NCBI GenBank assembly: GCA_021803575.1
Contig: JAJZLH010000005.1
Location: 1 to 63,793, forward strand
Source: Bacillota bacterium
GTDB lineage: Bacteria > Bacillota > Sulfobacillia > JAJZYS01 > JAJZLH01
Reading direction: 5' to 3'
DNA: 63,793 nt
Shown piece after piece: positions 1 to 63,793 of the stretch. The translations under genes and the position numbers were made by a program. Within the stretch, counting starts at the first letter, position 1. Each line of letters begins with the position of its first letter. The notes beneath the pieces were generated by a model. The model saw only the letters and a program-made list of their open reading frames with translations, had not been told where the DNA came from and did no database searches.

Positions 1-1100
1 CCTTGGCCGAAGACACGACGGAGAACCAGGCGTCAGGGTGCTCTGGCGCGGCATGCGAACCCTCGTCACCATCACCCAAACATGGGAGCTCTTTCGCCCA
101 CCACCGACTTATGGGTAATGATCAGGTGTACTATGGCCCTGACCTGCCTTTGTCCCTATGTAAGTATAGAATGCGCTCTCGCTGCATACTGGCCCACCCA
201 GTGATACCGCGTTCCGCTTGCGCCATGCAGGTCAATCCTGCACCGGCTCTCCCAACCGAGCCATCTCCTGGTCCACGTCTCCTCATGTTTCCCAGGAACC
301 AGGTGCTATTCACCGGCATCAGCCGCGTTTCCCACTGCAGATGAATCCCATTGGACAAGCGCATCCAGGACTTTGCACTCTGCCCTAGTGAGAGAATCGC
401 GGGGGGGATCCTACCAGCCCACGCACCAGCCTCGCTTGGTGCCAACAAACCACACTCCTCACGGCCTCGCAGACTGCAGACGCGGGATTCTTGCGAGCCA
501 CCCCATTTACCTTGTTGGGCCAACGGGTTCGATCGATCCACAAATAACCTGGACCTGCATCAACACCTTTCCAGACCTGGGCGGACAGAAGGCTGAGAAG
601 CATGCCCAGGTCCGTACCCTTGAGATGTTGCTAGTCAGTCAATGGTGTCGATGATCACCGGTCCAGCAGCGCGGCCCGTCGACTCATCGGCTAGTCTGAT
701 CCAGAATCTTGTGAGGGCATCGTCGCGGGCGGAATGACACCTTTAGGGGGTATCAAGGGGTAACCCACATCGGACTGATAGGCACTGCCCGGTGGGGCAG
801 CGTGTGCCTTCTCGCTGGGTGTACACTATATAGACTGTTTGCAACGTTCTTGTGAATCTCTCTAGCTCATCACCACGCTGGATTCCCCTTCGGCTCTGGT
901 GAGGCCGCCATCAAGCCGTCCTGGTAGAGACAAAACATGTCATACAAGCTCGGGGCGGGGCATGACTGTGCGGGCCACAGGCTGACGGTCAAGGGACTCT
1001 GGTGTGACGACGGTCTGGGTTCGCTCATGAGCGCTGTCTCCTCGTTCGCGCAACCTCACCGGTTGGCTTCTTCGTTTACCTCACCTCCGCCAGGCTCAGC

Positions 1101-3413
1101 TTATCGATCCGTGTCGAGCGTATTACTAGACCCCGGCAATCGCGCCTTGTCGAACTCCTGGAGGCGGGCTACCTCTAAGTCATCGAGCATTACGCGATGC
1201 GCCAGCGTCACTAACTGGCTGAACCTTCTATGCATTTGGACAAACATCTCATCAGCGAGCACGTGTATTTCAGCCCCAAGAGAGTAGTCTGCCGGACGCG
1301 TTCGGGCCTCCTCTCGCACCGCTCTCCGACATATCAGTTCCGCAACAATCTCTGCTAGCAGCACCCGAAACATGGGATTGCTCTGACCAGGAAAATCGGG
1401 CTCTACGCCAACGTAACGTTTCAGGGACTTATGCAAGCCGGATATTACGATGGATCGCTTATCTCCCTCCTCTCTCCACACGGCACGAAAGTCTCCGAAG
1501 GTTTCTGCTTCAAGGCGTATCTCAAGGGGCAACCCGTAGGGCTCGTCCTTCTGCTTGACAACTATTTGAGTTGTAGCCCTGTGTAGGCCCACCTCGGCGG
1601 TAAGCTTTGCGGAGCCCCCCAGGATGAGTCCTTGTACTGTTACGAGTGCTCTGCAGTAGTTCGTTCCGGCCACCTGACTGAATTTGCTCACTTGACGCAC
1701 AGCAACTGCGCCCTTTCCGGTAGTGATTGCAACCTTGGGCACTGTTCCTTGTGCGGACCCAGCTGTAGGTACGTACAGTTCGCAAGACCTGCTTCTCGTA
1801 AGTCCTACCGTGTACTGCTTATGCCCAAACTCCAGATCCTCTTGGAACACTCTCTCGCGTACGTCTGTGGTTATGTCGACTAGGGCGTTGGCCTCGGGCA
1901 ACGCTGGAGACACAGCGGAGATCGTCAAATTCTCGGCTGGTGCGAGCCCGCAGACCCGGAATTGCGCTATGAATGTGTCCTCCCGGCTCGCGTGTCGGCG
2001 CAGGCTGAAGGACCGGGATGCCCGGACCACCGACGGGTCCGAGGTCGTGACCTCAACGTTCATGCCCTCAGTCGCACCGCTGTTCGCTGTGGCGTAGTAC
2101 GTAAAGGTTCGCTCGATGCCTACTCGGAGTGTAGCGAACGTAGGATAGATCATGGTCCCACTCTTATGCACGGCATCCGAATCTATGAAGCCACCCTGGT
2201 CATCCTCGTCACCTTCTCCAAGGTGCTCCTTTAGGAATCTCCCCGCCACTCTGGCTAGTCGGTTCAGGCGTTCCTGGGTCTCCTTCGTAGCCATTTCCGA
2301 CCGTCCCGGTGACTTGTCTCCCTCCCGACTCACGAGGTCTCGGAGAACGGATCTGGGGCGCTCCATAAGAGCCTGCGCGAAAGGGTGCCTGCGATCGAGA
2401 CCCTGGACTCTGTTGGGGTCAACGATGAGAGTCGGATTCTCGACCAAAGGCTCCACACCGGCCTCAAGTAACTCTTCATATTGGTAAAGCAGAGTGTCGA
2501 TGTATTCACACTCGAGCCGGCCCCAGAATCGACGGACCTGCGGGTTATTCTTGAGGTCATCTGCCAACAAGGAACACTCGTGAATCGCACGAGCTCCCTT
2601 GATCACGATGCCGAACTGCTCAAATCTTCTCCTTCCTTCCGGTAGCAGATCCGGTGCACGCCATATCCGCAACCGCGCCCTTGCTCCGGAATACCCTGGC
2701 ACGTCGTACGCTTCGTCGGCGACTAGCTCACCTGCTGGTGGCCGATACAATAGTGTCACGGGCTTCCCCTCCCCAAGTCGCCTCAGTCGAACCTTGGTAG
2801 GCGAAGCTTCGGACATGAGATCGCGAAGCGCGAAGTGAGAGGGAATCTCGAGCTTCAGCGTCCGCTCCTGGGGAAGAGCCACGGTCGGACGCAAGTAGAG
2901 GGTGGCTCGAGTTCCCGATTCACTTCCATCACGAGCCCAATCCTCCGGTAGCCGCGTGTCTCGCGCCTCCAGGATAAACTGTGAATGCGTCGTCAGGCGA
3001 CACCGTGAGTACTTCCCGCGACTGACGGACTCATAAACCAGATCCCCAAGGGCCGTGCAGTCCTTTGAGCCTCTCCCCATATATCCCCGATTGCCGCGCT
3101 CACTGGAGAGCCTACCCGGTTCCGCAAAGCAGCGAACCATCGCGGCGGCATCCATGCCTTCTGCGCGATCGCTGACGACGATTTCCGAGGCTCGCGCCTT
3201 CCCGCGTCTTGCGTACTCAATGAGTATATCTCCGCCATCTTGCGCCCGGCGCCTGTGCATGAACAATCTGTTGTAGGAGTCATCGGAATTTGTTATAAGC
3301 TCCACGAGCGCGTCATATACGTCGTTTACCGCATAGCCTCTTATGTGGTGGAGCATGCGCTTGGTCGGCCTCAAGTCGATGGCCTGGCCGACGGTTACTC
3401 GAAGTTCACTCAT
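1101..3413 (-). CDS. GHKL-superfamily (HATPase_c_3 / MORC-paraMORC-like) ATPase, about 770 aa, with beta-rich middle region and helical C-terminus
   Basis: Track ORF is 1101..3455. I moved the start to ATG 3413 (MSELRV), which overlaps the stop of the upstream ORF by 8 nt (ATGAGTGA). The N-terminal ~150 aa carries Bergerat-fold motifs: N-box VELITNSDDS, G1-like SDRAEGMD and G2-like GYMGRGSKD. The remainder has no motif I recognise, though two beta-rich segments look Ig-like. G+C is lower than in host genes. Confidence 0.7.
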   Translation of the reverse strand: MSELRVTVGQAIDLRPTKRMLHHIRGYAVNDVYDALVELITNSDDSYNRLFMHRRRAQDGGDILIEYARRGKARASEIVVSDRAEGMDAAAMVRCFAEPGRLSSERGNRGYMGRGSKDCTALGDLVYESVSRGKYSRCRLTTHSQFILEARDTRLPEDWARDGSESGTRATLYLRPTVALPQERTLKLEIPSHFALRDLMSEASPTKVRLRRLGEGKPVTLLYRPPAGELVADEAYDVPGYSGARARLRIWRAPDLLPEGRRRFEQFGIVIKGARAIHECSLLADDLKNNPQVRRFWGRLECEYIDTLLYQYEELLEAGVEPLVENPTLIVDPNRVQGLDRRHPFAQALMERPRSVLRDLVSREGDKSPGRSEMATKETQERLNRLARVAGRFLKEHLGEGDEDDQGGFIDSDAVHKSGTMIYPTFATLRVGIERTFTYYATANSGATEGMNVEVTTSDPSVVRASRSFSLRRHASREDTFIAQFRVCGLAPAENLTISAVSPALPEANALVDITTDVRERVFQEDLEFGHKQYTVGLTRSRSCELYVPTAGSAQGTVPKVAITTGKGAVAVRQVSKFSQVAGTNYCRALVTVQGLILGGSAKLTAEVGLHRATTQIVVKQKDEPYGLPLEIRLEAETFGDFRAVWREEGDKRSIVISGLHKSLKRYVGVEPDFPGQSNPMFRVLLAEIVAELICRRAVREEARTRPADYSLGAEIHVLADEMFVQMHRRFSQLVTLAHRVMLDDLEVARLQEFDKARLPGSSNTLDTDR

Positions 3414-4047
3414 TGCTGGTCCTCCCTTCGCAGAGAAAACGATCCCGGCAAGCATTCAAGAACGCTTTAACCTCCTCAGACTTTGCTGCTTCAGCAACGG
3501 CCAATAGTAGATCGACCTTAGTCGTCATCACTTCCCGTGGCACGTCGGGCGAGCAATTGAGAAGATCGTAGAACCTGTACGCACTGTGTCCCAATCCCCT
3601 CCCAGACAGGTACTGTCTATATAGCTCGTGTCTCTCTAACCTGCCTAGGATGCGCCGACCTTCCCGCCCCTCGTTCTCAGGAAGGGGGATCCTCGGCACC
3701 TCGCTCAGACTTTGCACACTGCTCCACACCAAGACTCCCTGACTTGTAAGCCTCCAACCATCCTTGGAGACATCGAGTGACCAGGAACCCACGACTAACG
3801 CGCCATTCCGGGGGCGCCTGGCATCCTCGAGCGCGACCTTGGCGATGTACTTATCTGGCCACTGTCTCGCGCGGTACTCCGGGAGCGACCAGGAAAATTC
3901 CGCCGGAGCTATCGCATAACACCCAGTGGCTATGTGCTCGCTCAGAACCCGTCGTGTTGCACCTCCCAGGGACCCGAGTACGTACACGACGATCTCCATA
4001 TGAGATAGTCGTTTCGGGAGTCTCGCCACTGCGTTTTCTCCTCCCAT
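3406..4047 (-). CDS. Hypothetical protein with N-terminal Mrr_N-like winged helix; partner of the GHKL ATPase
   Basis: 213-aa ORF whose stop overlaps the ATPase start. The segment VYVLGSLGGATRRVLSEHIA...GWRLTSQG resembles the Mrr_N-type wHTH pattern (from memory of the family). The C-terminal half is helical and unassigned. An alternative GTG start at 4029 lies 8-10 nt after GGAGGAG, so the true N-terminus is uncertain. Confidence 0.55.
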   Translation of the reverse strand: MGGENAVARLPKRLSHMEIVVYVLGSLGGATRRVLSEHIATGCYAIAPAEFSWSLPEYRARQWPDKYIAKVALEDARRPRNGALVVGSWSLDVSKDGWRLTSQGVLVWSSVQSLSEVPRIPLPENEGREGRRILGRLERHELYRQYLSGRGLGHSAYRFYDLLNCSPDVPREVMTTKVDLLLAVAEAAKSEEVKAFLNACRDRFLCEGRTSNE

Positions 4048-5207
4048 CTCCCACGATGAGATCTCTTCAGCGCTCCGTCAGGGAGCAAGAAATGGAAGCA
4101 CACCGCGAAGCAGGTCATCGATCGACTCGAGTTTGGCGGTCGGACTCGACTGTCTCGTCTTCGCAGCCTTCGCCGATCCTGTTTACAACTGGGTTTCCCA
4201 GAGTCCGTATTCACCCAGGCACAAGTGGATCCTGCGCCACGTCCGCGGCTGGCTCCTGTCGACCCACTGGAGGGGCGGCTGTTTGATCTCGGATCCATGG
4301 TCAAGGGTGCTCATCTGTACACCTATGGTGCGACGTGCTCAGTCCCGGCGGCCACCGAACCGCTCTGGTAAAGTTGGATGGGCGGCACCGAGCGGATTTA
4401 TACCAGTTTGGCAGACGGGCGGGACACCGAGGGTCGCGCTCAGACAGACGCTGTGTAGTGAATAGAAGTCGCGGGTAAAGGTGGGGCACACCAGTTTGGG
4501 TGGGTGGTCGTAGCAGGATGATAGCGCTGGTGGTGTTGGATGCCGTTCCACCACTCCCTCAAGCGCGGGCCTTCGGGGGTGAGCGCGTTGCGCTTTTCAC
4601 CGCAATCGGAGAACGAGGCGGCAAAGCGTACGCAATACCGCTGGCCATCGACACCTTTGAAGGCTCTGGGGCCGCGACCAGGAAGCAGGTCATCAGAAAC
4701 GCCAACTCGAACCGACGGTCCCTATAGTCTCGACTCGAGACATTTGCCCGGTAATGCCGCTCGCTATCTGCGGACTGTGGCAGCTTCGCTCTACCGGGCC
4801 CCGCGGGCCGTCACATGGAGATTCCCTGGCCACTCGAGCGGTGGGATGCTGGTCTGGGGACAGTCATCAGAACCTCTTGGCCCCGGAATGAGCACTGCTC
4901 CTCGCGGTGCGCGACCCTCGTTCCTCGAGATGACTCGAACGGTACCGTGAATCATCGGCTCCGAAGTGCGGACACGGTGGGGCCAAGTGTCGGCCAGTTG
5001 GACACCTTCCTGTTGTCGGCCCGCGGAAAGCATCGGTCTCCCAGAGCCACATCGCCTAAGTCACAGTAACCGTGTTAGCTATCCACGGTCTCAAGTTGCA
5101 GGCAATCGTCTCACTTCTTGACCAGGACAAGCTTGGTGTGCCTATCATGGCTGGCTAGGTAGCAGCCGGACACGGGCTCCGCATGGCTTGTGAGAGGGGG
5201 TGACACT

Positions 5208-5423
5208 ATGAAGGTTGCAATCAAGACCTTATCTGTTCAGATGGACATAAAGAACAACGGCGTAGAGTTCGCTATATCTGAAACGAAGAACAAGAAGGAC
5301 AAGCACCTGGGTGACCTCTATGTGACCAGGGCGAACCTCATCTGGTGCGAGGGCAAGACCACCAAGGATAACGGGAAGAAGGTCTCGTGGGAAAAGTTCC
5401 GAGCCTGGATGCTGGAGCAGTAA
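5208..5423 (+). CDS. Small Lys-rich hypothetical protein (71 aa)
   Basis: ATG 5208 is preceded by GAGAGGGGG (5192..5200). This is the lowest-GC stretch of the window, about 42% in the one 60-nt line I counted. The sequence MKVAIKTLSVQMDIKNNGVEF... has no family I recognise. Confidence 0.45.
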   Translation: MKVAIKTLSVQMDIKNNGVEFAISETKNKKDKHLGDLYVTRANLIWCEGKTTKDNGKKVSWEKFRAWMLEQ

Positions 5424-5622
5424 CGAGTCGCCGCCGCCGCATGCACTGACAGTCAACAGGCCCCGGTCAAGTGGTCCAGCGTCACGGCTGCGGCCATGGG
5501 AGTTTATTCGACGCTGTTCATTGACTGATCCGGTTCCTACTCCAAGTTCCACCGCGAGTCTTCCCGTGCCCGTTGGACCTTTGCAATGCCCTTCCCAGCC
5601 TCACCTCAGGTATAGGTTTGGC

Positions 5623-6735
5623 TCACGTCTTGATCCGTAGAGCCTCGGCGACTGCTGCCGTTGCCGCAAGCACCTCCTGGTTTCGGGCGTTCGGCGTCGT
5701 CTTGCCAGGGCTAATGAATCCGGTTTCGCTCCAGAGGCGCGCAGCCGGTGAGAAGTCTATCCTTTCTAGGGCGCGCGCATAACTGAGCAGGCTGCGATCA
5801 GACCCGTCCTCACGCAGTCTGATCCAGAAAGCGCCAGCCAAAGCCCTCAACGTAGTGGATGAGAACAAGATACTGCGGCTTCGCAGAGCATCTACTGATG
5901 TGCCATTTCTGGCCCTGGTAAATTCCGGGCGCGCTTCCGCCAATGTTCCGAAGAGTTGCACTCCGCGCTCGTAGATGGCATCCTCGCTGTACTGGGCTGC
6001 GTTGCGCACACGGCCGGTAGGCCCAACTTGAAGTCGTTTCAGAGATTCCCACACGGATCCTAAGGTGTACCACTTGTCGCTGCCGGCGGCGACCCGACTT
6101 GACTCTAGTTCAACCACTCCCTTGAGGAACGGGTGGTCAGCCGCTAAGCGTTGAGCAGCGCGGGCAAATGGATCTCGGGAGTCGAACCGCACATTGAGCG
6201 CCTTGGCAACCACCTTGGGTGTGGCGTTCATGTCACTAAACATCTGGCGGCGCTTAGACACATCAGGCTCTACATAGACGACGATGGCGGTGTGATCTTG
6301 ACTTAGCTTCGGGTCCTCCTCAATCGCCTCATTCAGCCCTTTCCGGCGATGCTGACCATCGAGGGAGCGTAGGTTCGTCCCTAATGGAATGGTCAATAGA
6401 CCAAGACTCTCCTCTTGGCCAGTCGGTTCAAAGTAGCAGTCCCGATCGACTGCATAGATGATGGCACCGAGGCAATAGTCGGAGGGGTTTTCCACCAAGT
6501 ATCGGGCGATGTCGTGGGCGTGCCTAGGGTCCAGTTGACGCTGAGACCTCTCATCCGGTGGATCCATGTTTACGGTAAAAAAGTTATTCAACACGCTGTT
6601 CTCTACTAGGAGATGATACATGACCCGATCACCCTGGACGCCCCGAAGCGCCGGAAACGTGAGACCCGTCTTGACACTCACCACGCACCACCAACCTTCC
6701 TCGAGCCGTCGTGGCTCTGACCCGAATCCTACCAT
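5623..6735 (-). CDS. DGQHR-domain protein (DndB-like, ParB/Srx superfamily)
   Basis: The literal DGQHR motif is present (LRSLDGQHRRKGL). An upstream QR motif (ERSQRQLDPRHAHDIARYL) and an N-terminal FPALRGVQGDRVMY are typical of DndB-like proteins. The start may instead be GTG 6681 or 6678, about 10 nt after GAGGAAGG. Confidence 0.8.
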   Translation of the reverse strand: MVGFGSEPRRLEEGWWCVVSVKTGLTFPALRGVQGDRVMYHLLVENSVLNNFFTVNMDPPDERSQRQLDPRHAHDIARYLVENPSDYCLGAIIYAVDRDCYFEPTGQEESLGLLTIPLGTNLRSLDGQHRRKGLNEAIEEDPKLSQDHTAIVVYVEPDVSKRRQMFSDMNATPKVVAKALNVRFDSRDPFARAAQRLAADHPFLKGVVELESSRVAAGSDKWYTLGSVWESLKRLQVGPTGRVRNAAQYSEDAIYERGVQLFGTLAEARPEFTRARNGTSVDALRSRSILFSSTTLRALAGAFWIRLREDGSDRSLLSYARALERIDFSPAARLWSETGFISPGKTTPNARNQEVLAATAAVAEALRIKT

Positions 6736-7284
6736 AACGTTATCGTATCTGTAAAGTTTTTCTTTTTATCTTTCCGCGCACCGGCCCTCCCGCTCCCCGC
6801 TCGTCGGCTGGAGCCGTTGACACGGCCGACTTCTCGGCGTCACCTCTGAACCCCCGAGTGAAGAGCGCCCGGTACCCCTAGACAGACGATATGACATCCA
6901 CCGGAAGATCGTCTCGGTGGGCGAGCTGAAGGGTGCTGTGTGCAGCACCACGCTGCCCTTAGGCAACGAGAGCCGGAGCCGTCGCGATCCTCGATCAATC
7001 CCCACTGCAGGCGGGGCGGAGCCCCAAACATGAGACAGACCAAAGGGCCAGGCAACAGGCTCCTCTCGACGAGTCGTGGCGGTTAAATCGAGCCGGCTGG
7101 TCGCAGGCGAGATCAGCCGCCAAGGTGGTCTCTGCGTCCCAACTTTGGCCAGGTGTGGCCTCTCTGGTGGCTTGCGCAGACTTGTGGTCGGCGACCTACC
7201 GCCACACCGCTCGATCCCCAGAGGCCTCATCTGCGGGCTCGCTGGCAGGCAGGGTGCCACAGTGCGCCGCGGCTGCTGGCCGAG

Positions 7285-7767
7285 ATGCGCGTCAAGGGTT
7301 ACACAGGCGATCTCACCACCATCAAGGATGGGGTGTCTCAGATGCGCGGCCGACTCTGCCTGCCACACCGCCCACGGACTCCCAGAGGCGTTGCCTGGTT
7401 GCTGATCGCGAGGACAGAGCTGCTCCGCCTCGACGAACAAAGACGGCCGAAGTCGATCTTGGGGCACAATGAGCAGCTCCACCAACTATACGACCTCGCC
7501 CAGGAGTCCTGGTCGTTGGTCCGCGACCAGCGGGCCGATCTTCCGGACGACGGCATGGCCAGGGCCCGAGCCTGCCCGCTGCCCCCGGTGAGAGCCTTCG
7601 TTGCCGGTCTGGAGCTGGCCCTCGCGGCGGTCAGAGCCGGACTGTCCCTGCCCTGGCGCCAGGGTCCAGTGGAGGGTGTCATCCGTTGTCCGAAGCCGGT
7701 CAAGCGCCAGAGCTGTGACCGCGTATCGATCGCCCATGTGCGCATCGGCCTGCTCACCGGCGCCTGA
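7285..7767 (+). pseudogene. ISL3-family transposase C-terminal fragment (decayed)
   Basis: Three segments follow the order of the C-terminal third of ISL3 transposases as I recall the family consensus: MRVKGYTGDLTTIKDGVSQMR, then RGVAWLLIAR...LRLDEQ, then VRAFVAGLELALAAVRAGLSLPWRQGPVEGVIRCPKPVKRQ. The usual KRQMYGRA tail is degenerate here and there is no DDE core upstream. This segment has higher G+C than the surrounding island. Confidence 0.6.
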
Positions 7768-8013
7768 TCCACAACAGGCGCAGACGCGCCCGAGCAATCC
7801 CTGACTGCCATCATCAAATGTGCGCGAGAACACGTAACCTGACGGAAGTCGCCGGACGAAGAGCATAGTTCCACCCCTGCGGTGGAGAGAGCACCGAAGC
7901 CCTGGTAAGGTGGAGGTGCTCAGATCCGATCAGATGACAGTATGGGAGATCAGGGAGATGCGGGCGAAGGAGATGACGGTTAGGGACATCGTCCCGGAGT
8001 GGTAACCGACAAT

Positions 8014-8062
8014 CAAAAGTAGGCCACTGAGAAGGGTGATCGCCAAGCAAAAGTAGGCCACT
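8014..8062. repeat. Perfect 15-bp direct repeat CAAAAGTAGGCCACT x2 with a 19-bp spacer
   Basis: Copies lie at 8014..8028 and 8048..8062, read directly from the sequence. They sit just downstream of the Type IIG gene stop. Confidence 0.9.
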
Positions 8063-8084
8063 CCGAGCCCGCTCCGAAGCGTAC

Positions 8085-10805
8085 CTACTCTCGAGCCGCG
8101 CCCCTAACAGCGGTCAATGTCTTCAGTGACTCGTATATATCGCGTCGTAAGTGTCCGATACCAAACGCCTGCAACACTACTGCATCGAAGTGCGCCCGGT
8201 CTTGGCTCTCCAATTCTTGCGGCACGCCCAACACGGCCCTCTCGAGCAGTGGTTGGAACGCGTCTACAATACGTCCGCGGTCTGTTCGCGAAACTCGACC
8301 AGGATCCAACACGTGAAAGTGTCTAGCAAGCTTGCTGGCATTAAGATCTAGGACGCCCAGGCCGCGGCCGAATCCGGACGCTTCGATCAGGAATATGCCA
8401 ACAATGGAATTCATCAAGGCGTGGCACAGGTCAAGGTCTATCTCATCGGTCTGTCTACCGGTGAACCGGATGAATCTCTGGCTCACGAATGATCTCTCAC
8501 GGAGGCGATACACGCAAAGTCGGCGATCGGGATTGAGTGGAATGACGAGATCCGCGAGCGTGTCCGCTCTCATCTCGTACCACTCACATCCTGGTCGGGC
8601 TAGGGCCTCGGGTAATGGTCGCCCAGTGCCATTCGTGCCACCTCGAAACCGTGCGATCCACGCAAGCGTACCGCTCATACCGAGATTCGTCAGTGTGGAC
8701 ACATCGTCCGAGCAGCAAAAGGCCTCCGAGGTGGCTGACTCAACCAGTCTTGTCAGGTTGTGTGGTGACTTCAGTACAGGCCGTATATATCTCTGCTCGA
8801 TTCCATGTCCAGCTGCAGGATAAAACATTTGGTCCCAACCTCGACGCTCTCCTCTGTGGATCTCGAACAGCGTGTGAGCCGGGGTAAGACTAGAGCAGGC
8901 TTCGTCAACCCAGTGTAAGTCCGCAAAGCAAGCGTTCCACTCGATGCCAACGTCCCAAAAGTTTGACAACTCAGAACTTGTATACTCCTGCCGCACAAAG
9001 TTTCCATCAGACGTATCCCCGAGCCACATCGTATCCGCGAGGTGTTCAACGCCACCCGGTAGAGACTCCCAATGTTCTATGTTCACCGTGGTCAAGTCGA
9101 AAAAAACCTTTTCCTCGGGTGAGGCTGGCTCGTCCCGCTTCTCCAGAATGAGCATCGTTGTCACCACATCTGTTGCAGAGAACCAGCGGCCTTTGCCTGA
9201 TGTCACCACCTCAAGAACGTTAAATCTGTTCATCAGCACCTCCCTGAACCTTGCGCCCCACTCTGTTCCTAGCCAAGAGTTAGAGCAGAGCACCCCCATT
9301 CGCCCGTTCACTTCCAGTAGGTCACCCAGCTTGACGATCAAGTAGGCATAGAGGTCGGACGTCGGTGAAAGGACTTGGCGCAGTTCGTCAGAGAGCGGGT
9401 TCAGTTGCTGTATGTCCTCGAATCGAACAAACGGCAAATTCGAGATGACTGCGTGCATCAGCGGAAGACTTCGGGTAACGTGCGTTCCGCTCTCCGGATC
9501 GATGAAGTTAATGCGCTGGCCGGCAGTCAGGGTAAGCGCGTCACGTTGGAAGGTCTGGACAACCTTCCTCATGCCCTTGGGATCTGACAGCGCGATCGAG
9601 CAAAGTTGCAGGGGAAACGCGAACTTGTCGCTTGCCCAGGTACCTTCAAGGGCACGCGTCACCTCCACTCCGACGCTACGCTTCAAGTCATACGCCGCTC
9701 GAGCAATCGTGCCTGAACCGCAGCACGGATCAATTACAGGCCCCGTTCGATCCTCAATCGCAAGACGAACGAGTAATTCCGCGAGTGGCCTCGGGGTCGC
9801 GAATTGCCCAGCTAGTCTCTTTCGTGAGTTGGTAAGAAGTCTCTCAAGGACAAGTTGAAAAGTCTCCTGTTTGAGTGAGCCAATGTTTACGTCATTCAGG
9901 AAGGCGTTCAGTTCAACGAGTCCGCCCCACGTCTCTGAGTCCACATAATGCTGACCTGGTGCCGGCCGAAAGACATTCATAAAGTCACATGACTCTGAGA
10001 TCCCGTTGAAGATTTCCACCGCTGTGTCGACTGAGACGCCGGGCACTATCGACTCGACACGCCGGGCGGCGTTGTGGAACCGCTTCATGTAGTGCGCGAA
10101 CAAGATTCTGTTCATCCAGTTGAGTAGGTTCACGCGCGCTATCGCCTGGGAGGGCTCGCAACCGGGATGCTCCCACTTGTTCACAAGCCACCATACGTTG
10201 AGCTCGGCCGAAAACGTGGCATCTCGTTGCACCGCGCGTGTCACCTCGTCTGCAAGTCGGTGCTCGAAGTGGCTCACATAGTCCACAAGCAGGTTGTCGC
10301 TTACTGCCACTTCCGGACGGGTACCGTGAACTGTCCCATATTCGAGAAGTTCGTTGACGCGGTCGATGATCCGGCGTGCAAGTACGGCCCAAACTCCTCT
10401 GTGCGACTCGACATCAGCCCGACGACGGATGTCACCAGACGTCCATGTGTCGCAGCAGCGGAAGGCTCCCGATTCCTCCTTCACATATAGCGCGGCGTCC
10501 TTCGCGTTCCAGACAACGTAGCTATCCAAACCCAGCCGTTGTGCCTTCCGCTCCGCACCCTCGAGCAGGGCACGATCGTTGATTGGCGTCTCTGGCATTT
10601 TAAGTTCCCACCCCTGCTGAACCACGGTACCGCCGCTGTCTCCGAACAGCAGTACATCTGGAAAGAGGCTGTGGGACACTCCCGTCAGCGTATACTCGCC
10701 GCCAGCCCGCCTAACTGCACGGAACCGCTCCGAGCAGTATCGATTGATTTCTACTATGACATCGATAGCCCAAGAGCGCTCATTGTATCGAGGTAACAGT
10801 GCCAT
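8085..10805 (-). CDS. Type IIG restriction-modification enzyme (N-terminal PD-(D/E)XK nuclease fused to gamma-class N6-adenine methyltransferase and C-terminal specificity region)
   Basis: Start set to ATG 10805 (MALLPRY), preceded by GAGGAAGG. The nuclease motif is FPD(50)...E(67)LK. The methyltransferase region shows GQFATPRPLAELLV, motif I DPCCGSGT and motif IV SNLPF. A long C-terminal region is typical of Eco57I/MmeI-like enzymes. Confidence 0.8.
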   Translation of the reverse strand: MALLPRYNERSWAIDVIVEINRYCSERFRAVRRAGGEYTLTGVSHSLFPDVLLFGDSGGTVVQQGWELKMPETPINDRALLEGAERKAQRLGLDSYVVWNAKDAALYVKEESGAFRCCDTWTSGDIRRRADVESHRGVWAVLARRIIDRVNELLEYGTVHGTRPEVAVSDNLLVDYVSHFEHRLADEVTRAVQRDATFSAELNVWWLVNKWEHPGCEPSQAIARVNLLNWMNRILFAHYMKRFHNAARRVESIVPGVSVDTAVEIFNGISESCDFMNVFRPAPGQHYVDSETWGGLVELNAFLNDVNIGSLKQETFQLVLERLLTNSRKRLAGQFATPRPLAELLVRLAIEDRTGPVIDPCCGSGTIARAAYDLKRSVGVEVTRALEGTWASDKFAFPLQLCSIALSDPKGMRKVVQTFQRDALTLTAGQRINFIDPESGTHVTRSLPLMHAVISNLPFVRFEDIQQLNPLSDELRQVLSPTSDLYAYLIVKLGDLLEVNGRMGVLCSNSWLGTEWGARFREVLMNRFNVLEVVTSGKGRWFSATDVVTTMLILEKRDEPASPEEKVFFDLTTVNIEHWESLPGGVEHLADTMWLGDTSDGNFVRQEYTSSELSNFWDVGIEWNACFADLHWVDEACSSLTPAHTLFEIHRGERRGWDQMFYPAAGHGIEQRYIRPVLKSPHNLTRLVESATSEAFCCSDDVSTLTNLGMSGTLAWIARFRGGTNGTGRPLPEALARPGCEWYEMRADTLADLVIPLNPDRRLCVYRLRERSFVSQRFIRFTGRQTDEIDLDLCHALMNSIVGIFLIEASGFGRGLGVLDLNASKLARHFHVLDPGRVSRTDRGRIVDAFQPLLERAVLGVPQELESQDRAHFDAVVLQAFGIGHLRRDIYESLKTLTAVRGAARE

Positions 10806-10821
10806 AGCCGCTGGCCTTCCT

Positions 10822-11763
10822 CTACTCTTCTTGTTCCTGTTGGAGGGCTCGGTGAACACTGATGCGACCGATTCGCGACCCTAGCTCGGGAATCCAAGCC
10901 AGCCTCTCCTGAGCGAGCTGTACATAGTCGATCGCGTCACGCTTGAAGCGATAAACATCCTCATTCTTCTCGATCCCGCAAAAGGCTCGGTCTTCCAGGG
11001 CGGCACCGACCAAAAAACTACCGCTACCAAAGGCGTTGTCCAACACGAGGTCGCCAGGGTTCGAATAGGTTCGGACAAGATAGCGAGCCAACTCTACCGG
11101 CTTCTGTGTAGGGTGCCAAACTGGACCTTCGCTCTCGGCAGTCTTGAAATAGATTACATCGGTCGGATACCGCTCACCGGCACTTTTCACATGTCTCGGA
11201 CGAAAGTCGCCGTAGCTACCCGACAACTGATCCTTTCGGACACCCTTGTCGTATCCCTCCCCGTCGCCCATTTGAGGGTGATAGGTCGGCGACTGGCGAT
11301 AAAAGACACAAATGTCCTCATGCTTTCGAAGTGGTTGTTTCTTCGCATTGAGAAAGTTCGTCGGCTTAGACTTCTCCCAGACCAGCTTATACTTGAAGTA
11401 CCTCTCGTTCGAGAGGATTACTTTGGCTGTAAACAGGCCCTGTGCTGTCAGGACAATGGCCGCGTTTTCTTTTGCAATGCGGTTATATGCCTTCCACAGC
11501 CTACCTAAGTCAATGGTGCTATCCCACTTATTCTGGGTGGTGCCATACGGTAGGTCACATAGCACCATATCCACACAGGAGTCCGGGAATGACTCCAAAA
11601 CGTCGAGGCAGTCACCTTCAAAGATCGCGTTACGGACATCGAGCTCTGTGTAGGGCCTTCTCCCTACCAGCCCCGAAGTCGACACGCGAGGCACATCGTC
11701 GGGGTCGCTTGCTGTCCCCACCTGCACCTGGGCCATGGTCTCCCCGAGGTCCGCCATCTGCAT
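10822..11763 (-). CDS. Beta-class DNA methyltransferase (N6_N4_Mtase family; DPPY-type, probably m6A)
   Basis: Motif IV DLPYG precedes motif I FGSGS (LDNAFGSGSF), which is the beta-class order. The gene lies immediately upstream of the Type IIG gene with a 16-nt gap. The start is uncertain: ATG 11763, ATG 11757, or ATG 11736 preceded by GGGGAG. Confidence 0.8.
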   Translation of the reverse strand: MQMADLGETMAQVQVGTASDPDDVPRVSTSGLVGRRPYTELDVRNAIFEGDCLDVLESFPDSCVDMVLCDLPYGTTQNKWDSTIDLGRLWKAYNRIAKENAAIVLTAQGLFTAKVILSNERYFKYKLVWEKSKPTNFLNAKKQPLRKHEDICVFYRQSPTYHPQMGDGEGYDKGVRKDQLSGSYGDFRPRHVKSAGERYPTDVIYFKTAESEGPVWHPTQKPVELARYLVRTYSNPGDLVLDNAFGSGSFLVGAALEDRAFCGIEKNEDVYRFKRDAIDYVQLAQERLAWIPELGSRIGRISVHRALQQEQEE

Positions 11764-12047
11764 ACACCCCGCGTCAATAGATCCACCTAACGGTTCTCTT
11801 CGGCATGCAACGCTCCTTGTGGAAACTGTTCCCAGACTTGTTCGTAAGTCGATGTACCGTGCGCCCGGAAGCAGGCGTCGCCTCGATGGCGACATGTGGG
11901 CCCGACGGCGTAGAGTTGGCGCGTAGGCCGACCCCCATTGCATCTACTGCCCCTCCAGGCGCGCGGGGAATCCACCAGTGGCCTCCGGGCGTTGCCCCGG
12001 ACCGTTGATGAACCGACTTCCTAGGAAAAGCCCCGCTTCCATTCGAA

Positions 12048-12122
12048 TGGTGGGCACGGCAGGTTTCGAACCTGCGACCTCTTGAATGTGAGTCAAGCGC
12101 TCTACCCCTGAGCTACGCGCCC
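12048..12122 (-). tRNA. tRNA-Val (anticodon CAC), CCA encoded
   Basis: Manual cloverleaf: GGGCGCG TA GCTC AGGGGTA GAGC G CTTGA CTCACAT TCAAG AGGTC GCAGG TTCGAAA CCTGC CGTGCCC A CCA. Confidence 0.9.
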
Positions 12123-12133
12123 CTATGTGATTG

Positions 12134-12208
12134 TGGTGGGCCCAGCAGGGGTCGAACCTGCGACCAACCGGTTATGAGCCGGCAGCTCTACCGCTGAGCT
12201 ATGGGCCC
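12134..12208 (-). tRNA. tRNA with CAT anticodon (elongator Met or lysidine-modified Ile2), CCA encoded
   Basis: Manual cloverleaf: GGGCCCA TA GCTC AGCGGTA GAGC T GCCGG CTCATAA CCGGT TGGTC GCAGG TTCGACC CCTGC TGGGCCC A CCA. The 1:72 pair is G:C and the anticodon stem has no GGG/CCC, so it is not an initiator. Confidence 0.85.
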
Positions 12209-12221
12209 ACCAAGACCAAAC

Positions 12222-12296
12222 TGGCTCCTCGAGTAGGACTCGAACCTACAACCCTCCGGTTAACAGCCGGATGCTCTACCATTGAGCTATCGAGGA
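12222..12296 (-). tRNA. tRNA-Asn (anticodon GTT), CCA encoded
   Basis: Manual cloverleaf: TCCTCGA TA GCTC AATGGTA GAGC A TCCGG CTGTTAA CCGGA GGGTT GTAGG TTCGAGT CCTAC TCGAGGA G CCA. Confidence 0.9.
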
Positions 12297-12317
12297 ATCA
12301 CCCCAGGACACGGCTTG

Positions 12318-12347
12318 ATGGTACGGGATGGCGAATCCTGGCGTCAA
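12318..12347 (-). promoter_or_regulatory. Putative sigma-70 promoter of the tRNA cluster (TTGACG-18-TACCAT)
   Basis: On the minus strand the -35 is at 12347..12342 and the -10 at 12323..12318, about 20 nt upstream of the tRNA-Asn 5' end. Confidence 0.45.
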
Positions 12348-12591
12348 GCAAACTGGCTTGACGAGACATGATCCGCACCGCTAGACTCATAAGCAGTTCC
12401 GGAACTCACTATACGGTCCCCACGATAAAGGCAAACACGTCGAAAGGCGTGGGCGCAAAACCACGGGCCTACAGCTCTTCTGAGCCACGGTAGCCGGGTT
12501 GCCGAAGGGGCACGAGGCTTGCATACAAGGTCTCTGCCATCGGCAGAGACCTTTGCGCGCGGGACCCCAGCTAGGGGTGACCCCGCCGGTG

Positions 12592-14055
12592 ATGCGCTGG
12601 CTACTCGCAGGCCTTCTTGCAGCAATGCTCCTGTATGGCCCCGCGCCCAGGCCGCTGGCTGTGCCGCCCCCTCTCGCCCCTCTGGCGGCACGGTCGACAA
12701 CCCGTACCGCTCTCCGGCCCAGGAGCAGCCAGCCTGCACCCACTCAGGCCGCCGTGGAGGGCCCGGTCGATGTCCAGCAGTCTGCCCTCCTGCCGGGAGC
12801 ACCGCTGCAGGCCAGCATCCCCGGCAATCCGGCAGACCCGGTCAGCTGGTGGCTGTCTGGCAGCCAAGGGGTCTACCCTCTGCTCGCCTCCCAGAGCACC
12901 GTCTTCGACGGAAACCTTCCCCTGGTGCTTCCCGGCGGCGAGTATACCCTCTTCTCCTGCGACAATGCCTCTTCCGCCCAGCACTGCTTCTCCAGCCCCG
13001 TGTTCGTCGCTCTGGGCGGGCTCTGGCACAGCGGCACCGACCCGTTCGCCGTCTATCAGCGGCAGGGCCTTCTCCCCCTCTTTAGCCGCGGCACCCTCGG
13101 CCAGGGGCAGACCATTGCCCTCTATGGCCAGAGCCAGCTGTCGCTGCAGGACGTCTCTTTGTTCGACGCCCTGTATGGACTGCCAGCACCTGCACTGACC
13201 ATCGTCACGCCCCAGGGATCAGCAGGCATCCCGGCCGCTGGCAGCGGCGCCGCCGGCCTGGAAGTGGCGGCCGACGTGGAGTGGGCGCACGCCCTGGCGC
13301 CCGATGCCAAGATTCTGCTCTACCTCTACCCCCCTGCGACAGACGGCGTCCTGCAGTCCGCTGACTTGGCCATCCAGGCGGGGGCCACGGCGCTCTCCAT
13401 CTCATACGGGGCGCCGATCAGCGGCTCGACCGCCAGCTGGAACGCGTCGCTGCAGCAGGATGCGACCCAGGGACTGGCCATCTTCGCCGCCTCCGGCGAC
13501 GCCGGCCAGGAGACCCCCGCCTATTGGCCCACTGCCTCGCCTGCCGTGGTCAGTGTGGGCGGCCTCTCCTACACCTCTTCTGGTACCACCTACTGGGACG
13601 GTGCCAGCGGCAAGGGCGGCTACGGCGTCTCGCTCTCCGAAGCGACGCCGGCCTGGCAGGGGCAAGCCGGCGTCACGGCGGGGCGCACGTTTCCGGATGT
13701 CAGCATGCTCGCCTCGCACGTGCCGGTGGTGGTGGGCGGGCAACTGGTCACAGCCTCCGGAACGAGCTTCGCCGCTCCGCAGTGGGCGGCGGTCTGGGCC
13801 TTGCTCCAGCAGTCGTACGCGGCGTCCCATCACGGGGCTCAGCTGACGGCCGCGCCCGGCCCAACGCTCTACGCCGTGGCGCTCCACCAATCAGCCACAG
13901 CGGCGGCCTTCCCCGCCGCTGTGGGGCCTGGTCCCCACTTCTCTGCCCAGACCGGCTGGGGCGCTCCCGACGTCCAGCGGCTGATTCAAGCCGTGGATGC
14001 CCTCGCACAGCCCGCACCGAGCGGGCTGCCCTCCGTTTCCGGAGGGCAGCCCTAG
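12592..14055 (+). CDS. Secreted sedolisin-type serine peptidase (MEROPS S53, kumamolisin-like)
   Basis: Motifs present: SGTSFAAPQWAA (catalytic Ser), LEVAADVEWAHALAP (the E-x3-D pair) and AASGDAGQ (oxyanion Asp). Start set to ATG 12592 (MRWLLAGLLAAMLL signal-like peptide). The track ORF starts at TTG 12499. Confidence 0.75.
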   Translation: MRWLLAGLLAAMLLYGPAPRPLAVPPPLAPLAARSTTRTALRPRSSQPAPTQAAVEGPVDVQQSALLPGAPLQASIPGNPADPVSWWLSGSQGVYPLLASQSTVFDGNLPLVLPGGEYTLFSCDNASSAQHCFSSPVFVALGGLWHSGTDPFAVYQRQGLLPLFSRGTLGQGQTIALYGQSQLSLQDVSLFDALYGLPAPALTIVTPQGSAGIPAAGSGAAGLEVAADVEWAHALAPDAKILLYLYPPATDGVLQSADLAIQAGATALSISYGAPISGSTASWNASLQQDATQGLAIFAASGDAGQETPAYWPTASPAVVSVGGLSYTSSGTTYWDGASGKGGYGVSLSEATPAWQGQAGVTAGRTFPDVSMLASHVPVVVGGQLVTASGTSFAAPQWAAVWALLQQSYAASHHGAQLTAAPGPTLYAVALHQSATAAAFPAAVGPGPHFSAQTGWGAPDVQRLIQAVDALAQPAPSGLPSVSGGQP

Positions 14056-14095
14056 AGATCGCTTGTCCAGGTCGTCAGCGTGCGCTGTTACGGCC

Positions 14096-17000
14096 TCACT
14101 CGATGCCGGCCTTCTGCATCAGGTTCCAGACGATGACAGCGGCCTGAGCCCGCGTGGTGACGGCACTCGGAGAGAAGTCACCGTTGCTGCTTAGAGTCAT
14201 GACGCTGGTTGAGAGAGCCAGATTGACATCGTTGGCGGCCCAGGCCGGAATGGAGGAACCGTCCTTAGGAGTGACGCTGGAGGCGCCGCTCTGAATGCCC
14301 AGACCCCTCAACACCCTGGCCACGATCGCCGCCATCTGGGCGTTGGTGATCGGGGCGTCGGGCTGGAAGGTGCCGCCGGGGAAGCCCTTGATGTAGCCTT
14401 CGGTGGCCACTGCGCTGATCTCTTGCACTGCGTAGTAGGACGCCGCGACATCGCTGAACGTGGCGTTGCTGGGAATGTGCCAGAGACCGAGAGCCTTGGC
14501 GATCATGACTGCGAACTGGGCTCTGCTGACGCCGCCAGCCGGATCGAAGGTGCCGTTGCCCATGCCGTTCAGGATCAGCTTGTTGGCCAAGCCTTCAATC
14601 GCCTGCTGGGTGGCCTGCGGCAGGTTCGAGATGTCCGAGAAGGACACCTGGTTCTGAATCACCGCATAGGTCGAGTTGGTCAGCGACTCGATGGTCGCCG
14701 TGTTTCCGCTGAAGAGCGTCCAGGCATGCTCTGGCACGCCGTTCACCATGATGACTCCGGTGCTGGTCAGCGGATTGGGCTTGGCACTCAGGTTCAGGGT
14801 TCGGGGCACGCGGCCGGTGAACTCGGCGATGGTGGTGGTCTTGCCGTTGGCACTGACCGTCACCGTGAAGGTGACGGGGCTGGCCAGGATCGTAGCCGTT
14901 GGGGTCGTCGACTTGATGTCGGCGGTATCGGAGCTTGGCGCCGGTACGACCTGGACTGAGAGGGAAAGAGCCGTCTGACTGACGTCGAGCGACTTCGCCA
15001 GAGCCGCCAGGCCCAGAGATGCAACGGGAAGGGTGTAGGTGGCTGCCGGGGTGACCAGACTCACTTCCGAGTGGGAGGAGCCGAGGTCCGTGACTGCGGT
15101 GGTGGGTAGATTGAGCGTGGCCTGATCGGTGCTGGAGGTGAAGGCCACGTTTTCGTGAGTCCCGCTGCCCAGAGCTGATCCCAACTTTGAGCCGCTCACG
15201 TCAAGGGTGGAGGCGCCATTGGTCGTGGTGGTGGTGGCGTCGTGCGAAGCGTTCAACGAGCCAAGTGGTGGCACCACCGGAGGAGGGGTCGTGGCTGAGG
15301 ACGAGGGGCCCCGTCCAGCGCTCGGTGTACCCTCCGAGATCACCTGGGCGGTGTTGTTCAAGGTGGTGAGTTGCCCCGCCACCACCAGAGTGGCAGTCAA
15401 CTTTCCGAACCCTGGAACAGTAGTGGCCGCTGTGCAAGTGTACGTTGCGGTACCGGTGCTACTCACAGGTACGGTCTGACTGCCCTGGGTGCAGAGGCTG
15501 GTCCCGCTTCCCGAGAATTGTAGGGTCAGGCCCGTGAGCGGCCCCTTGACTGCGTTCTTGTCACTTCCGGTGAGAGTGACAGTTTCGGTGACCGTAGGGT
15601 GGTTATTGGCGAGGCTGAGGAGCGGGCTGGAGAGGGCCAGCGTGGAGATCCAGGGCTTGACGTTGGAGGATCCACCACTAACCTCAGTGCCACTGGGGCC
15701 GCTTACACTGCCCCACCAGTTGTCCGTGGCGTTAATGTTCGTGCCCGTGTAAGCTCCGCTGGCCACTCTCAGCCCACCCAGTGTGTTGCTGCTGCCCAGC
15801 GAGTTCAGAGTCGCCACGATGTTGCTGTTGGCGCCAAAGCCATAGAGGTTCTGGAGATGGATGGCCCAGCCTGTGCTGTTGCGGATCAGGTTGTCGCTCA
15901 AGGTGATGCCGCTATCCCCTCCACCGAGGTAGACTGCATCATTTGCACTCTTCGTGGGGCCGGTACCGTTGACGAAATTCCCTGTGATCGTGCTCTTGGT
16001 CACGTTGAAAAGCGCTAGCGCCGTGCCACCAGAGGCCGTGGTGCCCAAGAACTCGTTGTTGGCAATCGTGATCCCAGTTTCGAGTCCCGCCGAGCTGCCC
16101 GCCATCACTATTCCCGCACTCGAGTTGGCGGTGAATGTGTTATTGGCGATCACCGCGTTGGACAGTGCGCCGTCGGTGTAAATCCCATTACCGCTCGCCG
16201 AGCCGTTCTGATTGTTGTTGTTGAACAGGTCGTGCTCGACCAGCGTCGGATAGGTGCCGTCACTCTTCAGGTACACCCCGAACACATTGTTCTGGATGAT
16301 GTCGTTGATGATCTGTGTGCCCGAGATGTTCGCCTGGACATCAATGCCTGTACCGTAGTTGGGAGCGACATTGCTGTTGATGCTCGGCACTTGCGTTGCG
16401 ATCGTGAAGCCATCGATCACCACGTTGTTGGCGTTGACGCCGAAGCCTCCGGAACCAGAGGCATTTTCTGAGATCACCGTTTCGGGAACACCCGTCCTGG
16501 TTCTGGCGTCCACGCCGTGCTGTGCGCCTTCCAGTGTCACAGGCGTGGTGACTGTGACTCCTTCTGCGAAGGTCCCTGCTGCGGCCAAGATGGTATCACC
16601 TGACTTGGCCGCGTTCACCGCTGCCTGGATGGAGGCAAACTGGGCGCCGCTGGTGATATCGGTGACAGGTGCAAAGCCAGTGCCCGTGGTCGCTCCGACC
16701 ACCGGGGCACTGGTCAGCCAGGGAGCCACATTGACACCGCTGCTGACAGGAAGGCCCTGTGAACCCACGTCGTACGTGTTGACGCTGCCAGTCGGCCCAT
16801 TGGCACTGCCCCACCAGTTGTTCGTGGCGTTCAGCGTGAAGGAAGTGCTGTTGCTCAGGTTAGCGACTGCATAGCCGGCGACATCGCTGCCTGATGCTGG
16901 GGTTGCCAGCGAGCCCAGGCTGTTGAAGGCAACGGAGTTGCCTGAGTTGTTAAATGTCCCGAACATGGAACTCCCCGCCGGCCATGTCGCCGTGTTGTTG

Positions 17001-18595
17001 AGGTAGACAGGGTCCTGCCCGATATAGACATCGCTCACGAAGCCCGACACTGTATTCCCTTGCACGACGTTGCCCATGCCGTCCCAGATCAGGACACCAT
17101 CCACGGGTTGGTTGGCAATCGCTGAGACCGGGTTAGGCGAACCGTAGGCCAAGCTTGTACCGTCGGTGATCACCCCGGTGATCATGTTTCCGCTGATCGT
17201 GTTGTTGCTGCTGGGTACGACAGTCGGAGTCAGGTAGGACTGTCCGAGCTCGATCCCGGATGACCCGGCGGTGATCGTGTTGCCGGAGAGTGTACAGCCA
17301 GAGGCACCATGCACATCGATGCCATTGTCGTTGTTCAATAGGGTGTTACCCGAGACCGTGCAGGTGGCTCCCGTCCCCATCTGGTCAAGCCAGATGCCCC
17401 CGACACCCCACGGTGATGACATATCGCTGATCGTATTGTGCGAGATGGAGAGAGAGGCGATTCCACCTGCCACGATGCCGAACTGTGCGACCGGTCCCAG
17501 CGTCGACGCCGGATTGCCGGTGATCTTGTTTCCGCTCACCGTCACCGTGAGGTCCCCCGCTGCTGAGGCCGTTCCATTCGACATGAGATCGATCGCCACA
17601 TGACCGGGATAGTCCTGCAGTGTGTTCCCCGTCACCGCTACGGTGGCAGCATTTTGCGTCGCCTTCACCTCGATGCCGTGCACCGAAGCATCGCCGATCT
17701 GGGACTGGATCTGGATGTTAGTCACCACATTGTGTGTAATGGCTCCCGACGTATCGACTAGGGCGATGCCGGACCACGGGCCGCCAGATGACGACAGAGC
17801 ACTTCCTGAAACCGTCAGCCCCTGAATAGTCACCGGAATAGTGCTCGAATCGAGTTGCACACCAATGATGGCTGACGTGGCGCCCGTGTTGTCATCAAAG
17901 AAATACCCCGTACTTCCCTCGTTGAGGTTAGTGACCAGCGCGCTGGGAGCGGCGACCGTCGTCACCCCGCCACCATATCCCCCGCTGATTGTCAGACTCG
18001 TGAACGCCGGGCCGCTCCCACTACCGACACCCGTCTGACTCACTGACACCTGCCCTGTAAACGTGTTGCCACCATAGACTTCAATAGTGACCGGACCGGG
18101 CGTCGTCCACGCCGCGTTCACCGCTGCCTGGATGGACGTGTATGGCGTCCCGCTCGGGGCGACATACAAGGTCGTCGGTGTCACTGAAAAAGTCTCGAGG
18201 TTGGTGAGTTGCCCACTGGTGTAATTGTAAATCTGAGCAGTCACGGTACCGGCGGTCAACCCGGACGGCACCACTGCAGTGGCACTGGTGTCGCTCCAAC
18301 CAGAGCCTGAGACCTTATCCACGGTGGCGCCCTGCGTGAAGTACACGGTGCCCGTCACCGTCCCCGGCGACTCGAAGCCACTTCCACTGAATGTGATGCT
18401 CGTGCCAACCGGGCCAGAAGATGGCGACAGAGATGAGATGGTGGGCACGGGCGCCGCGGCTGCTGGCAGCGGCGCAACCGTCGCAAACTGGAACATCAAG
18501 GCCGCAGCCGATGCCGCGACCATCACCCGTCGCCAAGTTCCCAACGAAGGCTTCCACACCGGCCCTACTCGCACTAGCAACACCCCCGCAATCAA
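14096..18595 (-). CDS. Giant S-layer-homology (SLH) surface protein with IPT/TIG domain and right-handed parallel beta-helix (PbH1) repeats
   Basis: The N-terminus has a signal-like sequence (alternative start ATG 18523) and an IPT-like PTISSLSPSSGPVGTSITFSGSGF. Many repeats of the NTISGN/GNTxxxN type follow. Three C-terminal SLH repeats are present (FSDISNLPQATQQAIEGLA..., FSDVAASYYAVQEISAV..., IPAWAANDVNLAL...). Confidence 0.85.
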   Translation of the reverse strand: MIAGVLLVRVGPVWKPSLGTWRRVMVAASAAALMFQFATVAPLPAAAAPVPTISSLSPSSGPVGTSITFSGSGFESPGTVTGTVYFTQGATVDKVSGSGWSDTSATAVVPSGLTAGTVTAQIYNYTSGQLTNLETFSVTPTTLYVAPSGTPYTSIQAAVNAAWTTPGPVTIEVYGGNTFTGQVSVSQTGVGSGSGPAFTSLTISGGYGGGVTTVAAPSALVTNLNEGSTGYFFDDNTGATSAIIGVQLDSSTIPVTIQGLTVSGSALSSSGGPWSGIALVDTSGAITHNVVTNIQIQSQIGDASVHGIEVKATQNAATVAVTGNTLQDYPGHVAIDLMSNGTASAAGDLTVTVSGNKITGNPASTLGPVAQFGIVAGGIASLSISHNTISDMSSPWGVGGIWLDQMGTGATCTVSGNTLLNNDNGIDVHGASGCTLSGNTITAGSSGIELGQSYLTPTVVPSSNNTISGNMITGVITDGTSLAYGSPNPVSAIANQPVDGVLIWDGMGNVVQGNTVSGFVSDVYIGQDPVYLNNTATWPAGSSMFGTFNNSGNSVAFNSLGSLATPASGSDVAGYAVANLSNSTSFTLNATNNWWGSANGPTGSVNTYDVGSQGLPVSSGVNVAPWLTSAPVVGATTGTGFAPVTDITSGAQFASIQAAVNAAKSGDTILAAAGTFAEGVTVTTPVTLEGAQHGVDARTRTGVPETVISENASGSGGFGVNANNVVIDGFTIATQVPSINSNVAPNYGTGIDVQANISGTQIINDIIQNNVFGVYLKSDGTYPTLVEHDLFNNNNQNGSASGNGIYTDGALSNAVIANNTFTANSSAGIVMAGSSAGLETGITIANNEFLGTTASGGTALALFNVTKSTITGNFVNGTGPTKSANDAVYLGGGDSGITLSDNLIRNSTGWAIHLQNLYGFGANSNIVATLNSLGSSNTLGGLRVASGAYTGTNINATDNWWGSVSGPSGTEVSGGSSNVKPWISTLALSSPLLSLANNHPTVTETVTLTGSDKNAVKGPLTGLTLQFSGSGTSLCTQGSQTVPVSSTGTATYTCTAATTVPGFGKLTATLVVAGQLTTLNNTAQVISEGTPSAGRGPSSSATTPPPVVPPLGSLNASHDATTTTTNGASTLDVSGSKLGSALGSGTHENVAFTSSTDQATLNLPTTAVTDLGSSHSEVSLVTPAATYTLPVASLGLAALAKSLDVSQTALSLSVQVVPAPSSDTADIKSTTPTATILASPVTFTVTVSANGKTTTIAEFTGRVPRTLNLSAKPNPLTSTGVIMVNGVPEHAWTLFSGNTATIESLTNSTYAVIQNQVSFSDISNLPQATQQAIEGLANKLILNGMGNGTFDPAGGVSRAQFAVMIAKALGLWHIPSNATFSDVAASYYAVQEISAVATEGYIKGFPGGTFQPDAPITNAQMAAIVARVLRGLGIQSGASSVTPKDGSSIPAWAANDVNLALSTSVMTLSSNGDFSPSAVTTRAQAAVIVWNLMQKAGIE

Positions 18596-18879
18596 GATGC
18601 ATCCCAGTGAGTGCGCCCAGGGCCCCCGCAGGAGCGGATCGCTCCCACCGCAACGAGACCCTGCCGCTCCTCACGATGACAATTCGGTCGCGCCTACAAA
18701 CACATTGGCGCGCAACGACTTCAGCCGCCGCGCACTGCATACGCCACCGACCCGCCACCATCCGCAGGCCGCTACGGTGACTCTGGGAGCACCTTCCCGT
18801 TGCTCCTAGGGCACCTGTCGGCCACTCGTTAGCTGTTTTTCCCCGGTTGCCCTGATCCTATCTCCGCAGTTGCGACGAA

Positions 18880-20136
18880 TTAAGTTGACTCTCTGCCCCT
18901 GGGCCGAATGGTGTGGTTCCAACCACCAGACACGGCCGGGCGCAACTTGCCGTGACGACCCGACACGTGGAGCCCTGCAGCCTCCGGCCAGGCCGGGACG
19001 CCCGGCCGGTGGTCGCTCCTGTCGTCCGAGTTCCGCGAGCGCTCCACGATCAGGCTGATCACGGTCTCCTGGCGCAATACCGACGTCGCGCCTCTCCAAG
19101 CCTGTATGGCATGACTGAAGAGTCTGACCTCGACGGAGTTCCATCTGTGCGTTCCCGGTGGAAAGTGGCAGGTGTCGATCACGAGTCCACTTTCGTCGGC
19201 CAACCGCTGAAGTTCGATCGTCACATCGGCAGCAGGCAACGGCCGCCATCTGCCTTCAGCTACGATCAGCATACGGTCGGTCGGCGGATAGGTGGCACGA
19301 CCGGCAGTGTGCCACCACTGGCGCAGACTCGGTAAGACACAGGCGGCCGTGTCACCGTCGTCCCACGGTCCATCCCAGCCCGCTTCCAACTCCGACTCGG
19401 GCGGGCTCTCTGCAACTTCCCCAGTCACCTCTGGCTCCAAGGTCCTGCTCGTGGCTCTGCGCTGCCCGGTGGACAGAGACTCGTCGCCGACATGTTCGAC
19501 CTGCTCACACCGCTTTGTTGCCAGTGAAATGACTGGCTGACCACGGTGGTGGTAGTCAAGGACTGTTTCGTTGATATGGCGAAACTGAGCCTCACGCTCC
19601 GCTTCTCTGCGGTCGTTGCCGACCGCACCGCTGGCCGACAGCGTGAATCCCAGGTCATGCAATATGACCCGCACAGTGCGCTCGCTGGTGTAGTGACCTC
19701 GGTTATCCAATGCAGCCGACAGTTGGCGGCAGCTCTTCGTGGTCCACAGTAGCGGCGCATCCGGCTCCCAGTGGATATCGGACTCCACCAGCCACTCCAG
19801 ATCCGGTAGCAAGGTTGGTTCAGTCTCGGTGAGCGGCTTTCGCCCGCCCCCGCGCCTCCGGACCCGACCGACCGGACCCGTACCGAAGTCGGCCAGTTCT
19901 CTGATTCCGCGGGCTACCGTGCGTCGGGACACTCCCAGCAACCTGCTGACACGAACCAGTCCGCCCACGCCATAGGCTACCGCCTCGGCAGCGGCGAACA
20001 GCCGCCGTTGCCGTTCATCCAGTAGCGGCGACACCAACTCAAACCGTCGCTTGATCCGTGCCCCGACCGCTTCGGACTCGGTCACCGTGCACTCCCCCGA
20101 TTCCGGTTTGCGGTGCCGCCCAAGCCGACCTGCCAA
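18880..20136 (-). CDS. ISAzo13-family transposase-like ORF (probably inactive)
   Basis: The N-terminus (RFELVSPLLDERQRRLFAAAEAVAYGVGG...RVRRRGGGRKPL) and the C-terminus (ELQRLADESGLVIDTCHFPPGTHRWNSVEVRLFS, GGWNHTIRPR) match the DDE_Tnp_ISAZ013 family as I remember it. The central catalytic region is shortened and substituted. Confidence 0.7.
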   Translation of the reverse strand: MAGRLGRHRKPESGECTVTESEAVGARIKRRFELVSPLLDERQRRLFAAAEAVAYGVGGLVRVSRLLGVSRRTVARGIRELADFGTGPVGRVRRRGGGRKPLTETEPTLLPDLEWLVESDIHWEPDAPLLWTTKSCRQLSAALDNRGHYTSERTVRVILHDLGFTLSASGAVGNDRREAEREAQFRHINETVLDYHHRGQPVISLATKRCEQVEHVGDESLSTGQRRATSRTLEPEVTGEVAESPPESELEAGWDGPWDDGDTAACVLPSLRQWWHTAGRATYPPTDRMLIVAEGRWRPLPAADVTIELQRLADESGLVIDTCHFPPGTHRWNSVEVRLFSHAIQAWRGATSVLRQETVISLIVERSRNSDDRSDHRPGVPAWPEAAGLHVSGRHGKLRPAVSGGWNHTIRPRGREST

Positions 20137-20982
20137 CCTCTACCACAACCTGGGCAACGCGATGTGTCAAGGGCCCAAGGTCCTGCCTAGTGACCGCTGA
20201 TCCGGACCCCACCGTGTTTCCTGGTTCAGGCGGCCGGGCCAGGAACACGTGGGGGGTGCCTCCCTGACCTAGATAGGGTCAGGTGGACTGTTGGCAGGAT
20301 CCCCATTGAGTTAACCAGCGCCAGCTCGGCTTGCCATATGTTCGCAGCGCCTGCGGGGAGCTTCCCGAGTGACTCCTCTGGCAGTCCCGCGGTCCGCGCC
20401 TTCCTTGACAGGTAGAGATCTACCTGCCGGCATCACGTGCAGGAGGCGAGGGTCGCGCCAAACCAGTACCGCAGGAATACGGTAATGATGTCGCTCAGTC
20501 TGTCCCCTATTTGAAGAGCGTCAGCAGATCTGGCCGGGAGGCGGCGTCTAGCCCAGTAACAGCCGCTCCAGGGGGCCGGCATGCTGAGGCATCGGTTCGG
20601 GGTGGTCGAGGTGTCCAACTGGTGGGATCGATGAGCCGCCGGAACGCCCTCATTGATCCCGCTAGCGACAGTGGTCCTCTCGTCTCGGGCCCGCCGGCAG
20701 GCGACCTGGTGGCGGCGACGACGGCGGCACAGTGCCTGTGCCGAGACCTCTTTCTGGTGGACCTCATCCGCCGAGAAGACCTGAGTGACGCGGCGGTGGG
20801 GCTGTTCTTCGGTCAGGGGGTGCCGGGGATGATGGGGCGGGCGGGCTCAAGGCACTGAAGGCGGAGATCACCCATGAGCGGGCGGCGACCACTGAGGCTG
20901 AGACTACGACCGGCCGCTTGGTCTCTAAGATCGAGTTAACCGCGCTCCAGGTTGGCGCGTGGGCCACTGCCGCGCGGCCGCC

Positions 20983-21300
20983 TCAGTCAGGCAGCTTCTC
21001 AGGGCGGCTGTCCGCCGACCGGCCGCGACGGGACGCAACCAGGAAGAGAGCGACGCCGACGATGATGAAGAGCAGGCCAATCGCGGCCCATGGCCAGGGA
21101 TTGAGGAGCTGGGCGCAGGTGGTGGTGGTCTGCAGAAAACCGCCATAGGAGCACAGCTGGCCCGGGCCGTCACGATTGAGGAAGGCGACGTAGAGGGGTG
21201 GAAAGCCGAACCCCGCCACCAGGCCTGCAAGAGCGGCACGGGGCGCCTTGCGCCGAGCCAGCAGCACTGTGGCCAGAATAGCCACAGGGAAAACGAACAA
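20983..21300 (-). CDS. Small multi-pass membrane protein, N-terminal boundary unresolved
   Basis: Hydrophobic helices are present (FVFPVAILATVLLA, LAGLVAGFGFPPLYVAF, WAAIGLLFIIVGVALFLVA). The track start 21300 is a TTG inside a helix. The frame stays open and hydrophobic upstream (WGSFAAWLPVGVAYAFAAIALASVG) with no ATG/GTG/TTG. Confidence 0.35.
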   Translation of the reverse strand: MFVFPVAILATVLLARRKAPRAALAGLVAGFGFPPLYVAFLNRDGPGQLCSYGGFLQTTTTCAQLLNPWPWAAIGLLFIIVGVALFLVASRRGRSADSRPEKLPD

Positions 21301-21544
21301 GCCAACCGATGCCAGGGCGATGGCGGCGAAGGCGTATGCGACACCGACCGGAAGCCAGGCCGCGAAAGAGCCCCACGGGCGGTGGCGCGGGCTTAACCCT
21401 TCACGGTCATCTCCACGGTCCGCCGCACCATCTATCGTACCTCCAACTCCCCCGGGCGGTCGCCAGCATCGCCCGCTTCCACTCCTGCCTAGATAGCACC
21501 AGCCCGTAACCTGGCGGCCAGGCCTACGGGCTTCGTTGCTTTGG

Positions 21545-22492
21545 TCAGCTCAGATCGAGCACCAGCTTGCCCAGCACTTCCCGGTTGGCCTGGCGGGCCA
21601 GCGCTTCATTTACCTCGGCCAGCGGCATCACGCTGTCCACGCTGATGCGGAGGCGCCCGTCGGCCAGTGCGCCGAGAGCCCCCGTCACACCCGCCGCGAA
21701 GCGCTCCGGAGGTTCGATCAGCCCCGAGTAGGTCAGCACCGTGAGCTCCTTGCGGTAGAGCTCCTGGATGCTGATCTCGCCGCGCAGTCCAGCTGACGTG
21801 CCGAAGATGATCAGCCGGCCGAAGGGCTCCAGCGCCGTGATGGCGCCCGCCGTGAACTGGCCGCCCAAGGGGTCGAGCACCACCGTGGGGTGAAGCGCCT
21901 TCACCTCCTCCATCAGGTGCTCGCTGTCCGTCACCACGACACGGGTCGCACCCCTGGCTGAGATCCAGGCCCGCTTCTTGGCGTCCTCGGTCTGGCCCCA
22001 CACCTCGGCCCCGATCGAGCGGACGAGGGAGATGGCCGTGGAGCCGACGCCACCGCTGGCACCCAGCACCAGGACCCGATCGGCCGCCGTCACCGCGGCC
22101 AGTCTGGTGACGACCGTCCAGGCGGTGACCCCCACCACGCCCATCGCCGCCGCCTGCTTCAGGTCGACGCCAGCCGGCAGGTCGCTCACCGCACCCCGCG
22201 GCACGACGGCCGCCGTAGCCCACAGCCCGTCGCGCTGGCGGCCGAGCTGGTGTCCGCAGACCAGAACCGGCCGGCCGTCCACAGTACCCACGGCTTCGGA
22301 GCCAAGCGTGCGCGGCAGGGGGCTGTCCGGGGCCACCCGGCCCATCGCCACGTAGCGGTCGACCGGATTGATCGCCGAGTATTGAAGCTTCACCAGGACA
22401 GCGTCTGGGCCCGGCACCAGGAGCTCGACCGGCTCCACCCGGAGCGGACTGCCATGCTGGTAGAGACGTGCGGCCTGGGCAGAAGTTGACAT
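21545..22492 (-). CDS. Zinc-type alcohol dehydrogenase / NADPH:quinone oxidoreductase family protein (MDR superfamily)
   Basis: AINPVDRYVAMG, the Rossmann motif VLVLGASGGVGSTAISL, and overall MDR length and layout. Confidence 0.8.
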   Translation of the reverse strand: MSTSAQAARLYQHGSPLRVEPVELLVPGPDAVLVKLQYSAINPVDRYVAMGRVAPDSPLPRTLGSEAVGTVDGRPVLVCGHQLGRQRDGLWATAAVVPRGAVSDLPAGVDLKQAAAMGVVGVTAWTVVTRLAAVTAADRVLVLGASGGVGSTAISLVRSIGAEVWGQTEDAKKRAWISARGATRVVVTDSEHLMEEVKALHPTVVLDPLGGQFTAGAITALEPFGRLIIFGTSAGLRGEISIQELYRKELTVLTYSGLIEPPERFAAGVTGALGALADGRLRISVDSVMPLAEVNEALARQANREVLGKLVLDLS

Positions 22493-23049
22493 GCCCTCAG
22501 GATAGCACGGCCGGTGGGGTGCGGGGCAGCAGGCGATCTCCGTGCTGTTGCCACACGATGATGTCCGGTCTATCTGCTACGCGAAAATGTCCGCATGGCT
22601 AAGGACATGGTGGTGTTGCGCAAGCGGGGGCAGCTGTGGATCGGATCCTGAACGAGCTGCTGCAAGGGGCGCTGGGGGCCGAGGAAGTCTCTCGGAGACT
22701 GGGAGGGTCGGAGCAGCAGGGGTGGCGGATGCGGGCCAGTTGCCTGGCCAGAGGAGCGGAGGCAGTCGCCTATGGCACCCGAGGCCGGCCCACCCACCTG
22801 CGACGCGGCCAGTGCTGCGAACAGCCTTGGAACCGACCCCAGATTCCCTTTGAAGTGAAGCGGACCATCGCCGTTCCCATGGATGGCTCTGCCATCCATT
22901 CAACGCACGCGGGAAACCGGCGCCGGTTAATCGCGTGTGCGCACCTGACGGCCCGCCTGCGGTGCCCCCGGAAGAGAGGTCGGCGTCCTGCGCGCTGCGA
23001 GAACCCGGGGTCAGAACACGGCACGCGTGCTCTGAACGTCAACATAAAC

Positions 23050-23086
23050 GTTGCCAGCTTGCAACTATTAGCAGAATGGCTACAAT
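23050..23086 (+). promoter_or_regulatory. marR promoter (TTGCAA-16-TACAAT) with overlapping GTTGC-N6-GCAAC palindrome
   Basis: -35 at 23059..23064, -10 at 23081..23086, palindrome at 23050..23065. The ATG at 23093 begins 7 nt after the -10, which implies a leaderless transcript. Confidence 0.5.
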
Positions 23087-23092
23087 AGGCCC

Positions 23093-23560
23093 ATGAACAC
23101 TAAGGTCCCACCGGAACCAATTCCGACGGGGCACGAGGCATTCGGCGCTGTGGTCGACGTCCTCAGCTTGGGAGAGCAGTATCTCCAGGCGCTCTGGAGC
23201 TCGGCACGGCTACCGCTGACGCACCTGCGCGTGCTGCGGGCCATAGAGCGCGGGTGCACCAGCGCCAGCAGCATTAACCATGATCTCAACATCCCGCCCT
23301 CATCTCTGTCGCGCATCTTCGATCGCCTTGAGCAACGCGGCCTGATCACCCGCCAGATCGATCAAGAAGATCGGCGACGCATCCTTGTCGCGTTTACCCC
23401 GGTCGGCGAGGCGGAGTTGGCAGACATGCCGCGATTGGCCAGCACGCCACTCATGTCGGCCGTGCACGCGCTATCTGACGTGGAGCGACAGGCGCTCGTG
23501 ATCGGTGTGCGCGCTCTGGTGCGCGAGGCAAGGGCGATGGCACGTGACGAAGCGGAGTAA
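23093..23560 (+). CDS. MarR-family transcriptional regulator
   Basis: wHTH region LTHLRVLRAIERGCTSASSINHDLNIPPSSLSRIFDRLEQRGLITRQIDQEDRRRILV. Confidence 0.85.
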   Translation: MNTKVPPEPIPTGHEAFGAVVDVLSLGEQYLQALWSSARLPLTHLRVLRAIERGCTSASSINHDLNIPPSSLSRIFDRLEQRGLITRQIDQEDRRRILVAFTPVGEAELADMPRLASTPLMSAVHALSDVERQALVIGVRALVREARAMARDEAE

Positions 23561-23699
23561 GGGTCCGTCTCCGTCGGCAGCCAATGGGGGGCTGGTCCTG
23601 CGTTCCCAGTACGCGCGGTCCACGGGCCTCAAGGTAGATGCCCCTTGTGCGGCCGCGAGTCCGACCCACGCGACGCGAACATGGGAAGGTGATTAGCGC

Positions 23700-24926
23700 A
23701 TGAGATCGACCGGCAGCCAGCCCGTTGAAGCAGATCGCGTTGGCCGCATGCCTGGAGTACGCCGACTTCCCGGTGCTGTGGTGGCGACGGCATTCGCCAC
23801 ACTGATCGCCTTCATGGGCATCGGCGTGGTCGACCCCATCCTTCCGGTCATCGGCCGGGCCATGGGTGCGACGGCGCCTCAGGTCGAGCTCCTGTTCACC
23901 TCCTACATCGCCGTTATGGCCTTGACGATGCTGGTGTCCGGAGTGCTGGCCACACACCTGGGCGGACGACGCACCATGCTTCTGGGGCTGGGTGTCGTCG
24001 TGGTCTTCGCAACGTTGTCTGGACTGTCGAACGGTATCCCTATGCTCGCTGCCATGCGCGGGTTTTGGGGGTTCGGAAACTCGATGTTCACGTCCACGGC
24101 ACTATCGATCATCGTCGGCGCATCCACCGGCACCGTGGCAGAAGCGATTACCCTCTATGAAGCGGCCTTGGGCCTTGGCATCGCGTCTGGGCCCTTGTTG
24201 GGCGGGCTTCTTGGATCCATGTCGTGGCGCTATCCGTTTTTCGGTACTGCCGTCCTCATGGCGGTTGCCTTCACGGCCACCTTTGCTGCCGTGCACGACA
24301 CCGGCCGCAAGGAGGCACCGCGCAGAATGCGCGACATCGTGCAGGCGCTGGGGCATCCCGACGTTCTCTCCAACGCGCTGGCCGGGCTTGCCTACTCCTA
24401 CGGCTTCTTCACAATCCTGGCCTATTCGCCCCTCGCCCTCGGCTTTTCCGCTCTTACGCTCGGCCTGATTTACTTTGCGTGGGGCATCCTCGTGGCCGTC
24501 AGCTCAGTCTTGTTGGTGAACATCCTTCGTCCGCGTTTTGGAGCCATTCCGGTCCTGCTCGTCAACTTGTGCCTGCTGATCGTCCTCTTCGTCGCCGTCG
24601 GTCTGGCGGATCGGAAGGCAGTTGACATGGCCCTCATCATCGCGTCGGGCCTGTTCTGCGGCGTGGCGAACGCCCTCTTCACCACGCTCGCCATCGAGGT
24701 GTCTCCGTTCAGCCGCTCCATCTCGTCGGGTGCTTATAACTTCCTGCGCTGGTCCGGCGCAGCCCTAGCGCCCGTGCTGTCCGGGGTCATCGCACTCGCC
24801 GCCGGTCCGCGGGTCCCGTTCCTCGTGGGGGCATGCGTGATTGCGGCAGGTACAGTCGTGCTCTGGCTGCGCCGCCACAGGCTGGCGGCAGCTTTGGTGA
24901 AGTACGTGGCAATCAACGAGGGCTAG
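23700..24926 (+). CDS. MFS transporter (DHA1-like drug/H+ antiporter)
   Basis: About 12 hydrophobic segments with an MFS-like loop GGRRTMLLGL. ATG 23700 lies 7 nt after AAGGTGA. The gene is downstream of marR. Confidence 0.8.
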   Translation: MRSTGSQPVEADRVGRMPGVRRLPGAVVATAFATLIAFMGIGVVDPILPVIGRAMGATAPQVELLFTSYIAVMALTMLVSGVLATHLGGRRTMLLGLGVVVVFATLSGLSNGIPMLAAMRGFWGFGNSMFTSTALSIIVGASTGTVAEAITLYEAALGLGIASGPLLGGLLGSMSWRYPFFGTAVLMAVAFTATFAAVHDTGRKEAPRRMRDIVQALGHPDVLSNALAGLAYSYGFFTILAYSPLALGFSALTLGLIYFAWGILVAVSSVLLVNILRPRFGAIPVLLVNLCLLIVLFVAVGLADRKAVDMALIIASGLFCGVANALFTTLAIEVSPFSRSISSGAYNFLRWSGAALAPVLSGVIALAAGPRVPFLVGACVIAAGTVVLWLRRHRLAAALVKYVAINEG

Positions 24927-25122
24927 GTTGCTCGCGGGATCCATGTGTTGCGAAATCGGTGAGACGGGTGTCCCGATTGCCATGGGTTGCCTTTGCTGCT
25001 CCTCTGGCCAGGTAGCTGGCTTACCTATGCCGCTTGTGAGAAGAGGGCTTCGGCACGCCGGGACTGTTCCCGAGGTTCTCCCAGAAGCATGCGCAAGAAG
25101 ACGTTGGCCTCCACGTACAGCG

Positions 25123-25377
25123 TCATGCGTTGGACTTCTCCCCGGCCCACTTCTCCACCAAGTGTGCCTCATATTCTCGGCGCCCTGTTTTCGGATCGAC
25201 CGGGCGGTCAGTGGCCAGAATGCCGCGCAACTGGGGCACGGTGCGGAGATGCACGGGAGTCAGAACGGCCCGCTCCCCTTCAACACTGATGGCGACTCGG
25301 TCGCCGGGTGCCAGGTGCAGCGCCTCCAGCAACCAGTTCGGGAGAACAATCTGACCACTCTTTCCGACCCTCGGCAT
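25123..25377 (-). CDS. AbrB/MazE/SpoVT-family DNA-binding protein (antitoxin-like), no adjacent toxin
   Basis: The sequence MPRVGKSGQIVLPNWLLEALHLAPGDRVAISVEGERAVLTPV shows the swapped-hairpin beta-barrel pattern. The start could also be 25383 or 25401. Confidence 0.6.
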   Translation of the reverse strand: MPRVGKSGQIVLPNWLLEALHLAPGDRVAISVEGERAVLTPVHLRTVPQLRGILATDRPVDPKTGRREYEAHLVEKWAGEKSNA

Positions 25378-25664
25378 GTCCATGGCTCTCACTCCGATCA
25401 TGAAACGATGTTCTTCTCCTCAGTGGGTTTCCCTCGCAAGCTCCACTTGCGCCAAGACCTGCTGATTCGGCCGGTGCGGCCCGGTCAAGGCTGGCATGCC
25501 TCAGACCCTAGCACAGGGAAGTTCCCGTGCTGCTCGCCCATCCTCGGGGGAAGCGTCAGGGCACCACGCCCGCTCTCGGAGCACGCCGACCTTCTTCACC
25601 GGGGCGACGGCACGGCACACAGACGCCCTCGTCAAGAGGGCCGCATCCGAGTCAGCCTGGCCTC

Positions 25665-26588
25665 TCAGGTCGCTCGCATCAGCTGACGCTCCATGGGCAG
25701 CTCCCGGTGGACGATGGGCCGGGCACCAGTGGCCCTGCTGACCAGATGCGAGCGCTGGATGGCTGCCCAGTAGCCGTCCATCGCCGCCACGTAGCCGCCA
25801 AGGCGGAGCAGACTGTCAAAGCCGATGCCGATGTCCACCCGCGGGATCAGCCGCTGGCCGGGCCGGGCGAAGCCAGGCACGGACGTGAACAGGAAGGAGT
25901 AGGTGTGGCTGAGCAGGACGTTCGTCTCGACGTTGTAAAAGCCAAACGGGTAGGCGAAGGCGGTCGGCTGCGCCAGGCCCAGGCTGGAGAAGGCCTTTGC
26001 CTCTTGTTCTACGTCCTGGGTGATCGCGGCGGTGAGGGCGTGATGGATGAAGGCGTACTGCATGGAGGGCATACCGTCCAGCAGCGAGTGCAGATCGTAG
26101 GTGTGGGCACCAAAGCTCCACAGCCCGCTGGCCGCCATCGCCTGCACCTGGGCAGCCGTCAGCGAGTTCGGCCCCGCACCGATCCGGCTGCCGATCAAGA
26201 AGGCGACGGCCGGCATGTGGAACGCCTGCAGAATCGGCGTCGCCTGGGTGAAGTCGCTCACATTGCCATCGTCGAAGGCGATCAGCACGCTTGGACCCGT
26301 CACCCGATAGGTGCCCTGCATGTACCCCTCAAACTGGGCCAGGGTCAGCACCTGCACGTGGTGCTGACGAAGCAGGATGAGATCCTGGCGAAAGACGGCC
26401 GGGGAGACGGTGTAGGGACCGGGGGCACCCAGGGCATGAAACAACAGCACCACGACCAGGGAGAGAAGCCGGTGCACGATAGGTGTCCCCCCTCGGGCCG
26501 AGGCGTTGACCCAGTATCCGCCATCCATGACACCGCTCCACACCGCTTTGGGTCCAGGGACGGCCGTGGCGCGGCCAGGCCCGGACAT
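25665..26588 (-). CDS. Polysaccharide deacetylase (NodB/CE4 family), membrane-anchored
   Basis: N-terminal TM segment LLSLVVVLLFHAL, then VLIAFDDGNVSD (Asp-Asp motif) and GAHTYDLH (His motif). Confidence 0.75.
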   Translation of the reverse strand: MSGPGRATAVPGPKAVWSGVMDGGYWVNASARGGTPIVHRLLSLVVVLLFHALGAPGPYTVSPAVFRQDLILLRQHHVQVLTLAQFEGYMQGTYRVTGPSVLIAFDDGNVSDFTQATPILQAFHMPAVAFLIGSRIGAGPNSLTAAQVQAMAASGLWSFGAHTYDLHSLLDGMPSMQYAFIHHALTAAITQDVEQEAKAFSSLGLAQPTAFAYPFGFYNVETNVLLSHTYSFLFTSVPGFARPGQRLIPRVDIGIGFDSLLRLGGYVAAMDGYWAAIQRSHLVSRATGARPIVHRELPMERQLMRAT

Positions 26589-26717
26589 TTAGATCCGGGC
26601 GCCGCCCCTCCTGGTCCCTGCATCAGCTTACTGGTATTATCTACCAGCTAGAGTCTGGCCAGATCGGGGGAAGCGCTCCTGGCCCGAGACCAAGGTGATG
26701 AGACCACAGCCGAGTTC

Positions 26718-27656
26718 GTGCAGTGGTGGCTCTCAGCCGTCGTCCAACCCGGCCTGCGGCCGGCCACCGCCGACACCTATGCGCGGCTCACCAGACTCTA
26801 CGTCCTGCCCAAGCTGGGGGGCGTGCCGCTGGCGGAGCTCACCAGCCAGCGTCTTCGCCGCTGGAGCGCCGACCTCGCCGCCACTCCCTCCCGGCAGGGA
26901 GCCGCCCTCTCGCCGCGCACGGTCGCCTATGTGCAGGCGGTGCTGCGCTCGGCCCTCTCCGAGGCGGTCCGGCTCGATCTGCTTGCCGCCAACCCGATGG
27001 CTGGTGTCCGCCCGCCCCGCCCGCATGCGGTCCCCGTACACACCTTCACCCTGGAGGAGATGCACCGTCTCGACGCCGTGGGGGCGTTCCACCGGCTGGG
27101 CCCTCTCTTCTCGTTCCTCTGGCAGAGTGGGCTCCGCATCGGCGAAGCCCTGGCGCTTCGCTGGGCGGACGTGGACCTCACCGACGGCACGCTCACCGTC
27201 TGCCGCAACCTGGTCGAGGTCAGCGGCCGCCTGATCGAGGGCAGCCCGAAGAGCAGGGCCGGCTTTCGCCAGATCGTGCTGCCCGCCCAGACCGTGGACC
27301 TCTTGCAGAAGGTCAAGGCGGCGGCACCGCTGCAGGGCGCCGGCTCCCTGGTCTTCCCCAATCGGCTGGGCGGCCACCTCTCCCGGCGGAACGTCACCCG
27401 CACCTGGGCCCGGGTGCGAGCCCGTGCCGGACTCCCCAGCTACGGTCTGCACGCCCTCCGCCACACCAACGCCAGCCTGCAACTCCTGGCCGGTGTCGGC
27501 ATCGCCGAGATCGCTGCCCATCTCGGTCACGAGAACCCGACGGTGACGGCTCGCACCTACGCCCATGTCCTCTATCCGACCAAGCGGCGGGCGGCGTCCA
27601 CCTTCGATCGTCTCTTGGCGCGAGTCGAAGAGCCGGCCGGGGCGAGAGGGCCCTGA
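26718..27656 (+). CDS. Tyrosine recombinase / phage-type integrase (Xer-sized, 312 aa)
   Basis: Catalytic signature present: LRIGEALALRWADV (Arg), PKSRAGFRQIVLP (Lys), HALRHT (H-x-x-R), LGHENPTVTARTYAHV (His, Tyr). The start is GTG and an in-frame stop lies at 26649. Confidence 0.8.
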   Translation: MQWWLSAVVQPGLRPATADTYARLTRLYVLPKLGGVPLAELTSQRLRRWSADLAATPSRQGAALSPRTVAYVQAVLRSALSEAVRLDLLAANPMAGVRPPRPHAVPVHTFTLEEMHRLDAVGAFHRLGPLFSFLWQSGLRIGEALALRWADVDLTDGTLTVCRNLVEVSGRLIEGSPKSRAGFRQIVLPAQTVDLLQKVKAAAPLQGAGSLVFPNRLGGHLSRRNVTRTWARVRARAGLPSYGLHALRHTNASLQLLAGVGIAEIAAHLGHENPTVTARTYAHVLYPTKRRAASTFDRLLARVEEPAGARGP

Positions 27657-27685
27657 GCGCACCGGCGGCTGCCGAGGTGTGACCC

Positions 27686-30268
27686 TCACGCTTGCGGTTG
27701 TGGGACCGCCGGCGCGGGCAGGACACCTCTCGTCTCTTGCCACAGCTCCATCAGGTGAGGGGCGGTGAGAGGGCGGCTGAAAAGGAAGCCCTGAACCTCT
27801 GAGCAGCCTTCTTGAGCCAACCACTCCAACTGCCGCTCAGTCTCCACCCCTTCCGCCACCACCGACAGTCGGAGCCCATGTGCCATGCCCAGGATGGCAC
27901 GCACGATCTCCCGGTCGTCGTGCTGTTCCGGGAGGCCACTGACGAAGGAGCGGTCGATCTTCAGCCCGACGATCGGCAGGCGCTTCAAGTAGCTGAGGGA
28001 CGAGTAGCCGGTGCCAAAGTCGTCGATGAAGAGGCGAACGCCAAGGCGGCGGAGCTCGTTCAGGGTATCGACCACCACCTGGTTGTCCTGGGCCAGGCTG
28101 TTCTCGGTCATCTCCAGCACAAGCTGGCGCGGATTGACGCCGGAGTCCCGGATGATCGCCAGCACCGAATCCCGGAAGGTCGGCTGATTGAGGTGCCGGG
28201 CCGAGATGTTGACGCCAACGGTCAGGCCGCCCAACCCCTGCGCTTGCCAGCGGCAGGCCTGGGCACAGGCCTCCTCTAGCACCCACTCACTGATCGGCAC
28301 GATCAGGCCGCGGTCCTCGGCGACCGGGATGAACTCGGCCGGCGACACCAGGCCGAACCCCGGCCGCTGCCAGCGCACCAGGGCCTCGGCGCCGCTGATG
28401 CGCCGGGATGGCAGGCTGACGGTAGGCTGGTAGTGCAGCACAAACTGCCGGGCCCGGATCGCCCGGCGCAGGGCTGTATCCAAGGACAGCGCCTGACGCA
28501 GATCGGACTCCATATCCGCGCTGTAGAAGCAGGGCTGGCTGGCGTCCGTCTCCACAGCTCGGCGCATCGCCACCTCGGCCTGGTGGATCAACGTCGCCTC
28601 GTCCCGGCTGTCAGCTGGAAACAGGCTGAGGCCGATGCTGGCTCCGGCCGGGAGCGTGTTGCCGTTGACGACCAGCGGCCGTGCCAGTGCCTTCAGAAGC
28701 TTGCCGGCTACCGTCTTCACGGCGTCCCGGTCGGAAGGCCCCTGCAACACGACCACAAATTCCTGGCTGCCGTAACGGGCTACCAGGTCAACGCCGCGCA
28801 GGCACTGCCGCATGCGCTGGCTGGCCGCCTTCAGTAGCTCGTCCCCGATGGCGTGCCCGTAGGCGTCACTGACCTCCTGCATCTGGGCCAGCTTGATCAG
28901 GGCCACCGCCACCATCGTCCCCGGGCGGCGCGCCGCTGTGTCCAGGGCCTCTCGCAGGCGCCTGCCCAGCTCGCCGCCACTGGGCAGCCCGGTCAAGGCA
29001 TCATGATCGGCCAAGAAGGTGAGCCGCTCTTCATCCGCCTTGCGCTGGCTCAAGTCGGCCACCAAGAGGAGGTGGTGGGTGACCGCCCCGTGGGTGTCGC
29101 GCACCTGCGACATGGTCAGCTGGATGGGCTGCGCCTGACCATCCTTGCGCTTTAGCCACAGCTCCCCCTGCCACGACCCCGTGCGGTGCAACTCCGTCTC
29201 AAGTGCCTGGCGGGAGAGGCCGGAGTGCTCCTCTGACAGGCCCACCGTCCCAAGCGGGCTGCCGATCAGGTCAGCCGCCGAAAACCCGCTGAGCTGGGTG
29301 AAGGTGCGGTTCACGGCCACGATCTGGTCGGCGCGGTCGGTGATCAGAATGCCATGGCTGGTGCTCTCGAACACAGAGGCGGCGAGCCTGAGCTGGAGTT
29401 CGGTCTCCCTCTCGCCGCGGAGGTCATGGACGATCAGGGCGCTGCCGAGTCTCTGGCCCAGTTCGTCCTGGAGCGGCGAGATCGACACCGAGACCGGTAT
29501 CGACTCTCCGCTCTTGGAGCGGTGGATGGCGTCGTGGCGCGGCAGCTTCTCGCCCAGCCTGAGCCGGCCGTTCGCCTCCTGCACCTGTCGTCGCCGGTCC
29601 GGTGGCACGATCAGCGATCCGGACCGGCCGATCGCTTCTAGCGCGCTGTAGCCGTAGAGGTCTTCGGCCGCACGGTTCCAGCTCGTGATCACGAATTCGC
29701 TGTTGAGTCCGATGATGGCTTCCGACGCCGACGCCACAATGGCGCCGAGCCGCGCCAGGGCAGTCTCGCCGGCCAATAGGTCGCTCAGGTCGGTGACCAA
29801 GAGCCCGATCGTGGGCAGATCGCCACTGCTGCCGGCAAAGGCGTGACAATGGGTCGCCACCGTCTTCCCTGCACTGTCTTGAAAGTCGAGGCGCTGGCGC
29901 GGTTGGCCGTCAGCCGGCGCCCGTAGCAGCTGCACCAGGGCGCGCTGAGACGATGCGCAGACGAAACTCTGCACAGAAGCGCCGATCACCCGCTCCAGCG
30001 GGGTCTTGACCAGGGAGGCGAAGGGGCTGTTGGCATAGAGGATGAGTCCCTCCGGGTTAACACTGATGGCGCCCTCGGCCGTTTGCTCGACCATGCGCCG
30101 GTAGCCCTCGTCCACTCCGCCATCCGCTTCAGGGACGCGCAGTTCGCTCTGGTCGCTCTGCCGCTTGGCTGAGCCGAGGCCGGCGGCGCCCTGCCGGAAT
30201 CCCTTGGCCACCACCGCCAGCTTGGGCGGCCCCCGCCGAGGCTTCCTGGTCCCCACATCGCGACGCAT
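27686..30268 (-). CDS. PAS-PAS-PAS / degenerate GGDEF / EAL signalling protein (likely c-di-GMP phosphodiesterase)
   Basis: Start set to ATG 30268, which overlaps the kaiB stop (TGATG). There are three PAS-like segments. The GGDEF motif reads GSQEF (28757..28771) with RGVD (RxxD) 5 aa upstream. The EAL domain looks intact (GAEALVRW, DDFGTGYSSLSYL, KIDRSF, EGVET). Confidence 0.85.
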   Translation of the reverse strand: MRRDVGTRKPRRGPPKLAVVAKGFRQGAAGLGSAKRQSDQSELRVPEADGGVDEGYRRMVEQTAEGAISVNPEGLILYANSPFASLVKTPLERVIGASVQSFVCASSQRALVQLLRAPADGQPRQRLDFQDSAGKTVATHCHAFAGSSGDLPTIGLLVTDLSDLLAGETALARLGAIVASASEAIIGLNSEFVITSWNRAAEDLYGYSALEAIGRSGSLIVPPDRRRQVQEANGRLRLGEKLPRHDAIHRSKSGESIPVSVSISPLQDELGQRLGSALIVHDLRGERETELQLRLAASVFESTSHGILITDRADQIVAVNRTFTQLSGFSAADLIGSPLGTVGLSEEHSGLSRQALETELHRTGSWQGELWLKRKDGQAQPIQLTMSQVRDTHGAVTHHLLLVADLSQRKADEERLTFLADHDALTGLPSGGELGRRLREALDTAARRPGTMVAVALIKLAQMQEVSDAYGHAIGDELLKAASQRMRQCLRGVDLVARYGSQEFVVVLQGPSDRDAVKTVAGKLLKALARPLVVNGNTLPAGASIGLSLFPADSRDEATLIHQAEVAMRRAVETDASQPCFYSADMESDLRQALSLDTALRRAIRARQFVLHYQPTVSLPSRRISGAEALVRWQRPGFGLVSPAEFIPVAEDRGLIVPISEWVLEEACAQACRWQAQGLGGLTVGVNISARHLNQPTFRDSVLAIIRDSGVNPRQLVLEMTENSLAQDNQVVVDTLNELRRLGVRLFIDDFGTGYSSLSYLKRLPIVGLKIDRSFVSGLPEQHDDREIVRAILGMAHGLRLSVVAEGVETERQLEWLAQEGCSEVQGFLFSRPLTAPHLMELWQETRGVLPAPAVPQPQA

Positions 30269-30582
30269 CAGCCCTGGCCCCGAATGCCCAGCCCGGCCAG
30301 CACCCGCGCCCTCTGAGACAGGTCTCCGATCACACTGCGCACCGGCAGCGGCGCCGTCTTGACCAAGGTCGGAATGGCGAGGATCTGGTCCCGCTGGGCC
30401 AGTTCCGGCTGCTGATGGATGTCGATCACTTCCAGATCGCACTGGCCCCCCAACTCCTCGGCACAGATGGCGGTGATGTTGGTGATGGCCAGCGTCGACA
30501 CGCCGGCCATGCCGGCCACGTAGAGACGGAGCCGGTAGCGCAACTGGTCATCGGCTGGCCGCATGGCCGCTTGTGCCCTCAT
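30268..30582 (-). CDS. kaiB: Circadian clock protein KaiB homologue
   Basis: LRLYVAGMAGVSTLAITNITAICAEELGGQCDLEVIDIHQQPELAQRDQILAIPTLVKTAPLPVRSVIGDLS follows the KaiB thioredoxin-like pattern. The start overlaps the kaiC stop as ATGA. Confidence 0.85.
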   Translation of the reverse strand: MRAQAAMRPADDQLRYRLRLYVAGMAGVSTLAITNITAICAEELGGQCDLEVIDIHQQPELAQRDQILAIPTLVKTAPLPVRSVIGDLSQRARVLAGLGIRGQG

Positions 30583-32333
30583 CGGCGCTTTCTCGACCGC
30601 GCCGCAACGGGCACCTGTTCCGCCGCGTTGGTGCTGCGCTCACGTTCAGAAGCGGCCTGACTCATGCGCAGATCGCCCAGCCGGGTGGCCTCGGCCTCCA
30701 GGGCGGCTTCCAGTTCGGCCTGCTCGGCCTGGAACTGCGTCTGCAGCTGAATCACAGCCGACTCCGTCACCACCCGCTTGCGCTCGATCACCGCCCGCTG
30801 CCGGGCGGCCTCCCGGCCCCGCTCCTCGCGGGTCGCCCGCGCCGCGGTCTGGGTTGCCAGACGGGCGGAGCCAAGCAGCACGCCGTCTGGTCCCAGCTGC
30901 ACATCGATCAGATCCACCCCGTGGTCGCTGACCAAAAACTCACGCACCTGATTGGAGTGGGCCATGCCACGCGACTTCAGCACACTGAGCGTGCGGTTTC
31001 GCTCACCCTGATACTCCACGTTGCGCAGCACGATCCAGCTGTCGATCAGAGACGAGATGCCGGTCTGGCTCGGGGTCTCGTCGGTCTCGCCCTGGATCAG
31101 GGTGCTCATCATCACGGTGACGCTCCGCGACTTCAGGAAGTCGGTGAGCCGGGTCAGCATCGCTCTGACCTCAATCGGCCTGCCGACCAGATCGAAGGCC
31201 CCGATCTGGTCGACCACCACCACCGCCGGGTCAACCACCTGAACCAGACGTTGCATCTCCATCAGGTGCCACTCCAGGCCGGCTCCGGTGGGGCGCAGCG
31301 AGCGCACCGTCAACAGCCCGGCCTGCTGCCAGTGTTCGATGTCGATGCCAATCGACCGCATGTTGCGGGCGATCTGCATCGGCGACTCCTCCAGGGCCAG
31401 ATAGAGACAGCGCTGACCGCGGGCGCAGGCGGCGTCGGCGAAGTGGGCACAGAGCGAGCCCTTGCCGCTGCCGGCGTGGCCGGAGACCAAGATGGCGCTC
31501 CCTTCCAGGAACCCCTTGCCGCCCAGCATCTGGTCGAGCTTGGCGACGCCGCTGGACAGGCGGGCCGTCCCGGCTGGATGGTCCAACGACGACGACTTGA
31601 TGGCGAACAGGGCGACGCCGTGAGCGTCGATCAGGAACGGGCACTCGTTGCTGCCGTGCTGAGAGCCCCGGTACTTGACCACCCGCAGGCGGCGGGTTGA
31701 GATCCCCTGATCGAGATCCTGGTGCAAGGAGAGCACGCAGTCCGACACATACTCTTCAATTCCGTAGCGGGTCAGGCTGTTGAGCCCGGCCTCGGCGGTG
31801 ACGATGGCGGTCACCCCACGTTCGGAGAGCCAGCGAAACAATCGGCGCAGTTCGCCGCGCACCACCGAGCCATCGCCCTGACCCTGGAACAGCACTTCCA
31901 GGGTGTCCAGCACCACCCGTTTGGCTCCGACCTGATCAATGGCGTGGGCGAGCCGGACGAACAGCCCCTCCAGGTCGAAGTCTCCGGTCGCCTGGCTCTG
32001 GTCGGGCACCGCCTCGACATGATCCAGGTAGATGTGACCCCCTGCCACCAGGGCTGCCAGGTCGACGCCCAGCGAGGCGACGTTCACCACCAGGTCGTCC
32101 GGGCGCTCCTCGAAGGACATGAAGACACCGGGCTCTTCCAGTTCCGCTGCCCCGTAGACCAGGAACTGGAGACTGAGCAGCGTCTTGCCACTGCCCGCCG
32201 TACCACAGACCAGTGTTGTCCGTCCGGCGGGCAAGCCGCCGCCAGTGATCTCGTCCAATCCGGGGATGCCGGTGGCCGACTTCTTGAGGCCGGCGAGTAG
32301 GCGGTGCTCGGTGCGATCTGTACTCACGGCCAT
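30579..32333 (-). CDS. kaiC: Circadian clock protein KaiC homologue (double RecA-like domains) with long C-terminal extension
   Basis: CI has Walker A GTAGSGKT and FEE. CII has GHAGSGKGS and LEES. ISS at aa 426-428 aligns to the IST phosphosite segment, and the KSRGMAHSNQVREF tail is present. About 85 extra Ala/Glu/Gln/Arg-rich residues follow at the C-terminus. The RBS AGAGGGAG lies upstream of ATG 32333. Confidence 0.9.
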   Translation of the reverse strand: MAVSTDRTEHRLLAGLKKSATGIPGLDEITGGGLPAGRTTLVCGTAGSGKTLLSLQFLVYGAAELEEPGVFMSFEERPDDLVVNVASLGVDLAALVAGGHIYLDHVEAVPDQSQATGDFDLEGLFVRLAHAIDQVGAKRVVLDTLEVLFQGQGDGSVVRGELRRLFRWLSERGVTAIVTAEAGLNSLTRYGIEEYVSDCVLSLHQDLDQGISTRRLRVVKYRGSQHGSNECPFLIDAHGVALFAIKSSSLDHPAGTARLSSGVAKLDQMLGGKGFLEGSAILVSGHAGSGKGSLCAHFADAACARGQRCLYLALEESPMQIARNMRSIGIDIEHWQQAGLLTVRSLRPTGAGLEWHLMEMQRLVQVVDPAVVVVDQIGAFDLVGRPIEVRAMLTRLTDFLKSRSVTVMMSTLIQGETDETPSQTGISSLIDSWIVLRNVEYQGERNRTLSVLKSRGMAHSNQVREFLVSDHGVDLIDVQLGPDGVLLGSARLATQTAARATREERGREAARQRAVIERKRVVTESAVIQLQTQFQAEQAELEAALEAEATRLGDLRMSQAASERERSTNAAEQVPVAARSRKRR

Positions 32334-32958
32334 GGGACTAACTCCCTCTGAGTCTCACGAGGCAGGCAGGCCTGAACTGGATCCCTACCTTGATTCTCCA
32401 TCATATACTTATTCCATCTTGTCTGCCGTGCTTCTCCATCACCTACCTAGGACCGTACAGAGGGGGCGTGGACGACTCATCCGGAAGTTTTACTGAAGGA
32501 TGTGGGCTCCGCAGGCGTGTCGTGCAGTGGCGCCAGCACCTAGGAAGGTGCACCAGCACTCCCGCAGCACCGAGCTCCGGGTCGAGAAGGGTGTCATCAT
32601 CGTCGAGGTGGCGGTGGTGATCGGCTGACACGGTATCTACGCCATCGCTGCGCTACAGCTTCCCCGGGAGTCGGCTCTGCACCACCGTCAAGCTCCTTTA
32701 GCGCCACGCTGAATCACCCTTGAGCCGGCGGCCCTCGGTCAGCTCCCCCACCTCAGCCCCCCACCCTCGCCCGTCACATGGCCCGCCTGGATCGGCCCAG
32801 GCCGCAACTGTCTCTTCATCTCGGTCGACCCACCCAGATCCGCTCGGCAGTGCTGGTGGTGTGGTACGCCTCAGACGCATTCAGGCCAGGAGCCCATGTC
32901 CACGCCGACGGGCCCCGTGCACCAGCTAGAGGCCCGCTCGCCCGTTGCCAGTAGCCGT

Positions 32959-32987
32959 TTGATATGTAGGCCATTATGTTCTACATT
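32959..32987 (+). promoter_or_regulatory. Promoter of phd-vapC pair (TTGATA-17-TACATT) with ATGTAG-N11-CTACAT inverted repeat
   Basis: -35 at 32959..32964 and -10 at 32982..32987. The inverted-repeat arms lie at 32964..32969 and 32981..32986. ATG 32994 begins 7 nt after the -10. Confidence 0.5.
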
Positions 32988-32993
32988 GAGCAC

Positions 32994-33272
32994 ATGGAAC
33001 GTCAGGTGCCCGTACGCGAGTTGAACCAGCAGACCAGCGCCGTCCTCGCCGCGGTGGCTGGCGGACAGGCCGTCACGGTGACACGCGCCGGCCGTCCGAT
33101 CGCCCGCCTGGTGCCAGTCCAGGATGGGGAGACGTGGCTACTGGGCCTCGTGTCGGCGGGACGGGCGACCGCTGCCACGATGACCCGCCCGTTTACGATG
33201 CCCCCTGCCGACAACTACGGCGGCGATGTCTCCGAGCGGCTGGCCGACGACCGGCGGGATGAGCGCTGGTGA
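32994..33272 (+). CDS. Phd/YefM-family type II antitoxin
   Basis: MERQVPVRELNQQTSAVLAAVAGGQAVTVTRAGRPIARLVP fits the Phd/YefM N-terminal fold pattern. The stop overlaps the downstream PIN gene start. The track start 32976 would lie upstream of the predicted TSS. Confidence 0.75.
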   Translation: MERQVPVRELNQQTSAVLAAVAGGQAVTVTRAGRPIARLVPVQDGETWLLGLVSAGRATAATMTRPFTMPPADNYGGDVSERLADDRRDERW

Positions 33273-33676
33273 TCTACCTCGACTCGTCCGCAGTGATCAA
33301 GCTGGTGCGCCGAGAAACAGGAAGCAGAGAACTCCTCGACTGGCTGGCTGCGCACCCGGAATCGGTCCTGATCTCCTCTGTGCTGGTAGAGGTCGAGGTC
33401 CCCCGGACCATCCGCCGCTATGCCCCTGGGGCGCTGGCCCGGATTCCCCGCGTCTTGGCTGGCTTGGCCCGGATCGAGATCGACCCTACCATTCGCGCCA
33501 CTGCCGCAGCTTATACGGACAGCGCCCTTCGTAGCCTGGACGCCATCCACCTGGCGACCGCCGATCTTGCGGCGTCCGAGGGGGAGCCGCTCGAAGCCTT
33601 CGTGGCCTATGATCGCCGCCTGCTTACCGCGGCCCAGGCGCGAGGATTCCCGACGGCCAGCCCCGGGCTGGACTGA
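33269..33676 (+). CDS. vapC: PIN-domain toxin (VapC family)
   Basis: IYLDSSAVIKL (first acidic residue), LVEVEV, and LDAIHLATA...AYDRRL (conserved Asp residues). The GTG start overlaps the antitoxin stop. Confidence 0.8.
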   Translation: MIYLDSSAVIKLVRRETGSRELLDWLAAHPESVLISSVLVEVEVPRTIRRYAPGALARIPRVLAGLARIEIDPTIRATAAAYTDSALRSLDAIHLATADLAASEGEPLEAFVAYDRRLLTAAQARGFPTASPGLD

Positions 33677-33779
33677 GCCCATTCGCCCGGGCCACCGCCC
33701 CGTCCGCCTGCCTTCCGCCGCCCCTGCCTGCCGCTGCTCAGCCCCAGCCCGGAGCCGGCCGAGCGCCTAGAGGGCGCGC

Positions 33780-34448
33780 TCAGTGACCAAAGGCGAGGTT
33801 GGCCATGATGAAGATGATGCCGAGCTGCAACACCCCCTGCATGGCGGTCACGGCGATGTAGCGCTTCATGGTGCGGCCGATCTTCTCCAGGTCGGGATGC
33901 TCCCGGTTGATCTCCCGGAAGATCCTGAGGTTGGTGGGCAGGAGCACGCCAAACCCCTGCACGAACAGCCAGAGCACCACCACCCCCGCCGCCAGGAGCC
34001 AGGGCCGGAAGCTGGCAGACGCCAGCAGCCCGAGCCGGCTGGCCAGGTAGTAGCCGCTGGTGATGGCCACGGCCGAGAGCACAGGCATGAAGACCAAGGT
34101 GCGCGGCATCAGCTGGGAGATGAAGTTGCGCCTTGCCTCCGGCGTCATCCGGCGCATCACCGGCCCGATCAGAAAACCCATGAACAGGTCAATTCCAGTC
34201 CAGGCGCCTCCGGTCAGCACATGCAGGTAGTCCAGCATGGTGGTGTTGCCCACCGCCAGCACCACGGCCAGGGCCGCCACCAATAGCCACACCCACCAGA
34301 CCAGGCGCAACCCCTGGCCAAGAAGCTCCCATCCGCTGTCCGTCACCGCCGCCGGAGCCGAGAGCGCGGTGCCCACCGCATCTCCCCCTTCCCAAATTGC
34401 TCCTTTGGAACCAGACCTCGGGGCCGCCACCGCCGGCGGCGGCCCCAT
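33780..34448 (-). CDS. Integral membrane protein, unknown function
   Basis: Four to five hydrophobic helices. It lies 23 nt downstream of the beta-helix protein gene on the same strand. Confidence 0.55.
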   Translation of the reverse strand: MGPPPAVAAPRSGSKGAIWEGGDAVGTALSAPAAVTDSGWELLGQGLRLVWWVWLLVAALAVVLAVGNTTMLDYLHVLTGGAWTGIDLFMGFLIGPVMRRMTPEARRNFISQLMPRTLVFMPVLSAVAITSGYYLASRLGLLASASFRPWLLAAGVVVLWLFVQGFGVLLPTNLRIFREINREHPDLEKIGRTMKRYIAVTAMQGVLQLGIIFIMANLAFGH

Positions 34449-34471
34449 GCCAGATCACCTAGGTCTCTTCC

Positions 34472-35515
34472 CTACCGAAACGTCGCCGTCGCACGGCTCA
34501 CGAAGATGGTGGTCGCCTCGCCGGAGAAGGTGTTGCCGCTGAGGGTGGTCCAGTGGATGGTCGCCGCCGGCAGCCCGGGCGGGAAGCCCGGCGGGGTCGG
34601 CTCAGCGATGACGGCGATGCCGGTGCTGGTGGTGGGTCCCTTGCCGCCGGCCGCAAAGGCGAAGGCGCCGTTGGCGATCAGGGCGTTGTTCTCGACCACG
34701 GTGCCCAGCACCACGTCGCCAGGCGTGTTGGAGTGGACGATGATGCCGGGCAGGTAGTTCATTTCCGCGACGTTGGCGAGGACATCGTTGTTGATGGCAA
34801 GCGTGTGCGGAGAGTCGGCGGCGATGATGATCCCGGCCGGGTTCTGGGCCACCACGTTATCCTCGATCACGTTGTTGGAAACGCCCGCCCCGGGGTTGTA
34901 GGCGGCGACCACGATGCCGCAGCCGACCTGGTTGCCGATCACCACGTTGTTCTTGACCAGGTTGTGGTAGGCCATGGACAGGGTCCCTGCCGCCGGGGCT
35001 CCAGGATCGATCGGCCCGTCGTCGGCGACGCCGATGCCGCCGTCGGCCAGGTTGCCGTTGACCGTGTTGCCAGAGACGGTGACGTAGGAGGTGCCGACCA
35101 GCTCAATCGCCTTGTCCTCGTGGATGCACGGGCCGGTCGGCTGCTTGGGCGGCGAGGGGCAGACCGTCGGGGCCAGCCCGTTTCCTTCCACCACCGAGTT
35201 CTCGATGGTGTCGTTCGCTGAATTCTGCACGAAGATGCCGTGGTTGTTGGCCCCCGTGATGTAGGCGCCATTCACGGTCACGCCGCTGACGCCCGGGCCG
35301 ATGTAGATGCCGTTGTCACAGCCGGTGGCGTTCACCACGCCGCTGATGGTCTGATTGGAGGTCGCCACCACGGCGGCGGTGAGGCCGGTCGACCCCGCCG
35401 GGAGGCAAGTGGTGGCGGCCGCGCCGGCCGGGCCGGCCCCCGCCGCAGCCACCAGGGCCAGAAGGCCCACCGTCAAGCCAATTGTCCGCATCACGCGCTG
35501 CACACCCTGAACCAA
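34472..35515 (-). CDS. Secreted right-handed beta-helix repeat protein (NosD/PbH1-like)
   Basis: Signal-like MRTIGLTVGLLALVAAAGAG (alternative start 35491). Repeated NGxxIxGxxN-type turns are present (VTVNGAYITGANNHGIFVQNSANDTIENSVVEGNG...). Confidence 0.7.
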   Translation of the reverse strand: MVQGVQRVMRTIGLTVGLLALVAAAGAGPAGAAATTCLPAGSTGLTAAVVATSNQTISGVVNATGCDNGIYIGPGVSGVTVNGAYITGANNHGIFVQNSANDTIENSVVEGNGLAPTVCPSPPKQPTGPCIHEDKAIELVGTSYVTVSGNTVNGNLADGGIGVADDGPIDPGAPAAGTLSMAYHNLVKNNVVIGNQVGCGIVVAAYNPGAGVSNNVIEDNVVAQNPAGIIIAADSPHTLAINNDVLANVAEMNYLPGIIVHSNTPGDVVLGTVVENNALIANGAFAFAAGGKGPTTSTGIAVIAEPTPPGFPPGLPAATIHWTTLSGNTFSGEATTIFVSRATATFR

Positions 35516-35865
35516 GACACCACTCCCCTTCTTCTGATCGTCCCCAGCTCAACCCACACACCGTCCTCCTAGCGGACTGGCCAAAAGGCCCCCGCCTGCC
35601 TGACGCCAGGCGGCCCTCTCCGTCACCCCCTTCAGCCGCTCGGCGGACGCCCTTCCGCCGACGCCCCGCCAGGTGCGCCACCGGTCAGGGCGATTATGGG
35701 CCCATGATCCGTTCCTTCTGCGTTCCCTCGGCCGGCTGAGCCGAGTCGCTGCCACGCCCTCGTTTCACCGCGCCGTCCCGGGGCTGGGCAGGGAACGCTG
35801 GCGGAACGGTCAGGGACCTAAATTGCTCCTGAGAAGGACGGATCCGAGTTGAGGAGGGAGCGCCG

Positions 35866-36783
35866 GTGAGAACCTCGCCGCCAGGAGATACGCTCAACCC
35901 GGACGGGCCCGGGAGTGGTCTCTGGGCAGGGCTGAACCAGCTGCCGGAGGACCTCCTGGCCACCTCCGGCCGCCTGCTGGCCGCCATGAGCACAGAGCCG
36001 GCCCTGACCAGGGCCAGGCGGGAGATGCTGAATGGTCTGGGCCTGGAGGTGGGCTCTCGGGTGCTGGAAGCGGGCTGCGGCAACGGCGCGGCGCTGGGCG
36101 ACGTGCTGCCCCTGATCGGAGGGCGGGGCCACCTGGTCGGCGTGGACGCCACCCGATCGTTCGTGACAGAGGCCCAAGCCGCGGCCCGCCGCCTGGGCGC
36201 CGCCCAGGCCGAGTACCAGGAGGCAGACGTCTGCCACCTGCCCTTCGCCGCGGGCAGCTTCGACGCCGCCTTCTGCGACAAGCTCTTGGTTCACGTCCGG
36301 TCCGCCCGGGAGGCTGTCGGCGAACTGGTGCGAGTCACCCGCCAGGGCGGCCGGGTCGGAGCCGTGGAGTGGATGGCGCACCTCTCGCTCAGCACGGCCC
36401 GGCCCGAGCACGAGGCGGGCATTAATGTCGCCCTCCGCCAGTCCGCCAGGAACTTCAGCGCCGGCCCCAACCTGGCGCGCATCTTCCGGCAGGCCGGCCT
36501 CACCCAGGTCGCCACCCGGCTCTACCTGGCCGAGGCCGAGTCCCTCTCCGACCATCCGTTCTGGCGGGCCTTCCTGATCGATCAGCTGCCTCTCCTGGTC
36601 CATGCCGGATTCCTCACGGCCCCCTGGGCCGACGCCTTCGCCGCCGATGTGAAAGCGCTGGACCGGGAGGGGAGCTTCCGGGCTGCCTTCGTGATCTGGA
36701 CGGCCTGCGGCACCAAGTCCGTCTCCTCCCTCCTGGCCGGCCCGCACCCCGGCGCCCCGCCGCCGTATGCAGGCGGCCGCTAG
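35866..36783 (+). CDS. Class I SAM-dependent methyltransferase
   Basis: Motif I VLEAGCGNGAALG and post-I/II segments (FDAAFCDKLLVHV). The start may be internal (ATG 35986, MSTEPAL). Confidence 0.7.
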   Translation: MRTSPPGDTLNPDGPGSGLWAGLNQLPEDLLATSGRLLAAMSTEPALTRARREMLNGLGLEVGSRVLEAGCGNGAALGDVLPLIGGRGHLVGVDATRSFVTEAQAAARRLGAAQAEYQEADVCHLPFAAGSFDAAFCDKLLVHVRSAREAVGELVRVTRQGGRVGAVEWMAHLSLSTARPEHEAGINVALRQSARNFSAGPNLARIFRQAGLTQVATRLYLAEAESLSDHPFWRAFLIDQLPLLVHAGFLTAPWADAFAADVKALDREGSFRAAFVIWTACGTKSVSSLLAGPHPGAPPPYAGGR

Positions 36784-36793
36784 GACGGAGTCT

Positions 36794-39700
36794 TCAGGCG
36801 GTGGGCAGGGCGGGCACGGTACCGCCGGCCTGGTCGGGAGGGAGTTGGGGACCCGCCCGTCTGGGGCTGCCATGGCGGGCGACATAGGCGTCGAGCCAGG
36901 GCAGGAGGTCCTGGACCAAGGGCGCGAAGGGGTCCAGCCAGTCCGGAAGCCCGGGCAGGTCCGGCAGTTCCGGCCGGCCGCCGCCGAGCGCCTCCTGGCA
37001 GCGTTGCCACCACACGTGGGGGTGGTATTCGAAGAGGGCGGAAACCAGCCCGAGTGCCCGCCGCCGGTCGGCCTCGGCGCCGCTCAGCTCCCACATCCGG
37101 AAGGCCACCAGCGCCCTCGCCTCGGCAGCCAGCGGCCGCCCGGCCACGGCGGCCATCTCTTCCCGGGCGGTCCGACGGGAGGTCTGGCCGCTGGCCTGGC
37201 GCCAGCGGATGCGGTTCAACTCGAGCCGCACCGCCGCCTGCGGTGTGCCCGCCTCCCTGACCGGCCAGGCCTCTTCCAGGAGCGGTCCCACCCGCTCCAG
37301 CCGGCCGCTATCGAGGAGCAGGTCGGTGAGGTGGCAGATCTGGAGGGCCAGGTAGCTGGGGATGGGGAAGGCCCGGGCCAGCGCCATGGCCAGATCGGAC
37401 AGGCGCTCACCGCCGGCTTTGTCCTCCTGCTCCGCCCGGCACAGCGCCAGCACACCGGTGATGACGCTGATCGCCCGCATGTCGTTCGTGTCCAGGGCCA
37501 GGCGCAAGGAGGCGGCCACCAGCCGCTCAGCCTCCGCCCACCGCCCTGCGCCCTGATAGCAGGCACCGAGGTTGTTCAGCCCGTAGCAGAGGTGCCGGCT
37601 GAGGCCGTGGCTGTGGGCCAGCTCCACCACTTCCCGCTGGTAGCCGGCGCCGGCGGCCAGCTTGCCGGTCTCCTCCAGGACGACGCCCAGGCTGCCCGTC
37701 GCCTCCAGCAAGCCGCCCAGGTCGCCGCAGCGTTCGGCGCTCTGGCGGGCCTGGTGGTAGCTGTCGGTGGCCGCTGCGTACTGGCCGCGTTCGTACTCCA
37801 GATCTCCCAGCCGGTTCAGGGCCGACACCGCCACAGGCAGCTCCCCGCACCGCTCGGCCAGGACCCTGGCCTCGCCGAGGAGGTGCTCTGCCTGGTCAAA
37901 GTCCTGACGCAGCCCGAACAGCTCACCCCGGCAGAGCAGGGCCAGCGCCCGCTGCCGCTCGTCACCGATGGCGGCCAGAACCTCTCCGCTGTCCTCGGCC
38001 AGCACCTGGGCACTCACCACGTCGCCGCCCAGGGAGAGGATGCGGGCCAAGCCGAGCCGGCCGCTGGCGGCGATGGCCAGCGCTCCTTCAGAAACGGCCA
38101 GCTGGATGGTCTGCCGGTAGGCCGCCTCGGCCTCGGCGGCCAGGCCGGCCTGGTACAGCATGTCGGCGCGCCCCAGCGCGATCTCGGGCTGCTCAGCGGG
38201 CGGACTGAGGGCCAGCAGCCTGGCACGGGCGAAGGCCGCTTCCTCCAGCAGGCAGGCGCGTTCGGCCTGGGCTGCCAGCTGCCGGTAGGCCTCCCGGGCC
38301 CGCTCCTTCTCCCCGGCTTCCTCCCACAGCCGTCCCTGGTCGCCGAGGCCGGCCCCGCTCTCAGCGAGGGCCCCGGCCAGCAAGCCAGCCAGCTGTTGCC
38401 GGCGCCGGGGCGCGATCTGGCGGAGTACCGCCTCCGCCAGGGCACTGTGGTGAAAAGACAGCCGGCCGCCCTCGTCCGCGGTCACGATCCGGGTCTGGAT
38501 CAGGTCCTCGACGCTGGACAGGCGGGCCCCCTTGGTGCAGGCGATCAGCCACCTTGGGTCGGCCGGCCGCCCGAGCAGAGCCAGTGCCTCGGCCAGCCGC
38601 CGCTCCACCGACGGCAGGTGGGCGAGGCGGCGGGCCAGGGTCGCCTGCATGGTGGGGCCAAGGCCCAGCTCGCTGCCGCCGCTCTCCTTCTCCAATAGCC
38701 ACAGCCGGGCCGCTTCCAGGAGGTGGAGCGGGCTGCCCTGGGCGATGGCCAACAGTTCGGCCTCCACCTGGGGCGGCGGTGCTGCCACCTGCCGGACCAG
38801 GCTGGCCGCCTCGGCATCGGACAGGGGCCCGACCACGATCAGCTGGCAGGCCACGGCGCTGCCCACCGCCTCGAACAGCTCCCGGCGGCGGGCGACCGTG
38901 CGGCGGTCACTGCGGCTGACAGCGACGAGCAGCGCCGGCAGCCGGCTGAGGTGCCTGGCTGCCAGCCGGATCCAGTCCCAGCTGTCCCCGTCGGCATCCT
39001 GCAAGTCGTCCAGCACCCACACGCATGGCGCATCTGCCACCATCGCCTCGACCGCCGCCATCAGGCGGCGCAGGCGCGACCCCTCCGACAGCGGGGCGAC
39101 CGCAGGGGCGTCCGGCCGAGCCATGGACCCGGGTGCGAGCAGCGCACCGAGCTCTTCTGCCCACGGCGGCGCCAGGGCGGGCAGCGGCGGCCCGCTGCCC
39201 AGAGCGCTGACCACCGCCTCCAGGCTTGGTCCCGGCACCCCCGAGGCGTGCCCGATGCGGGCGTTCACCCCCTGGGCGGCGACCCAGCGGGCAAACTCCC
39301 CGGCCAGCGCCGACTTGCCGATCCCGGACTCTCCCTCCACCCAGACCAGGCCAAACTGGCCGCGCCGGCTGAGGTCCCAGGCCGCCCGCAAGGACGCCCA
39401 CTGCCGGGTCCTGCCCACAAAGCTGATCTCACCGTCCGCAGGGGGCTCGGCGGCCAGCGCCAGAAGGCGCTGGTAGTCCTGCCGCAAGAGCTCTGACGGC
39501 TCATCCGAGAAGGCCCGGGCGAAGCGATGCTCCACCGCGCTCCAGACCTGGTGCAGCGCCTCCTTGCCGCCGGCGCTGGCCGCCAGTCTGAGCGCCCAGG
39601 CCCAGCTGGCCTCGTCTGCCGGGTTGCGCTCGGCGACGGCGAGGGCCAGTTCCAGCGCCTCCGGATAGCGCCGCTCGCGCTCCAGGAGCAGGGCCAGCGC

Positions 39701-40231
39701 CCGGCACAGGCGGTCATATAGCGCCGCCAGCCTGATCCTCGGCTCTTCTGCCCAGGGCTGAGGGCACTCCGGCAAGAGGTCGCCGGCATAGGCCTCGAGC
39801 GCCCGCTTGAGTTCACTCTCTCCGGCCGCCTGCCTGGCCAGCTCCTCGAACCGCGCCACGTCCACCGCCACATCGAGTTCCGCCCGCCAGCTGAGCGTCT
39901 GGACATCCGCGGCAATCAGGGCAGCGACCTCGGGCAAACGCTGGCTGAGTGCGAAGAGGGCCTTTCTCAGATTGGTCGCAGCCTGACTGGACAGACTGTC
40001 CGGCCACAGCGCCTCTGCCGCCTCCGCACGCCTGAGGCCTGGGCGGCCGGCCAGGGCAAGGAGCGCCACGAGCGAGCGCACGCTCCACAGCCCTGGGTCG
40101 GGCTGGGGCTCGCCGTCCAGGCGAATGGAAAAGCCGCCGAGCAGGCGGATTTCCAAGCTGCGGTGAGGCGCACCGATCCGAGCGGCGACCTCGCCGCCCA
40201 GATGCGCCGGGGCCGGTCCGGCAGAGGCCAC
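36794..40231 (-). CDS. SARP/AfsR-like STAND regulator (OmpR-type wHTH + BTAD + P-loop NTPase + TPR array)
   Basis: N-terminal LEIRLLGGFSIRLDG...NLRKALFALSQRL, a BTAD-like helical region and the P-loop VEGESGIGKSAL. Long TPR-like repeats fill the C-terminal half. Confidence 0.75.
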   Translation of the reverse strand: MASAGPAPAHLGGEVAARIGAPHRSLEIRLLGGFSIRLDGEPQPDPGLWSVRSLVALLALAGRPGLRRAEAAEALWPDSLSSQAATNLRKALFALSQRLPEVAALIAADVQTLSWRAELDVAVDVARFEELARQAAGESELKRALEAYAGDLLPECPQPWAEEPRIRLAALYDRLCRALALLLERERRYPEALELALAVAERNPADEASWAWALRLAASAGGKEALHQVWSAVEHRFARAFSDEPSELLRQDYQRLLALAAEPPADGEISFVGRTRQWASLRAAWDLSRRGQFGLVWVEGESGIGKSALAGEFARWVAAQGVNARIGHASGVPGPSLEAVVSALGSGPPLPALAPPWAEELGALLAPGSMARPDAPAVAPLSEGSRLRRLMAAVEAMVADAPCVWVLDDLQDADGDSWDWIRLAARHLSRLPALLVAVSRSDRRTVARRRELFEAVGSAVACQLIVVGPLSDAEAASLVRQVAAPPPQVEAELLAIAQGSPLHLLEAARLWLLEKESGGSELGLGPTMQATLARRLAHLPSVERRLAEALALLGRPADPRWLIACTKGARLSSVEDLIQTRIVTADEGGRLSFHHSALAEAVLRQIAPRRRQQLAGLLAGALAESGAGLGDQGRLWEEAGEKERAREAYRQLAAQAERACLLEEAAFARARLLALSPPAEQPEIALGRADMLYQAGLAAEAEAAYRQTIQLAVSEGALAIAASGRLGLARILSLGGDVVSAQVLAEDSGEVLAAIGDERQRALALLCRGELFGLRQDFDQAEHLLGEARVLAERCGELPVAVSALNRLGDLEYERGQYAAATDSYHQARQSAERCGDLGGLLEATGSLGVVLEETGKLAAGAGYQREVVELAHSHGLSRHLCYGLNNLGACYQGAGRWAEAERLVAASLRLALDTNDMRAISVITGVLALCRAEQEDKAGGERLSDLAMALARAFPIPSYLALQICHLTDLLLDSGRLERVGPLLEEAWPVREAGTPQAAVRLELNRIRWRQASGQTSRRTAREEMAAVAGRPLAAEARALVAFRMWELSGAEADRRRALGLVSALFEYHPHVWWQRCQEALGGGRPELPDLPGLPDWLDPFAPLVQDLLPWLDAYVARHGSPRRAGPQLPPDQAGGTVPALPTA

Positions 40232-40380
40232 GCCACCCCCTCCTTCCCAGGGGATGGGTGGCTGTTCGCTCAGGGGCTCCGAGTTCCTGTATCAGACGCC
40301 GCTGGGTGTCGCCTACCAGATGCGTTCAGGGGGTCTCATGTGCCCAGCCCAAACGGCTCTGCCAGGCGAAGGAAAGAGGC

Positions 40381-40758
40381 TCAGACCATCTCAACTCTGG
40401 CCGGGTAGCCGGCCAGCGCCGGGTCGTGCGTCACCAGAGCCAGTGGCTCCTGGACGGCCTGGGCGATCAGCAGCCGGTCGAAGGGGTCCCGGTGATGCGG
40501 AGCCAATGCGCTGAGCTGGGCCGCGTGACGGGCCAGGACCGGCAATTCATCGAATCCGCTGGCTCGGATGCCCTCCACCATCCCGGTCAGATCGACCTCC
40601 AGCTTGCCGATCGCCACCTTGATCGCCGCCTCCCACACCGAGGCGGCGCTGACGTACACCCGATCGGCATCTCTGATCAGCCGTCTGGCCTCACTGCTCA
40701 GTTCTGGCGCATCGGCCAAGTACCACAGGTAGACGTGCGTGTCGAGCAAGAGGCGCAT
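40381..40758 (-). CDS. vapC: PIN-domain toxin (VapC family)
   Basis: MRLLLDTHVYLWY...SAASVWEAAIK...HHRDPFDRLLIAQA fits the PIN pattern. The start is 1 nt after the antitoxin stop. Confidence 0.8.
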   Translation of the reverse strand: MRLLLDTHVYLWYLADAPELSSEARRLIRDADRVYVSAASVWEAAIKVAIGKLEVDLTGMVEGIRASGFDELPVLARHAAQLSALAPHHRDPFDRLLIAQAVQEPLALVTHDPALAGYPARVEMV

Positions 40759-40759
40759 C

Positions 40760-40993
40760 TCAGCCTTCGAACTCCGCCAGCACACTGTCGGGGAGCGGTG
40801 CGTCGAAGTCGGCCGCCACCTTGATCCTGCCCTTCAGGAATCCCGGTGCGCGATGGGGTTTGCCGTCGCCGAGCCCGACCAGACGGGCGACCGGCTGGCC
40901 TGCCTTGGCGATGACGATCTCTTCGCCGCCAGCCACCTCGGCAAGAAGGCGTGATAAGTGCGTCTTGGCGTCGTGGATGTTCACGGTCTTCAT
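40760..40993 (-). CDS. Phd/YefM-family type II antitoxin
   Basis: MKTVNIHDAKTHLSRLLAEVAGGEEIVIAKAGQPVARLV. ATG 40993 lies 5 nt after GGGGGTG. The track start GTG 40999 is also possible. Confidence 0.75.
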   Translation of the reverse strand: MKTVNIHDAKTHLSRLLAEVAGGEEIVIAKAGQPVARLVGLGDGKPHRAPGFLKGRIKVAADFDAPLPDSVLAEFEG

Positions 40994-41010
40994 GGCCACA
41001 CCCCCATCAA

Positions 41011-41048
41011 ACTAGACTTAGTCTAGTCACTACCAAGACGGGAGTCAA
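41011..41048 (-). promoter_or_regulatory. Promoter of the phd-vapC pair (TTGACT-17-TAGACT) with 17-bp palindrome ACTAGAC-TTA-GTCTAGT over the -10
   Basis: On the minus strand the -35 is at 41048..41043 and the -10 at 41025..41020. The palindrome spans 41011..41027. Confidence 0.55.
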
Positions 41049-41119
41049 TGGCAACTACTGCCGCGTGGAAGGGCGGCGGCTACCGACGGCCACCGGCAGG
41101 TCGGCGACCTCGACGCCGA

Positions 41120-44100
41120 TCACTTCAGCTTGGAGGTGCTCTGTGGCCCTGACGCCATGGCCGCCCTGACGCTGGGAGCGGAGCTGGCGCCGGCGGTGGT
41201 GGGCCGATGGCTCAACACCAGCGCCAAAAGCTGTGCCGCCTGTGCTCGGGTGGCCAGGGCCAGGGGCTGGAAACTGCCATCCGGGAAGCCGGTGACATAG
41301 CCTGCCGCCACAGCCTCCTCCACCCCCGCCCGGGCCCAGGGAGAGATCTGGGCCACGTCCGTGAAGCTCAGGGTGGCCGTGGTGGCAAGCTTCAGGGCCC
41401 GGGCGACCATCACCGCCATCTGGGCACGGGTCAGCACGGCGTTCGGCGAGAAGGCGGTGGCCGAGGTGCCCTGGACGATCCCGGCCCCAAGCGCCGCCGC
41501 CACATAGGGATCAAACCAGGCGCTGGCGCTCACATCGCTAAACGGCACCTGCCCGCTGTGCGGGGTGAGGCCGAGGACGAGGTCGAGCATCTTGACGAAC
41601 TCAGCCCGGGTGACGGCCTGGGCCGGCCGGAAGGATCCGTCCTGGAAGCCGGACACCACACCCTTTCCGGCCAGCGTCTCGATGGCGCCGTACGCCCAGT
41701 AGCCGCTGGTGACGTCTGAGAAGCTCGGCCCTGCCGCCACCGCCGCCTGGTAGGTGAACTGGTCGCCGGCGCTGGCGGGGCTGGTCCCGGCCGGCGTTGT
41801 CACCGTGACCTCCACTGTGCCGGAGCCCGGGGGCGACAGGGCGGTGATCTCGCTGTCCGACACCACGGTGAACGAGCTGGCCGGGGTGGTCCCGAAGGCC
41901 ACGCTCCGGGCGTCGGTCAGGTGGAGACCGCTGATCGTGACGGCCGTGCCGCCGGCGGCCGGTCCGCTGGCGGGCTGGATGGCCGTCAGCGCGGGGGCGA
42001 CGGCCACAGCGCCGCCACCTCTCACGGGCGGCGGGGCGATCGCCACGGCGAAGACGGTGCCGGTCAGCTGGGCGATTTCAGGAGAGGTGGCGGGCGTGGC
42101 CGTGAAGCTGAGACAGCCGGTCGCGGCGTCATAGCTGGCGGCTGGAGCCACCGCCTGCCAGGTGCTGCCGTCCAGCCACTCCAGGACGGTGCCGGCAGCG
42201 ACGTTGCACTGGGAGATGACGACGGTCTGGAACCCTCCCGTGGCTGGCGTGGAGACGGCCACGTCGAAGTACTGGCCGGCGGCGTTGAAGCTGGCAGCCA
42301 CGCCCGGGTCCGTCGTGTAGTCAGTGACGGCCACCGAGCCGGTGCCGCCCGAGACCTGGGCCACCGTGTCCGGCGTGGCGGTGCCCGCCCCCCCCGCCGT
42401 GACGCTTTGGTCCGGCGACTGGTCGGAGGCGTTGCTGGACCCGCTCACCACCTGGTCCACGCCCTCGGTCTGGGCGGTGGCCGCCACCAGGGCGATGGAG
42501 AGCGTCTCGCTGGCCGTCTCCGGCGTGGGCGAGCTGTCGGTGACGGTCACGGTGAAGAAGTAGACGCCGGGCGTGGTCTGGCCGGTGGCAGAGATGATGC
42601 CATAGGTGGGATCGAGACTGAAGCCCTGGGGCAGACCTGTCGCCGACCACTGGTAGGGTGCGACACCGTCGGTGGCCTGCACCACCGCCGCGTAGTAGCC
42701 GCCGGCCACGCCGCCCGGCAGCGAGGTGGTGGTGATCTCGAGCTGGCTGTTCTGCTGTCCGGCCGTGAAGCTCTGGGCTCCCGATCCGCTGCCGGCCAGC
42801 CCGTCGGTGCCGCTGTAGGTGCGCTTGGCACTGCCATACATGGTGGTGCAGGCGAAGCCCTCGACGCCGTTCTGGCTGGCGGTGAGCCCGCACTTGGAGT
42901 AGCCGCCCAGGCCGCCGGCGCCGCCGGTGCCGCCGCTGGCCAGGTTGGCCGCCCCGTTGTACGCGCTCTGCCCGCCAAAGGTGAGACTGCTCACCTGGAC
43001 GCTGGCCCCAGCCGTCTCATAGATCGCCCCGCCCTGGGCGCCGCCGCCGTTCCCGCCGTCTCCGCCCAGGCCGCCGGCGGCGCCCAGCGACTTGAGCGGC
43101 TTGACACCGCCCTTGCCATCGGCGCCGGCGGGCACCGTGCAGCCGTAGACGGGTTGCGACAGTCCCGCCTCGGTGTATCCGCAGGTGAGGCCGCCGGGGC
43201 CGCCGCCGCCGGGCGATCCCTGGACGCCGTCTGCGGCGCTGCCGCCGGGGCCGCCGTCGGCACCCGGGCCGCCGCTTGCCAGGTTGCCGCCGTCTTGGCT
43301 GTCCCCGAACACGGTACCGTCCACACTGAGGCTGCCGCCGTCCCAGATGGCACCGCCCTGCGCCATGCCGCCATCACCGCCGGCGCCGCCCACCCCGCCT
43401 GGGGCACTGTTGCCGCTGGCGCCGCCTGTCCCGCCGTCTCCGCCCTTGCCTGGGCTGCCGGTGCCGTGCGGGCATCCGGTCGCCGGTACGGTTACGTCAC
43501 CGCCCTGGCCACCGTTGCCGCCGTTGCCACCGACCCCGCCGATGCCGCCGAAGTTGATACCGGCCGACTGCTCATAACCGCCGGTGCTCCCCTCCGCCTG
43601 GTTGCCGGCAAAGTCGCCCCCGGTGATCTGGAGCGTGCCCAGGCTGTAGATGGCGCCGCCCATCGCCGCACCGCCGGCTCCGCCCACCCCGGACGCACCG
43701 CCCTGACCGCCGGCACCGCCGCTCCCGCCCGGATAGCCCTCGCCGCCGGCGCTGGCATTGATGCACACGTCACTGCCGCCTTTGGGACCTGTCTGCCCGG
43801 ATACGCCGAGCCCGCCCTGGCCGCCCTGGCCGCCGACATTGCCCATTCCGCCGCCGCCGCCCACCGCTCGGTTCCCGACGAAGTCCACATTCTTGAGGGT
43901 GAGGCTGCCCAGGTTGTAGATGGCACCACCTTGTGCTGTGCCGCCGGAGCCGCCGCTGCCGCCCACACCGCCGGCTCCGCCCGAACCGGCTGAGGTCGGC
44001 GACTCAGTCGCGCCGCCGCCACCGCCGCCGATGCCGCCGGCGCCACCGGCCCCGCCGTCTCCGCCCACACCGCCCATGGCCAGGTTTCCGGAGAAGGCGC

Positions 44101-47100
44101 CGCCCTCGATCAGCACCTGGCTGCCGGCGGCGATGTACATGGCGCCGCCCATGGCAGCGGCGCCAGAGCTGCCGTCAAGGCCGGGTGCGCCGCCCTGGCC
44201 GTCTGTGCCGGCGCCGTTCTGGCCGGGTGCGCCGGCGGCTCCGTCCGCTCCGGCCGAACCGGCCGGAGCCTGCACCTGACCTCCGCTCACATTGATGCCG
44301 ACCAGCGTCAGCTGGCCGCCCTCCACATCGAACACCCGCTCGATCCAGCCGGTGGCCTCCGCCGCCTGGATCGAGCCGAAGACCGGTGTCGGCGGCCCCT
44401 CCAGGTTCACGGCCTGGCCGCCAGCATCCAGCGTCACGGTCAGGCCGGCGGGGACGGTCAGGGTCTGGGAGAGCTGGATGGTGCCGCTGCAGGCGAAGGC
44501 GATGTAGCCGCCAGCCGCGAAAGCACTCTGCAAGGTGGGGTCGTCGCAGGTCTGGATCAGGGTGGTGGCGTTGGTGAGGTCCAGGCTTAAGGTGCCGCTC
44601 ACGCCCTGGGCCTGGGCCGTGACCTGGTACGGCCCGGTCTGGCTGCCCGCCATCACCTGCACCTCGGCCGTGCCATCCTGTAGGGTGGTGGCGGTGCTGA
44701 CGCCATTGGCGAAGGTGGCGCTCGCGCCGCTGCCGGGAGCGGTGAAGGTGACGGTCTGACCCGAGACGGGGTTGCCGAAGGCGTCCGAGAGCGTCACCTT
44801 CAGGTCCTGGCTGAACCAGCGGCCGGAGAGCTGGACCTGCCCATCGCCGCCGGAGACGGTGAGGGTGCTGGCGGCTCCGGCCAGGTTGGTGAGGTCGAAG
44901 GTGGTGAAGGTGCTGTAGCCGGTCAAGAGCGCCGTCACGGTGAAGGACCCGGCCGTGTCGGTGGCCGTGAGCGCCGGCGCCACGGCCAGGCCGCTGCCGT
45001 CGGTGTTGACCGTGGCAGAGGTAGCGCCGCCGGCGAAGGTGGCCCCGGCGCCCAGGCTGGGGTGCACCGTGAAGGTGACCGACGCTCCGCCCACCGGGTT
45101 GCCGAGGCTGTCGTCGACGGTGGCCGTGAGCTGGTTCGCCACCGCCGTGCCGACGGTCGTGCTCTGGTTGTTGCCGGAGCTGACCGTGATGGTGGCGGGC
45201 ACCCCGGCCGGGTTCTGGGCGACTTGCAGGCCCTGGGCGAAGACGACGCCGCCGATAGTGAGGGCGACGGTGTAGGTCTGGCCAACGGTGGCCTGGGGGA
45301 CGGTGAAGGTGCAGGAGAGGTTGCCGTAGGCATCGGTGCTGCAAGGCTGGGAGAGGGTGAGCGGTGAGCCGCCGAAGCTGGCCGCCGTGACGGCGGTGCT
45401 GGCCGGCAGGCCGCTGCCGCTCACCGTCTCGCTGACGCCGCTGTACTCGCCGCCCGAAAAACTCAGGCCGTACGTGTAGACCTGCACCGCCGCGCCGCCG
45501 ATGAAGACACCGTCGGTGGCATCGACCGCTCCGATCAGGATGGTGCCGGCCTGGCCATAGCCGCCGGGGAGGCTGACCGTGAAACTGGCATCGCCGTTGG
45601 CGCCGCTGGTGGCGCTGGCCGGCGACACCTGCCAGCCGTACATGCTCTGGGGCGTGTACACCGAGACAGTGACCGTCTTGCCCGAGATCGGCGTGCCTGC
45701 ACCGTCGGCCAGGAACACCACGGCTGTGGTCGAGGGCGACTGTCCGCTCGACTGGTTGAAGACGATCGGGGACGGCGTCACGGTCAGCGTCGAGCCGGCC
45801 AGGGCGCTGGGCAGGCTCAGGGCGGTGATGGCGTAGTCCGGGGTGCTGGCCTGACTGAGATCGGCCGAGGTGCTGACCGCGAGCTGGTCTGCGGTCGCCG
45901 TGACCGGCGGGTTGGCCACGCCGCTGATGGTGACGGTCACCGCCGTGGAGTCAGGGATGACGGTGCCGCTGCCGGCCAGGGTGATGGTGATGCTGGATCC
46001 GCCGCTTGCGTAGACGCTTTGCACCTGAAGACTGCCGCTGGGGTCCGACACCGCGTAGTCGGCGGCCTGGGTGGGCAAGCCGGTGCCGAGCGGCGCCGTC
46101 AGCGTGATGGTCATGCCGTAGGGGTTGGTGCTGGTGATGGCGCCGACGCTGCTGGTGGCGAAGGCGAGCGTGTAGGTGACGCCCGCCTCCCCCTGCACGG
46201 CGCTGGAGAGCTGGAGCGTCGGAGCCTGCACGGCCGTGCCCACCACGCTGAGCTGGCCGGTCCAGGTGGCGGTCTGGCTGGTGGCCGTGTCCGTGGCCTG
46301 GATGGACAGGCCGACGGTGTCCCCGGCGTCGGTGAGGGCCGGCGTGCCGCTGAGCAGGCCGCCAAGAGACAGGCTGAGGCCCTGGGGCAGGCTGCCGGAG
46401 GTGAGCGCCCAGCTGTAGCTGCCGGAGCCGCCCGAGGCCGCAAACTGCTCTGAGTAGGGGGTGTTGCTGGCGGCCTGGGGCAAGGTTGTGGCCGTGCTGA
46501 TGGTGAGCGCGGCCTCGGCACCGATGTCGAAGCTGGCGCTGGTGGCACCGGTGAGGCCGCTGGCGCTGGCTAAGAGGGTGTAGGCGCTCCCCGGCTGGCT
46601 GATGGCGCAGCCGGCGAAGCTGGCGACGCCGGCGGTGGCTGCCAGCGGGTTGGTGCTGCAGCTCAGGGCACCGCTGCCCGGGTTGGCGGAGATGGCGAGA
46701 CTGACGCTGGCGCTCGACGCCGCCACGGTGTTGCCGCCGGCGTCTTCCACCGTGACCACGGGCTGGGTGGGCCAGGCGGCGACGGCACTGCCGCCGCCGG
46801 GCTGGACCGTGAAGTCCAGCTGGGCGGCCGGCCCGACCGTGACGTTGAAGCCGGCGCTCTGGGCACTGGTCAGGCCAGAGGCACTGGCGGTGAGGGTGTA
46901 GCCGCTGGCCGCCTTGTTGATGGCGCAACCGGAAAAGCTGGCGATGCCGCCCACGGCGGCCACCGCATTACTGACGCAGGTCAGGGTGGCGCCGCCCGGG
47001 CTGGTGATGGCGAGGGTGACCGTGGCGGTGGAGCTGACCGGATTGCCGGCCCCATCCTCGACCGTGACCTGGGGCTGCACGCTGAGCGCGCTGCCGCCGG

Positions 47101-49648
47101 TGCCGTCGCCGGGCTGGGTGCTGAAGGTGAGCTGGCTGGCAGCTCCGGCCGTGATCACATACGGCGGCGAGGCAACTGGCGACTGGTCGGCCGAGGTCAT
47201 GACATTCATGCTGACGCCGCCGGTCGAGGCCGGGTTGGTGACGCCGGCGATCACCACCGTCACCTGGCCGTCGTCTCCCACACTCACACCGGTCGGCACG
47301 GTGATTTGGCTGTAGTCCCCATACGAGGTTGTTACGGCGGTGGCGCTCACCCCGTTCACGGTGTAGGCAGAGGGGGTGGATGGGAAGACGGTGCCGGTTG
47401 GCGCCAGGAGGTAGACGGCCTGGCTGACGGTGAGTCCGCTGGTGGCCGTGAAGCTGACCGTGTACTGGGTACTGGCGGAAACCGTGGCCGAAGACGGCGT
47501 GACGGTGAGGCCGGACACGGTGGAGACCGGCACGGCGGCCAGCCCGACCAGAGCGGTCGGCAAGGCCGCCTTGGCCGTCCAGCTGCCCTGGGCCGGCTGG
47601 AAGGCGACGACGGTGGCGAGTTCGCTGCTCGACCCGTTCTGGCCGCCCAGGGCGTAGATCTCACCGTCCCCGCCCATCACGGCGGCGAGGCCGCTTGACG
47701 CCTCGGGCATCGCCGTCTCGCTCTGCCAGGCGTTGGTGGCCGGATTGTACGCCTCCACAGTGGCCAGTGCGCCGCTCGCGCCCTGGCCGCCGATGGCGTA
47801 GACGAGGCCGGTGCTTGGGTCATAGACGGCGGCCAGATCGGCTCGGGCGGTCGGCATCGCCGTCTCGCTCTGCCAGGCGTTGGTGGCCGGATTGTACGCC
47901 TCCACAGTGGCCAGGGCGCCGCTCGCGCCCTGGCCGCCGATGGCGTAGACGAGGCCGGTGCTTGGGTCATAGACGGCGGCCAGGCCGGATCGGGCGGTCG
48001 GCATCGCCATCTCGCTCTGCCAGGCGTTGGTGGCCGGATTGTACGACTCCACCGTGGACAGCGCCGTGCCGCCGCTGTCCTGGCCGCCGATGGCGTAGAC
48101 GAGGCCGTTTGCCGAGTCGTAGACAGCGGCCAGGCCAGCTCGGGCAGTCGGCATGGCCATCACCGTCTTCCAGGCATTGTTCAGCGGGTTGTCCGCCTCC
48201 GCTGTGTCCAGCACCGTACCGGCGCCGTTCTCGCCGCCCAGGGCGTAGATCATCCCGTTCGCAGGGTCGGCGGCGGCGGCCAGCTGGGTGCGCGCGATCG
48301 GGAGCACCGGTACCTGCGACCAGCCATTGGCCGCCAGCACATCGACACTCATGGCGTAGCTGACGCCGCCAGCAGCACTCCCGCCCATGGCGTAGATGGC
48401 GCCGGAGGCGACCAGGGGGCTGACCGTGAACGGCGGGCTGGTGGCCGGGGCGAGGCCCGTGGCGCTGGCTGAGAGCTGGTAGGTGAGGCCGGCCTGGTCG
48501 ATCGAGCAGCCGCTGAAGGCGGCATCGCCGGCGACCGCGGCCATGGAGAGGCCGCCGCTGCAGGTCAGGGAGCCGTGCGACGGGTTGGCGTAGATGGCCA
48601 GGGTGACGGTGGCGCTTCCGGCTCCGGTCTGGTTGCCGTAGGCGTCCTCCTCGACCACGTTGGGCTGGTCGCCGGAGGGCCAGACCAGTCCGGCCGTCCC
48701 TCCCAGCGAACCGCTGAAGGCCAGCTGGCTGGCCTGGCCGGGGGCGATCGTGTAGTCGGGCGAGTTCACCGGTGCGGTGTCGGCCGAGGTGCTGACCGAG
48801 AGCACCTGGCTGGTGCTGGCCTGCTGGGGGTTGGTGACGGCGCTCGCCGCCACCGAGATCTGGTCGCCGGCATTGATGGCATTGGGCACGGCGAAGGTGG
48901 TGAGGCCGGAACTGACCGTCGGCGCCGCCACCACCGTGCCGCTGGCCAAGGGGGACGTGAGATCGGTGATCACGTAGTCGGCAGCCTGGGACGGAAAGCC
49001 GGTGCCAAGCGCCTGGAAGCTGACGGTACCACCTGCGGGCAGGGCGCTGTAGACGGTGAAGGTGACGGTATAGACGCTGGTGGCGCCAGCCGTGTCCGGC
49101 GCCGGGCTGACCGTCACACTGGACACCGAGCTGCCGCCCGGGCCTGGTCCTGAGCCCGGGCCGGGACCGGGGCTGGATCCGCCGCCGAGCACCGCCAGCA
49201 CCAGGCCCTGGTCGCTCGAGGTGCTGATCCCGACCGTGGTGGGGGCGGTCGGATTGGTGAGGTTGGCCAGCGAGATCACCACCGCCGTGCTGGCGGCGAT
49301 GGTCTGGCCGGACGCCAGGGTCAGCTGGAGCGTGCTGCCCGTCAGCTGCCCCGTGACCACCACCGGTGTGCCGCCAGCGCTCACCGTGTAGGTGGCGGCG
49401 GTCACGGTCAGGCCGGAGAAGCCCAGGGCGATCGCACCGCTGGGACCGCTGAGGCCGCCACTGGCACTGGTGGTGAAATCGACCTGGTAGGCGTCAGAGC
49501 CGGTGGACTGGAAGGAGGCGGCGCTGACCGACGTGGCGGCAGCCGCGGACTGGGCCGCTGGCAAGACGGCAGCCATGGCCAGGGCCAGACCGAGCAGGGC
49601 GCGCGACCAGCGCCGGAGGGCGCCTCTCGCGCCTCCCACCCGGCTCAT
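41120..49648 (-). CDS. Giant mosaic SLH-anchored surface protein (about 2842 aa): Ig-like repeats, Kelch propeller, He_PIG-like and Big_1-like domains, Gly-rich GGAI/FxxN (Pmp-like) region, IPT/TIG, three SLH
   Basis: Start set to ATG 49648 (MSRVGGARGALRRWSRALLGLALAMAAVLPAAQSAAAA signal). Kelch blades carry YAIGG/YALGG. LPQGLSLS..LSGTP and LPQGFSLDP motifs are present, as are repeated GGAIY...F.GN motifs. The IPT segment reads ASGPAAGGTAVTISGLHL. Three C-terminal FSDV/FTDV SLH repeats close the protein. Confidence 0.85.
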   Translation of the reverse strand: MSRVGGARGALRRWSRALLGLALAMAAVLPAAQSAAAATSVSAASFQSTGSDAYQVDFTTSASGGLSGPSGAIALGFSGLTVTAATYTVSAGGTPVVVTGQLTGSTLQLTLASGQTIAASTAVVISLANLTNPTAPTTVGISTSSDQGLVLAVLGGGSSPGPGPGSGPGPGGSSVSSVTVSPAPDTAGATSVYTVTFTVYSALPAGGTVSFQALGTGFPSQAADYVITDLTSPLASGTVVAAPTVSSGLTTFAVPNAINAGDQISVAASAVTNPQQASTSQVLSVSTSADTAPVNSPDYTIAPGQASQLAFSGSLGGTAGLVWPSGDQPNVVEEDAYGNQTGAGSATVTLAIYANPSHGSLTCSGGLSMAAVAGDAAFSGCSIDQAGLTYQLSASATGLAPATSPPFTVSPLVASGAIYAMGGSAAGGVSYAMSVDVLAANGWSQVPVLPIARTQLAAAADPANGMIYALGGENGAGTVLDTAEADNPLNNAWKTVMAMPTARAGLAAVYDSANGLVYAIGGQDSGGTALSTVESYNPATNAWQSEMAMPTARSGLAAVYDPSTGLVYAIGGQGASGALATVEAYNPATNAWQSETAMPTARADLAAVYDPSTGLVYAIGGQGASGALATVEAYNPATNAWQSETAMPEASSGLAAVMGGDGEIYALGGQNGSSSELATVVAFQPAQGSWTAKAALPTALVGLAAVPVSTVSGLTVTPSSATVSASTQYTVSFTATSGLTVSQAVYLLAPTGTVFPSTPSAYTVNGVSATAVTTSYGDYSQITVPTGVSVGDDGQVTVVIAGVTNPASTGGVSMNVMTSADQSPVASPPYVITAGAASQLTFSTQPGDGTGGSALSVQPQVTVEDGAGNPVSSTATVTLAITSPGGATLTCVSNAVAAVGGIASFSGCAINKAASGYTLTASASGLTSAQSAGFNVTVGPAAQLDFTVQPGGGSAVAAWPTQPVVTVEDAGGNTVAASSASVSLAISANPGSGALSCSTNPLAATAGVASFAGCAISQPGSAYTLLASASGLTGATSASFDIGAEAALTISTATTLPQAASNTPYSEQFAASGGSGSYSWALTSGSLPQGLSLSLGGLLSGTPALTDAGDTVGLSIQATDTATSQTATWTGQLSVVGTAVQAPTLQLSSAVQGEAGVTYTLAFATSSVGAITSTNPYGMTITLTAPLGTGLPTQAADYAVSDPSGSLQVQSVYASGGSSITITLAGSGTVIPDSTAVTVTISGVANPPVTATADQLAVSTSADLSQASTPDYAITALSLPSALAGSTLTVTPSPIVFNQSSGQSPSTTAVVFLADGAGTPISGKTVTVSVYTPQSMYGWQVSPASATSGANGDASFTVSLPGGYGQAGTILIGAVDATDGVFIGGAAVQVYTYGLSFSGGEYSGVSETVSGSGLPASTAVTAASFGGSPLTLSQPCSTDAYGNLSCTFTVPQATVGQTYTVALTIGGVVFAQGLQVAQNPAGVPATITVSSGNNQSTTVGTAVANQLTATVDDSLGNPVGGASVTFTVHPSLGAGATFAGGATSATVNTDGSGLAVAPALTATDTAGSFTVTALLTGYSTFTTFDLTNLAGAASTLTVSGGDGQVQLSGRWFSQDLKVTLSDAFGNPVSGQTVTFTAPGSGASATFANGVSTATTLQDGTAEVQVMAGSQTGPYQVTAQAQGVSGTLSLDLTNATTLIQTCDDPTLQSAFAAGGYIAFACSGTIQLSQTLTVPAGLTVTLDAGGQAVNLEGPPTPVFGSIQAAEATGWIERVFDVEGGQLTLVGINVSGGQVQAPAGSAGADGAAGAPGQNGAGTDGQGGAPGLDGSSGAAAMGGAMYIAAGSQVLIEGGAFSGNLAMGGVGGDGGAGGAGGIGGGGGGATESPTSAGSGGAGGVGGSGGSGGTAQGGAIYNLGSLTLKNVDFVGNRAVGGGGGMGNVGGQGGQGGLGVSGQTGPKGGSDVCINASAGGEGYPGGSGGAGGQGGASGVGGAGGAAMGGAIYSLGTLQITGGDFAGNQAEGSTGGYEQSAGINFGGIGGVGGNGGNGGQGGDVTVPATGCPHGTGSPGKGGDGGTGGASGNSAPGGVGGAGGDGGMAQGGAIWDGGSLSVDGTVFGDSQDGGNLASGGPGADGGPGGSAADGVQGSPGGGGPGGLTCGYTEAGLSQPVYGCTVPAGADGKGGVKPLKSLGAAGGLGGDGGNGGGAQGGAIYETAGASVQVSSLTFGGQSAYNGAANLASGGTGGAGGLGGYSKCGLTASQNGVEGFACTTMYGSAKRTYSGTDGLAGSGSGAQSFTAGQQNSQLEITTTSLPGGVAGGYYAAVVQATDGVAPYQWSATGLPQGFSLDPTYGIISATGQTTPGVYFFTVTVTDSSPTPETASETLSIALVAATAQTEGVDQVVSGSSNASDQSPDQSVTAGGAGTATPDTVAQVSGGTGSVAVTDYTTDPGVAASFNAAGQYFDVAVSTPATGGFQTVVISQCNVAAGTVLEWLDGSTWQAVAPAASYDAATGCLSFTATPATSPEIAQLTGTVFAVAIAPPPVRGGGAVAVAPALTAIQPASGPAAGGTAVTISGLHLTDARSVAFGTTPASSFTVVSDSEITALSPPGSGTVEVTVTTPAGTSPASAGDQFTYQAAVAAGPSFSDVTSGYWAYGAIETLAGKGVVSGFQDGSFRPAQAVTRAEFVKMLDLVLGLTPHSGQVPFSDVSASAWFDPYVAAALGAGIVQGTSATAFSPNAVLTRAQMAVMVARALKLATTATLSFTDVAQISPWARAGVEEAVAAGYVTGFPDGSFQPLALATRAQAAQLLALVLSHRPTTAGASSAPSVRAAMASGPQSTSKLK
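47706..48146. repeat. Three tandem 147-bp units (49-aa Kelch blades); units 1 and 2 nearly identical
   Basis: The GGCATCGCC unit start recurs at 47706, 47853 and 48000. Units 1 and 2 differ only at one base plus one short block (atcggct versus gccggat). Unit 3 is more diverged. Confidence 0.85.
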
Positions 49649-49913
49649 CGCCTGCTCTGGCCAAGACGCCCGGAACCCTCGGCCACGGCCATGGCGACCT
49701 CCCCTCGCTGCCGGCTGGCGGCGCCAGCATGCCTCTGGTCGGCCAGGGTGCGCCAGACTGGCTGATGCGCCCGCCTCCGCCGCCACCCTAACAGCCGCGC
49801 CTAGGCAGGGCAGTATCCAGGCAGTGCCATCGAAGTGCCATCTTTCAAGGGAGCGAGCGGGCGGGGCAACCCGCCCCGCCCGCTCTGTCACTCCCGAAGC
49901 TGTCTTTCGCTGC

Positions 49914-52256
49914 TCAGGTGAAGAGCAGTTCCGCCACCTCGGCCAGACCGTCCTTCAGCTTTCGGAAGTAAGTGCGCCGGCCCAGGTGCAGCTCGTCTGC
50001 CGCCGCCTCGTGCGGCCCCTCCCGGGAGACGTAGTAGCGGCGGAGGATCACCCCGCCTTCTCCCGCCTCAGCCAGGGCATCGAGGATCCACCCCCGCATC
50101 CGTCCCGCCGAGAGCGGCGGGAAGGCAGCCTCAAAGTAGCGCCCCGCCACGGAGCCGGTGAGACCCCCATCGCTATGAAACGCCTCCAGGACCCCTCTCG
50201 CCGCCTGGACGCGCTGACCCACCCCGATCGTGCCCGCCAGCTCCGGCCCGGCCATCTGCCGAAGCCAGGCGGCGAAGCGGGATGGCCCCAGCCGCAGGAT
50301 GAAGGCGGTGGCCGGCTCCGCCTCGCTGCCCGGCAGGGACGCCTCAAAGCCCGCCTGACGCTCGAAGCCGAGCAGATCGCAGGTGGTGCCCAGCTCCGAG
50401 GCGGGCGCCACCAAGAGCACCTGCTCGTAGCGGCCAAACTCGCCGCAGATCTCGCGCATCATGGCCGCCGCCAGCTCGGACCTGGGGTGGCGCAGGACCA
50501 GCTGGGCGGCCACCAGCAGCCGGCCCTCCAGGGCGTCCACCGCCTCCACGCTCAGCGTTCTCAGGTAGTCGCCGGCCAGGGGGTGGGCCAGGAGGGCCTG
50601 GCGCGTGCTGGGGCGGAGCGGCACGTTGATGTAGTAGCCGAGAATTTGGCCGGAGGGCCCGCGCGCCAGGGTGAATCCCTCGGGATAGACGGTGAGCAGT
50701 GCTTGGAGGTGGCCCTCCAGACCGGGAACCACCTTCTTGGGGTCCCCACCGTAGAACACGGCAGCCATGGTGGCGTCCAGGCACTCGGTCAAGCCGCCCA
50801 GGTCCGCCGGAGAGACACCGCGCTCGAAGTGCCACTGCTCTTTGTGCTCGACTTCCGGATGCAGCCAGCCGTGCCAGACGGTGTGGGTGGCCAGGTCGGC
50901 GATCACGCCCCAGGCCCCGACGTCGTCGGCCGCCAGTCCGTCGGCGGCCTCATCCAGGGTGTGGGCGATCGCCCGCTGTCGCCAGCGCCGCTCGGCCCAG
51001 GGCCGGTCGCGGGACAAGGCGGCGCGCAGCGACTGGCGAACGGCGTCGTGCAGGGTGTAGCGACCCTTGGCGGCCGTGGCCACGGCCGGCAGCTGGATCA
51101 GCTGGGGCCAGGCCTGGGCCACCGTGCCGGCGCCGACCATGGCGGCCAGGAGGCCGGGCTCGAAGGAGCGCAGCAGGGAGGCCGCCGCCAGGAGGTCCTT
51201 CAGTTCGGGCTGTCCCCACTCCGCCACCCACCTGGAGACGAGTCCACTGGCGACGGCACGCTCGCCGCTCTCATCGGCCCTGCCCTGCAGGTGGAGGTCG
51301 GCCGCCAGGTGGAGCAGGAGGGGGTGGCCGCCGGTGACGGACAGGATTCCCGTCTGTGCGCTCTCCGTGCCGATCCCGCGCCGGCGCAGCAGTTCTCTGG
51401 CGTCCGGCAGGGGGAGGTCGGCCAGCGGCAGTGGCGAGAACACCGCCTGCCAGGCCGGCTCGCCGCTATATAGCTCCACTGGCGAGCGCCGGCTGGTCAG
51501 CATGACCAGGATGCCAGGACCGAGGTGGGAGAGAATCTCCGCCCGTAGCCAGCGGTCGCAGGCCTGCCACTTCTCGTAGGCGTCGATGGCGAGGAGCAGA
51601 CCGGAGGAGGCGCCGATCCGGTTGATGCGCTCCACCACCTGCTCCGTCGACGGAAAGCTGGCGGTCCGGCCCTGCGCCTGCCGGGGCAGTGCAGCGGCCA
51701 GGGCGCGCACGATCTCTTCGGGTGTCCTCTCCACCACGGCGCCGTCCAGCTGAACCGCACGGAGGCCAGAAGCGGCGGCCTCACGGCAGGCGGCGTGCAG
51801 GAGCGCCGACTTGCCGATGCCGGCCGGGCCGTACACCATCAAGAGCACCGGCCTGGAGCGGGCCTCAGCCAGGGCAGCCGAAACGGCGGCCAACTCCGGA
51901 CCGCGGCCGGCGAACAGCCAGGTCTGGGCCGCCAGCACCTGATCGGCCACGGTGCTGGCGGTGCGATCGTCTCTGGCCCGCGCCGAGCGGCCAGGCTCAA
52001 CCGGCAGCGTCACGGCTGGCCGCGGGCTGGGAAAGCCCGCTCCTGGCCTGTTCCGACCCGGCGCCCCATCTCCACGCCCCCACCCCTGATCCGGCACTGG
52101 GCGGCCGTCCTCGCATTGCCGATACGTCTTGACCCCGCCACCGGACAGAGCCGGCCTCCGGTGAGAGCCCGTCACGCCCGGTGCCAGTCCCGAGCCCGCT
52201 CCCGCCCGCCTGCTCAGAGTCCCCGATCCAGCTCCTATCAGCCGGGTCAGGGCCAA
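49914..52256 (-). CDS. P-loop ATPase (AAA_16/STAND-like) with C-terminal HTH-like tail, unknown function
   Basis: Walker A LLMVYGPAGIGKSALL, Walker B-like GLLLAIDAYE, and a C-terminal ELHLGRRTYFRKLKDGL. The first ~100 aa of the track ORF is low complexity, so the true start is probably internal and is undefined. Confidence 0.5.
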   Translation of the reverse strand: MALTRLIGAGSGTLSRRAGAGSGLAPGVTGSHRRPALSGGGVKTYRQCEDGRPVPDQGWGRGDGAPGRNRPGAGFPSPRPAVTLPVEPGRSARARDDRTASTVADQVLAAQTWLFAGRGPELAAVSAALAEARSRPVLLMVYGPAGIGKSALLHAACREAAASGLRAVQLDGAVVERTPEEIVRALAAALPRQAQGRTASFPSTEQVVERINRIGASSGLLLAIDAYEKWQACDRWLRAEILSHLGPGILVMLTSRRSPVELYSGEPAWQAVFSPLPLADLPLPDARELLRRRGIGTESAQTGILSVTGGHPLLLHLAADLHLQGRADESGERAVASGLVSRWVAEWGQPELKDLLAAASLLRSFEPGLLAAMVGAGTVAQAWPQLIQLPAVATAAKGRYTLHDAVRQSLRAALSRDRPWAERRWRQRAIAHTLDEAADGLAADDVGAWGVIADLATHTVWHGWLHPEVEHKEQWHFERGVSPADLGGLTECLDATMAAVFYGGDPKKVVPGLEGHLQALLTVYPEGFTLARGPSGQILGYYINVPLRPSTRQALLAHPLAGDYLRTLSVEAVDALEGRLLVAAQLVLRHPRSELAAAMMREICGEFGRYEQVLLVAPASELGTTCDLLGFERQAGFEASLPGSEAEPATAFILRLGPSRFAAWLRQMAGPELAGTIGVGQRVQAARGVLEAFHSDGGLTGSVAGRYFEAAFPPLSAGRMRGWILDALAEAGEGGVILRRYYVSREGPHEAAADELHLGRRTYFRKLKDGLAEVAELLFT

Positions 52257-52286
52257 GCCGAGGGCAGGTACGGAGCCGGCGCGGAG

Positions 52287-53376
<1,090 letters not shown>

Positions 53377-53384
<8 letters not shown>

Positions 53385-55089
53385 GCCGGTTCCGCTCGAC
53401 CTCCCGCTTCAGTTCGCTGAGCTCCTCGAGCAGACTGGCGGGCACCTGGTCGCCACTGGTCTCGACCCGGCGCACCTCTCTCTGCAGTTCCATAAGGCGC
53501 TCCTGCCTTCCTTCCCTCACCCAGTCCTGATAGAGACGGGCAAAGTCGCCGAGCGGCCGCTCGCTGAGTGCCAGCCTGGCCCAGAGCTGGGCGGCATCGT
53601 CACCTGAGCGGGCCGGATCTTGGCCCTCCAGGCAGCAGCGCACCACTTCCCGACCACCCGGTGTGTCGAACGGGACCTCACTCATTTCGGCTGCGAGGGC
53701 CGGTTCCTGCACCAGGAGGCGCAGAATCTCCTCCTCGATCAGGAGGCGGCGGCGAGGCGGCGGCTCCTCCGGCCGCCTGGCAGCGGGGGAAACCCGCACC
53801 GCCGGCCCGCCCGCCCGGCGCGCCTCCTGCCAGAGGGCGGCCTCCTCGATGCCGAGCCGCTGGGCGAGGTGGCGCACCTCCTCGCTGCGCTCCACCGGAC
53901 TCGCCAGCTGCAGGATGCCGGGCAGCACCGCCTGGGCGGCCTGGCGCTTGCCGCGGGGCGTGGAGAGGTCCAGATCGGCCAGCGCCAGGTCGGTGAGGGC
54001 ATCGATCAGCCGCCTGGCACCGGAGAGCGCCTCCTGCCAGGCGCCGATCCCACCCTTCCGGACCAGGGAGTCCGGGTCCTCGCCGGCCGGCAGCCGCACC
54101 ACCCGGGCGCCGAGGCCGGAGCCGGCCAACAGCCAGAGCCCGCGCCGGGTGGCGTGCTCGCCAGCCAGATCGGCGTCGTAGGCCACCACCACCTGGTCCA
54201 CCGCCTGGGCGAGCAGCCGCACCTGATCCTCGCTGAGGGCGGTGCCCAGGGAGGCCACCGCTCCCTCTACCCCGGCCTGGTGGAGGGCGATCACGTCCAG
54301 GTAGCCCTCCACCAGCACCGCCTGGCGGCTACTGCGCCAGGCCGGCTGGGCCAGGCTCAGGTCGTAGAGCAGGCGGCTCTTCCGAAAGAGCGCTGTCTCC
54401 GGTGAGTTCAGATACTTGGGCTGCTGGTCGGCGCTGAGGGCCCGCCCGCCGAAGGCCACCACCTGGCCGCGCCGGTCGCGGATGGGGAAGACGAGGCGGG
54501 CGCGCAGCCGGTCGATCGGCCGCCCCTGCCGGCCCTCCTGGCTGAGGCCGGCCCCCTCCAGCACCTCTTTGGAGAAGCCGCCCGCGTTGAGGCGGGAGAA
54601 GAGCCAGTCCGGCCCCTCCGGGGCATAGCCCAGGCGGAAGGCCGCCCGGGCCTCATCGCCCACCTCTCGGCTCTTCAGGTAGCGGCGGGCCGGCTCTCCC
54701 TCCGGAGAGGCCAGGGCCTCCTGGTAGAGGGCCGCCGCCGCCTCCAGGGCCCGGTGCAGGCCCTCCATCTCACTCTGCCGCTCCGAGTGCTGCTCCGGCA
54801 GACTGACGCCAGCCCGCTCGGCCAGAAGCTCCAGCGCCTGGCGGAAGCCAACGCCGTCCCGCCGCATCACGAAGGCGAACACGTCGCCGCCGGCCTGGCA
54901 GCCGAAGCAGTAGAAGAGGCCGCGCTCCGGATCGACGCTGAAGGACGGCGTGCGCTCAGAGTGGAACGGGCACAGCCCGGTCAGGCGGCGGCCCTGGCGG
55001 CGCAGCGCCACCGTCTCCCCGACCACCTCGGCGATCGGGACCCGGCTCCGGATCTCCCCCACCACGTCCTCGGCTCTTGGCACGCCCAT
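53377..55089 (-). CDS. dnaG: DNA primase
   Basis: Zinc ribbon [35 protein letters not shown] and a TOPRIM region ([12 protein letters not shown]...[10 protein letters not shown]). The stop overlaps the rpoD start by 8 nt. The start may be GTG 55083, 6 nt after GGAGG. Confidence 0.9.
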
Positions 55090-55095
55090 CCTCCG

Positions 55096-56088
55096 TCAGT
55101 CGTCGAGGCGGAATTCGCCGGGCACGAAGCGGCGGCGGTAGGCGGCGATGGCGAAGCGGTCGGTCATGCCGGCCACGTAGTCGCGCACCGCCTCCTCGCC
55201 CCCCCGGCCGGGCGGCTGCTCCCTGTCCTCCAGGTAGGCCCGGTAGAGCGCTTCCACCACGCCCTTCGCCTTCTCCTCCTCGCGCTTGGCCTCGGACCCG
55301 ATGTAGACCCGCTGGAACAGGAAGTCCCGGAGCTGATCGAGGGCCGTCTGCCGCTCGGCCGAGAGCGCCACCTCCGGACGGCCGGCCGAGGAGGCGACGA
55401 TGTCCTCGACCAGGGTGCCGATGCGCTGGCTGTGGGTTTGGCCGAGCGTCCTGAGGATGGGGTCCGGCAGCTCCTCCTGGCGGAGCACGCCGCCGCGCAG
55501 GGCGTCGTCGATGTCGTGGTTGACGTAGGCGATGCGGTCCGAGAAGTGCACGACCCGGGCCTCCAGGGTGGCCGGGTGGCCGGCCTGGATGTGGTTGAGG
55601 ATGCCGTCCCTAACCTCGAAGGTCAGGTTGAGCCCGCCCGGCTTCTCCAGCACCTCGACCACCCTGAGGCTCTGCTCGTTGTGGCGAAAGCCGCCGGGGT
55701 AGAGGGCGGCCAGCACCTCCTCGCCGGCGTGGCCGAACGGGGTGTGGCCGAGGTCGTGGCCCAGGGCGATCGCCTCGGTCAGGTCCTCGTTCAGGCAAAG
55801 GGCGCGGGCGATGGTGCGGGCAATCTGGGCGACCTCCAGGGTGTGGGTGAGCCGGGTCCGGTAGTGGTCACCCTCCGCCGCCAGGAAGACCTGGGTCTTG
55901 TCCTTCAGCCGGCGGAAGGCCTTGGAGTGGATGATGCGGTCGCGGTCGCGCTGGAAGGCAGTGCGGATTGGATCCTCCGGCTCGGGCCGGGCCCGCCCCC
56001 GGCTCTCCCTGGCCTGGGCGGCGTACGGCGAGAGCTGGGATGCCTCCCAGTCCTCCCGGTCCTCCCGGAGGCAGGTCTGCCCCGCCGT
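55096..56088 (-). CDS. dgt: HD-domain dGTPase-like deoxynucleoside triphosphate triphosphohydrolase; start codon non-canonical or unresolved
   Basis: The track ORF (55096..55716) starts at an internal GTG. I translated the same frame upstream and it stays open to TGA 56097..56095. That upstream stretch encodes the conserved N-terminus (LSPYAAQARESRGR, FQRDRDRIIHSKAFRRLKDKTQVF, RTRLTHTLEVAQIAR, ALGHDLGHTPFGHAGEE). There is no in-frame ATG/GTG/TTG. The 5' end is set provisionally to ACG 56088, 6 nt after AGGTGA. Confidence 0.7.
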   Translation of the reverse strand, partial: TAGQTCLREDREDWEASQLSPYAAQARESRGRARPEPEDPIRTAFQRDRDRIIHSKAFRRLKDKTQVFLAAEGDHYRTRLTHTLEVAQIARTIARALCLNEDLTEAIALGHDLGHTPFGHAGEEVLAALYPGGFRHNEQSLRVVEVLEKPGGLNLTFEVRDGILNHIQAGHPATLEARVVHFSDRIAYVNHDIDDALRGGVLRQEELPDPILRTLGQTHSQRIGTLVEDIVASSAGRPEVALSAERQTALDQLRDFLFQRVYIGSEAKREEEKAKGVVEALYRAYLEDREQPPGRGGEEAVRDYVAGMTDRFAIAAYRRRFVPGEFRLDD

Positions 56089-56089
56089 C

Positions 56090-58732
56090 TCAGCTCACCT
56101 GGGCCAGGGCGGCGTGGGCGGCCGCCAGCCTGGCCACCGGCACCCGGTAGGGGGAACAGGAGACGTAATTCAAGCCGATCTCCTGGCAGAGGGCGATCGA
56201 GCGCGGGTCGCCGCCGTGCTCGCCGCAGATACCCACCTTCAGCTTGGGCTGGCTTTTCCGCCCCTCTTCGGTGGCGAGGCGCATCAGGGCGCCCACGCCG
56301 TCCCGGTCCAGGGTGGCGAACGGGTTGTCGGCCAGCACGCCGCGCTCCAGGTAGGCGGGCAGGAACTTGCCCTCGGCGTCGTCCCGGGAGAAGCCGAAGG
56401 TGGTCTGGGTGAGGTCGTTGGTGCCGAAGGAGAAGAACTCGGCCTCCTCGGCGATCTCGCCGGCTGTGAGGGCGGCTCTCGGCACCTCGATCATGGTGCC
56501 GACCACGCACGGCATCTCCACGCCCGAACTGGCCACCACCTCCCGGTGCACGGCTGCCACCAGCTGGCGCATCAGGGCCAGCTCACGGCGCATGCCGACC
56601 AGCGGGATCATCACCTCGGCGACGGCCTGGACCCCCTCTTTCCTAAGCTCGGCCACGGCCAGGAAGATGGCCCGGGCCTGCATCTCGTAGATCTCCGGGT
56701 AGACGATGCCCAGCCGGCAGCCCCGGAAGCCCAGCATCGGGTTGGCCTCGGCCAGCACCTTCGCTCTGCGCAAGAGCCCGGCGGCCTGGCGGAAGGTGGC
56801 CGAACCCTCCTCGCCCCGCTCCCTGGCCACCGCCACCTCCACCTCCAGCTCCGAGATGTGGGGCAAAAACTCGTGCAGCGGCGGATCGAGCAGGCGGATG
56901 GTGACAGGGTGGGGCGCCATCGCCCTGAGGATGCCCTCAAAGTCGGCCTGCTGCATCGGCAGGAGCTCGTCCAGGGCACCCTGGCGCTCCTCCACCGTCT
57001 CCGCCATGATCATGCGCCGCACCACCGGCAACCGCTCCTGGGCCATGAACATGTGCTCGGTGCGGCAAAGCCCCACGCCCTCGGCACCGAGCTCCCGAGC
57101 CCGGAGGGCGTCGGCCGGGGTGTCGGCGTTGGCCCGCACCCCCAGCTTGCGCAGCCGGTCGGCCCAGCCCAGGAGCACGCCCACCTCCGGTCCCAGATCG
57201 GGCTCCTGGGTCGCCACCTGGCCCAGGTACACCCGGCCGGTGGAGCCATCCAGGGTGATGAGGTCACCCTCACTGAGGGTGCGCCCGGCCACGGTCAGGG
57301 TGCGCAGGCCCAGATCGATGCGGAGCGCCTCGCAGCCCACCACGCAGGGCTTGCCCATGCCGCGGGCCACGATGGCGGCGTGGCAGGTCATGCCGCCGCG
57401 GCTGGTCAGCACGCCGGCCGCCTCCACGATGCCGTGCACATCGTCCGGCGCCGTCTCCGGCCGGACCAGGATCACGGCCTCGCCGCCCCGCCCCTTCTCG
57501 GCGGCCCGCTCGGCGTCGAAGACGATGGTGCCGACCGCGGCCCCCGGCGAGGCGGGCAGGCCCTCGGCCAGAAGGTCGTGCTCGGCCAGGGGGTCGAGGG
57601 TGCGGTGCAACAGCCCGGCCACATCGTCGGGGCTGACCCGGGCCACCGCCTTCGCCTCCGTGATCAACCCCTCCCTTGCCATGTCCACCGCCGTCTTGAC
57701 GGCGGCCCGGGCACTGCGCTTGGCAGAGCGGGTCTGCAAGAGGTAGACCTTGCCCTCCTCGATCGTGAACTCGATGTCCTGCATATCCTGGTAATGGCGC
57801 TCCAAGAGCTCCGAGACCTCGGCGATCTGCTGGTAGCAGCCCGGCATCTGCTCGGCCAGCTGGGAGATGGGCAAGGGCGTCCGGATGCCAGCCACCACGT
57901 CCTCGCCCTGGGCGTTGGGCAAATACTCGCCGGTCAGCACCCGCTCGCCGGTGTTGGGGTTGCGGGTGAAGAGCACGCCGGTGGCGGAGCCGTCGCCGCG
58001 GTTGCCGAACACCATCGCCTGCACGGTAACGGCCGTTCCCATCTCATCCGGAATGCCATGCACCCGGCGGTAGACCTCCGCCCTGGGGTTTTTCCAGGAG
58101 CTGAACACGGCCCGCACGGCGGAGAGGAGCTGGCGGCGGGGCTCGGTCGGGAAGGGCCGGCCGGCGAGCTCCTGGTAGTGGGCGAGGTGACCCGCCACCA
58201 GCCGCTCCAGCACCTCGGCCGGGATCAGCCGGTCTTCCGAGACGCCGGCTTCCTTGCGCGCGGCCAGCAGCCGCTCCTCGAAGCCGGCCAAGGGCAGCTG
58301 GTCGACCACGTTGGCGTACATCTGGATGAAGCGTCGGTAGGCGTCCCAGGCGAAGCGGCCATCACCGCTCTGGGCGGCCAGCCCCGCCGCCGCCTCGGCG
58401 TTCAGGCCGAGGTTCAAGACGGTGTCCATCATGCCCGGCATGCTGATGGCGGCACCGGATCGCACCGAGACCAGAAGCGGGTTCTTGGCGTCGCCGAAGC
58501 CGTGCCCGCTCTCCGCCTCCAGGGTCCCCAGCGCGCCCTCGATCTCCTGCTCGAGCCCCGCCGGCAGGTCGCCTGTGGCCAGGTAGGCGCGGCAGGCGTC
58601 GGTGGTGATGGTGAAGCCGGGCGGCACCGGCAGCCCGGCCCGCACCATCTCGGCCAGGCCGGCGCCCTTGCCGCCCAGCCGCTCCCGCTCCTGGGCGCTG
58701 CCCTCCTGGAACGTGGAGATCCACTGCCTCAC
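56090..58732 (-). CDS. ppdK: Pyruvate, phosphate dikinase
   Basis: LGGKGAGLAEM, the phospho-His loop GGMTCHAAIVARGMGKPCV, and a C-terminal PEP/pyruvate domain (FFSFGTNDLTQ, ICGEHGGDP). The GTG start overlaps the upstream stop (GTGA). Confidence 0.95.
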   Translation of the reverse strand: MRQWISTFQEGSAQERERLGGKGAGLAEMVRAGLPVPPGFTITTDACRAYLATGDLPAGLEQEIEGALGTLEAESGHGFGDAKNPLLVSVRSGAAISMPGMMDTVLNLGLNAEAAAGLAAQSGDGRFAWDAYRRFIQMYANVVDQLPLAGFEERLLAARKEAGVSEDRLIPAEVLERLVAGHLAHYQELAGRPFPTEPRRQLLSAVRAVFSSWKNPRAEVYRRVHGIPDEMGTAVTVQAMVFGNRGDGSATGVLFTRNPNTGERVLTGEYLPNAQGEDVVAGIRTPLPISQLAEQMPGCYQQIAEVSELLERHYQDMQDIEFTIEEGKVYLLQTRSAKRSARAAVKTAVDMAREGLITEAKAVARVSPDDVAGLLHRTLDPLAEHDLLAEGLPASPGAAVGTIVFDAERAAEKGRGGEAVILVRPETAPDDVHGIVEAAGVLTSRGGMTCHAAIVARGMGKPCVVGCEALRIDLGLRTLTVAGRTLSEGDLITLDGSTGRVYLGQVATQEPDLGPEVGVLLGWADRLRKLGVRANADTPADALRARELGAEGVGLCRTEHMFMAQERLPVVRRMIMAETVEERQGALDELLPMQQADFEGILRAMAPHPVTIRLLDPPLHEFLPHISELEVEVAVARERGEEGSATFRQAAGLLRRAKVLAEANPMLGFRGCRLGIVYPEIYEMQARAIFLAVAELRKEGVQAVAEVMIPLVGMRRELALMRQLVAAVHREVVASSGVEMPCVVGTMIEVPRAALTAGEIAEEAEFFSFGTNDLTQTTFGFSRDDAEGKFLPAYLERGVLADNPFATLDRDGVGALMRLATEEGRKSQPKLKVGICGEHGGDPRSIALCQEIGLNYVSCSPYRVPVARLAAAHAALAQVS

Positions 58733-59541
58733 CGTGCACCACCTCCTTGTACCAGTTCGATGATCAGCCCTGCCGTCTCCTCCACCGCCCGGTGGGTGAC
58801 GTCGATCACGTGGCAGCCCAGGCGGCGGTATATCTTCTCGGCGTAGTCCATCTCCTCCAGGATGCGCTCCAGGTCGGCGTAGCGGCTGCGGCCGGTCACC
58901 CCCATCGCCTTCAGCCGGGCGCTGCGGATGCGCAACAGGTCGTCCGGCTGCACCAAGAGGCCGACGATCTTCTCCGGCGGCACCTCGTACACCTCAGCCG
59001 GCAATGGCACCTCTGGCACCAAGGGGATGTTGGCGACCCGGATCTGGCGGTGGGCCAGGTACATGGCCAAGGGCGTCTTGGAGGAGCGGGAGACGCCCAG
59101 GATCAGCACGTCGGCCAGGAGGCAGCCGGCCGGCTCCTTGCCGTCGTCGTAGCGCACGGCGAACTCCACCGCCGCCACCCGCCGGAAGTAGCCCTCGTCC
59201 AGCAGGTGGACGCGGCCGGCCTCCAGGCGAGGCGGCCCCGGAGCGATGGTGGCGACCGCCTGCAGGGCCGGCCCCAGCACATCGACGCCCACCACCCCCA
59301 GCTCGTGCAGCATGGCCGCAAGCCGGTCACGCACCTCTGGCACCACCACCGTGTAGATCACCACCGGCCGGGAGGCTGTGGCCAGGAACTCCCGCACCTG
59401 GGCCAGCGCCTGATCGGAGGCGACGTGGGCGAACTTGCGGATGCTGATGCCGTCTTCGGCGAACTGGCTGAGCGCGGCCTTGGCCACCGCCTCGGCCGTC
59501 TCGCCCAGCGAGTCCGAGACCACCACCACCTCCCGGCTCAC
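58729..59541 (-). CDS. Pyruvate phosphate dikinase regulatory protein (bifunctional kinase/pyrophosphorylase, DUF299/YqfL-like)
   Basis: VVVVSDSLGETAEAVAKAAL, the P-loop ILGVSRSSKTPLAMYLA, and NIPLVPEVPLP. Start set to GTG 59541, which overlaps the glyS stop (GTGA). Confidence 0.85.
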   Translation of the reverse strand: MSREVVVVSDSLGETAEAVAKAALSQFAEDGISIRKFAHVASDQALAQVREFLATASRPVVIYTVVVPEVRDRLAAMLHELGVVGVDVLGPALQAVATIAPGPPRLEAGRVHLLDEGYFRRVAAVEFAVRYDDGKEPAGCLLADVLILGVSRSSKTPLAMYLAHRQIRVANIPLVPEVPLPAEVYEVPPEKIVGLLVQPDDLLRIRSARLKAMGVTGRSRYADLERILEEMDYAEKIYRRLGCHVIDVTHRAVEETAGLIIELVQGGGAR

Positions 59542-61583
59542 GCCTGCTCCCCCCGTCCTCCGGCCAGGGCGGCCAAGGACACCAGCTTGTCGGAGAGGGC
59601 CTTCACCCTGGCCAACAGGGCCTGGCGCACCCGGCGCCGCACCGGGTCCGGATCCATCACCATCACCTGATCGAAAAAGCGTTCGAGCGGCGCCTCCAAG
59701 GCGGCCAGGGTGGCCAGCGCCGCCCCGTCGTCGCCAGCCAGGAGTGCCCGCTCCACCGCCACCTCGGCCGCCACCACCGCCTTCTTCAGCGTCTCCTCCT
59801 CGCCCAGGGCGGGGTCGATCGGCCCCTCTGCCGCCAGCCGGGAGGTGCGCCGGTAGACGGTGATCAGGGACTGGAAGGAGGGCAGGGGCCACATCTCCTC
59901 CACGGCCTTAAGCCGGCTGGCCAGGCGCAGCGGGTGGTAGAGCGGCGCCCCCAGCGTGGCCGAGACCACCTCCGGCGGGTGCCCCTGCTCCCGCCAGCTC
60001 GCCTCCAGCCGGGTGCGCAGGAAGGCGTCGACCCGGAGCAGGATCTCCTCCGCCGCCTGGGCGGAGAGGGCGTAGCCGCGCTCGGCCAGCACGATCAGGT
60101 CGCGCCAGCCCACCTTGCCCTTGGCCAGCAGGCTGAGCACGCCCTGCGCCAGGCGGCGCATGCCGAAGGGATCGCTTGAGCCCGTCGGCTCCAGACCGGC
60201 CACGAAGCCGCCGACCAGTTCGTCCGCCTTCAGGGAGAGCGCCAGCACCCAGCCCAGATCGCTCTCCGGCAGCCGGTCCTGACCGGGCGCCGGCCAGGTG
60301 CTCTGGGCGATGGCCTCGACCACCGGCTGGGGCGCCCCCTGCGCCCGGGCGTAATGGGCGCCGATCACCCCGGCCAGCTCCGGCCACTCCGCCACCGCCT
60401 GGGTGGCACGGTCGGCCAGGACCAGGGGCAGCGCCTCGGCCAGCAGCCCCGGCTCCACCTTCAGGCCGCCCAGCCGCACCAGTTCGCCGGCCAGCCGGCT
60501 GACCCGCTCCAGCCGGTCGGCGAGGCTGCCCAGCTTGCCCAGGAAGGTGATCTGGCCGAGCGAGCGGGCGTGTTCGGCCAGGGGCTTTTGGAGATCCGCC
60601 TCCACGAAGAAGCTGGCGTCGGTCAGCCGCGCCTCCAGCACCCGCTCGAAGCCCGATCGCACCACCGACTCCTCGCCGGTCTGGTAGGCGAGCAGGAAAG
60701 CTGGCTCCAGCTCCTGGTCCCGGCTGATCGGCACCACTCGCAGCTGGTCCACCATCACCGCCCGCAGGATCGGTTCGGGCAGGCGGCGAAATCTCTCGCC
60801 AGCGTGGCCGCGCAAGACCCGCACCCCCTCCACGAGGTCGACCACCTGGTCGATCAGGGGGTGGGCGTCGTCAAAACTCTCGCCCGGCTGGAGCAAGCCG
60901 CGCCAGCCAGCGACCAGGGCCTCCCGCCGCGCCCCTCGGTCGGCCACCACGCCCGCCTCGGCCAGGGCCGCCTCGTAGCGCTGGGGCGAGGCGATCTCGA
61001 CCGGGGGCCGGCCCCGCCCCGCCTGGCTCAGCCGGCCGGCCGTGACACCGGCGACACGGATGGGAGCCACCTCGTCGTCGACCAGCACCACCAGCCAGCG
61101 AACCGGCCGGAGAAAGCGTGTTCCCGCCTCGCTCCAGGCCATGGTGCGGCCCTCAGGCAGTCTGGTCACCAGGCCCTCCAGCTCGCTGCCCAAGAGGTCC
61201 ACGAGGCGGTCGCCGGGCCGCTTTGAGCTGCCGAACAGGTAGCGGCCGCCCTCGGTGTCGCGCTCTTCCAGCTGGTCTGGGCTTGTGCCGAGGCTCCTGG
61301 CGAAACCCACAGCCGCCTGGCTCCAGCTGCCGTCGGCCTGCCTGGCCTGGGCCAGCGCCGGCCCCCGCCGCCACTCCTCGACCGGGGCCGCCTCCAGGCC
61401 GAGTCCCTCGATCCGGCAGGCCAGCCGCCGGGGCGTCGACCAGACCTGGACCGCACTCCCCTCGCCGGCCAGGCGGTGGTCGGTGAGGAGGTGGAGCAGG
61501 CTCTGGCCAAAGGCCCGGCTGAGCGCGGGCAGCTCCCGGGCCGGAAGCTCCTCGCAGCCCAGTTCGACCAGGAGGGTACTCAC
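59538..61583 (-). CDS. glyS: Glycine--tRNA ligase beta subunit
   Basis: STLLVELGCEELPARELP N-terminus with overall GlyS layout. Start set to GTG 61583, which overlaps the glyQ stop (GTGA). Confidence 0.9.
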   Translation of the reverse strand: MSTLLVELGCEELPARELPALSRAFGQSLLHLLTDHRLAGEGSAVQVWSTPRRLACRIEGLGLEAAPVEEWRRGPALAQARQADGSWSQAAVGFARSLGTSPDQLEERDTEGGRYLFGSSKRPGDRLVDLLGSELEGLVTRLPEGRTMAWSEAGTRFLRPVRWLVVLVDDEVAPIRVAGVTAGRLSQAGRGRPPVEIASPQRYEAALAEAGVVADRGARREALVAGWRGLLQPGESFDDAHPLIDQVVDLVEGVRVLRGHAGERFRRLPEPILRAVMVDQLRVVPISRDQELEPAFLLAYQTGEESVVRSGFERVLEARLTDASFFVEADLQKPLAEHARSLGQITFLGKLGSLADRLERVSRLAGELVRLGGLKVEPGLLAEALPLVLADRATQAVAEWPELAGVIGAHYARAQGAPQPVVEAIAQSTWPAPGQDRLPESDLGWVLALSLKADELVGGFVAGLEPTGSSDPFGMRRLAQGVLSLLAKGKVGWRDLIVLAERGYALSAQAAEEILLRVDAFLRTRLEASWREQGHPPEVVSATLGAPLYHPLRLASRLKAVEEMWPLPSFQSLITVYRRTSRLAAEGPIDPALGEEETLKKAVVAAEVAVERALLAGDDGAALATLAALEAPLERFFDQVMVMDPDPVRRRVRQALLARVKALSDKLVSLAALAGGRGEQA

Positions 61584-62461
61584 TTCGCACCTCCTACGCC
61601 CAGCAGCGGGAATCCCATCTCCTGGCGCTCTCTGAGCCACAACTCGGCGGCTCGCCGGGCCAGGGTGCGAATCCGCCCGACCAGGGCGGCCCGCTCCGTC
61701 CAGGCCAGGGCACGGCGCGCCTCCAGCAGGTTGAAGGCCCGGGAGCAGTCCAGGGCCTGGTCGTAGGCGGCCGCCCACAGCCCGGCCTCGAGCGCCCGCA
61801 GCCCCTCGGCCTCGCCGGCCTCGAAGGACTGGCGCAAGAAGGCGACCGACGCCGTCTCAAAGGCATAGCGGCAGTTTTGCCGCTCCTCGGCCAACGCCAT
61901 CTCGCCGTAGCTGACCGTCTGGTCGTAGGCCAGGTCGTAGACCGAGTCGACGGTCTGGATGTAAGCGGCGATCCGCTCCAGACCGTAGGTGATCTCGACC
62001 GAGACCGGCTTCGCCTCCAGGCCGGCCACCTGCTGGAAGTAGGTGAACTGCGTCACCTCCATGCCGTCCACCCACACCTCCCAGCCCAGCCCCCAGGCCC
62101 CCAGGGACGGGTGCTCCCAGTTGTCCTCGACCAGGCGGAGGTCGTGACGGTCCCAGCTCAGCCCGAGGGCGGCCAGGGAGGCCAGGTACCGCTCCACGAT
62201 GTCCTCGGGCGCCGGCTTGACCAGGACCTGGTACTGCAGGTAGCGGGAGAGGCGGTTGGGGCTGTCGCCGTAGCGGCCGTCGGCCGGCCGCCGGCAGGGC
62301 TCGACGTAGGCCACCCGCCACGGCTCCGGGCCCAGCGCCCGAAAGAAGGTGAGCGGATTCATGGTGCCGGCGCCCTTTTCCCGGTCGTAGGGCTGACCGA
62401 TCACACAGCCCTCCCCCCGCCAGAAGTCATCGAGGCGGCGGATGATGGTGACCAGATCCAC
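61580..62461 (-). CDS. glyQ: Glycine--tRNA ligase alpha subunit
   Basis: LDDFWRGEGCVIGQPYDREKGAGTMNPLTFFRALGPEPWRVAYVEPCRRPADGRYG...GMEVTQFTYFQQV. Start set to GTG 62461, 6 nt after GGGGGGGAG. Confidence 0.9.
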   Translation of the reverse strand: MDLVTIIRRLDDFWRGEGCVIGQPYDREKGAGTMNPLTFFRALGPEPWRVAYVEPCRRPADGRYGDSPNRLSRYLQYQVLVKPAPEDIVERYLASLAALGLSWDRHDLRLVEDNWEHPSLGAWGLGWEVWVDGMEVTQFTYFQQVAGLEAKPVSVEITYGLERIAAYIQTVDSVYDLAYDQTVSYGEMALAEERQNCRYAFETASVAFLRQSFEAGEAEGLRALEAGLWAAAYDQALDCSRAFNLLEARRALAWTERAALVGRIRTLARRAAELWLRERQEMGFPLLGVGGAK

Positions 62462-62666
62462 AGAGCTCCCCCCCAATGAGAATGCCGCACTCCAGCCAGG
62501 GACGGGATCTCTCCCGCGGTTCCACCCTGATTGGCCGTGCGGCCCACTTTCCAGACCGGGCTCGGGCGCCCCTTGGCGGATTCTGCCCTCCGGGCTCGCA
62601 CCGGCCCCGGATCGCTTCTGGCAGAAAGTCCCGCTACTCTTCGCCCTCATCGCCCTCTGCGGTTGT
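62462..62666 (-). promoter_or_regulatory. Glycine-specific T-box leader of glyQS
   Basis: On the minus strand: Stem I GA/K-turn elements GCGATGAGGGCGAAGAGTAGC, specifier GGC followed by A (62587..62584), and T-box sequence AATCAGGGTGGAACCGCGGG (62532..62514). The UGGA bulge matches a U73 tRNA-Gly acceptor end. An extended -10 TGCTATCAT lies at 62681..62673. Confidence 0.8.
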
Positions 62667-62784
62667 CTCTGGATGATAGCACAGCGGGGCCGAGCCTCCC
62701 ACCAGCCAGCGTCCGCCGCTTCTCCCTGCTCTCCTGGTGAGGCCAGCCTTCCGAAAGGCGGCATCGGGAGGCCTGCCGGCGGCC

Positions 62785-63180
62785 CTAGACCAAGGCAAAG
62801 CCTTGGTCTGTGAAGTGTCGGTCCCAGGCAAACGCCGTGTCGATGCCGAGAGTTCGCATCAGCACGAAGCTGACGCAGTCAACGAGGCTGAGTTGCCGGC
62901 GAGCAGCCAAGAGGAGCCCAGACGCCCCAGCAGCAAAGGTTGCCTGATCGACCCACTGCACGTCCAAGAGGGGCGTGATTTCCTCATGCATGGTGCGTAC
63001 GGCCTCCAAGCCAAGCCGGCTCTGCAGCAACGCATAGGTCTCGACCAGCACAAAGCTGGACGTGATCAGCACCTCCCGAGAGTCCACCAACCTCTCCCAG
63101 GCATTGAGAGCAGCCTGATGGTTCGTCTCTGAGCGGTTGAGCAGCGTGAGCAGGGCCGAGGTATCAACGAACGTCGCCAT
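62785..63180 (-). CDS. vapC: PIN-domain toxin (VapC family)
   Basis: MATFVDTSALLTLL...SSFVLVETYALL...LSLVDCVSFVLM...AFAWDRHF fits the PIN pattern. Start ATG 63180 lies inside the 3' end of the antitoxin gene (17-nt overlap). Confidence 0.8.
   Translation of the reverse strand: MATFVDTSALLTLLNRSETNHQAALNAWERLVDSREVLITSSFVLVETYALLQSRLGLEAVRTMHEEITPLLDVQWVDQATFAAGASGLLLAARRQLSLVDCVSFVLMRTLGIDTAFAWDRHFTDQGFALV
62788..62808. terminator. Perfect 9-bp stem / 3-nt loop hairpin (GACCAAGGC-AAA-GCCTTGGTC) at the 3' end of vapC; no U-tract
   Basis: Read directly from the sequence. It is formed by the last seven vapC codons and abuts the TAG stop (62785..62787). It sits between vapBC and the glyQS promoter. 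Confidence 0.35.
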
Positions 63181-63427
63181 CGGCGGCGAACGCCTCCCCG
63201 AGGTAGCGGTCGTGTCCTTCGCCGAGATCTGTGACCTTGCTGTCGAAGCGCTGGAGGCGCACCTTGAGCCTTTCCAGGTGCGCGGCACCAGATCTGTTGG
63301 CCTGAGACCTGAGCTGGGCGTCCACACCCTGGCGGATCAACGCCGCCACCGACACGCCCTGCTCAGCCGCCAGCCTGCGCAGTGCCGACGCCTGGCCCTC
63401 TTCCAGCTGAATCTGGATACGAATCAT
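63164..63427 (-). CDS. Ribbon-helix-helix (CopG/VapB-type) antitoxin
   Basis: MIRIQIQLEEGQASALRRLAAEQGVSVAALIRQGV fits the RHH pattern. The RBS AGGAGAG lies 5 nt upstream of ATG 63427. Confidence 0.75.
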   Translation of the reverse strand: MIRIQIQLEEGQASALRRLAAEQGVSVAALIRQGVDAQLRSQANRSGAAHLERLKVRLQRFDSKVTDLGEGHDRYLGEAFAADGDVR

Positions 63428-63564
63428 GTGATCTCTCCTACATCATGACATCGTTCACGCATATCATGCTATCACTGTGACCACCTTGTGCCCAGCCCCC
63501 ACGCAGGCGGCGGTCGCCGCCCGAGTATGGCTGTCCGGCGCCCCGGGGACTGCCGCGGCCGGAC

Positions 63565-63627
63565 TTACAGAATCCTGACCACGATGATGATGATGATCAC
63601 CACGACGATGATGCCGATGATGCCCAC
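63565..63627 (-). CDS. Putative 20-aa hydrophobic peptide MGIIGIIVVVIIIIIVVRIL
   Basis: I translated it manually. GTG 63627 lies 6 nt after a near-consensus GGAGGTGA, and the stop is TAA 63567..63565. It is too short for the supplied ORF track. Confidence 0.4.
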   Translation of the reverse strand: MGIIGIIVVVIIIIIVVRIL

Positions 63628-63793
63628 CTTTTCACCTCCCAGGCGAAGTCGCTCGCCGCGCTGATCCGCCTGCCGGGTATCCCCCCGGTTCTGGCTACAA
63701 TTCCAGTTTATGCTATTTCACCGCTCGGCGTACATCTTCCTGTTCCGGGCCAAGATGTGCGCGCGTCGGCTCGGCCGCCGAACAGGCCCGGCC

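Follow-up and report, generated by a model that had tools for sequence, protein, structure and literature searches.

The window analysed here, a stretch of 63,793 nt, carries on its minus strand two overlapping genes, A and B, which a preliminary description made from the sequence had singled out as a possible two-gene defence module. The question that this locus raises is whether the two genes form a conserved unit and, if so, what their products might do.

Gene structure and linkage of A and B

Both genes are real ORFs. The 8-nt overlap claimed in the preliminary description, which had left the strand unstated, can be read directly on the minus strand as ATGAGTGA at 3413-3406, with the start codon of B lying within the end of A (Table 1). 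For gene A, the GTG at 4029 is the likelier start, since it is preceded 7 nt upstream by GGGAGGAG and is used by public gene calls (P0121, 207 aa). The longest ORF of gene B begins at 3455, and homologue alignments start at the ATG at 3413. Gene B is not a chance ORF, because a search of 5.8 billion proteins returned 125 homologues (down to E 1e-27, 29-45% identity, length conserved) and relatives are present in 329 GTDB species genomes.

Table 1. Coordinates of the A/B operon, of the domains of protein B and of neighbouring genes in the window.
Feature	Position	Strand	Details or evidence
Gene A	3406-4047	-	213 aa from ATG 4047; TGA 3408-3406
Gene A, alternative start	4029	-	GTG, 207 aa
Gene A, Shine-Dalgarno GGGAGGAG	4044-4037	-	read from sequence
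Gene B	1101-3413	-	ATG 3413-3411 to TGA 1103-1101, 770 aa
Gene B, Shine-Dalgarno AAGGGAGG	3428-3421	-	7 nt upstream of 3413 ATG; inside gene A
A/B overlap ATGAGTGA	3406-3413	-	8 nt
B residues 1-180, Bergerat (GHKL) ATP-binding domain	2874-3413	-	invariant columns, PF13589, PDB profile, Foldseek
B residues ~185-340, S5-fold transducer domain	2394-2861	-	Foldseek and conservation
B residues ~344-418, long antiparallel helical hairpin (linker or coiled coil)	2160-2384	-	model secondary structure
B residues ~420-620, two beta-sandwich (Big_2/Ig-like) domains	1554-2156	-	model, weak profile matches, BFVD Foldseek
B residues ~630-758, small beta unit and helical C-terminal domain	1140-1526	-	alignments, conservation
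DndB-like gene, stand-alone (context)	5623-6735	-	PF14072, 1.7e-64
Type IIG restriction-methylase (context)	8085-10859	-	PADLOC REase_MTase_IIG 3e-252, Pfam
N6/N4 DNA methylase (context)	10822-11943	-	PADLOC MTase_II 7.6e-60, Pfam
tRNA-Val, tRNA-Met, tRNA-Asn (context)	12048-12296	-	ARAGORN, Rfam

The arrangement recurs across genomes, where the preliminary description had suggested looking for it. B lies directly downstream of A, on the same strand, in all 53 A loci found (38 of the best 80 GTDB loci, the window, one viral contig and 13 further loci: L093-L097, L132, L149-L151 and L232-L235), and the distance from the A stop to the B start ranges from -14 to +40 nt in 39 of the 40 measured loci with a callable B start. 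The distance matrices of the two proteins are correlated (r = 0.86, Mantel 0/2000). A and B co-evolve, and together they constitute a conserved, tightly coupled operon. The designation as a two-gene module stands for the minimal form, but in roughly half of the A+B loci a third gene (X), variable and co-directional, immediately precedes A, and a large derived clade spanning dozens of genomes (Longimicrobiales, Rhodothermales and Acidobacteriota MAGs) has B without A. Within the B clade of the window copy, the partner gene is always present.

A small DNA-binding gene followed by a larger gene that it overlaps is the classic layout of type II toxin-antitoxin systems. The operon could be a toxin-antitoxin or abortive-infection module, with A as autoregulatory winged-helix repressor and antitoxin and B as a toxic ATPase that depletes ATP or clamps DNA indiscriminately once freed by loss or titration of A, upon infection or loss of the element; it would then provide addiction or abortive defence instead of restricting directly. 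The order of a small putative DNA-binding protein and a large second protein whose stop and start codons overlap or abut, the co-evolution of the two, the many toxin-antitoxin or Abi genes among the neighbours (PIN, ParE, AbiEii, Fic, nucleotidyltransferases) and the lack of a recognisable restriction-type effector are all in keeping with this reading. The occurrence of B alone in dozens of genomes, however, is unexpected for an unneutralised toxin, A (207 aa), whose second domain is conserved, exceeds typical antitoxins in both size and conservation, and about half of the loci already carry, upstream, a gene of DNA-binding type that might act as the regulator. We consider a toxin-antitoxin role rather unlikely.

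Domain architecture of the two proteins

The three Bergerat motifs listed in the preliminary description, ELITNSDDS (residues 38-46), DRAEGMD (82-88) and GYMGRGSKD (110-118), are present in B and fall on invariant columns of 51 homologues. Motif I comprises E38, N42 and D45, motif II D82xxxG86, motif III G110xxxR114G115 and motif IV G167-T168; the residues invariant across the 51 homologues are E38, N42, D44, D45, D82, G86, R109, G110, R114, G115 and G167, and T168 is at least 90% conserved. Against Pfam, the window B gives only a marginal match to HATPase_c (E 0.1), and 38 of the 51 homologues match HATPase_c_3 (PF13589), the only matches in this set being HATPase_c_3, HATPase_c and one Spectrin_2. 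Searched against the PDB, the B profile matches TRAP1/Hsp90 (E 0.0025). B is a GHKL ATPase whose motifs are intact, and ATPase activity is predicted from them.

Foldseek comparison of the AlphaFold model of B (pLDDT 86.5), a check likewise put forward beforehand, yielded alignments of 400-450 columns, over both the ATPase and the transducer domain, to GyrB 43K, ParE, the MORC3/4 ATPase modules, Hsp90 N+M and SMCHD1 (E 4e-12 to 5e-9), with a Foldseek probability of 1.00 for Hsp90, GyrB, ParE, MORC and SMCHD1. The conserved loops of the S5 domain contain G298-R299 and N326-P327...D332-P333-x-R335...H343. The presence of this transducer at ~185-340, a domain that in GyrB, Hsp90, MORC and MutL comes after the GHKL fold, places B in the GHKL+S5 MORC/paraMORC-like class. 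Some 600 residues following the ATP-binding fold had previously been regarded as unassignable; this no longer applies to the S5 transducer but does hold for the C-terminal domain, which lacks a sequence match in the PDB.

Hsp90 and TRAP1 are the top PDB matches of B by E-value, and the succession of N-terminal ATPase, middle domain and helical C-terminal end resembles Hsp90, as would be expected of a protein-remodelling chaperone ATPase of Hsp90 type with A as merely its transcriptional regulator. We regard this as very improbable: B has no Pfam HSP90 match, its TM-scores to MORC and GyrB modules are as good as those to Hsp90/TRAP1, and its fold similarity is limited to the shared GHKL+S5 core. 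Moreover, the tight co-evolution and near-stoichiometric coupling of the two genes point to A as a partner and not a regulator alone, and the genomic context is one of nucleic-acid conflict, not proteostasis.

Beyond the transducer, the two Ig-like stretches and the helical tail noted earlier correspond in the model to two Big_2-like domains and a helical C-terminal domain. According to the conservation profile, no part of the protein is less conserved than the Ig-like region; it gives weak profile matches to the Big_2 domains of lambda tail protein V and of a glucanase (E 0.02-0.3) and BFVD Foldseek matches to Big_2/Ig-like phage tail proteins (~1e-7). Giant-virus relatives lack this region or have another in its place, and part of it (profile ~401-525) is missing from the B of one locus (L086). 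The C-terminal domain is as conserved as the ATPase motifs, with invariant or near-invariant polar residues at R643, H661, Y667, Q677, E688 and H739, and giant-virus relatives retain its core. In a search of 1.84 billion representatives, the best 150 of 850 matches contain this module in the present architecture only. It may serve as an effector domain, in dimerisation or in both. Pfam, NCBIfam, PADLOC and PDB searches detected neither a nuclease, methylase or helicase domain nor any other effector domain in the two proteins.

Gene A had been described as encoding an Mrr_N-type winged helix followed by a helical domain. The AlphaFold model (pLDDT 89.4) is consistent with the two folds, with a putative winged helix at residues ~16-112 (helices 16-26, 36-46 and 66-77, then strands 85-88 and 97-100) and a helical domain at ~126-209, but not the type: A has no Pfam match at E<=10, and hhalign against an Mrr_N (PF14338) protein from another locus (L013) aligned 14 wing columns only (E 0.2). 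That L013 protein itself carries a genuine Mrr_N match (1.5e-13). Foldseek returned only weak wHTH matches for A (PadR, MarR, Rio2 and MukF; best E 0.045), including superpositions of ~100 residues on the winged helices of Rio2 and BpsR (rmsd 3.2-3.5, probability 0.93-0.96, weak E 0.05-1.3). Thirty-seven homologues of A were found, and its second domain is conserved among them. From the weakly matching wHTH fold of the model, A is predicted to bind DNA.

Genomic setting and distribution

The setting in the window is, as first described, a low-GC island (GC ~0.57 over 1-12 kb vs ~0.70 elsewhere in the window) holding a type IIG restriction-modification system and a DndB-like gene. At other loci, DndB is not linked to A/B. 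The tRNA genes lie at the boundary of the island with the ~70% GC chromosome, and on a longer contig the island also includes a UG19 reverse transcriptase of defence type, besides an IS4 transposase.

Elsewhere, restriction-modification, toxin-antitoxin, TIR, Abi and integrase genes are frequent neighbours of the pair. A DNA methylase adjoins it in two loci (L001 and L232). Its surroundings include a HaeII restriction-modification system and a TIR protein in L096, DUF559, Fic and toxin-antitoxin pairs in L097, AbiEii in L234 and HD plus ParE in L233, and the position immediately upstream is taken by TIR (PDC-S35), AIPR and Vsr-like genes at L040, L054 and L077. Raw counts in 129 flanking genes are 4 each for N6_Mtase and PIN, 3 for Eco57I and 2 each for GmrSD_N, AIPR and Fic. 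This association suggests a defence function for the pair.

The 329 species genomes with B relatives represent ~0.2% of GTDB species and are distributed patchily over more than 15 phyla. All of the 80 best GTDB genome matches are MAGs, as are all pair-carrying genomes. Some copies of the pair adjoin integrases and transposases, and one (L095) forms an islet of 2-3 genes between housekeeping operons. B is without a match in 72,556 plasmids, tblastn found none in 50,697 phage genomes either, and the pair occurs on a single one of 2.9 million IMG/VR contigs, indicating that it is not typical cargo of known mobile elements. Relatives of B do occur in giant viruses.

The B-only clade has a different neighbourhood, made up mostly of sulfatase, phosphodiesterase, GreA-like and nucleotidyltransferase genes with little restriction-modification. 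Such ordinary chromosomal contexts, together with the giant-virus relatives, for which anti-phage defence would be needless, raise the alternative of a non-immune role in DNA organisation or element maintenance, in which B would compact, silence or segregate the island or chromosome and A would be its site-specific loader. The series of GHKL-S5 module, linker, Ig-like repeats and C-terminal domain in B invites analogy with chromatin compaction by MORC and SMCHD1, MORC3/4 and SMCHD1 are among its Foldseek matches, and A weakly echoes MukF-type winged helices in structure. Yet the pair is sporadic and horizontally transferred, found across many phyla in ~0.2% of GTDB species, and resides in small inserted islets and in islands rich in restriction-modification and toxin-antitoxin genes, a distribution typical of accessory conflict genes and not of housekeeping chromosome organisers; it is also absent from the 72,556 sequenced plasmids. 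We judge this role unlikely.

Proposed mode of action and comparison with known systems

The reading that we favour, to which we give about an even chance, is that A and B are co-translated from one operon, that this operon is horizontally mobile and that its products, a clamp (B) and its adaptor (A), act on DNA in a conflict (defence-type) role, and we regard the pair as a credible candidate for a new DNA-targeting defence module. Counting against this reading are the lack of a detectable effector domain and of a PADLOC match, the B-only clade with its different neighbourhood, the near absence of the pair from plasmids, phages and viral contigs and the weakness of the wHTH matches of A. B, as a member of the MORC/MutL/Hsp90 mechanical class, would be a constitutive dimer held together by its C-terminal region, and ATP binding would close the N-terminal ATPase domains into a clamp. 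A, probably made in fixed proportion with B, would bind DNA as an adaptor or sensor and so load or license the clamp on target (foreign) DNA. The output would probably be either an activity of the C-terminal domain, whose conserved R, H, Y, Q, E and H could form a novel catalytic site, or ATP-dependent entrapment or compaction of DNA, blocking its replication or expression; the Ig-like domains may act as variable spacers or recognition surfaces. More tentatively, and as a possibility rather than an expectation, we propose that A+B, with X as an optional upstream component, is an undescribed immune system against foreign DNA, consisting of a wHTH-loaded, MORC/SMCHD1-like GHKL clamp with a new catalytic or entrapment domain and no known nuclease fold. 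If true, its ATPase-plus-C-terminal core would have been taken up by giant viruses, linking bacterial and eukaryotic-virus conflict machinery.

The preliminary description could match the pair to no named system, and the libraries agree: PADLOC-DB 2.0 (2023), which does not extend to later systems, has zero families for A or B at E<=0.1, and the date-limited Pfam and NCBIfam libraries name neither protein. No paper describing the pair was found in the literature. The lack of MutL-type or histidine-kinase character remarked upon at the outset is likewise borne out. B does not resemble a sensor histidine kinase, since its ATPase domain is at the extreme N-terminus, it has no HisKA match and the pair has no response-regulator neighbour. 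MutL shares ATPase-plus-transducer mechanics with B, and the C-terminal region of B could, as in MutL, dimerise and carry a metal-dependent active site; however, neither B nor its 51 homologues match a MutL-type Pfam family, and B has no MutL sequence match in the PDB. The endonuclease motif of MutL is DQHA(X)2E(X)4E. This motif is not among the conserved columns of B, and there is no MutS or MutH context.

Eukaryotic MORC proteins and SMCHD1 share with B the GHKL+S5 module (Foldseek E 1e-10 to 2e-9 for MORC3/4 and 4e-9 for SMCHD1) and a layout of ATPase head, long linker or repeats and C-terminal domain. SMCHD1 has Ig-like repeats and a dimerising hinge. B, at 12-14% identity, has no CW, chromo-like or SMC-hinge domain and, unlike these eukaryotic proteins, occurs in bacteria, is mobile and has a putative wHTH gene as its partner. 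Phage T4 rIIA is comparable in size (~700 aa), in its N-terminal GHKL domain and divergent C-terminal part, and in having a partner gene and a place in phage-host conflict, there as counter-defence (PMC7824862). BFVD Foldseek matches of B to rIIA-type proteins (E 4e-10 to 1e-7) are essentially confined to the GHKL+S5 core, and the rIIA partner rIIB, unlike A, is not known as a wHTH protein. CapK/CapS, too, is found in defence islands and combines a GHKL-fold protein with a small protein that binds DNA, but it consists of an anti-sigma-factor-type kinase and a repressor with a STAS domain and precedes immune operons (PMC13373217); B has 770 aa and an S5 domain, A is a putative wHTH protein with no STAS match, and no conserved immune operon lies downstream.

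The closest comparison is with the GHKL+S5 MORC/paraMORC-like ATPases, predicted in 2008 to act in restriction-like systems (PMC2292703, Iyer, Abhiman & Aravind). MORC proper is unified in that work by a conserved motif of its own. Of these, paraMORC3 corresponds to the Shedu protein VcSduA, a proven ATPase-dependent defence protein that requires its ATP-hydrolysis residues and, like B, has a clamp-like middle domain and a defence setting, but works as one protein that carries a DUF4263 PD-(D/E)xK nuclease at its C-terminus (PMC12137116). B is not of this type (Shedu type I-D), as it has no DUF4263 by Pfam or PADLOC at E<=0.1 and none of its 51 homologues has one. Nor does it belong to paraMORC4, having no TIR domain and a TIR gene adjacent in only 2 of ~50 loci (L040 and L096); to paraMORC2, defined by ExxxH in the S5 domain, since none of its conserved histidines (H278, H343, H661 and H739) has a conserved Glu four residues before; or to paraMORC5, with a C-terminal HxH, no HxH being present in its invariant or near-invariant C-terminal columns. 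With regard to paraMORC1, compared by description, B has a distinct extension, and clustering of neighbours revealed no conserved HNH or MORC gene. SF2 helicases are typical of the paraMORC restriction-like systems, a link not conserved for A+B in neighbour clustering, and PMC2292703 makes no use of the term 'wHTH', whereas the 207-aa putative winged-helix protein is an obligate partner here; the extension of B, in which a helical hairpin and two Ig-like domains precede a novel conserved domain, also sets it apart from the paraMORC families. In paraMORC1-5, as in B, an N-terminal GHKL domain with intact motifs is followed by an S5 domain and then by a C-terminal extension specific to the family, and these proteins are, like A+B, sporadic, laterally mobile and found near DNA methylases, Vsr-type or other endonucleases and TIR proteins (PMC2292703). 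On this comparison, we rate A+B among the paraMORC-type GHKL conflict systems.

Organization and distribution of the gene pair

The gene pair consists of the gene of a small, putative winged-helix protein (A) and, directly downstream, a GHKL+S5 ATPase gene (B). The start of B is placed at 3455 in the mechanical ORF list, but alignments with its homologues begin at the ATG at 3413, which is preceded at 7 nt by a AAGGGAGG Shine-Dalgarno and is also the start chosen where identical metagenome contigs have public gene calls. These three lines point to 3413 as the start codon. The GTG start of A likewise lies 7 nt downstream of a Shine-Dalgarno (GGGAGGAG), and the resulting 207-aa version is the one deposited as a protein-database entry. 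The end of A and the ATG of B overlap by 8 nt (ATGAGTGA), exactly as given in the preliminary description of this DNA, which had proposed the pair as a candidate two-gene defence module. Across window positions 1-5700, a sigma-70 promoter scan returned no promoter-like site, and intrinsic terminator-like sites did not exceed those of shuffled sequence.

GTDB, scanned with a single genome for each species, yielded 329 stretches with relatives of B, of which the best 80, all from MAGs, were retained. These derive from Acidobacteriota, Thermodesulfobacteriota, Patescibacteria, Chloroflexota, Planctomycetota, Rhodothermia/Bacteroidota, Gemmatimonadota, Actinomycetota, Nitrospirota, Nitrospinota and other taxa, and the B family spans more than 15 phyla as well as giant viruses. 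An HMM of A had a match in 38 of the 80, as well as in the window and on a single bacterial-virus-like IMG/VR contig (L086); each time, the matched ORF was the next one upstream of B and shared its strand. A B start could be called in 39 of the 40 loci, and in these the A stop and the B start are -14 to +40 nt apart, with ATGA overlaps in several. B also lies immediately downstream of A in the further placed homologues (L093-L097, L132, L149-L151, L232-L235), bringing linkage to 53 of 53 loci with an A homologue, and a degenerate DNA pattern for A returned 51 GTDB stretches, three of them containing real A genes, each followed by B. Pairwise distances of A and B are strongly correlated (r = 0.86; reached by 0 of 2000 Mantel permutations). 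Linkage in other genomes, on which the earlier proposal depended, is thus borne out for every A homologue placed on a contig. No tblastn match to B was obtained among PLSDB plasmids or INPHARED phages.

On a neighbour-joining tree of the loci, those with both genes are basal and paraphyletic, and a derived clade from Longimicrobiales, Rhodothermales and Acidobacteriota, with many marine or sponge MAGs, carries B only. A few loci with both genes are nested inside this clade, indicating repeated loss of A. Comparing conservation between the two groups gave no signal for an A-contact site in B, the B-only clade being uniformly less diverse. In two loci (L234 and L235), a group II intron with an RVT_1+GIIM ORF on the opposite strand apparently splits B (717 aa) close to the 3' end of the gene, and a short B-like fragment (E 1e-9) lies past the intron.

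Domain architecture of the two proteins

Scans of the window B protein against Pfam, NCBIfam and PADLOC gave HATPase_c as the best direct match (E 0.1), and 38 of 51 homologues match PF13589 (HATPase_c_3). Among 125 homologues, identity is 29-45% and length is nearly constant (~750-780 aa). The invariant columns are exactly those of the Bergerat motifs (E38, N42, D44/45, D82, G86, G110, R114, G115 and G167, with T168 near-invariant), and the three motifs first recognized in B fall at residues 38-46, 82-88 and 110-118. In an AlphaFold model built from 51 sequences (pLDDT 86.5), the first ~400-450 residues align with the two-domain ATPase modules of Hsp90/TRAP1, GyrB, ParE, MORC3/4 and SMCHD1 (Foldseek, PDB; E 4e-12 to 5e-9, target-normalised TM-scores up to 0.57). 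Because these alignments span both domains, residues ~185-340 are assigned as the S5-type transducer, which accounts for part of the region that the preliminary description could not assign. A chaperone-like role, with which the Hsp90/TRAP1 alignment would be compatible, appears very improbable; B was rejected as Hsp90 proper, as MutL and as a histidine kinase.

Two modelled beta-sandwiches in the second half of B resemble Big_2/Ig-like domains. In a PDB profile search with this half, lambda tail protein V and the Big_2 region of a glucanase came up as weak matches (E 0.02-0.3), and the model matched Big_2/Ig-like tail proteins at ~1e-7 in BFVD. These domains are the least conserved stretch of B. 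Residues ~630-700 equal the ATP motifs in conservation, and invariant or near-invariant polar residues mark the C-terminal part (R643, H661, Y667, Q677, E688, H739). By sequence, this region has no match in the PDB. A profile of residues 408-770 found 850 matches among 1.84 billion representative proteins, 189 of them below 1e-30. All full-length proteins among the best 150 are 700-900 aa long with the module at ~400-760, which argues, within these matches, for a tail restricted to the GHKL-S5-tail architecture.

Near-full-length BFVD matches to B are uncharacterised proteins of Hokovirus (3e-34) and Yasminevirus (1e-28); A0A1V0SGC9 and A0A5K0UA26 are BFVD entries of giant-virus relatives. Five giant-virus MAG contigs (L081-L085) match the B profile at GHKL+S5 (~7-398) and at the C-terminal core (~628/649-746), with no match to the Ig-like region; a sixth contig (L087) holds N-terminal fragments only. 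Since these relatives keep head and core alone, the ATPase head and C-terminal core constitute the conserved functional unit, and the Ig-like domains are dispensable. In L082, L083 and L087 the B relative is preceded by a conserved ~145-aa gene, with what looks by eye like a cyclophilin-like gene further upstream.

Homologues of A numbered 6 by single-sequence and 37 by profile search, all annotated as hypothetical. Its AlphaFold model (pLDDT 89.4) predicts a winged helix (~16-112) followed by a helical domain (~126-209). Foldseek matched it weakly to winged helices of the PadR, MarR, Rio2 and MukF type (best E 0.045; ~100 residues superposed on Rio2, rmsd 3.2), and the A profile found nothing in the PDB. 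The Mrr_N label first applied to A is not supported: there was no Pfam match at E<=10, and hhalign to a genuine Mrr_N protein was weak, aligning the DGWRLT.G wing alone (E 0.2). Comparison with a HARE-HTH protein was not significant either.

Genomic surroundings

Clustering of flanking ORFs revealed no universally conserved neighbour besides A and B themselves. In about half to most of the loci with both genes, however, a co-directional gene ends within ~100 nt of A, and three clusters of such genes recur (c2, c11 and c16; Table). Representatives of c2 (L007), c11 (L039, L009) and c16 (L010, L018) had no Pfam match (E<=0.01), and those of L007, L039 and L010 had no PADLOC match (E<=0.001). The upstream families showed no significant hhalign relationship to each other or to A, and were rejected as homologues of A. 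These families may serve the module as alternative regulators or sensors. No remnants of the three clusters were found in the 1.1-kb gap upstream of A in the window, which therefore represents the minimal two-gene form. Repeats in this gap are unremarkable and its called 43-aa ORF looks non-coding; it could be a long leader, a promoter region or a decayed gene.

The first 12 kb of the window form an island of lower GC (~0.57 versus ~0.70) bordering tRNA-Val/Met/Asn. An N6/N4 methylase gene is followed there by one for a type IIG restriction-methylase, by a stand-alone DndB-like gene and finally by the A-B pair. GC content, Pfam and PADLOC all agree with the initial depiction of the pair as sitting in a low-GC island beside an RM system and a DndB-like gene. 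DndB was rejected as a third partner, as tblastn of the window protein against all loci retrieved the island's own copies and one weak match, and a 'DndB fragment' upstream of A in L019 and L021 did not match it. On identical metagenome contigs, the island extends beyond the window start, where it carries an IS4/Tn5-type DDE transposase and a reverse transcriptase of 696 aa that matches the defence-associated RT_UG19 model (PADLOC, 1.3e-135). In the high-GC chromosomal part, two STAND-type NTPases and a 2923-aa ORF might also have conflict or signalling functions. The best matches to the host's PPDK, from a Bacillota MAG, Desulfofundulus and Sulfobacillus, share about 61% identity, so its lineage lacks close representatives.

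Table. Features of the window and of related loci
Feature	Locus	Position (strand)	Observation
Gene B	window	3413 (ATG) to 1101 (-)	770 aa
B, long helical hairpin	window	residues 344-418	model
B, two beta-sandwich domains	window	residues 420-515, 530-620	model
B, small beta unit	window	residues 630-658	model
B, helical end	window	residues 675-758	model
Gene A	window	4047 (ATG) or 4029 (GTG) to 3406 (-)	213 or 207 aa
Gap upstream of A	window	4048-5190	no convincing gene
Small ORF	window	5190-5423 (+)	77 aa, lysine-rich; beside DndB-like gene, opposite strand; no family match
DndB-like gene	window	5623-6735 (-)	PF14072, 1.7e-64; no other dnd genes nearby
GC-richer stretch (0.65)	window	6766-7874	between type IIG RM gene and DndB; both strands carry long overlapping ORFs; public calls of 233 and 126 aa, no Pfam match
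ORF	window	7153-7767 (+)	end resembles ISL3-type transposase C-terminus by eye
c-di-GMP-I-GGC riboswitch aptamer	window	12421-12507 (+)	RF03167 (Rfam), 76.5 bits, E 2e-16; overlaps listed TTG start (12499) of ORF 12499-14055; neighbouring gene a Peptidase_S8 protease (call on longer contig)
STAND-type NTPases	window	36794-40231 (-), 49914-52256 (-)	AAA_16 + MalT-like TPR; nSTAND1/nSTAND6
ORF	window	41120-49891 (-)	2923 aa
Transposase, reverse transcriptase	L088	13912-17564	island past window start
Apparently split B	L234, L235	12181-14188, 3984-5991	group II intron
N6/N4 methylase	L232	12254-13360	starts 1 nt after B stop, same strand
N6/N4 DNA methylase	L001	203-1441	overlaps A's ORF, same strand
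c2 upstream of A	L003, L005, L007, L015, L020, L043, L072, L076, L095-L097		~75-aa helical protein; 11 loci
c11 upstream of A	L008, L009, L039, L050, L074, L132, L151		~200-aa protein; 7 loci
c16 upstream of A	including L002, L010, L018, L026, L093, L094, L234		~350-410-aa protein; 7-8 loci; N-terminus looks ribbon-helix-helix-like by eye
Recurrent HTH_17 proteins upstream of A	L025, L233
Single upstream cases	L006, L013, L001, L040		HARE-HTH, Mrr_N, methylase, TIR, respectively
Other upstream cases	L054, L077, L024 and L071		AIPR, Vsr-like DUF559 protein, PIN, respectively
Neighbours	L093		integrases, recombinases (Pfam)
Neighbours	L094		DDE transposase (Pfam)
Neighbours	L095		islet of just three genes, flanked by fatty-acid and NADH-dehydrogenase operons
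Neighbours	L096		DNA_methylase + RE_HaeII, TIR-ended protein, integrase
Neighbours	L097		Fic, DUF2130, nucleotidyltransferase, PIN_10/DUF433, DUF559
Neighbours	L233		HD/HD_assoc protein, ParE
Neighbours	L234		AbiEii, group II intron

The commonest non-TPR families among the 129 genes flanking the 38 loci with both genes are, as plain counts, PIN (4), N6_Mtase (4) and Eco57I (3), followed by GmrSD_N, AIPR, Fic and Recombinase (2 each). The methylases adjoining the pair in L001 and L232 hint at variants that may act together with a modification enzyme. Flanks in the B-only clade differ, with sulfatases, phosphodiesterases, and GreA-like, nucleotidyltransferase and LRR proteins.

Functional interpretation and known systems

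Together, these results establish A and B as a real, conserved and mobile operon encoding an uncharacterised GHKL+S5 family and its dedicated partner, a predicted winged-helix protein. GHKL+S5 proteins such as GyrB, MutL, Hsp90 and MORC work as dimers: ATP brings their N-terminal domains together, and the transducer senses the gamma-phosphate. MORC is the eukaryotic descendant of these ATPases. All parts needed for such ATP-driven closure are intact in B, which could act as an ATP-gated dimeric clamp. The coupled reading frame would yield A in a fixed ratio to B, and A, which co-evolves with B, would be its DNA-binding adaptor or sensor; the C-terminal module would mediate dimerisation and perhaps provide a catalytic or ligand site, and the module would act on foreign DNA.

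Our preferred reading, of middling confidence, is a DNA-directed conflict or defence module in which the pair acts as an adaptor-loaded GHKL clamp. Such a role is favoured by the genomic contexts and by the sporadic occurrence across phyla, whereas the lack of a recognisable effector domain and the occurrence of B alone in ordinary contexts speak against it. Toxin-antitoxin or Abi-type logic, which the PIN, Fic and AbiEii neighbours would suit, seems unlikely. A non-immune role in DNA organisation or element maintenance, to which the ordinary contexts of B might point and the RM-rich ones would not, is slightly less likely. The overlap and motifs noted in the preliminary description are confirmed and its defence interpretation is partly supported, leaving the pair a reasonable, though unproven, candidate for a new defence system.

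Should the pair act in defence, it would imply either a new effector fold or nuclease-free immunity in which foreign DNA is clamped or silenced in an ATP-driven manner, the latter mirroring transposon silencing by MORC and SMCHD1 in eukaryotes. A family found in MAGs only, and in no sequenced plasmid or phage, would also have been missed by screens of cultured isolates. With a role outside defence, the pair would still represent an uncharacterised ATPase machine of two proteins, conserved and mobile, in more than 15 phyla and giant viruses.

Our literature search found no description of a winged-helix and GHKL-Ig pair, and the Pfam, NCBIfam and PADLOC libraries are date-limited. The CapK/CapS kinase-repressor pair was rejected as a counterpart, being an anti-sigma-type kinase with a STAS protein and thus of different architecture (PMC13373217). 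A restriction-like role for GHKL+S5 ATPases was predicted in 2008 (PMC2292703), and the experimental support found in the literature concerns the nuclease-fused paraMORC3/Shedu branch only, with VcSduA proven (PMC12137116). In a signature comparison covering paraMORC2, 3/Shedu, 4 and 5, B lacks the ExxxH motif of paraMORC2, the DUF4263 nuclease domain of paraMORC3/Shedu (VcSduA, PMC12137116), the TIR domain of paraMORC4 and the HxH motif of paraMORC5. As in the paraMORC class at large (PMC2292703), B combines GHKL and S5 domains with a family-specific tail, is laterally mobile and lies near RM genes, and it is paraMORC-like in class in the sense of Iyer et al. 2008.

Follow-up and report, generated by a model that had tools for sequence, protein, structure and literature searches.

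In the cyanobacterial KaiABC system, output runs through SasA and RpaA, SasA being a histidine kinase whose N-terminal domain resembles KaiB. Systems that are closer to the locus presented here have been described in several bacteria. The KaiBC pair of Rhodobacter sphaeroides (KaiC-RS and KaiB-RS; PDB 8DBA, 8FWI and 8FWJ) shows hourglass behaviour, and the coiled-coil tail of its KaiC has a role in KaiA-independent phosphorylation (Pitsawong et al. 2023, PMC10076222). In Synechococcus elongatus, the PAS domains of the 4xPAS-GGDEF-EAL protein KidA (Synpcc7942_1859) bind KaiB in its fold-switched form; the paper gives no kai-operon membership for kidA and sets it against PAS genes that share an operon with kai genes in organisms other than cyanobacteria (Kim et al. 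2022, PMC9478674). [quoted passage not shown] (2011, Fig. 4/S6, PMC3164672). Here we analyze a kaiC-kaiB locus in a contig of 63,793 nucleotides, which in its full length is referred to as the window.

A translationally coupled three-gene unit conserved in Sulfobacillus

The window derives from a Sulfobacillus-affiliated MAG, a non-phototrophic acidophile. This agrees with the original prediction of a Bacillota-like non-phototroph, since the RpoD encoded in the window is 94% identical to that of an NCBI-named Sulfobacillus sp. MAG. The ORFs of kaiC, kaiB and a PAS-GGDEF-EAL gene were found on the minus strand where they had been placed before, in a region with many mobile and defence genes and with an integrase directly downstream. 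The 3' end of kaiC reads CGC CGA TGA and overlaps the kaiB ATG as ATGA, while the kaiB stop TGA (30270-30268) and the next ATG (30268-30266) have one A in common, giving TGATG. The longest ORF of the third gene starts with GTG at 30442 (918 aa); on public contigs, independent gene calling places the start at the TGATG (860 aa), where the orthologues also begin, with MRRxVG. The ATGA and TGATG overlaps show that the three genes form one translationally coupled unit, as had been proposed.

Features of the locus, with positions in the window
Feature	Position	Strand	Comment
Putative operon start	32342..32405	-	-10-like TATGAT 32405-32400 and Shine-Dalgarno AGGGAG 32347-32342, upstream of kaiC
kaiC	30579..32333	-	584 aa; KaiC2 / KaiC-RS type by sequence; Pfam KaiC
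KaiC CI Walker A GTAGSGKT	32181-32204	-	motif read
KaiC EE pairs	within 32103-32117 and 31383-31397	-	motif read
KaiC CII Walker A GHAGSGK-G-S	31455..31481	-	Gly292 where other KaiC2-type proteins have Thr/Ser
KaiC Ser427-Ser428 phospho-site pair	within 31041-31061	-	motif read
KaiC C-terminal extension	30582..30845	-	~88 aa, helical, charged; aligns with R. sphaeroides KaiC coiled-coil tail
kaiB	30268..30582	-	104 aa; single copy; Pfam KaiB; ATGA overlap with kaiC
PAS-PAS-PAS-GGDEF-EAL gene (GGDEF predicted dead)	27686..30268	-	860 aa; TGATG overlap with kaiB stop
Lineage-specific basic N-terminus (MRRDVGTRKPRRGPPKLAVVAKGFR...)	30116..30268	-	replaces conserved 51-aa N-terminal motif of other Kai partners
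PAS-A	29753..30115	-	residues 52-172; closest of the PAS domains to first PAS of Kai-operon partners
PAS-B and PAS-C	29018..29740	-	residues 177-295 and 300-417; Pfam PAS_4 and PAS_9
Degenerate GGDEF domain	28547..29011	-	motif GSQEF, residues 500-504, 28757-28771
EAL domain	27770..28474	-	Pfam EAL 4e-76; all catalytic motifs intact
EAL motifs	EAL 28370-28387; DDFGTGYSS 27998-28024; EGVE 27842-27853	-	motif read

The gene order and the TGATG are kept in two more Sulfobacillus lineages (L003 and L087; three in total), which bears out the linkage in related genomes at a synonymous divergence (dS) of ~0.9-1.0, while the upstream flanks differ among the three. The dN/dS values of 0.07-0.10 for kaiC, 0.19-0.24 for kaiB and 0.28-0.30 for the third gene show that the trio is co-conserved with all three genes under purifying selection. 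Within the third gene, constraint is highest in the EAL domain (77% identity to the orthologues, dN/dS 0.19-0.26), the PAS and GGDEF parts evolving faster. Upstream of kaiC, the Shine-Dalgarno sequence is kept in L003 and L087, as is the -10-like element (TATAAT and TAGAAT, respectively), though the rest of the intergenic region has diverged. We infer the operon start from these elements, because a sigma-70 consensus scan gave no match on the operon strand.

Properties of KaiC, KaiB and the partner protein

KaiC matches the Pfam KaiC family in two stretches (8e-103) and contains two RecA-like domains; KaiB matches Pfam KaiB (1e-23). The best solved structures are those of R. sphaeroides, 8DBA for KaiC (E 2e-165; HMMER alignment over residues 15-551, tail included) and KaiB in the KaiBC complex 8FWJ (E 6e-22). 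Judged by its sequence, KaiC is of the KaiC2 / R. sphaeroides type, and its C-terminal extension was found in 20 out of 20 aligned KaiC2-type homologues. A glycine like Gly292 in the CII Walker A is present in 5 of 123 homologues, all from the Sulfobacillus lineage, and in none of the 118 others; no true case was found among the surveyed KaiC loci. The Walker A Thr/Ser normally ligates Mg2+, and the glycine may weaken the autokinase activity that a phospho-timer needs. However, GxxGxGKG[ST] is the normal form of the P-loop in adenylate kinases, and a glycine after the lysine alone need therefore not abolish phosphotransfer.

As anticipated, the window appears to be devoid of KaiA and of SasA/RpaA-type genes: none of the ORFs scanned against Pfam gave a KaiA domain, and no ORF matched histidine kinase or receiver seeds drawn from ~50 Kai-linked kinases. 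Another part of the window contains a c-di-GMP-I-type riboswitch, indicating that the host probably reads c-di-GMP or a related dinucleotide.

In the partner protein, Pfam recognizes three PAS domains, a GGDEF domain (3e-31) and the EAL domain. Besides GSQEF, the GGDEF domain has LPSGG for LPNR and IKLA for IDLD, and it keeps an RxxD I-site (RGVD, 28787-28798); the GGDEF motif of the orthologues reads GGDEF in P0134 and P0135, and GEDEF in P0136. The N, EMTE, KID and QG motifs of the EAL domain are likewise intact. By these motifs, the partner is a GGDEF-dead, EAL-intact predicted c-di-GMP phosphodiesterase (PDE), in line with the degenerate GGDEF and intact EAL that had been read from it.

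PAS-A scored 78.9 bits on a profile built solely from kinase-type Kai partners, on which held-out proteobacterial Kai-linked PDEs reached 111-132 bits and the generic maximum was 60.4 bits (347 PAS domains from 116 generic PAS-GGDEF-EAL proteins). PAS-A thus resembles in sequence the first PAS of Kai-operon partners, with a modest margin over the generic maximum, while PAS-B (38.9 bits) and PAS-C (53.4 bits) are in the generic range on the Kai-partner PAS-A profile. A profile of the 51-aa N-terminal motif of Kai partners, which is present in 37 of 44 metagenomic partners and matched all five proteobacterial Kai-linked PDEs (E 1e-14 to 6e-25), gave no match in the partner protein, its orthologues or any window ORF. 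The docking mode of the partner, if any, may therefore differ.

Linkage of kaiB to signalling genes in other genomes

Of 100 KaiC2-type loci that could be read, most have a PAS histidine kinase gene next after kaiB, and 5 have a gene for a PAS-GGDEF-EAL protein there. In the survey of 56 genomes, the gene 3' of kaiB nearly always encodes a signalling protein with PAS domains, the output domain being a histidine kinase in at least 34, GGDEF-EAL in 5, a sigma-54 activator in 3 and an HD-GYP type in 2. The expectation that KaiA-less KaiBC is usually linked to a PAS histidine kinase was thus borne out. The accompanying view that a c-di-GMP route is unusual stands as regards its low frequency, but the route is not new, given the context of De Luca et al. 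and KidA. Indeed, kaiC-kaiB-PDE belongs, as a rare variant, to an arrangement previously recorded in other bacteria and does not represent a novel kind. The PAS-GGDEF-EAL gene directly follows kaiB in Rhodoferax (L016), Roseateles (L036), Halochromatium (L053 and L083) and a member of the Methylococcaceae (L069), and the two genes often overlap at their stop and start codons. In the KaiC tree, the proteobacterial PDE-linked KaiCs group into a single clade, apart from the long branch of the Sulfobacillus KaiCs, and the Sulfobacillus linkage seems to have arisen independently. Besides this apparent separate origin, the partner without the N-terminal motif and the GK-G-S form of the CII Walker A are lineage-specific. 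Outside Sulfobacillus, the proteins most similar overall to the PDE showed no kai linkage.

Proposed working of the module and comparison with known systems

Based on the present data, we propose, at a probability of about 0.5, that the operon encodes a KaiA-independent KaiC2/KaiB hourglass-type module with its own partner PDE, in which the Kai state steers c-di-GMP. By homology with KaiC-RS, KaiC would autophosphorylate without KaiA because the coiled-coil tail would keep the A-loop exposed; KaiB would bind CI in the post-hydrolysis state, and the bound KaiB would drive dephosphorylation when the ATP/ADP ratio falls. Taking KidA-KaiB and SasA-KaiC as analogues, we infer a physical or functional coupling to the PDE: the N-terminal PAS region may dock on KaiB or KaiB-KaiC in one phospho-state and switch the EAL domain, so that c-di-GMP would track the Kai state without a His-Asp relay. 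The GGDEF domain with its kept RxxD could serve as a regulatory or scaffold domain.

Information might instead flow in the opposite direction, with the partner acting like KidA as an input or modulator: its PAS domains would sense redox, oxygen or a metabolite, KaiB binding would tune the supply of KaiB to KaiC, and the EAL domain would be regulated separately. The KidA PAS-ABC alone shortens the clock period without GGDEF and EAL (PMC9478674); as these domains are dispensable for the clock phenotype, even the best precedent does not establish that Kai signals to the enzyme. The generic look of PAS-B and PAS-C would also suit sensor modules, and the PAS and GGDEF parts evolve faster than the EAL domain. 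However, constraint within the partner is strongest in the EAL domain, and the surveyed KaiC2-type operons combine one and the same N-terminal module with kinase, sigma-54 activator, HD-GYP and GGDEF-EAL domains, a pattern typical of an output adaptor. We regard an input role as unlikely.

It also seems doubtful to us that KaiC-KaiB is a nucleotide- or stress-responsive ATPase switch, a role put forward for the Legionella and Pseudomonas Kai homologues, that keeps no time and, with the PDE, adjusts a c-di-GMP-dependent behaviour such as biofilm formation or attachment. This would fit a non-phototrophic acidophile and a glycine unique to the lineage that could impair the autokinase, and non-timing roles have reportedly been seen for Legionella KaiBC and Pseudomonas KaiC. 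Against it speak the conservation of Ser427/Ser428, both EE pairs and the coiled-coil tail, the strong purifying selection on kaiC, and the adenylate kinase P-loops. That a generic PAS-GGDEF-EAL gene merely landed beside kaiCB and is co-transcribed without function appears very improbable. The rearrangement-prone surroundings with their integrase, the unlinked closest homologues and the absent N-terminal motif would be compatible with such an event, but three lineages at dS ~1 retain the trio with its one-base overlap despite changing flanks, linkage of this kind is seen again in Proteobacteria, and PAS-A is nearer to the Kai-partner PAS than any of the 347 generic domains.

The proposed hourglass-PDE module shares with SasA-RpaA, conceptually, a signalling protein reading the state of KaiC or KaiB, whereas the window has no SasA-like gene. 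In Caulobacter PdeA (CC3396), an inactive GEDEF domain that reportedly still binds GTP precedes an active EAL domain. The partner likewise has an inactive GGDEF before EAL, plausibly a regulatory module; unlike in PdeA, several nucleotide-binding residues are also lost, leaving solely the RxxD site. KidA is alike in its multi-PAS, GGDEF and EAL architecture; it has four PAS domains instead of three, keeps the catalytic residues of GGDEF and EAL, and acts within a KaiABC oscillator rather than beside a KaiA-less pair. The proteobacterial kaiC-kaiB-PDE loci also have the PAS-GGDEF-EAL gene directly after kaiB, but their PDEs carry the N-terminal motif and an intact GGDEF. With R. sphaeroides KaiBC, the locus has in common a KaiC2-type KaiC with the Ser-Ser pair, the adjoining kaiC and kaiB, the lack of KaiA, and a C-terminal extension of at least 50 aa that aligns with the coiled coil. 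The identity is just ~50%, the CII Walker A reads GK-G-S instead of GK-S-S, the operon partner is a predicted c-di-GMP phosphodiesterase, and the host is an acidophilic member of the Bacillota rather than a purple phototroph.

Organization and conservation of the kaiC-kaiB-phosphodiesterase operon

The kaiC gene, the kaiB gene and a third open reading frame for a PAS-PAS-PAS-GGDEF-EAL protein (hereafter PDE) follow one another in the same orientation on the minus strand. The original prediction placed an ATGA overlap between kaiC and kaiB and a TGATG overlap between kaiB and the PDE gene, and both junctions were read in the sequence: kaiC ends in CGC CGA TGA with the kaiB start overlapping as ATGA, and the A of the kaiB stop codon TGA (30270-30268) is also the first base of the PDE start codon. 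The PDE gene thus occupies the position of a Kai partner, directly 3' of kaiB and on the same strand. We ruled out the GTG at 30442, which would open the longest possible reading frame (918 aa), as its start, because gene calls on independent public contigs and the orthologues begin at TGATG; the orthologues share the N-terminal MRRxVG, and the independent calls give 860 aa.

Features of the window and of two surveyed loci (positions refer to the window unless a locus is named)
Feature	Position	Strand	Description
kaiC	32333-30579	minus	584 aa; head to tail with kaiB and the third ORF
KaiC CII Walker A	31455-31481	minus	GHAGSGK-G-S
kaiB	30582-30268	minus	104 aa; ATG overlaps kaiC stop as ATGA
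PDE ORF	ends 27686	minus	start ATG 30268-30266; 860 aa
glyS-PPDK-HD-dnaG-rpoD block	52-62 kb		
STAND-type NTPase genes	36794-40231; 49914-52256	minus; minus	AAA_16 with TPR; nSTAND1/6
Giant S-layer-homology protein	41120-49891	minus	2923 aa; Kelch, Big_1/invasin and TIG repeats
Second giant S-layer-homology protein	14096-18595	minus	1499 aa; beta-helix/NosD repeats
ISAzo13-family transposase / toxin-antitoxin genes	18880-20136; 25123-25401; 32976-33676; 40381-40785	minus; minus; plus; minus	DDE transposase; MazE, Phd/PIN and PIN modules
c-di-GMP-I-GGC riboswitch aptamer	12421-12507	plus	RF03167; 76.5 bits (gathering score 59)
Subtilase-family ORF	12499-14055		518 aa
tRNA-Val/Met/Asn cluster	12048-12296	minus	
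Lower-GC stretch	1-12000		GC 55-61%; left of the tRNA cluster
DndB gene	5623-6735		
Two DNA methyltransferase genes	8085-11943		
Partner N-terminal motif and first PAS domain, Methylococcaceae locus L069	2902-3486		example
Partner N-terminal motif and first PAS domain, KaiC2-type locus L010	7044-7628		example

The RpoD protein encoded in the window shares 94% identity with the RpoD of a metagenome-assembled genome (MAG) named Sulfobacillus sp. by NCBI, Sulfobacillus being a member of the Bacillota. Close relatives of KaiC are confined to this lineage (99% and 88% identity), the next ones being about 55% identical and spread across many phyla. As a check on the original prediction, the kaiCB-EAL linkage was followed in relatives and proved to be kept: the order kaiC-kaiB-PDE-integrase-deacetylase and an intact TGATG junction were found in all three Sulfobacillus lineages at a synonymous divergence of ~0.9-1.0. 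Relative to the window, protein identity and dN/dS are 87-88% and 0.07-0.10 for kaiC, 71-76% and 0.19-0.24 for kaiB, and 64-66% and 0.28-0.30 for the PDE gene. Constraint on the PDE is strongest in the EAL domain (77% identity, dN/dS 0.19-0.26) and weakest in the GGDEF domain. When the sequences upstream of kaiC were compared between the related lineages, a putative -10-like hexamer and the Shine-Dalgarno sequence were found to be kept, the rest of the spacer having diverged.

In two related lineages the glyS-PPDK-HD-dnaG-rpoD block lies directly upstream of kaiC, whereas in the window rpoD and kaiC are separated by a ~19-kb stretch with STAND NTPases, a 2923-aa SLH/Kelch surface protein, toxin-antitoxin pairs and a methyltransferase. 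In all three lineages the genes next after the PDE gene encode a tyrosine recombinase and a polysaccharide deacetylase. We rejected the possibility that the trio is a recently mobile island, since in three of three lineages the trio adjoins dnaG-rpoD together with the integrase and deacetylase genes, and only the inserted material differs. This comparison of the flanks indicates that the trio is resident on the chromosome, in surroundings prone to rearrangement, rather than freshly inserted. The region around the kai operon also carries an ISAzo13-family DDE transposase and toxin-antitoxin modules. Both STAND NTPase genes, which flank the gene for the 2923-aa surface protein, fall within the ~19-kb gap that is missing in related genomes. 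Further to the left a second giant S-layer-homology protein is encoded, and the DndB/methyltransferase stretch beside the tRNA genes is probably a defence island. The riboswitch aptamer lies directly upstream of the subtilase-family ORF and could serve this genome as an effector in cyclic-dinucleotide signalling; a literature search on the GGC riboswitch variant yielded no ligand information.

Properties of KaiC, KaiB and the partner enzyme

KaiC consists of two tandem RecA-like domains (Pfam PF06745 twice, E 8e-103). Its closest solved structure is the Rhodobacter sphaeroides KaiC (8DBA, E 2e-165), to which residues 15-551 of 584 could be aligned, including the region of the coiled-coil tail. 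KaiB (PF07689, E 1e-23) has as its closest PDB entry the R. sphaeroides KaiB in the KaiBC complex (8FWJ chain M, E 6e-22), and by sequence similarity it is closest to the KaiB proteins that bind KaiC CI. In place of a Ser-Thr pair, KaiC has S427/S428 within GISSLID. This Ser-Ser pair is invariant in an alignment of the window KaiC with 19 homologues, which all share a C-terminal extension of ~50 aa (20 of 20; a putative coiled coil by homology), and it occurs in 110 of 123 KaiC homologues. Both features are among the hallmarks of the KaiC2 clade, in which the tail substitutes for KaiA by holding the A-loop exposed (Pitsawong et al. 2023, PMC10076222). As a side observation, one 675-aa protein on a 4.18-Mb contig (P0065) appears to be a KaiC-KaiB fusion, with a KaiB domain encoded in frame behind the coiled-coil tail of KaiC; the fusion could be genuine or the product of a sequencing frameshift.

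The window KaiC retains the CI Walker A motif GTAGSGKT and both catalytic Glu (EE) pairs. In the CII Walker A, the residue after the Lys, normally Thr or Ser, is Gly292. This Gly is confined to the Sulfobacillus lineage: it occurs in none of 118 further homologues and is unique among the ~200 KaiC2-type proteins that we examined. Adenylate kinases have a P-loop of the form GxxGxGKG[ST], which the CII motif resembles, and since these enzymes use such a loop, the GK-G-S variant need not abolish phosphotransfer. The lineage thus provides a natural variant at a residue that is usually deemed essential.

The third gene had been predicted to encode an 860-aa triple-PAS protein with a degenerate GGDEF and an intact EAL domain. 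The Pfam domains (three PAS domains, GGDEF with E 3e-31, EAL with E 4e-76) and the motifs agree with this, and the original description turned out to be accurate in all details that can be checked. The EAL catalytic set is complete (EAL, N, ExxE, DDFG(T/A)GYSS, KxD, EGVE, QG), so that by its motifs the protein fits an active EAL c-di-GMP phosphodiesterase. The GGDEF signature reads GSQEF, with LPSGG for LPNR and IKLA for IDLD, and the RxxD I-site is retained as RGVD. Judged by GG[DE]EF and the Mg2+/GTP-binding residues, the domain would not qualify as an active diguanylate cyclase. Because the cyclase motif is GGDEF in two orthologues and GEDEF in one, this site must have been lost recently, and in the lineage of the window alone. 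A LOV-type PAS domain was also considered and dropped, as reading of the protein revealed no NCRFL-type cysteine motif.

Partners of KaiC2-type loci and their N-terminal module

From the matches listed, 80 genomes with KaiC2-type genes were sampled, and the gene after kaiB could be read in 56 of them. The commonest order at these loci was kaiC-kaiB-kaiB2-PAS protein. Histidine kinases with HATPase_c were the partners in at least 34 of the 56, in addition to HWE and HisKA_2/3 types; this agrees with the expectation that a PAS histidine kinase is the usual partner in KaiBC systems without KaiA. The remaining partners were PAS-GGDEF-EAL proteins in five (Rhodoferax, Roseateles, two Halochromatium and a Methylococcaceae MAG), sigma-54 activators in three, HD-GYP-type proteins in two, and a few short PAS-only proteins. 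When metagenomes were scanned with the window KaiC, no close relatives appeared (maximum identity 57%), and the scan supplied a second survey of 80 loci with 44 readable partners, from which we use the GGDEF/EAL calls only, since the seeds overlapped the PAS region and made the kinase and HD-GYP labels unreliable. No GGDEF-EAL partner and one GGDEF-only partner were found among these 44. Pooling both surveys, the first limited to the matches listed, a GGDEF-EAL partner is present at about 5 of 100 loci, and this arrangement is rare, yet recurrent. The c-di-GMP route is therefore unusual in the sense of rare, as had been predicted, but it is recurrent and already present in the literature: De Luca et al. 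2011 (PMC3164672) recorded GGDEF/EAL genes in the context of kaiBC, and Kim et al. 2022 (PMC9478674) described how KidA, a PAS-GGDEF-EAL protein of Synechococcus, binds KaiB by means of its PAS domains, and noted co-operonic PAS genes with kaiBC outside cyanobacteria. Two tandem kaiB paralogues precede the partner gene in most of the KaiC2-type operons surveyed; of the five PDE-linked loci from Proteobacteria, three have a single kaiB, as does the window.

We made three further observations, which concern the modularity of the partners, an N-terminal motif that is absent in the Sulfobacillus lineage, and the GK-G-S P-loop. Nearly all Kai-operon partners carry a 51-aa motif at the N-terminus (consensus ...LRARLEEAEETLRAIRSGEVDALVV...VYTLKGA; also given as ...EELRARLEEAEETLRAIRSGEVDALVVSGPDGEQVYTLKGA) and, after it, a first PAS domain (PAS-A) of a distinctive kind. 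Both are present whether the output is a kinase, a sigma-54 activator, HD-GYP, GGDEF-EAL or none (surveyed loci L007-L086 and L090-L169). Each of the five proteobacterial Kai-linked PDEs has the motif (E 1e-14 to 6e-25), as do 37 of the 44 partners from metagenomes, and it was missing from all 116 generic PAS-GGDEF-EAL proteins. The motif is a candidate Kai-docking module, and a limited literature search found no prior description of it. Its profile matched neither the window PDE nor its Sulfobacillus orthologues nor any other ORF of the window; the N-terminus of the window PDE is a basic, lineage-specific sequence in the motif's place. Larger searches were of restricted use: a profile of motif and PAS-A against a set of 5.8 billion proteins retrieved short or fragmentary proteins only, unsuited for counting output domains, and a similar profile against 1.84 billion representatives gave a ranking dominated by giant multi-PAS proteins, so that the 79 motif-bearing proteins in its best 150 (77 kinase-like and two with GGDEF) are not a fair tally.

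With a PAS-A profile built solely from kinase-type partners, the held-out proteobacterial Kai-linked PDEs scored 111-132 bits, the window PAS-A 78.9 bits and those of its Sulfobacillus orthologues 69-73 bits, compared to at most 60.4 bits for 347 PAS domains of the 116 generic proteins. As its score is well under that of the held-out members, the window PAS-A is a diverged member of the partner-specific subfamily. The closest overall homologues of the PDE beyond Sulfobacillus are ordinary PAS-GGDEF-EAL proteins not linked to kai. In a neighbour-joining tree of the KaiC proteins (no bootstrap), the five PDE-linked KaiCs and one HD-GYP-linked KaiC form one clade, and those of Sulfobacillus lie apart on a long branch of their own. 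The linkage in the window would thus seem to stem from a second recruitment, independent of the first, and to involve a docking module that has diverged. The clade of six (survey loci L016, L023, L036, L053, L069 and L083, from Proteobacteria and Chloroflexia) suggests, on a tree without bootstrap, that one Kai sub-lineage is committed to output through c-di-GMP.

Possible mechanism and relation to known Kai systems

The best-supported reading, to which we give roughly even odds, a probability of about 0.5, is that the PAS region of the partner senses the state of the Kai module and translates it into c-di-GMP hydrolysis. KaiC would autophosphorylate without KaiA and be reset by KaiB and ADP, as in the R. 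sphaeroides KaiC, and the partner would dock in a state-dependent way, as KidA of Synechococcus elongatus and SasA suggest. More speculatively, the dead GGDEF domain could regulate through its retained RxxD site. Coupling, co-conservation, selection, the domain states and the affinity of PAS-A to Kai partners have all been observed directly. That the adjacency of kaiCB and the PDE gene is without meaning is very improbable. Alternatively, the signal might run the other way, the partner being a KidA-like modulator that feeds into KaiBC, which we consider unlikely. It is just as doubtful that KaiBC is a non-timing, stress-responsive ATPase switch. The adenylate-kinase-like CII P-loop is a caveat for any phospho-timer model. 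The window partner matches the KidA-like, KaiB-binding PAS-GGDEF-EAL proteins in domain architecture alone.

A more far-reaching version of the reading in which the partner senses the Kai state is tentative and, taken as a whole, rather improbable. A post-translational Kai hourglass would directly gate c-di-GMP hydrolysis by contact of KaiB/KaiC with the PAS region, wired independently of the proteobacterial c-di-GMP-linked clade, with the adenylate-kinase-like GKGS P-loop and, because the N-terminal motif is absent, through a different docking surface. If true, a chemolithotrophic acidophile would time attachment or biofilm formation by metabolic (ATP/ADP) cycles without a two-component relay.

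The trio of a coupled KaiC, KaiB and EAL-only enzyme offers a compact three-protein test of whether the Kai phospho-state controls a second messenger. It bears on the way in which Kai systems beyond the cyanobacteria signal their state to the cell, and on whether the enzymatic domains of KidA tie the clock to c-di-GMP. The survey frames this signalling question more generally, as the Kai-operon partners are modular, with one N-terminal module and varied outputs. Literature searches turned up no functional work on a Kai-GGDEF/EAL system encoded in one operon, and nothing on Sulfobacillus and KaiC.

Among the known systems, the self-sustained KaiABC circadian oscillator differs by having KaiA. 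As the original prediction had stated for kaiA and for genes of the SasA/RpaA type, no KaiA domain was found among the window ORFs scanned with Pfam, and none of the ORFs matched the histidine-kinase/receiver seeds (~50 Kai-linked kinases). The window KaiC is predicted to be of the type that functions without KaiA, as in R. sphaeroides, where the ATP/ADP ratio drives an hourglass-like KaiBC system (PMC10076222). The trio is a real, lineage-specific variant of a known, functionally unexplored arrangement and not a new kind of system.
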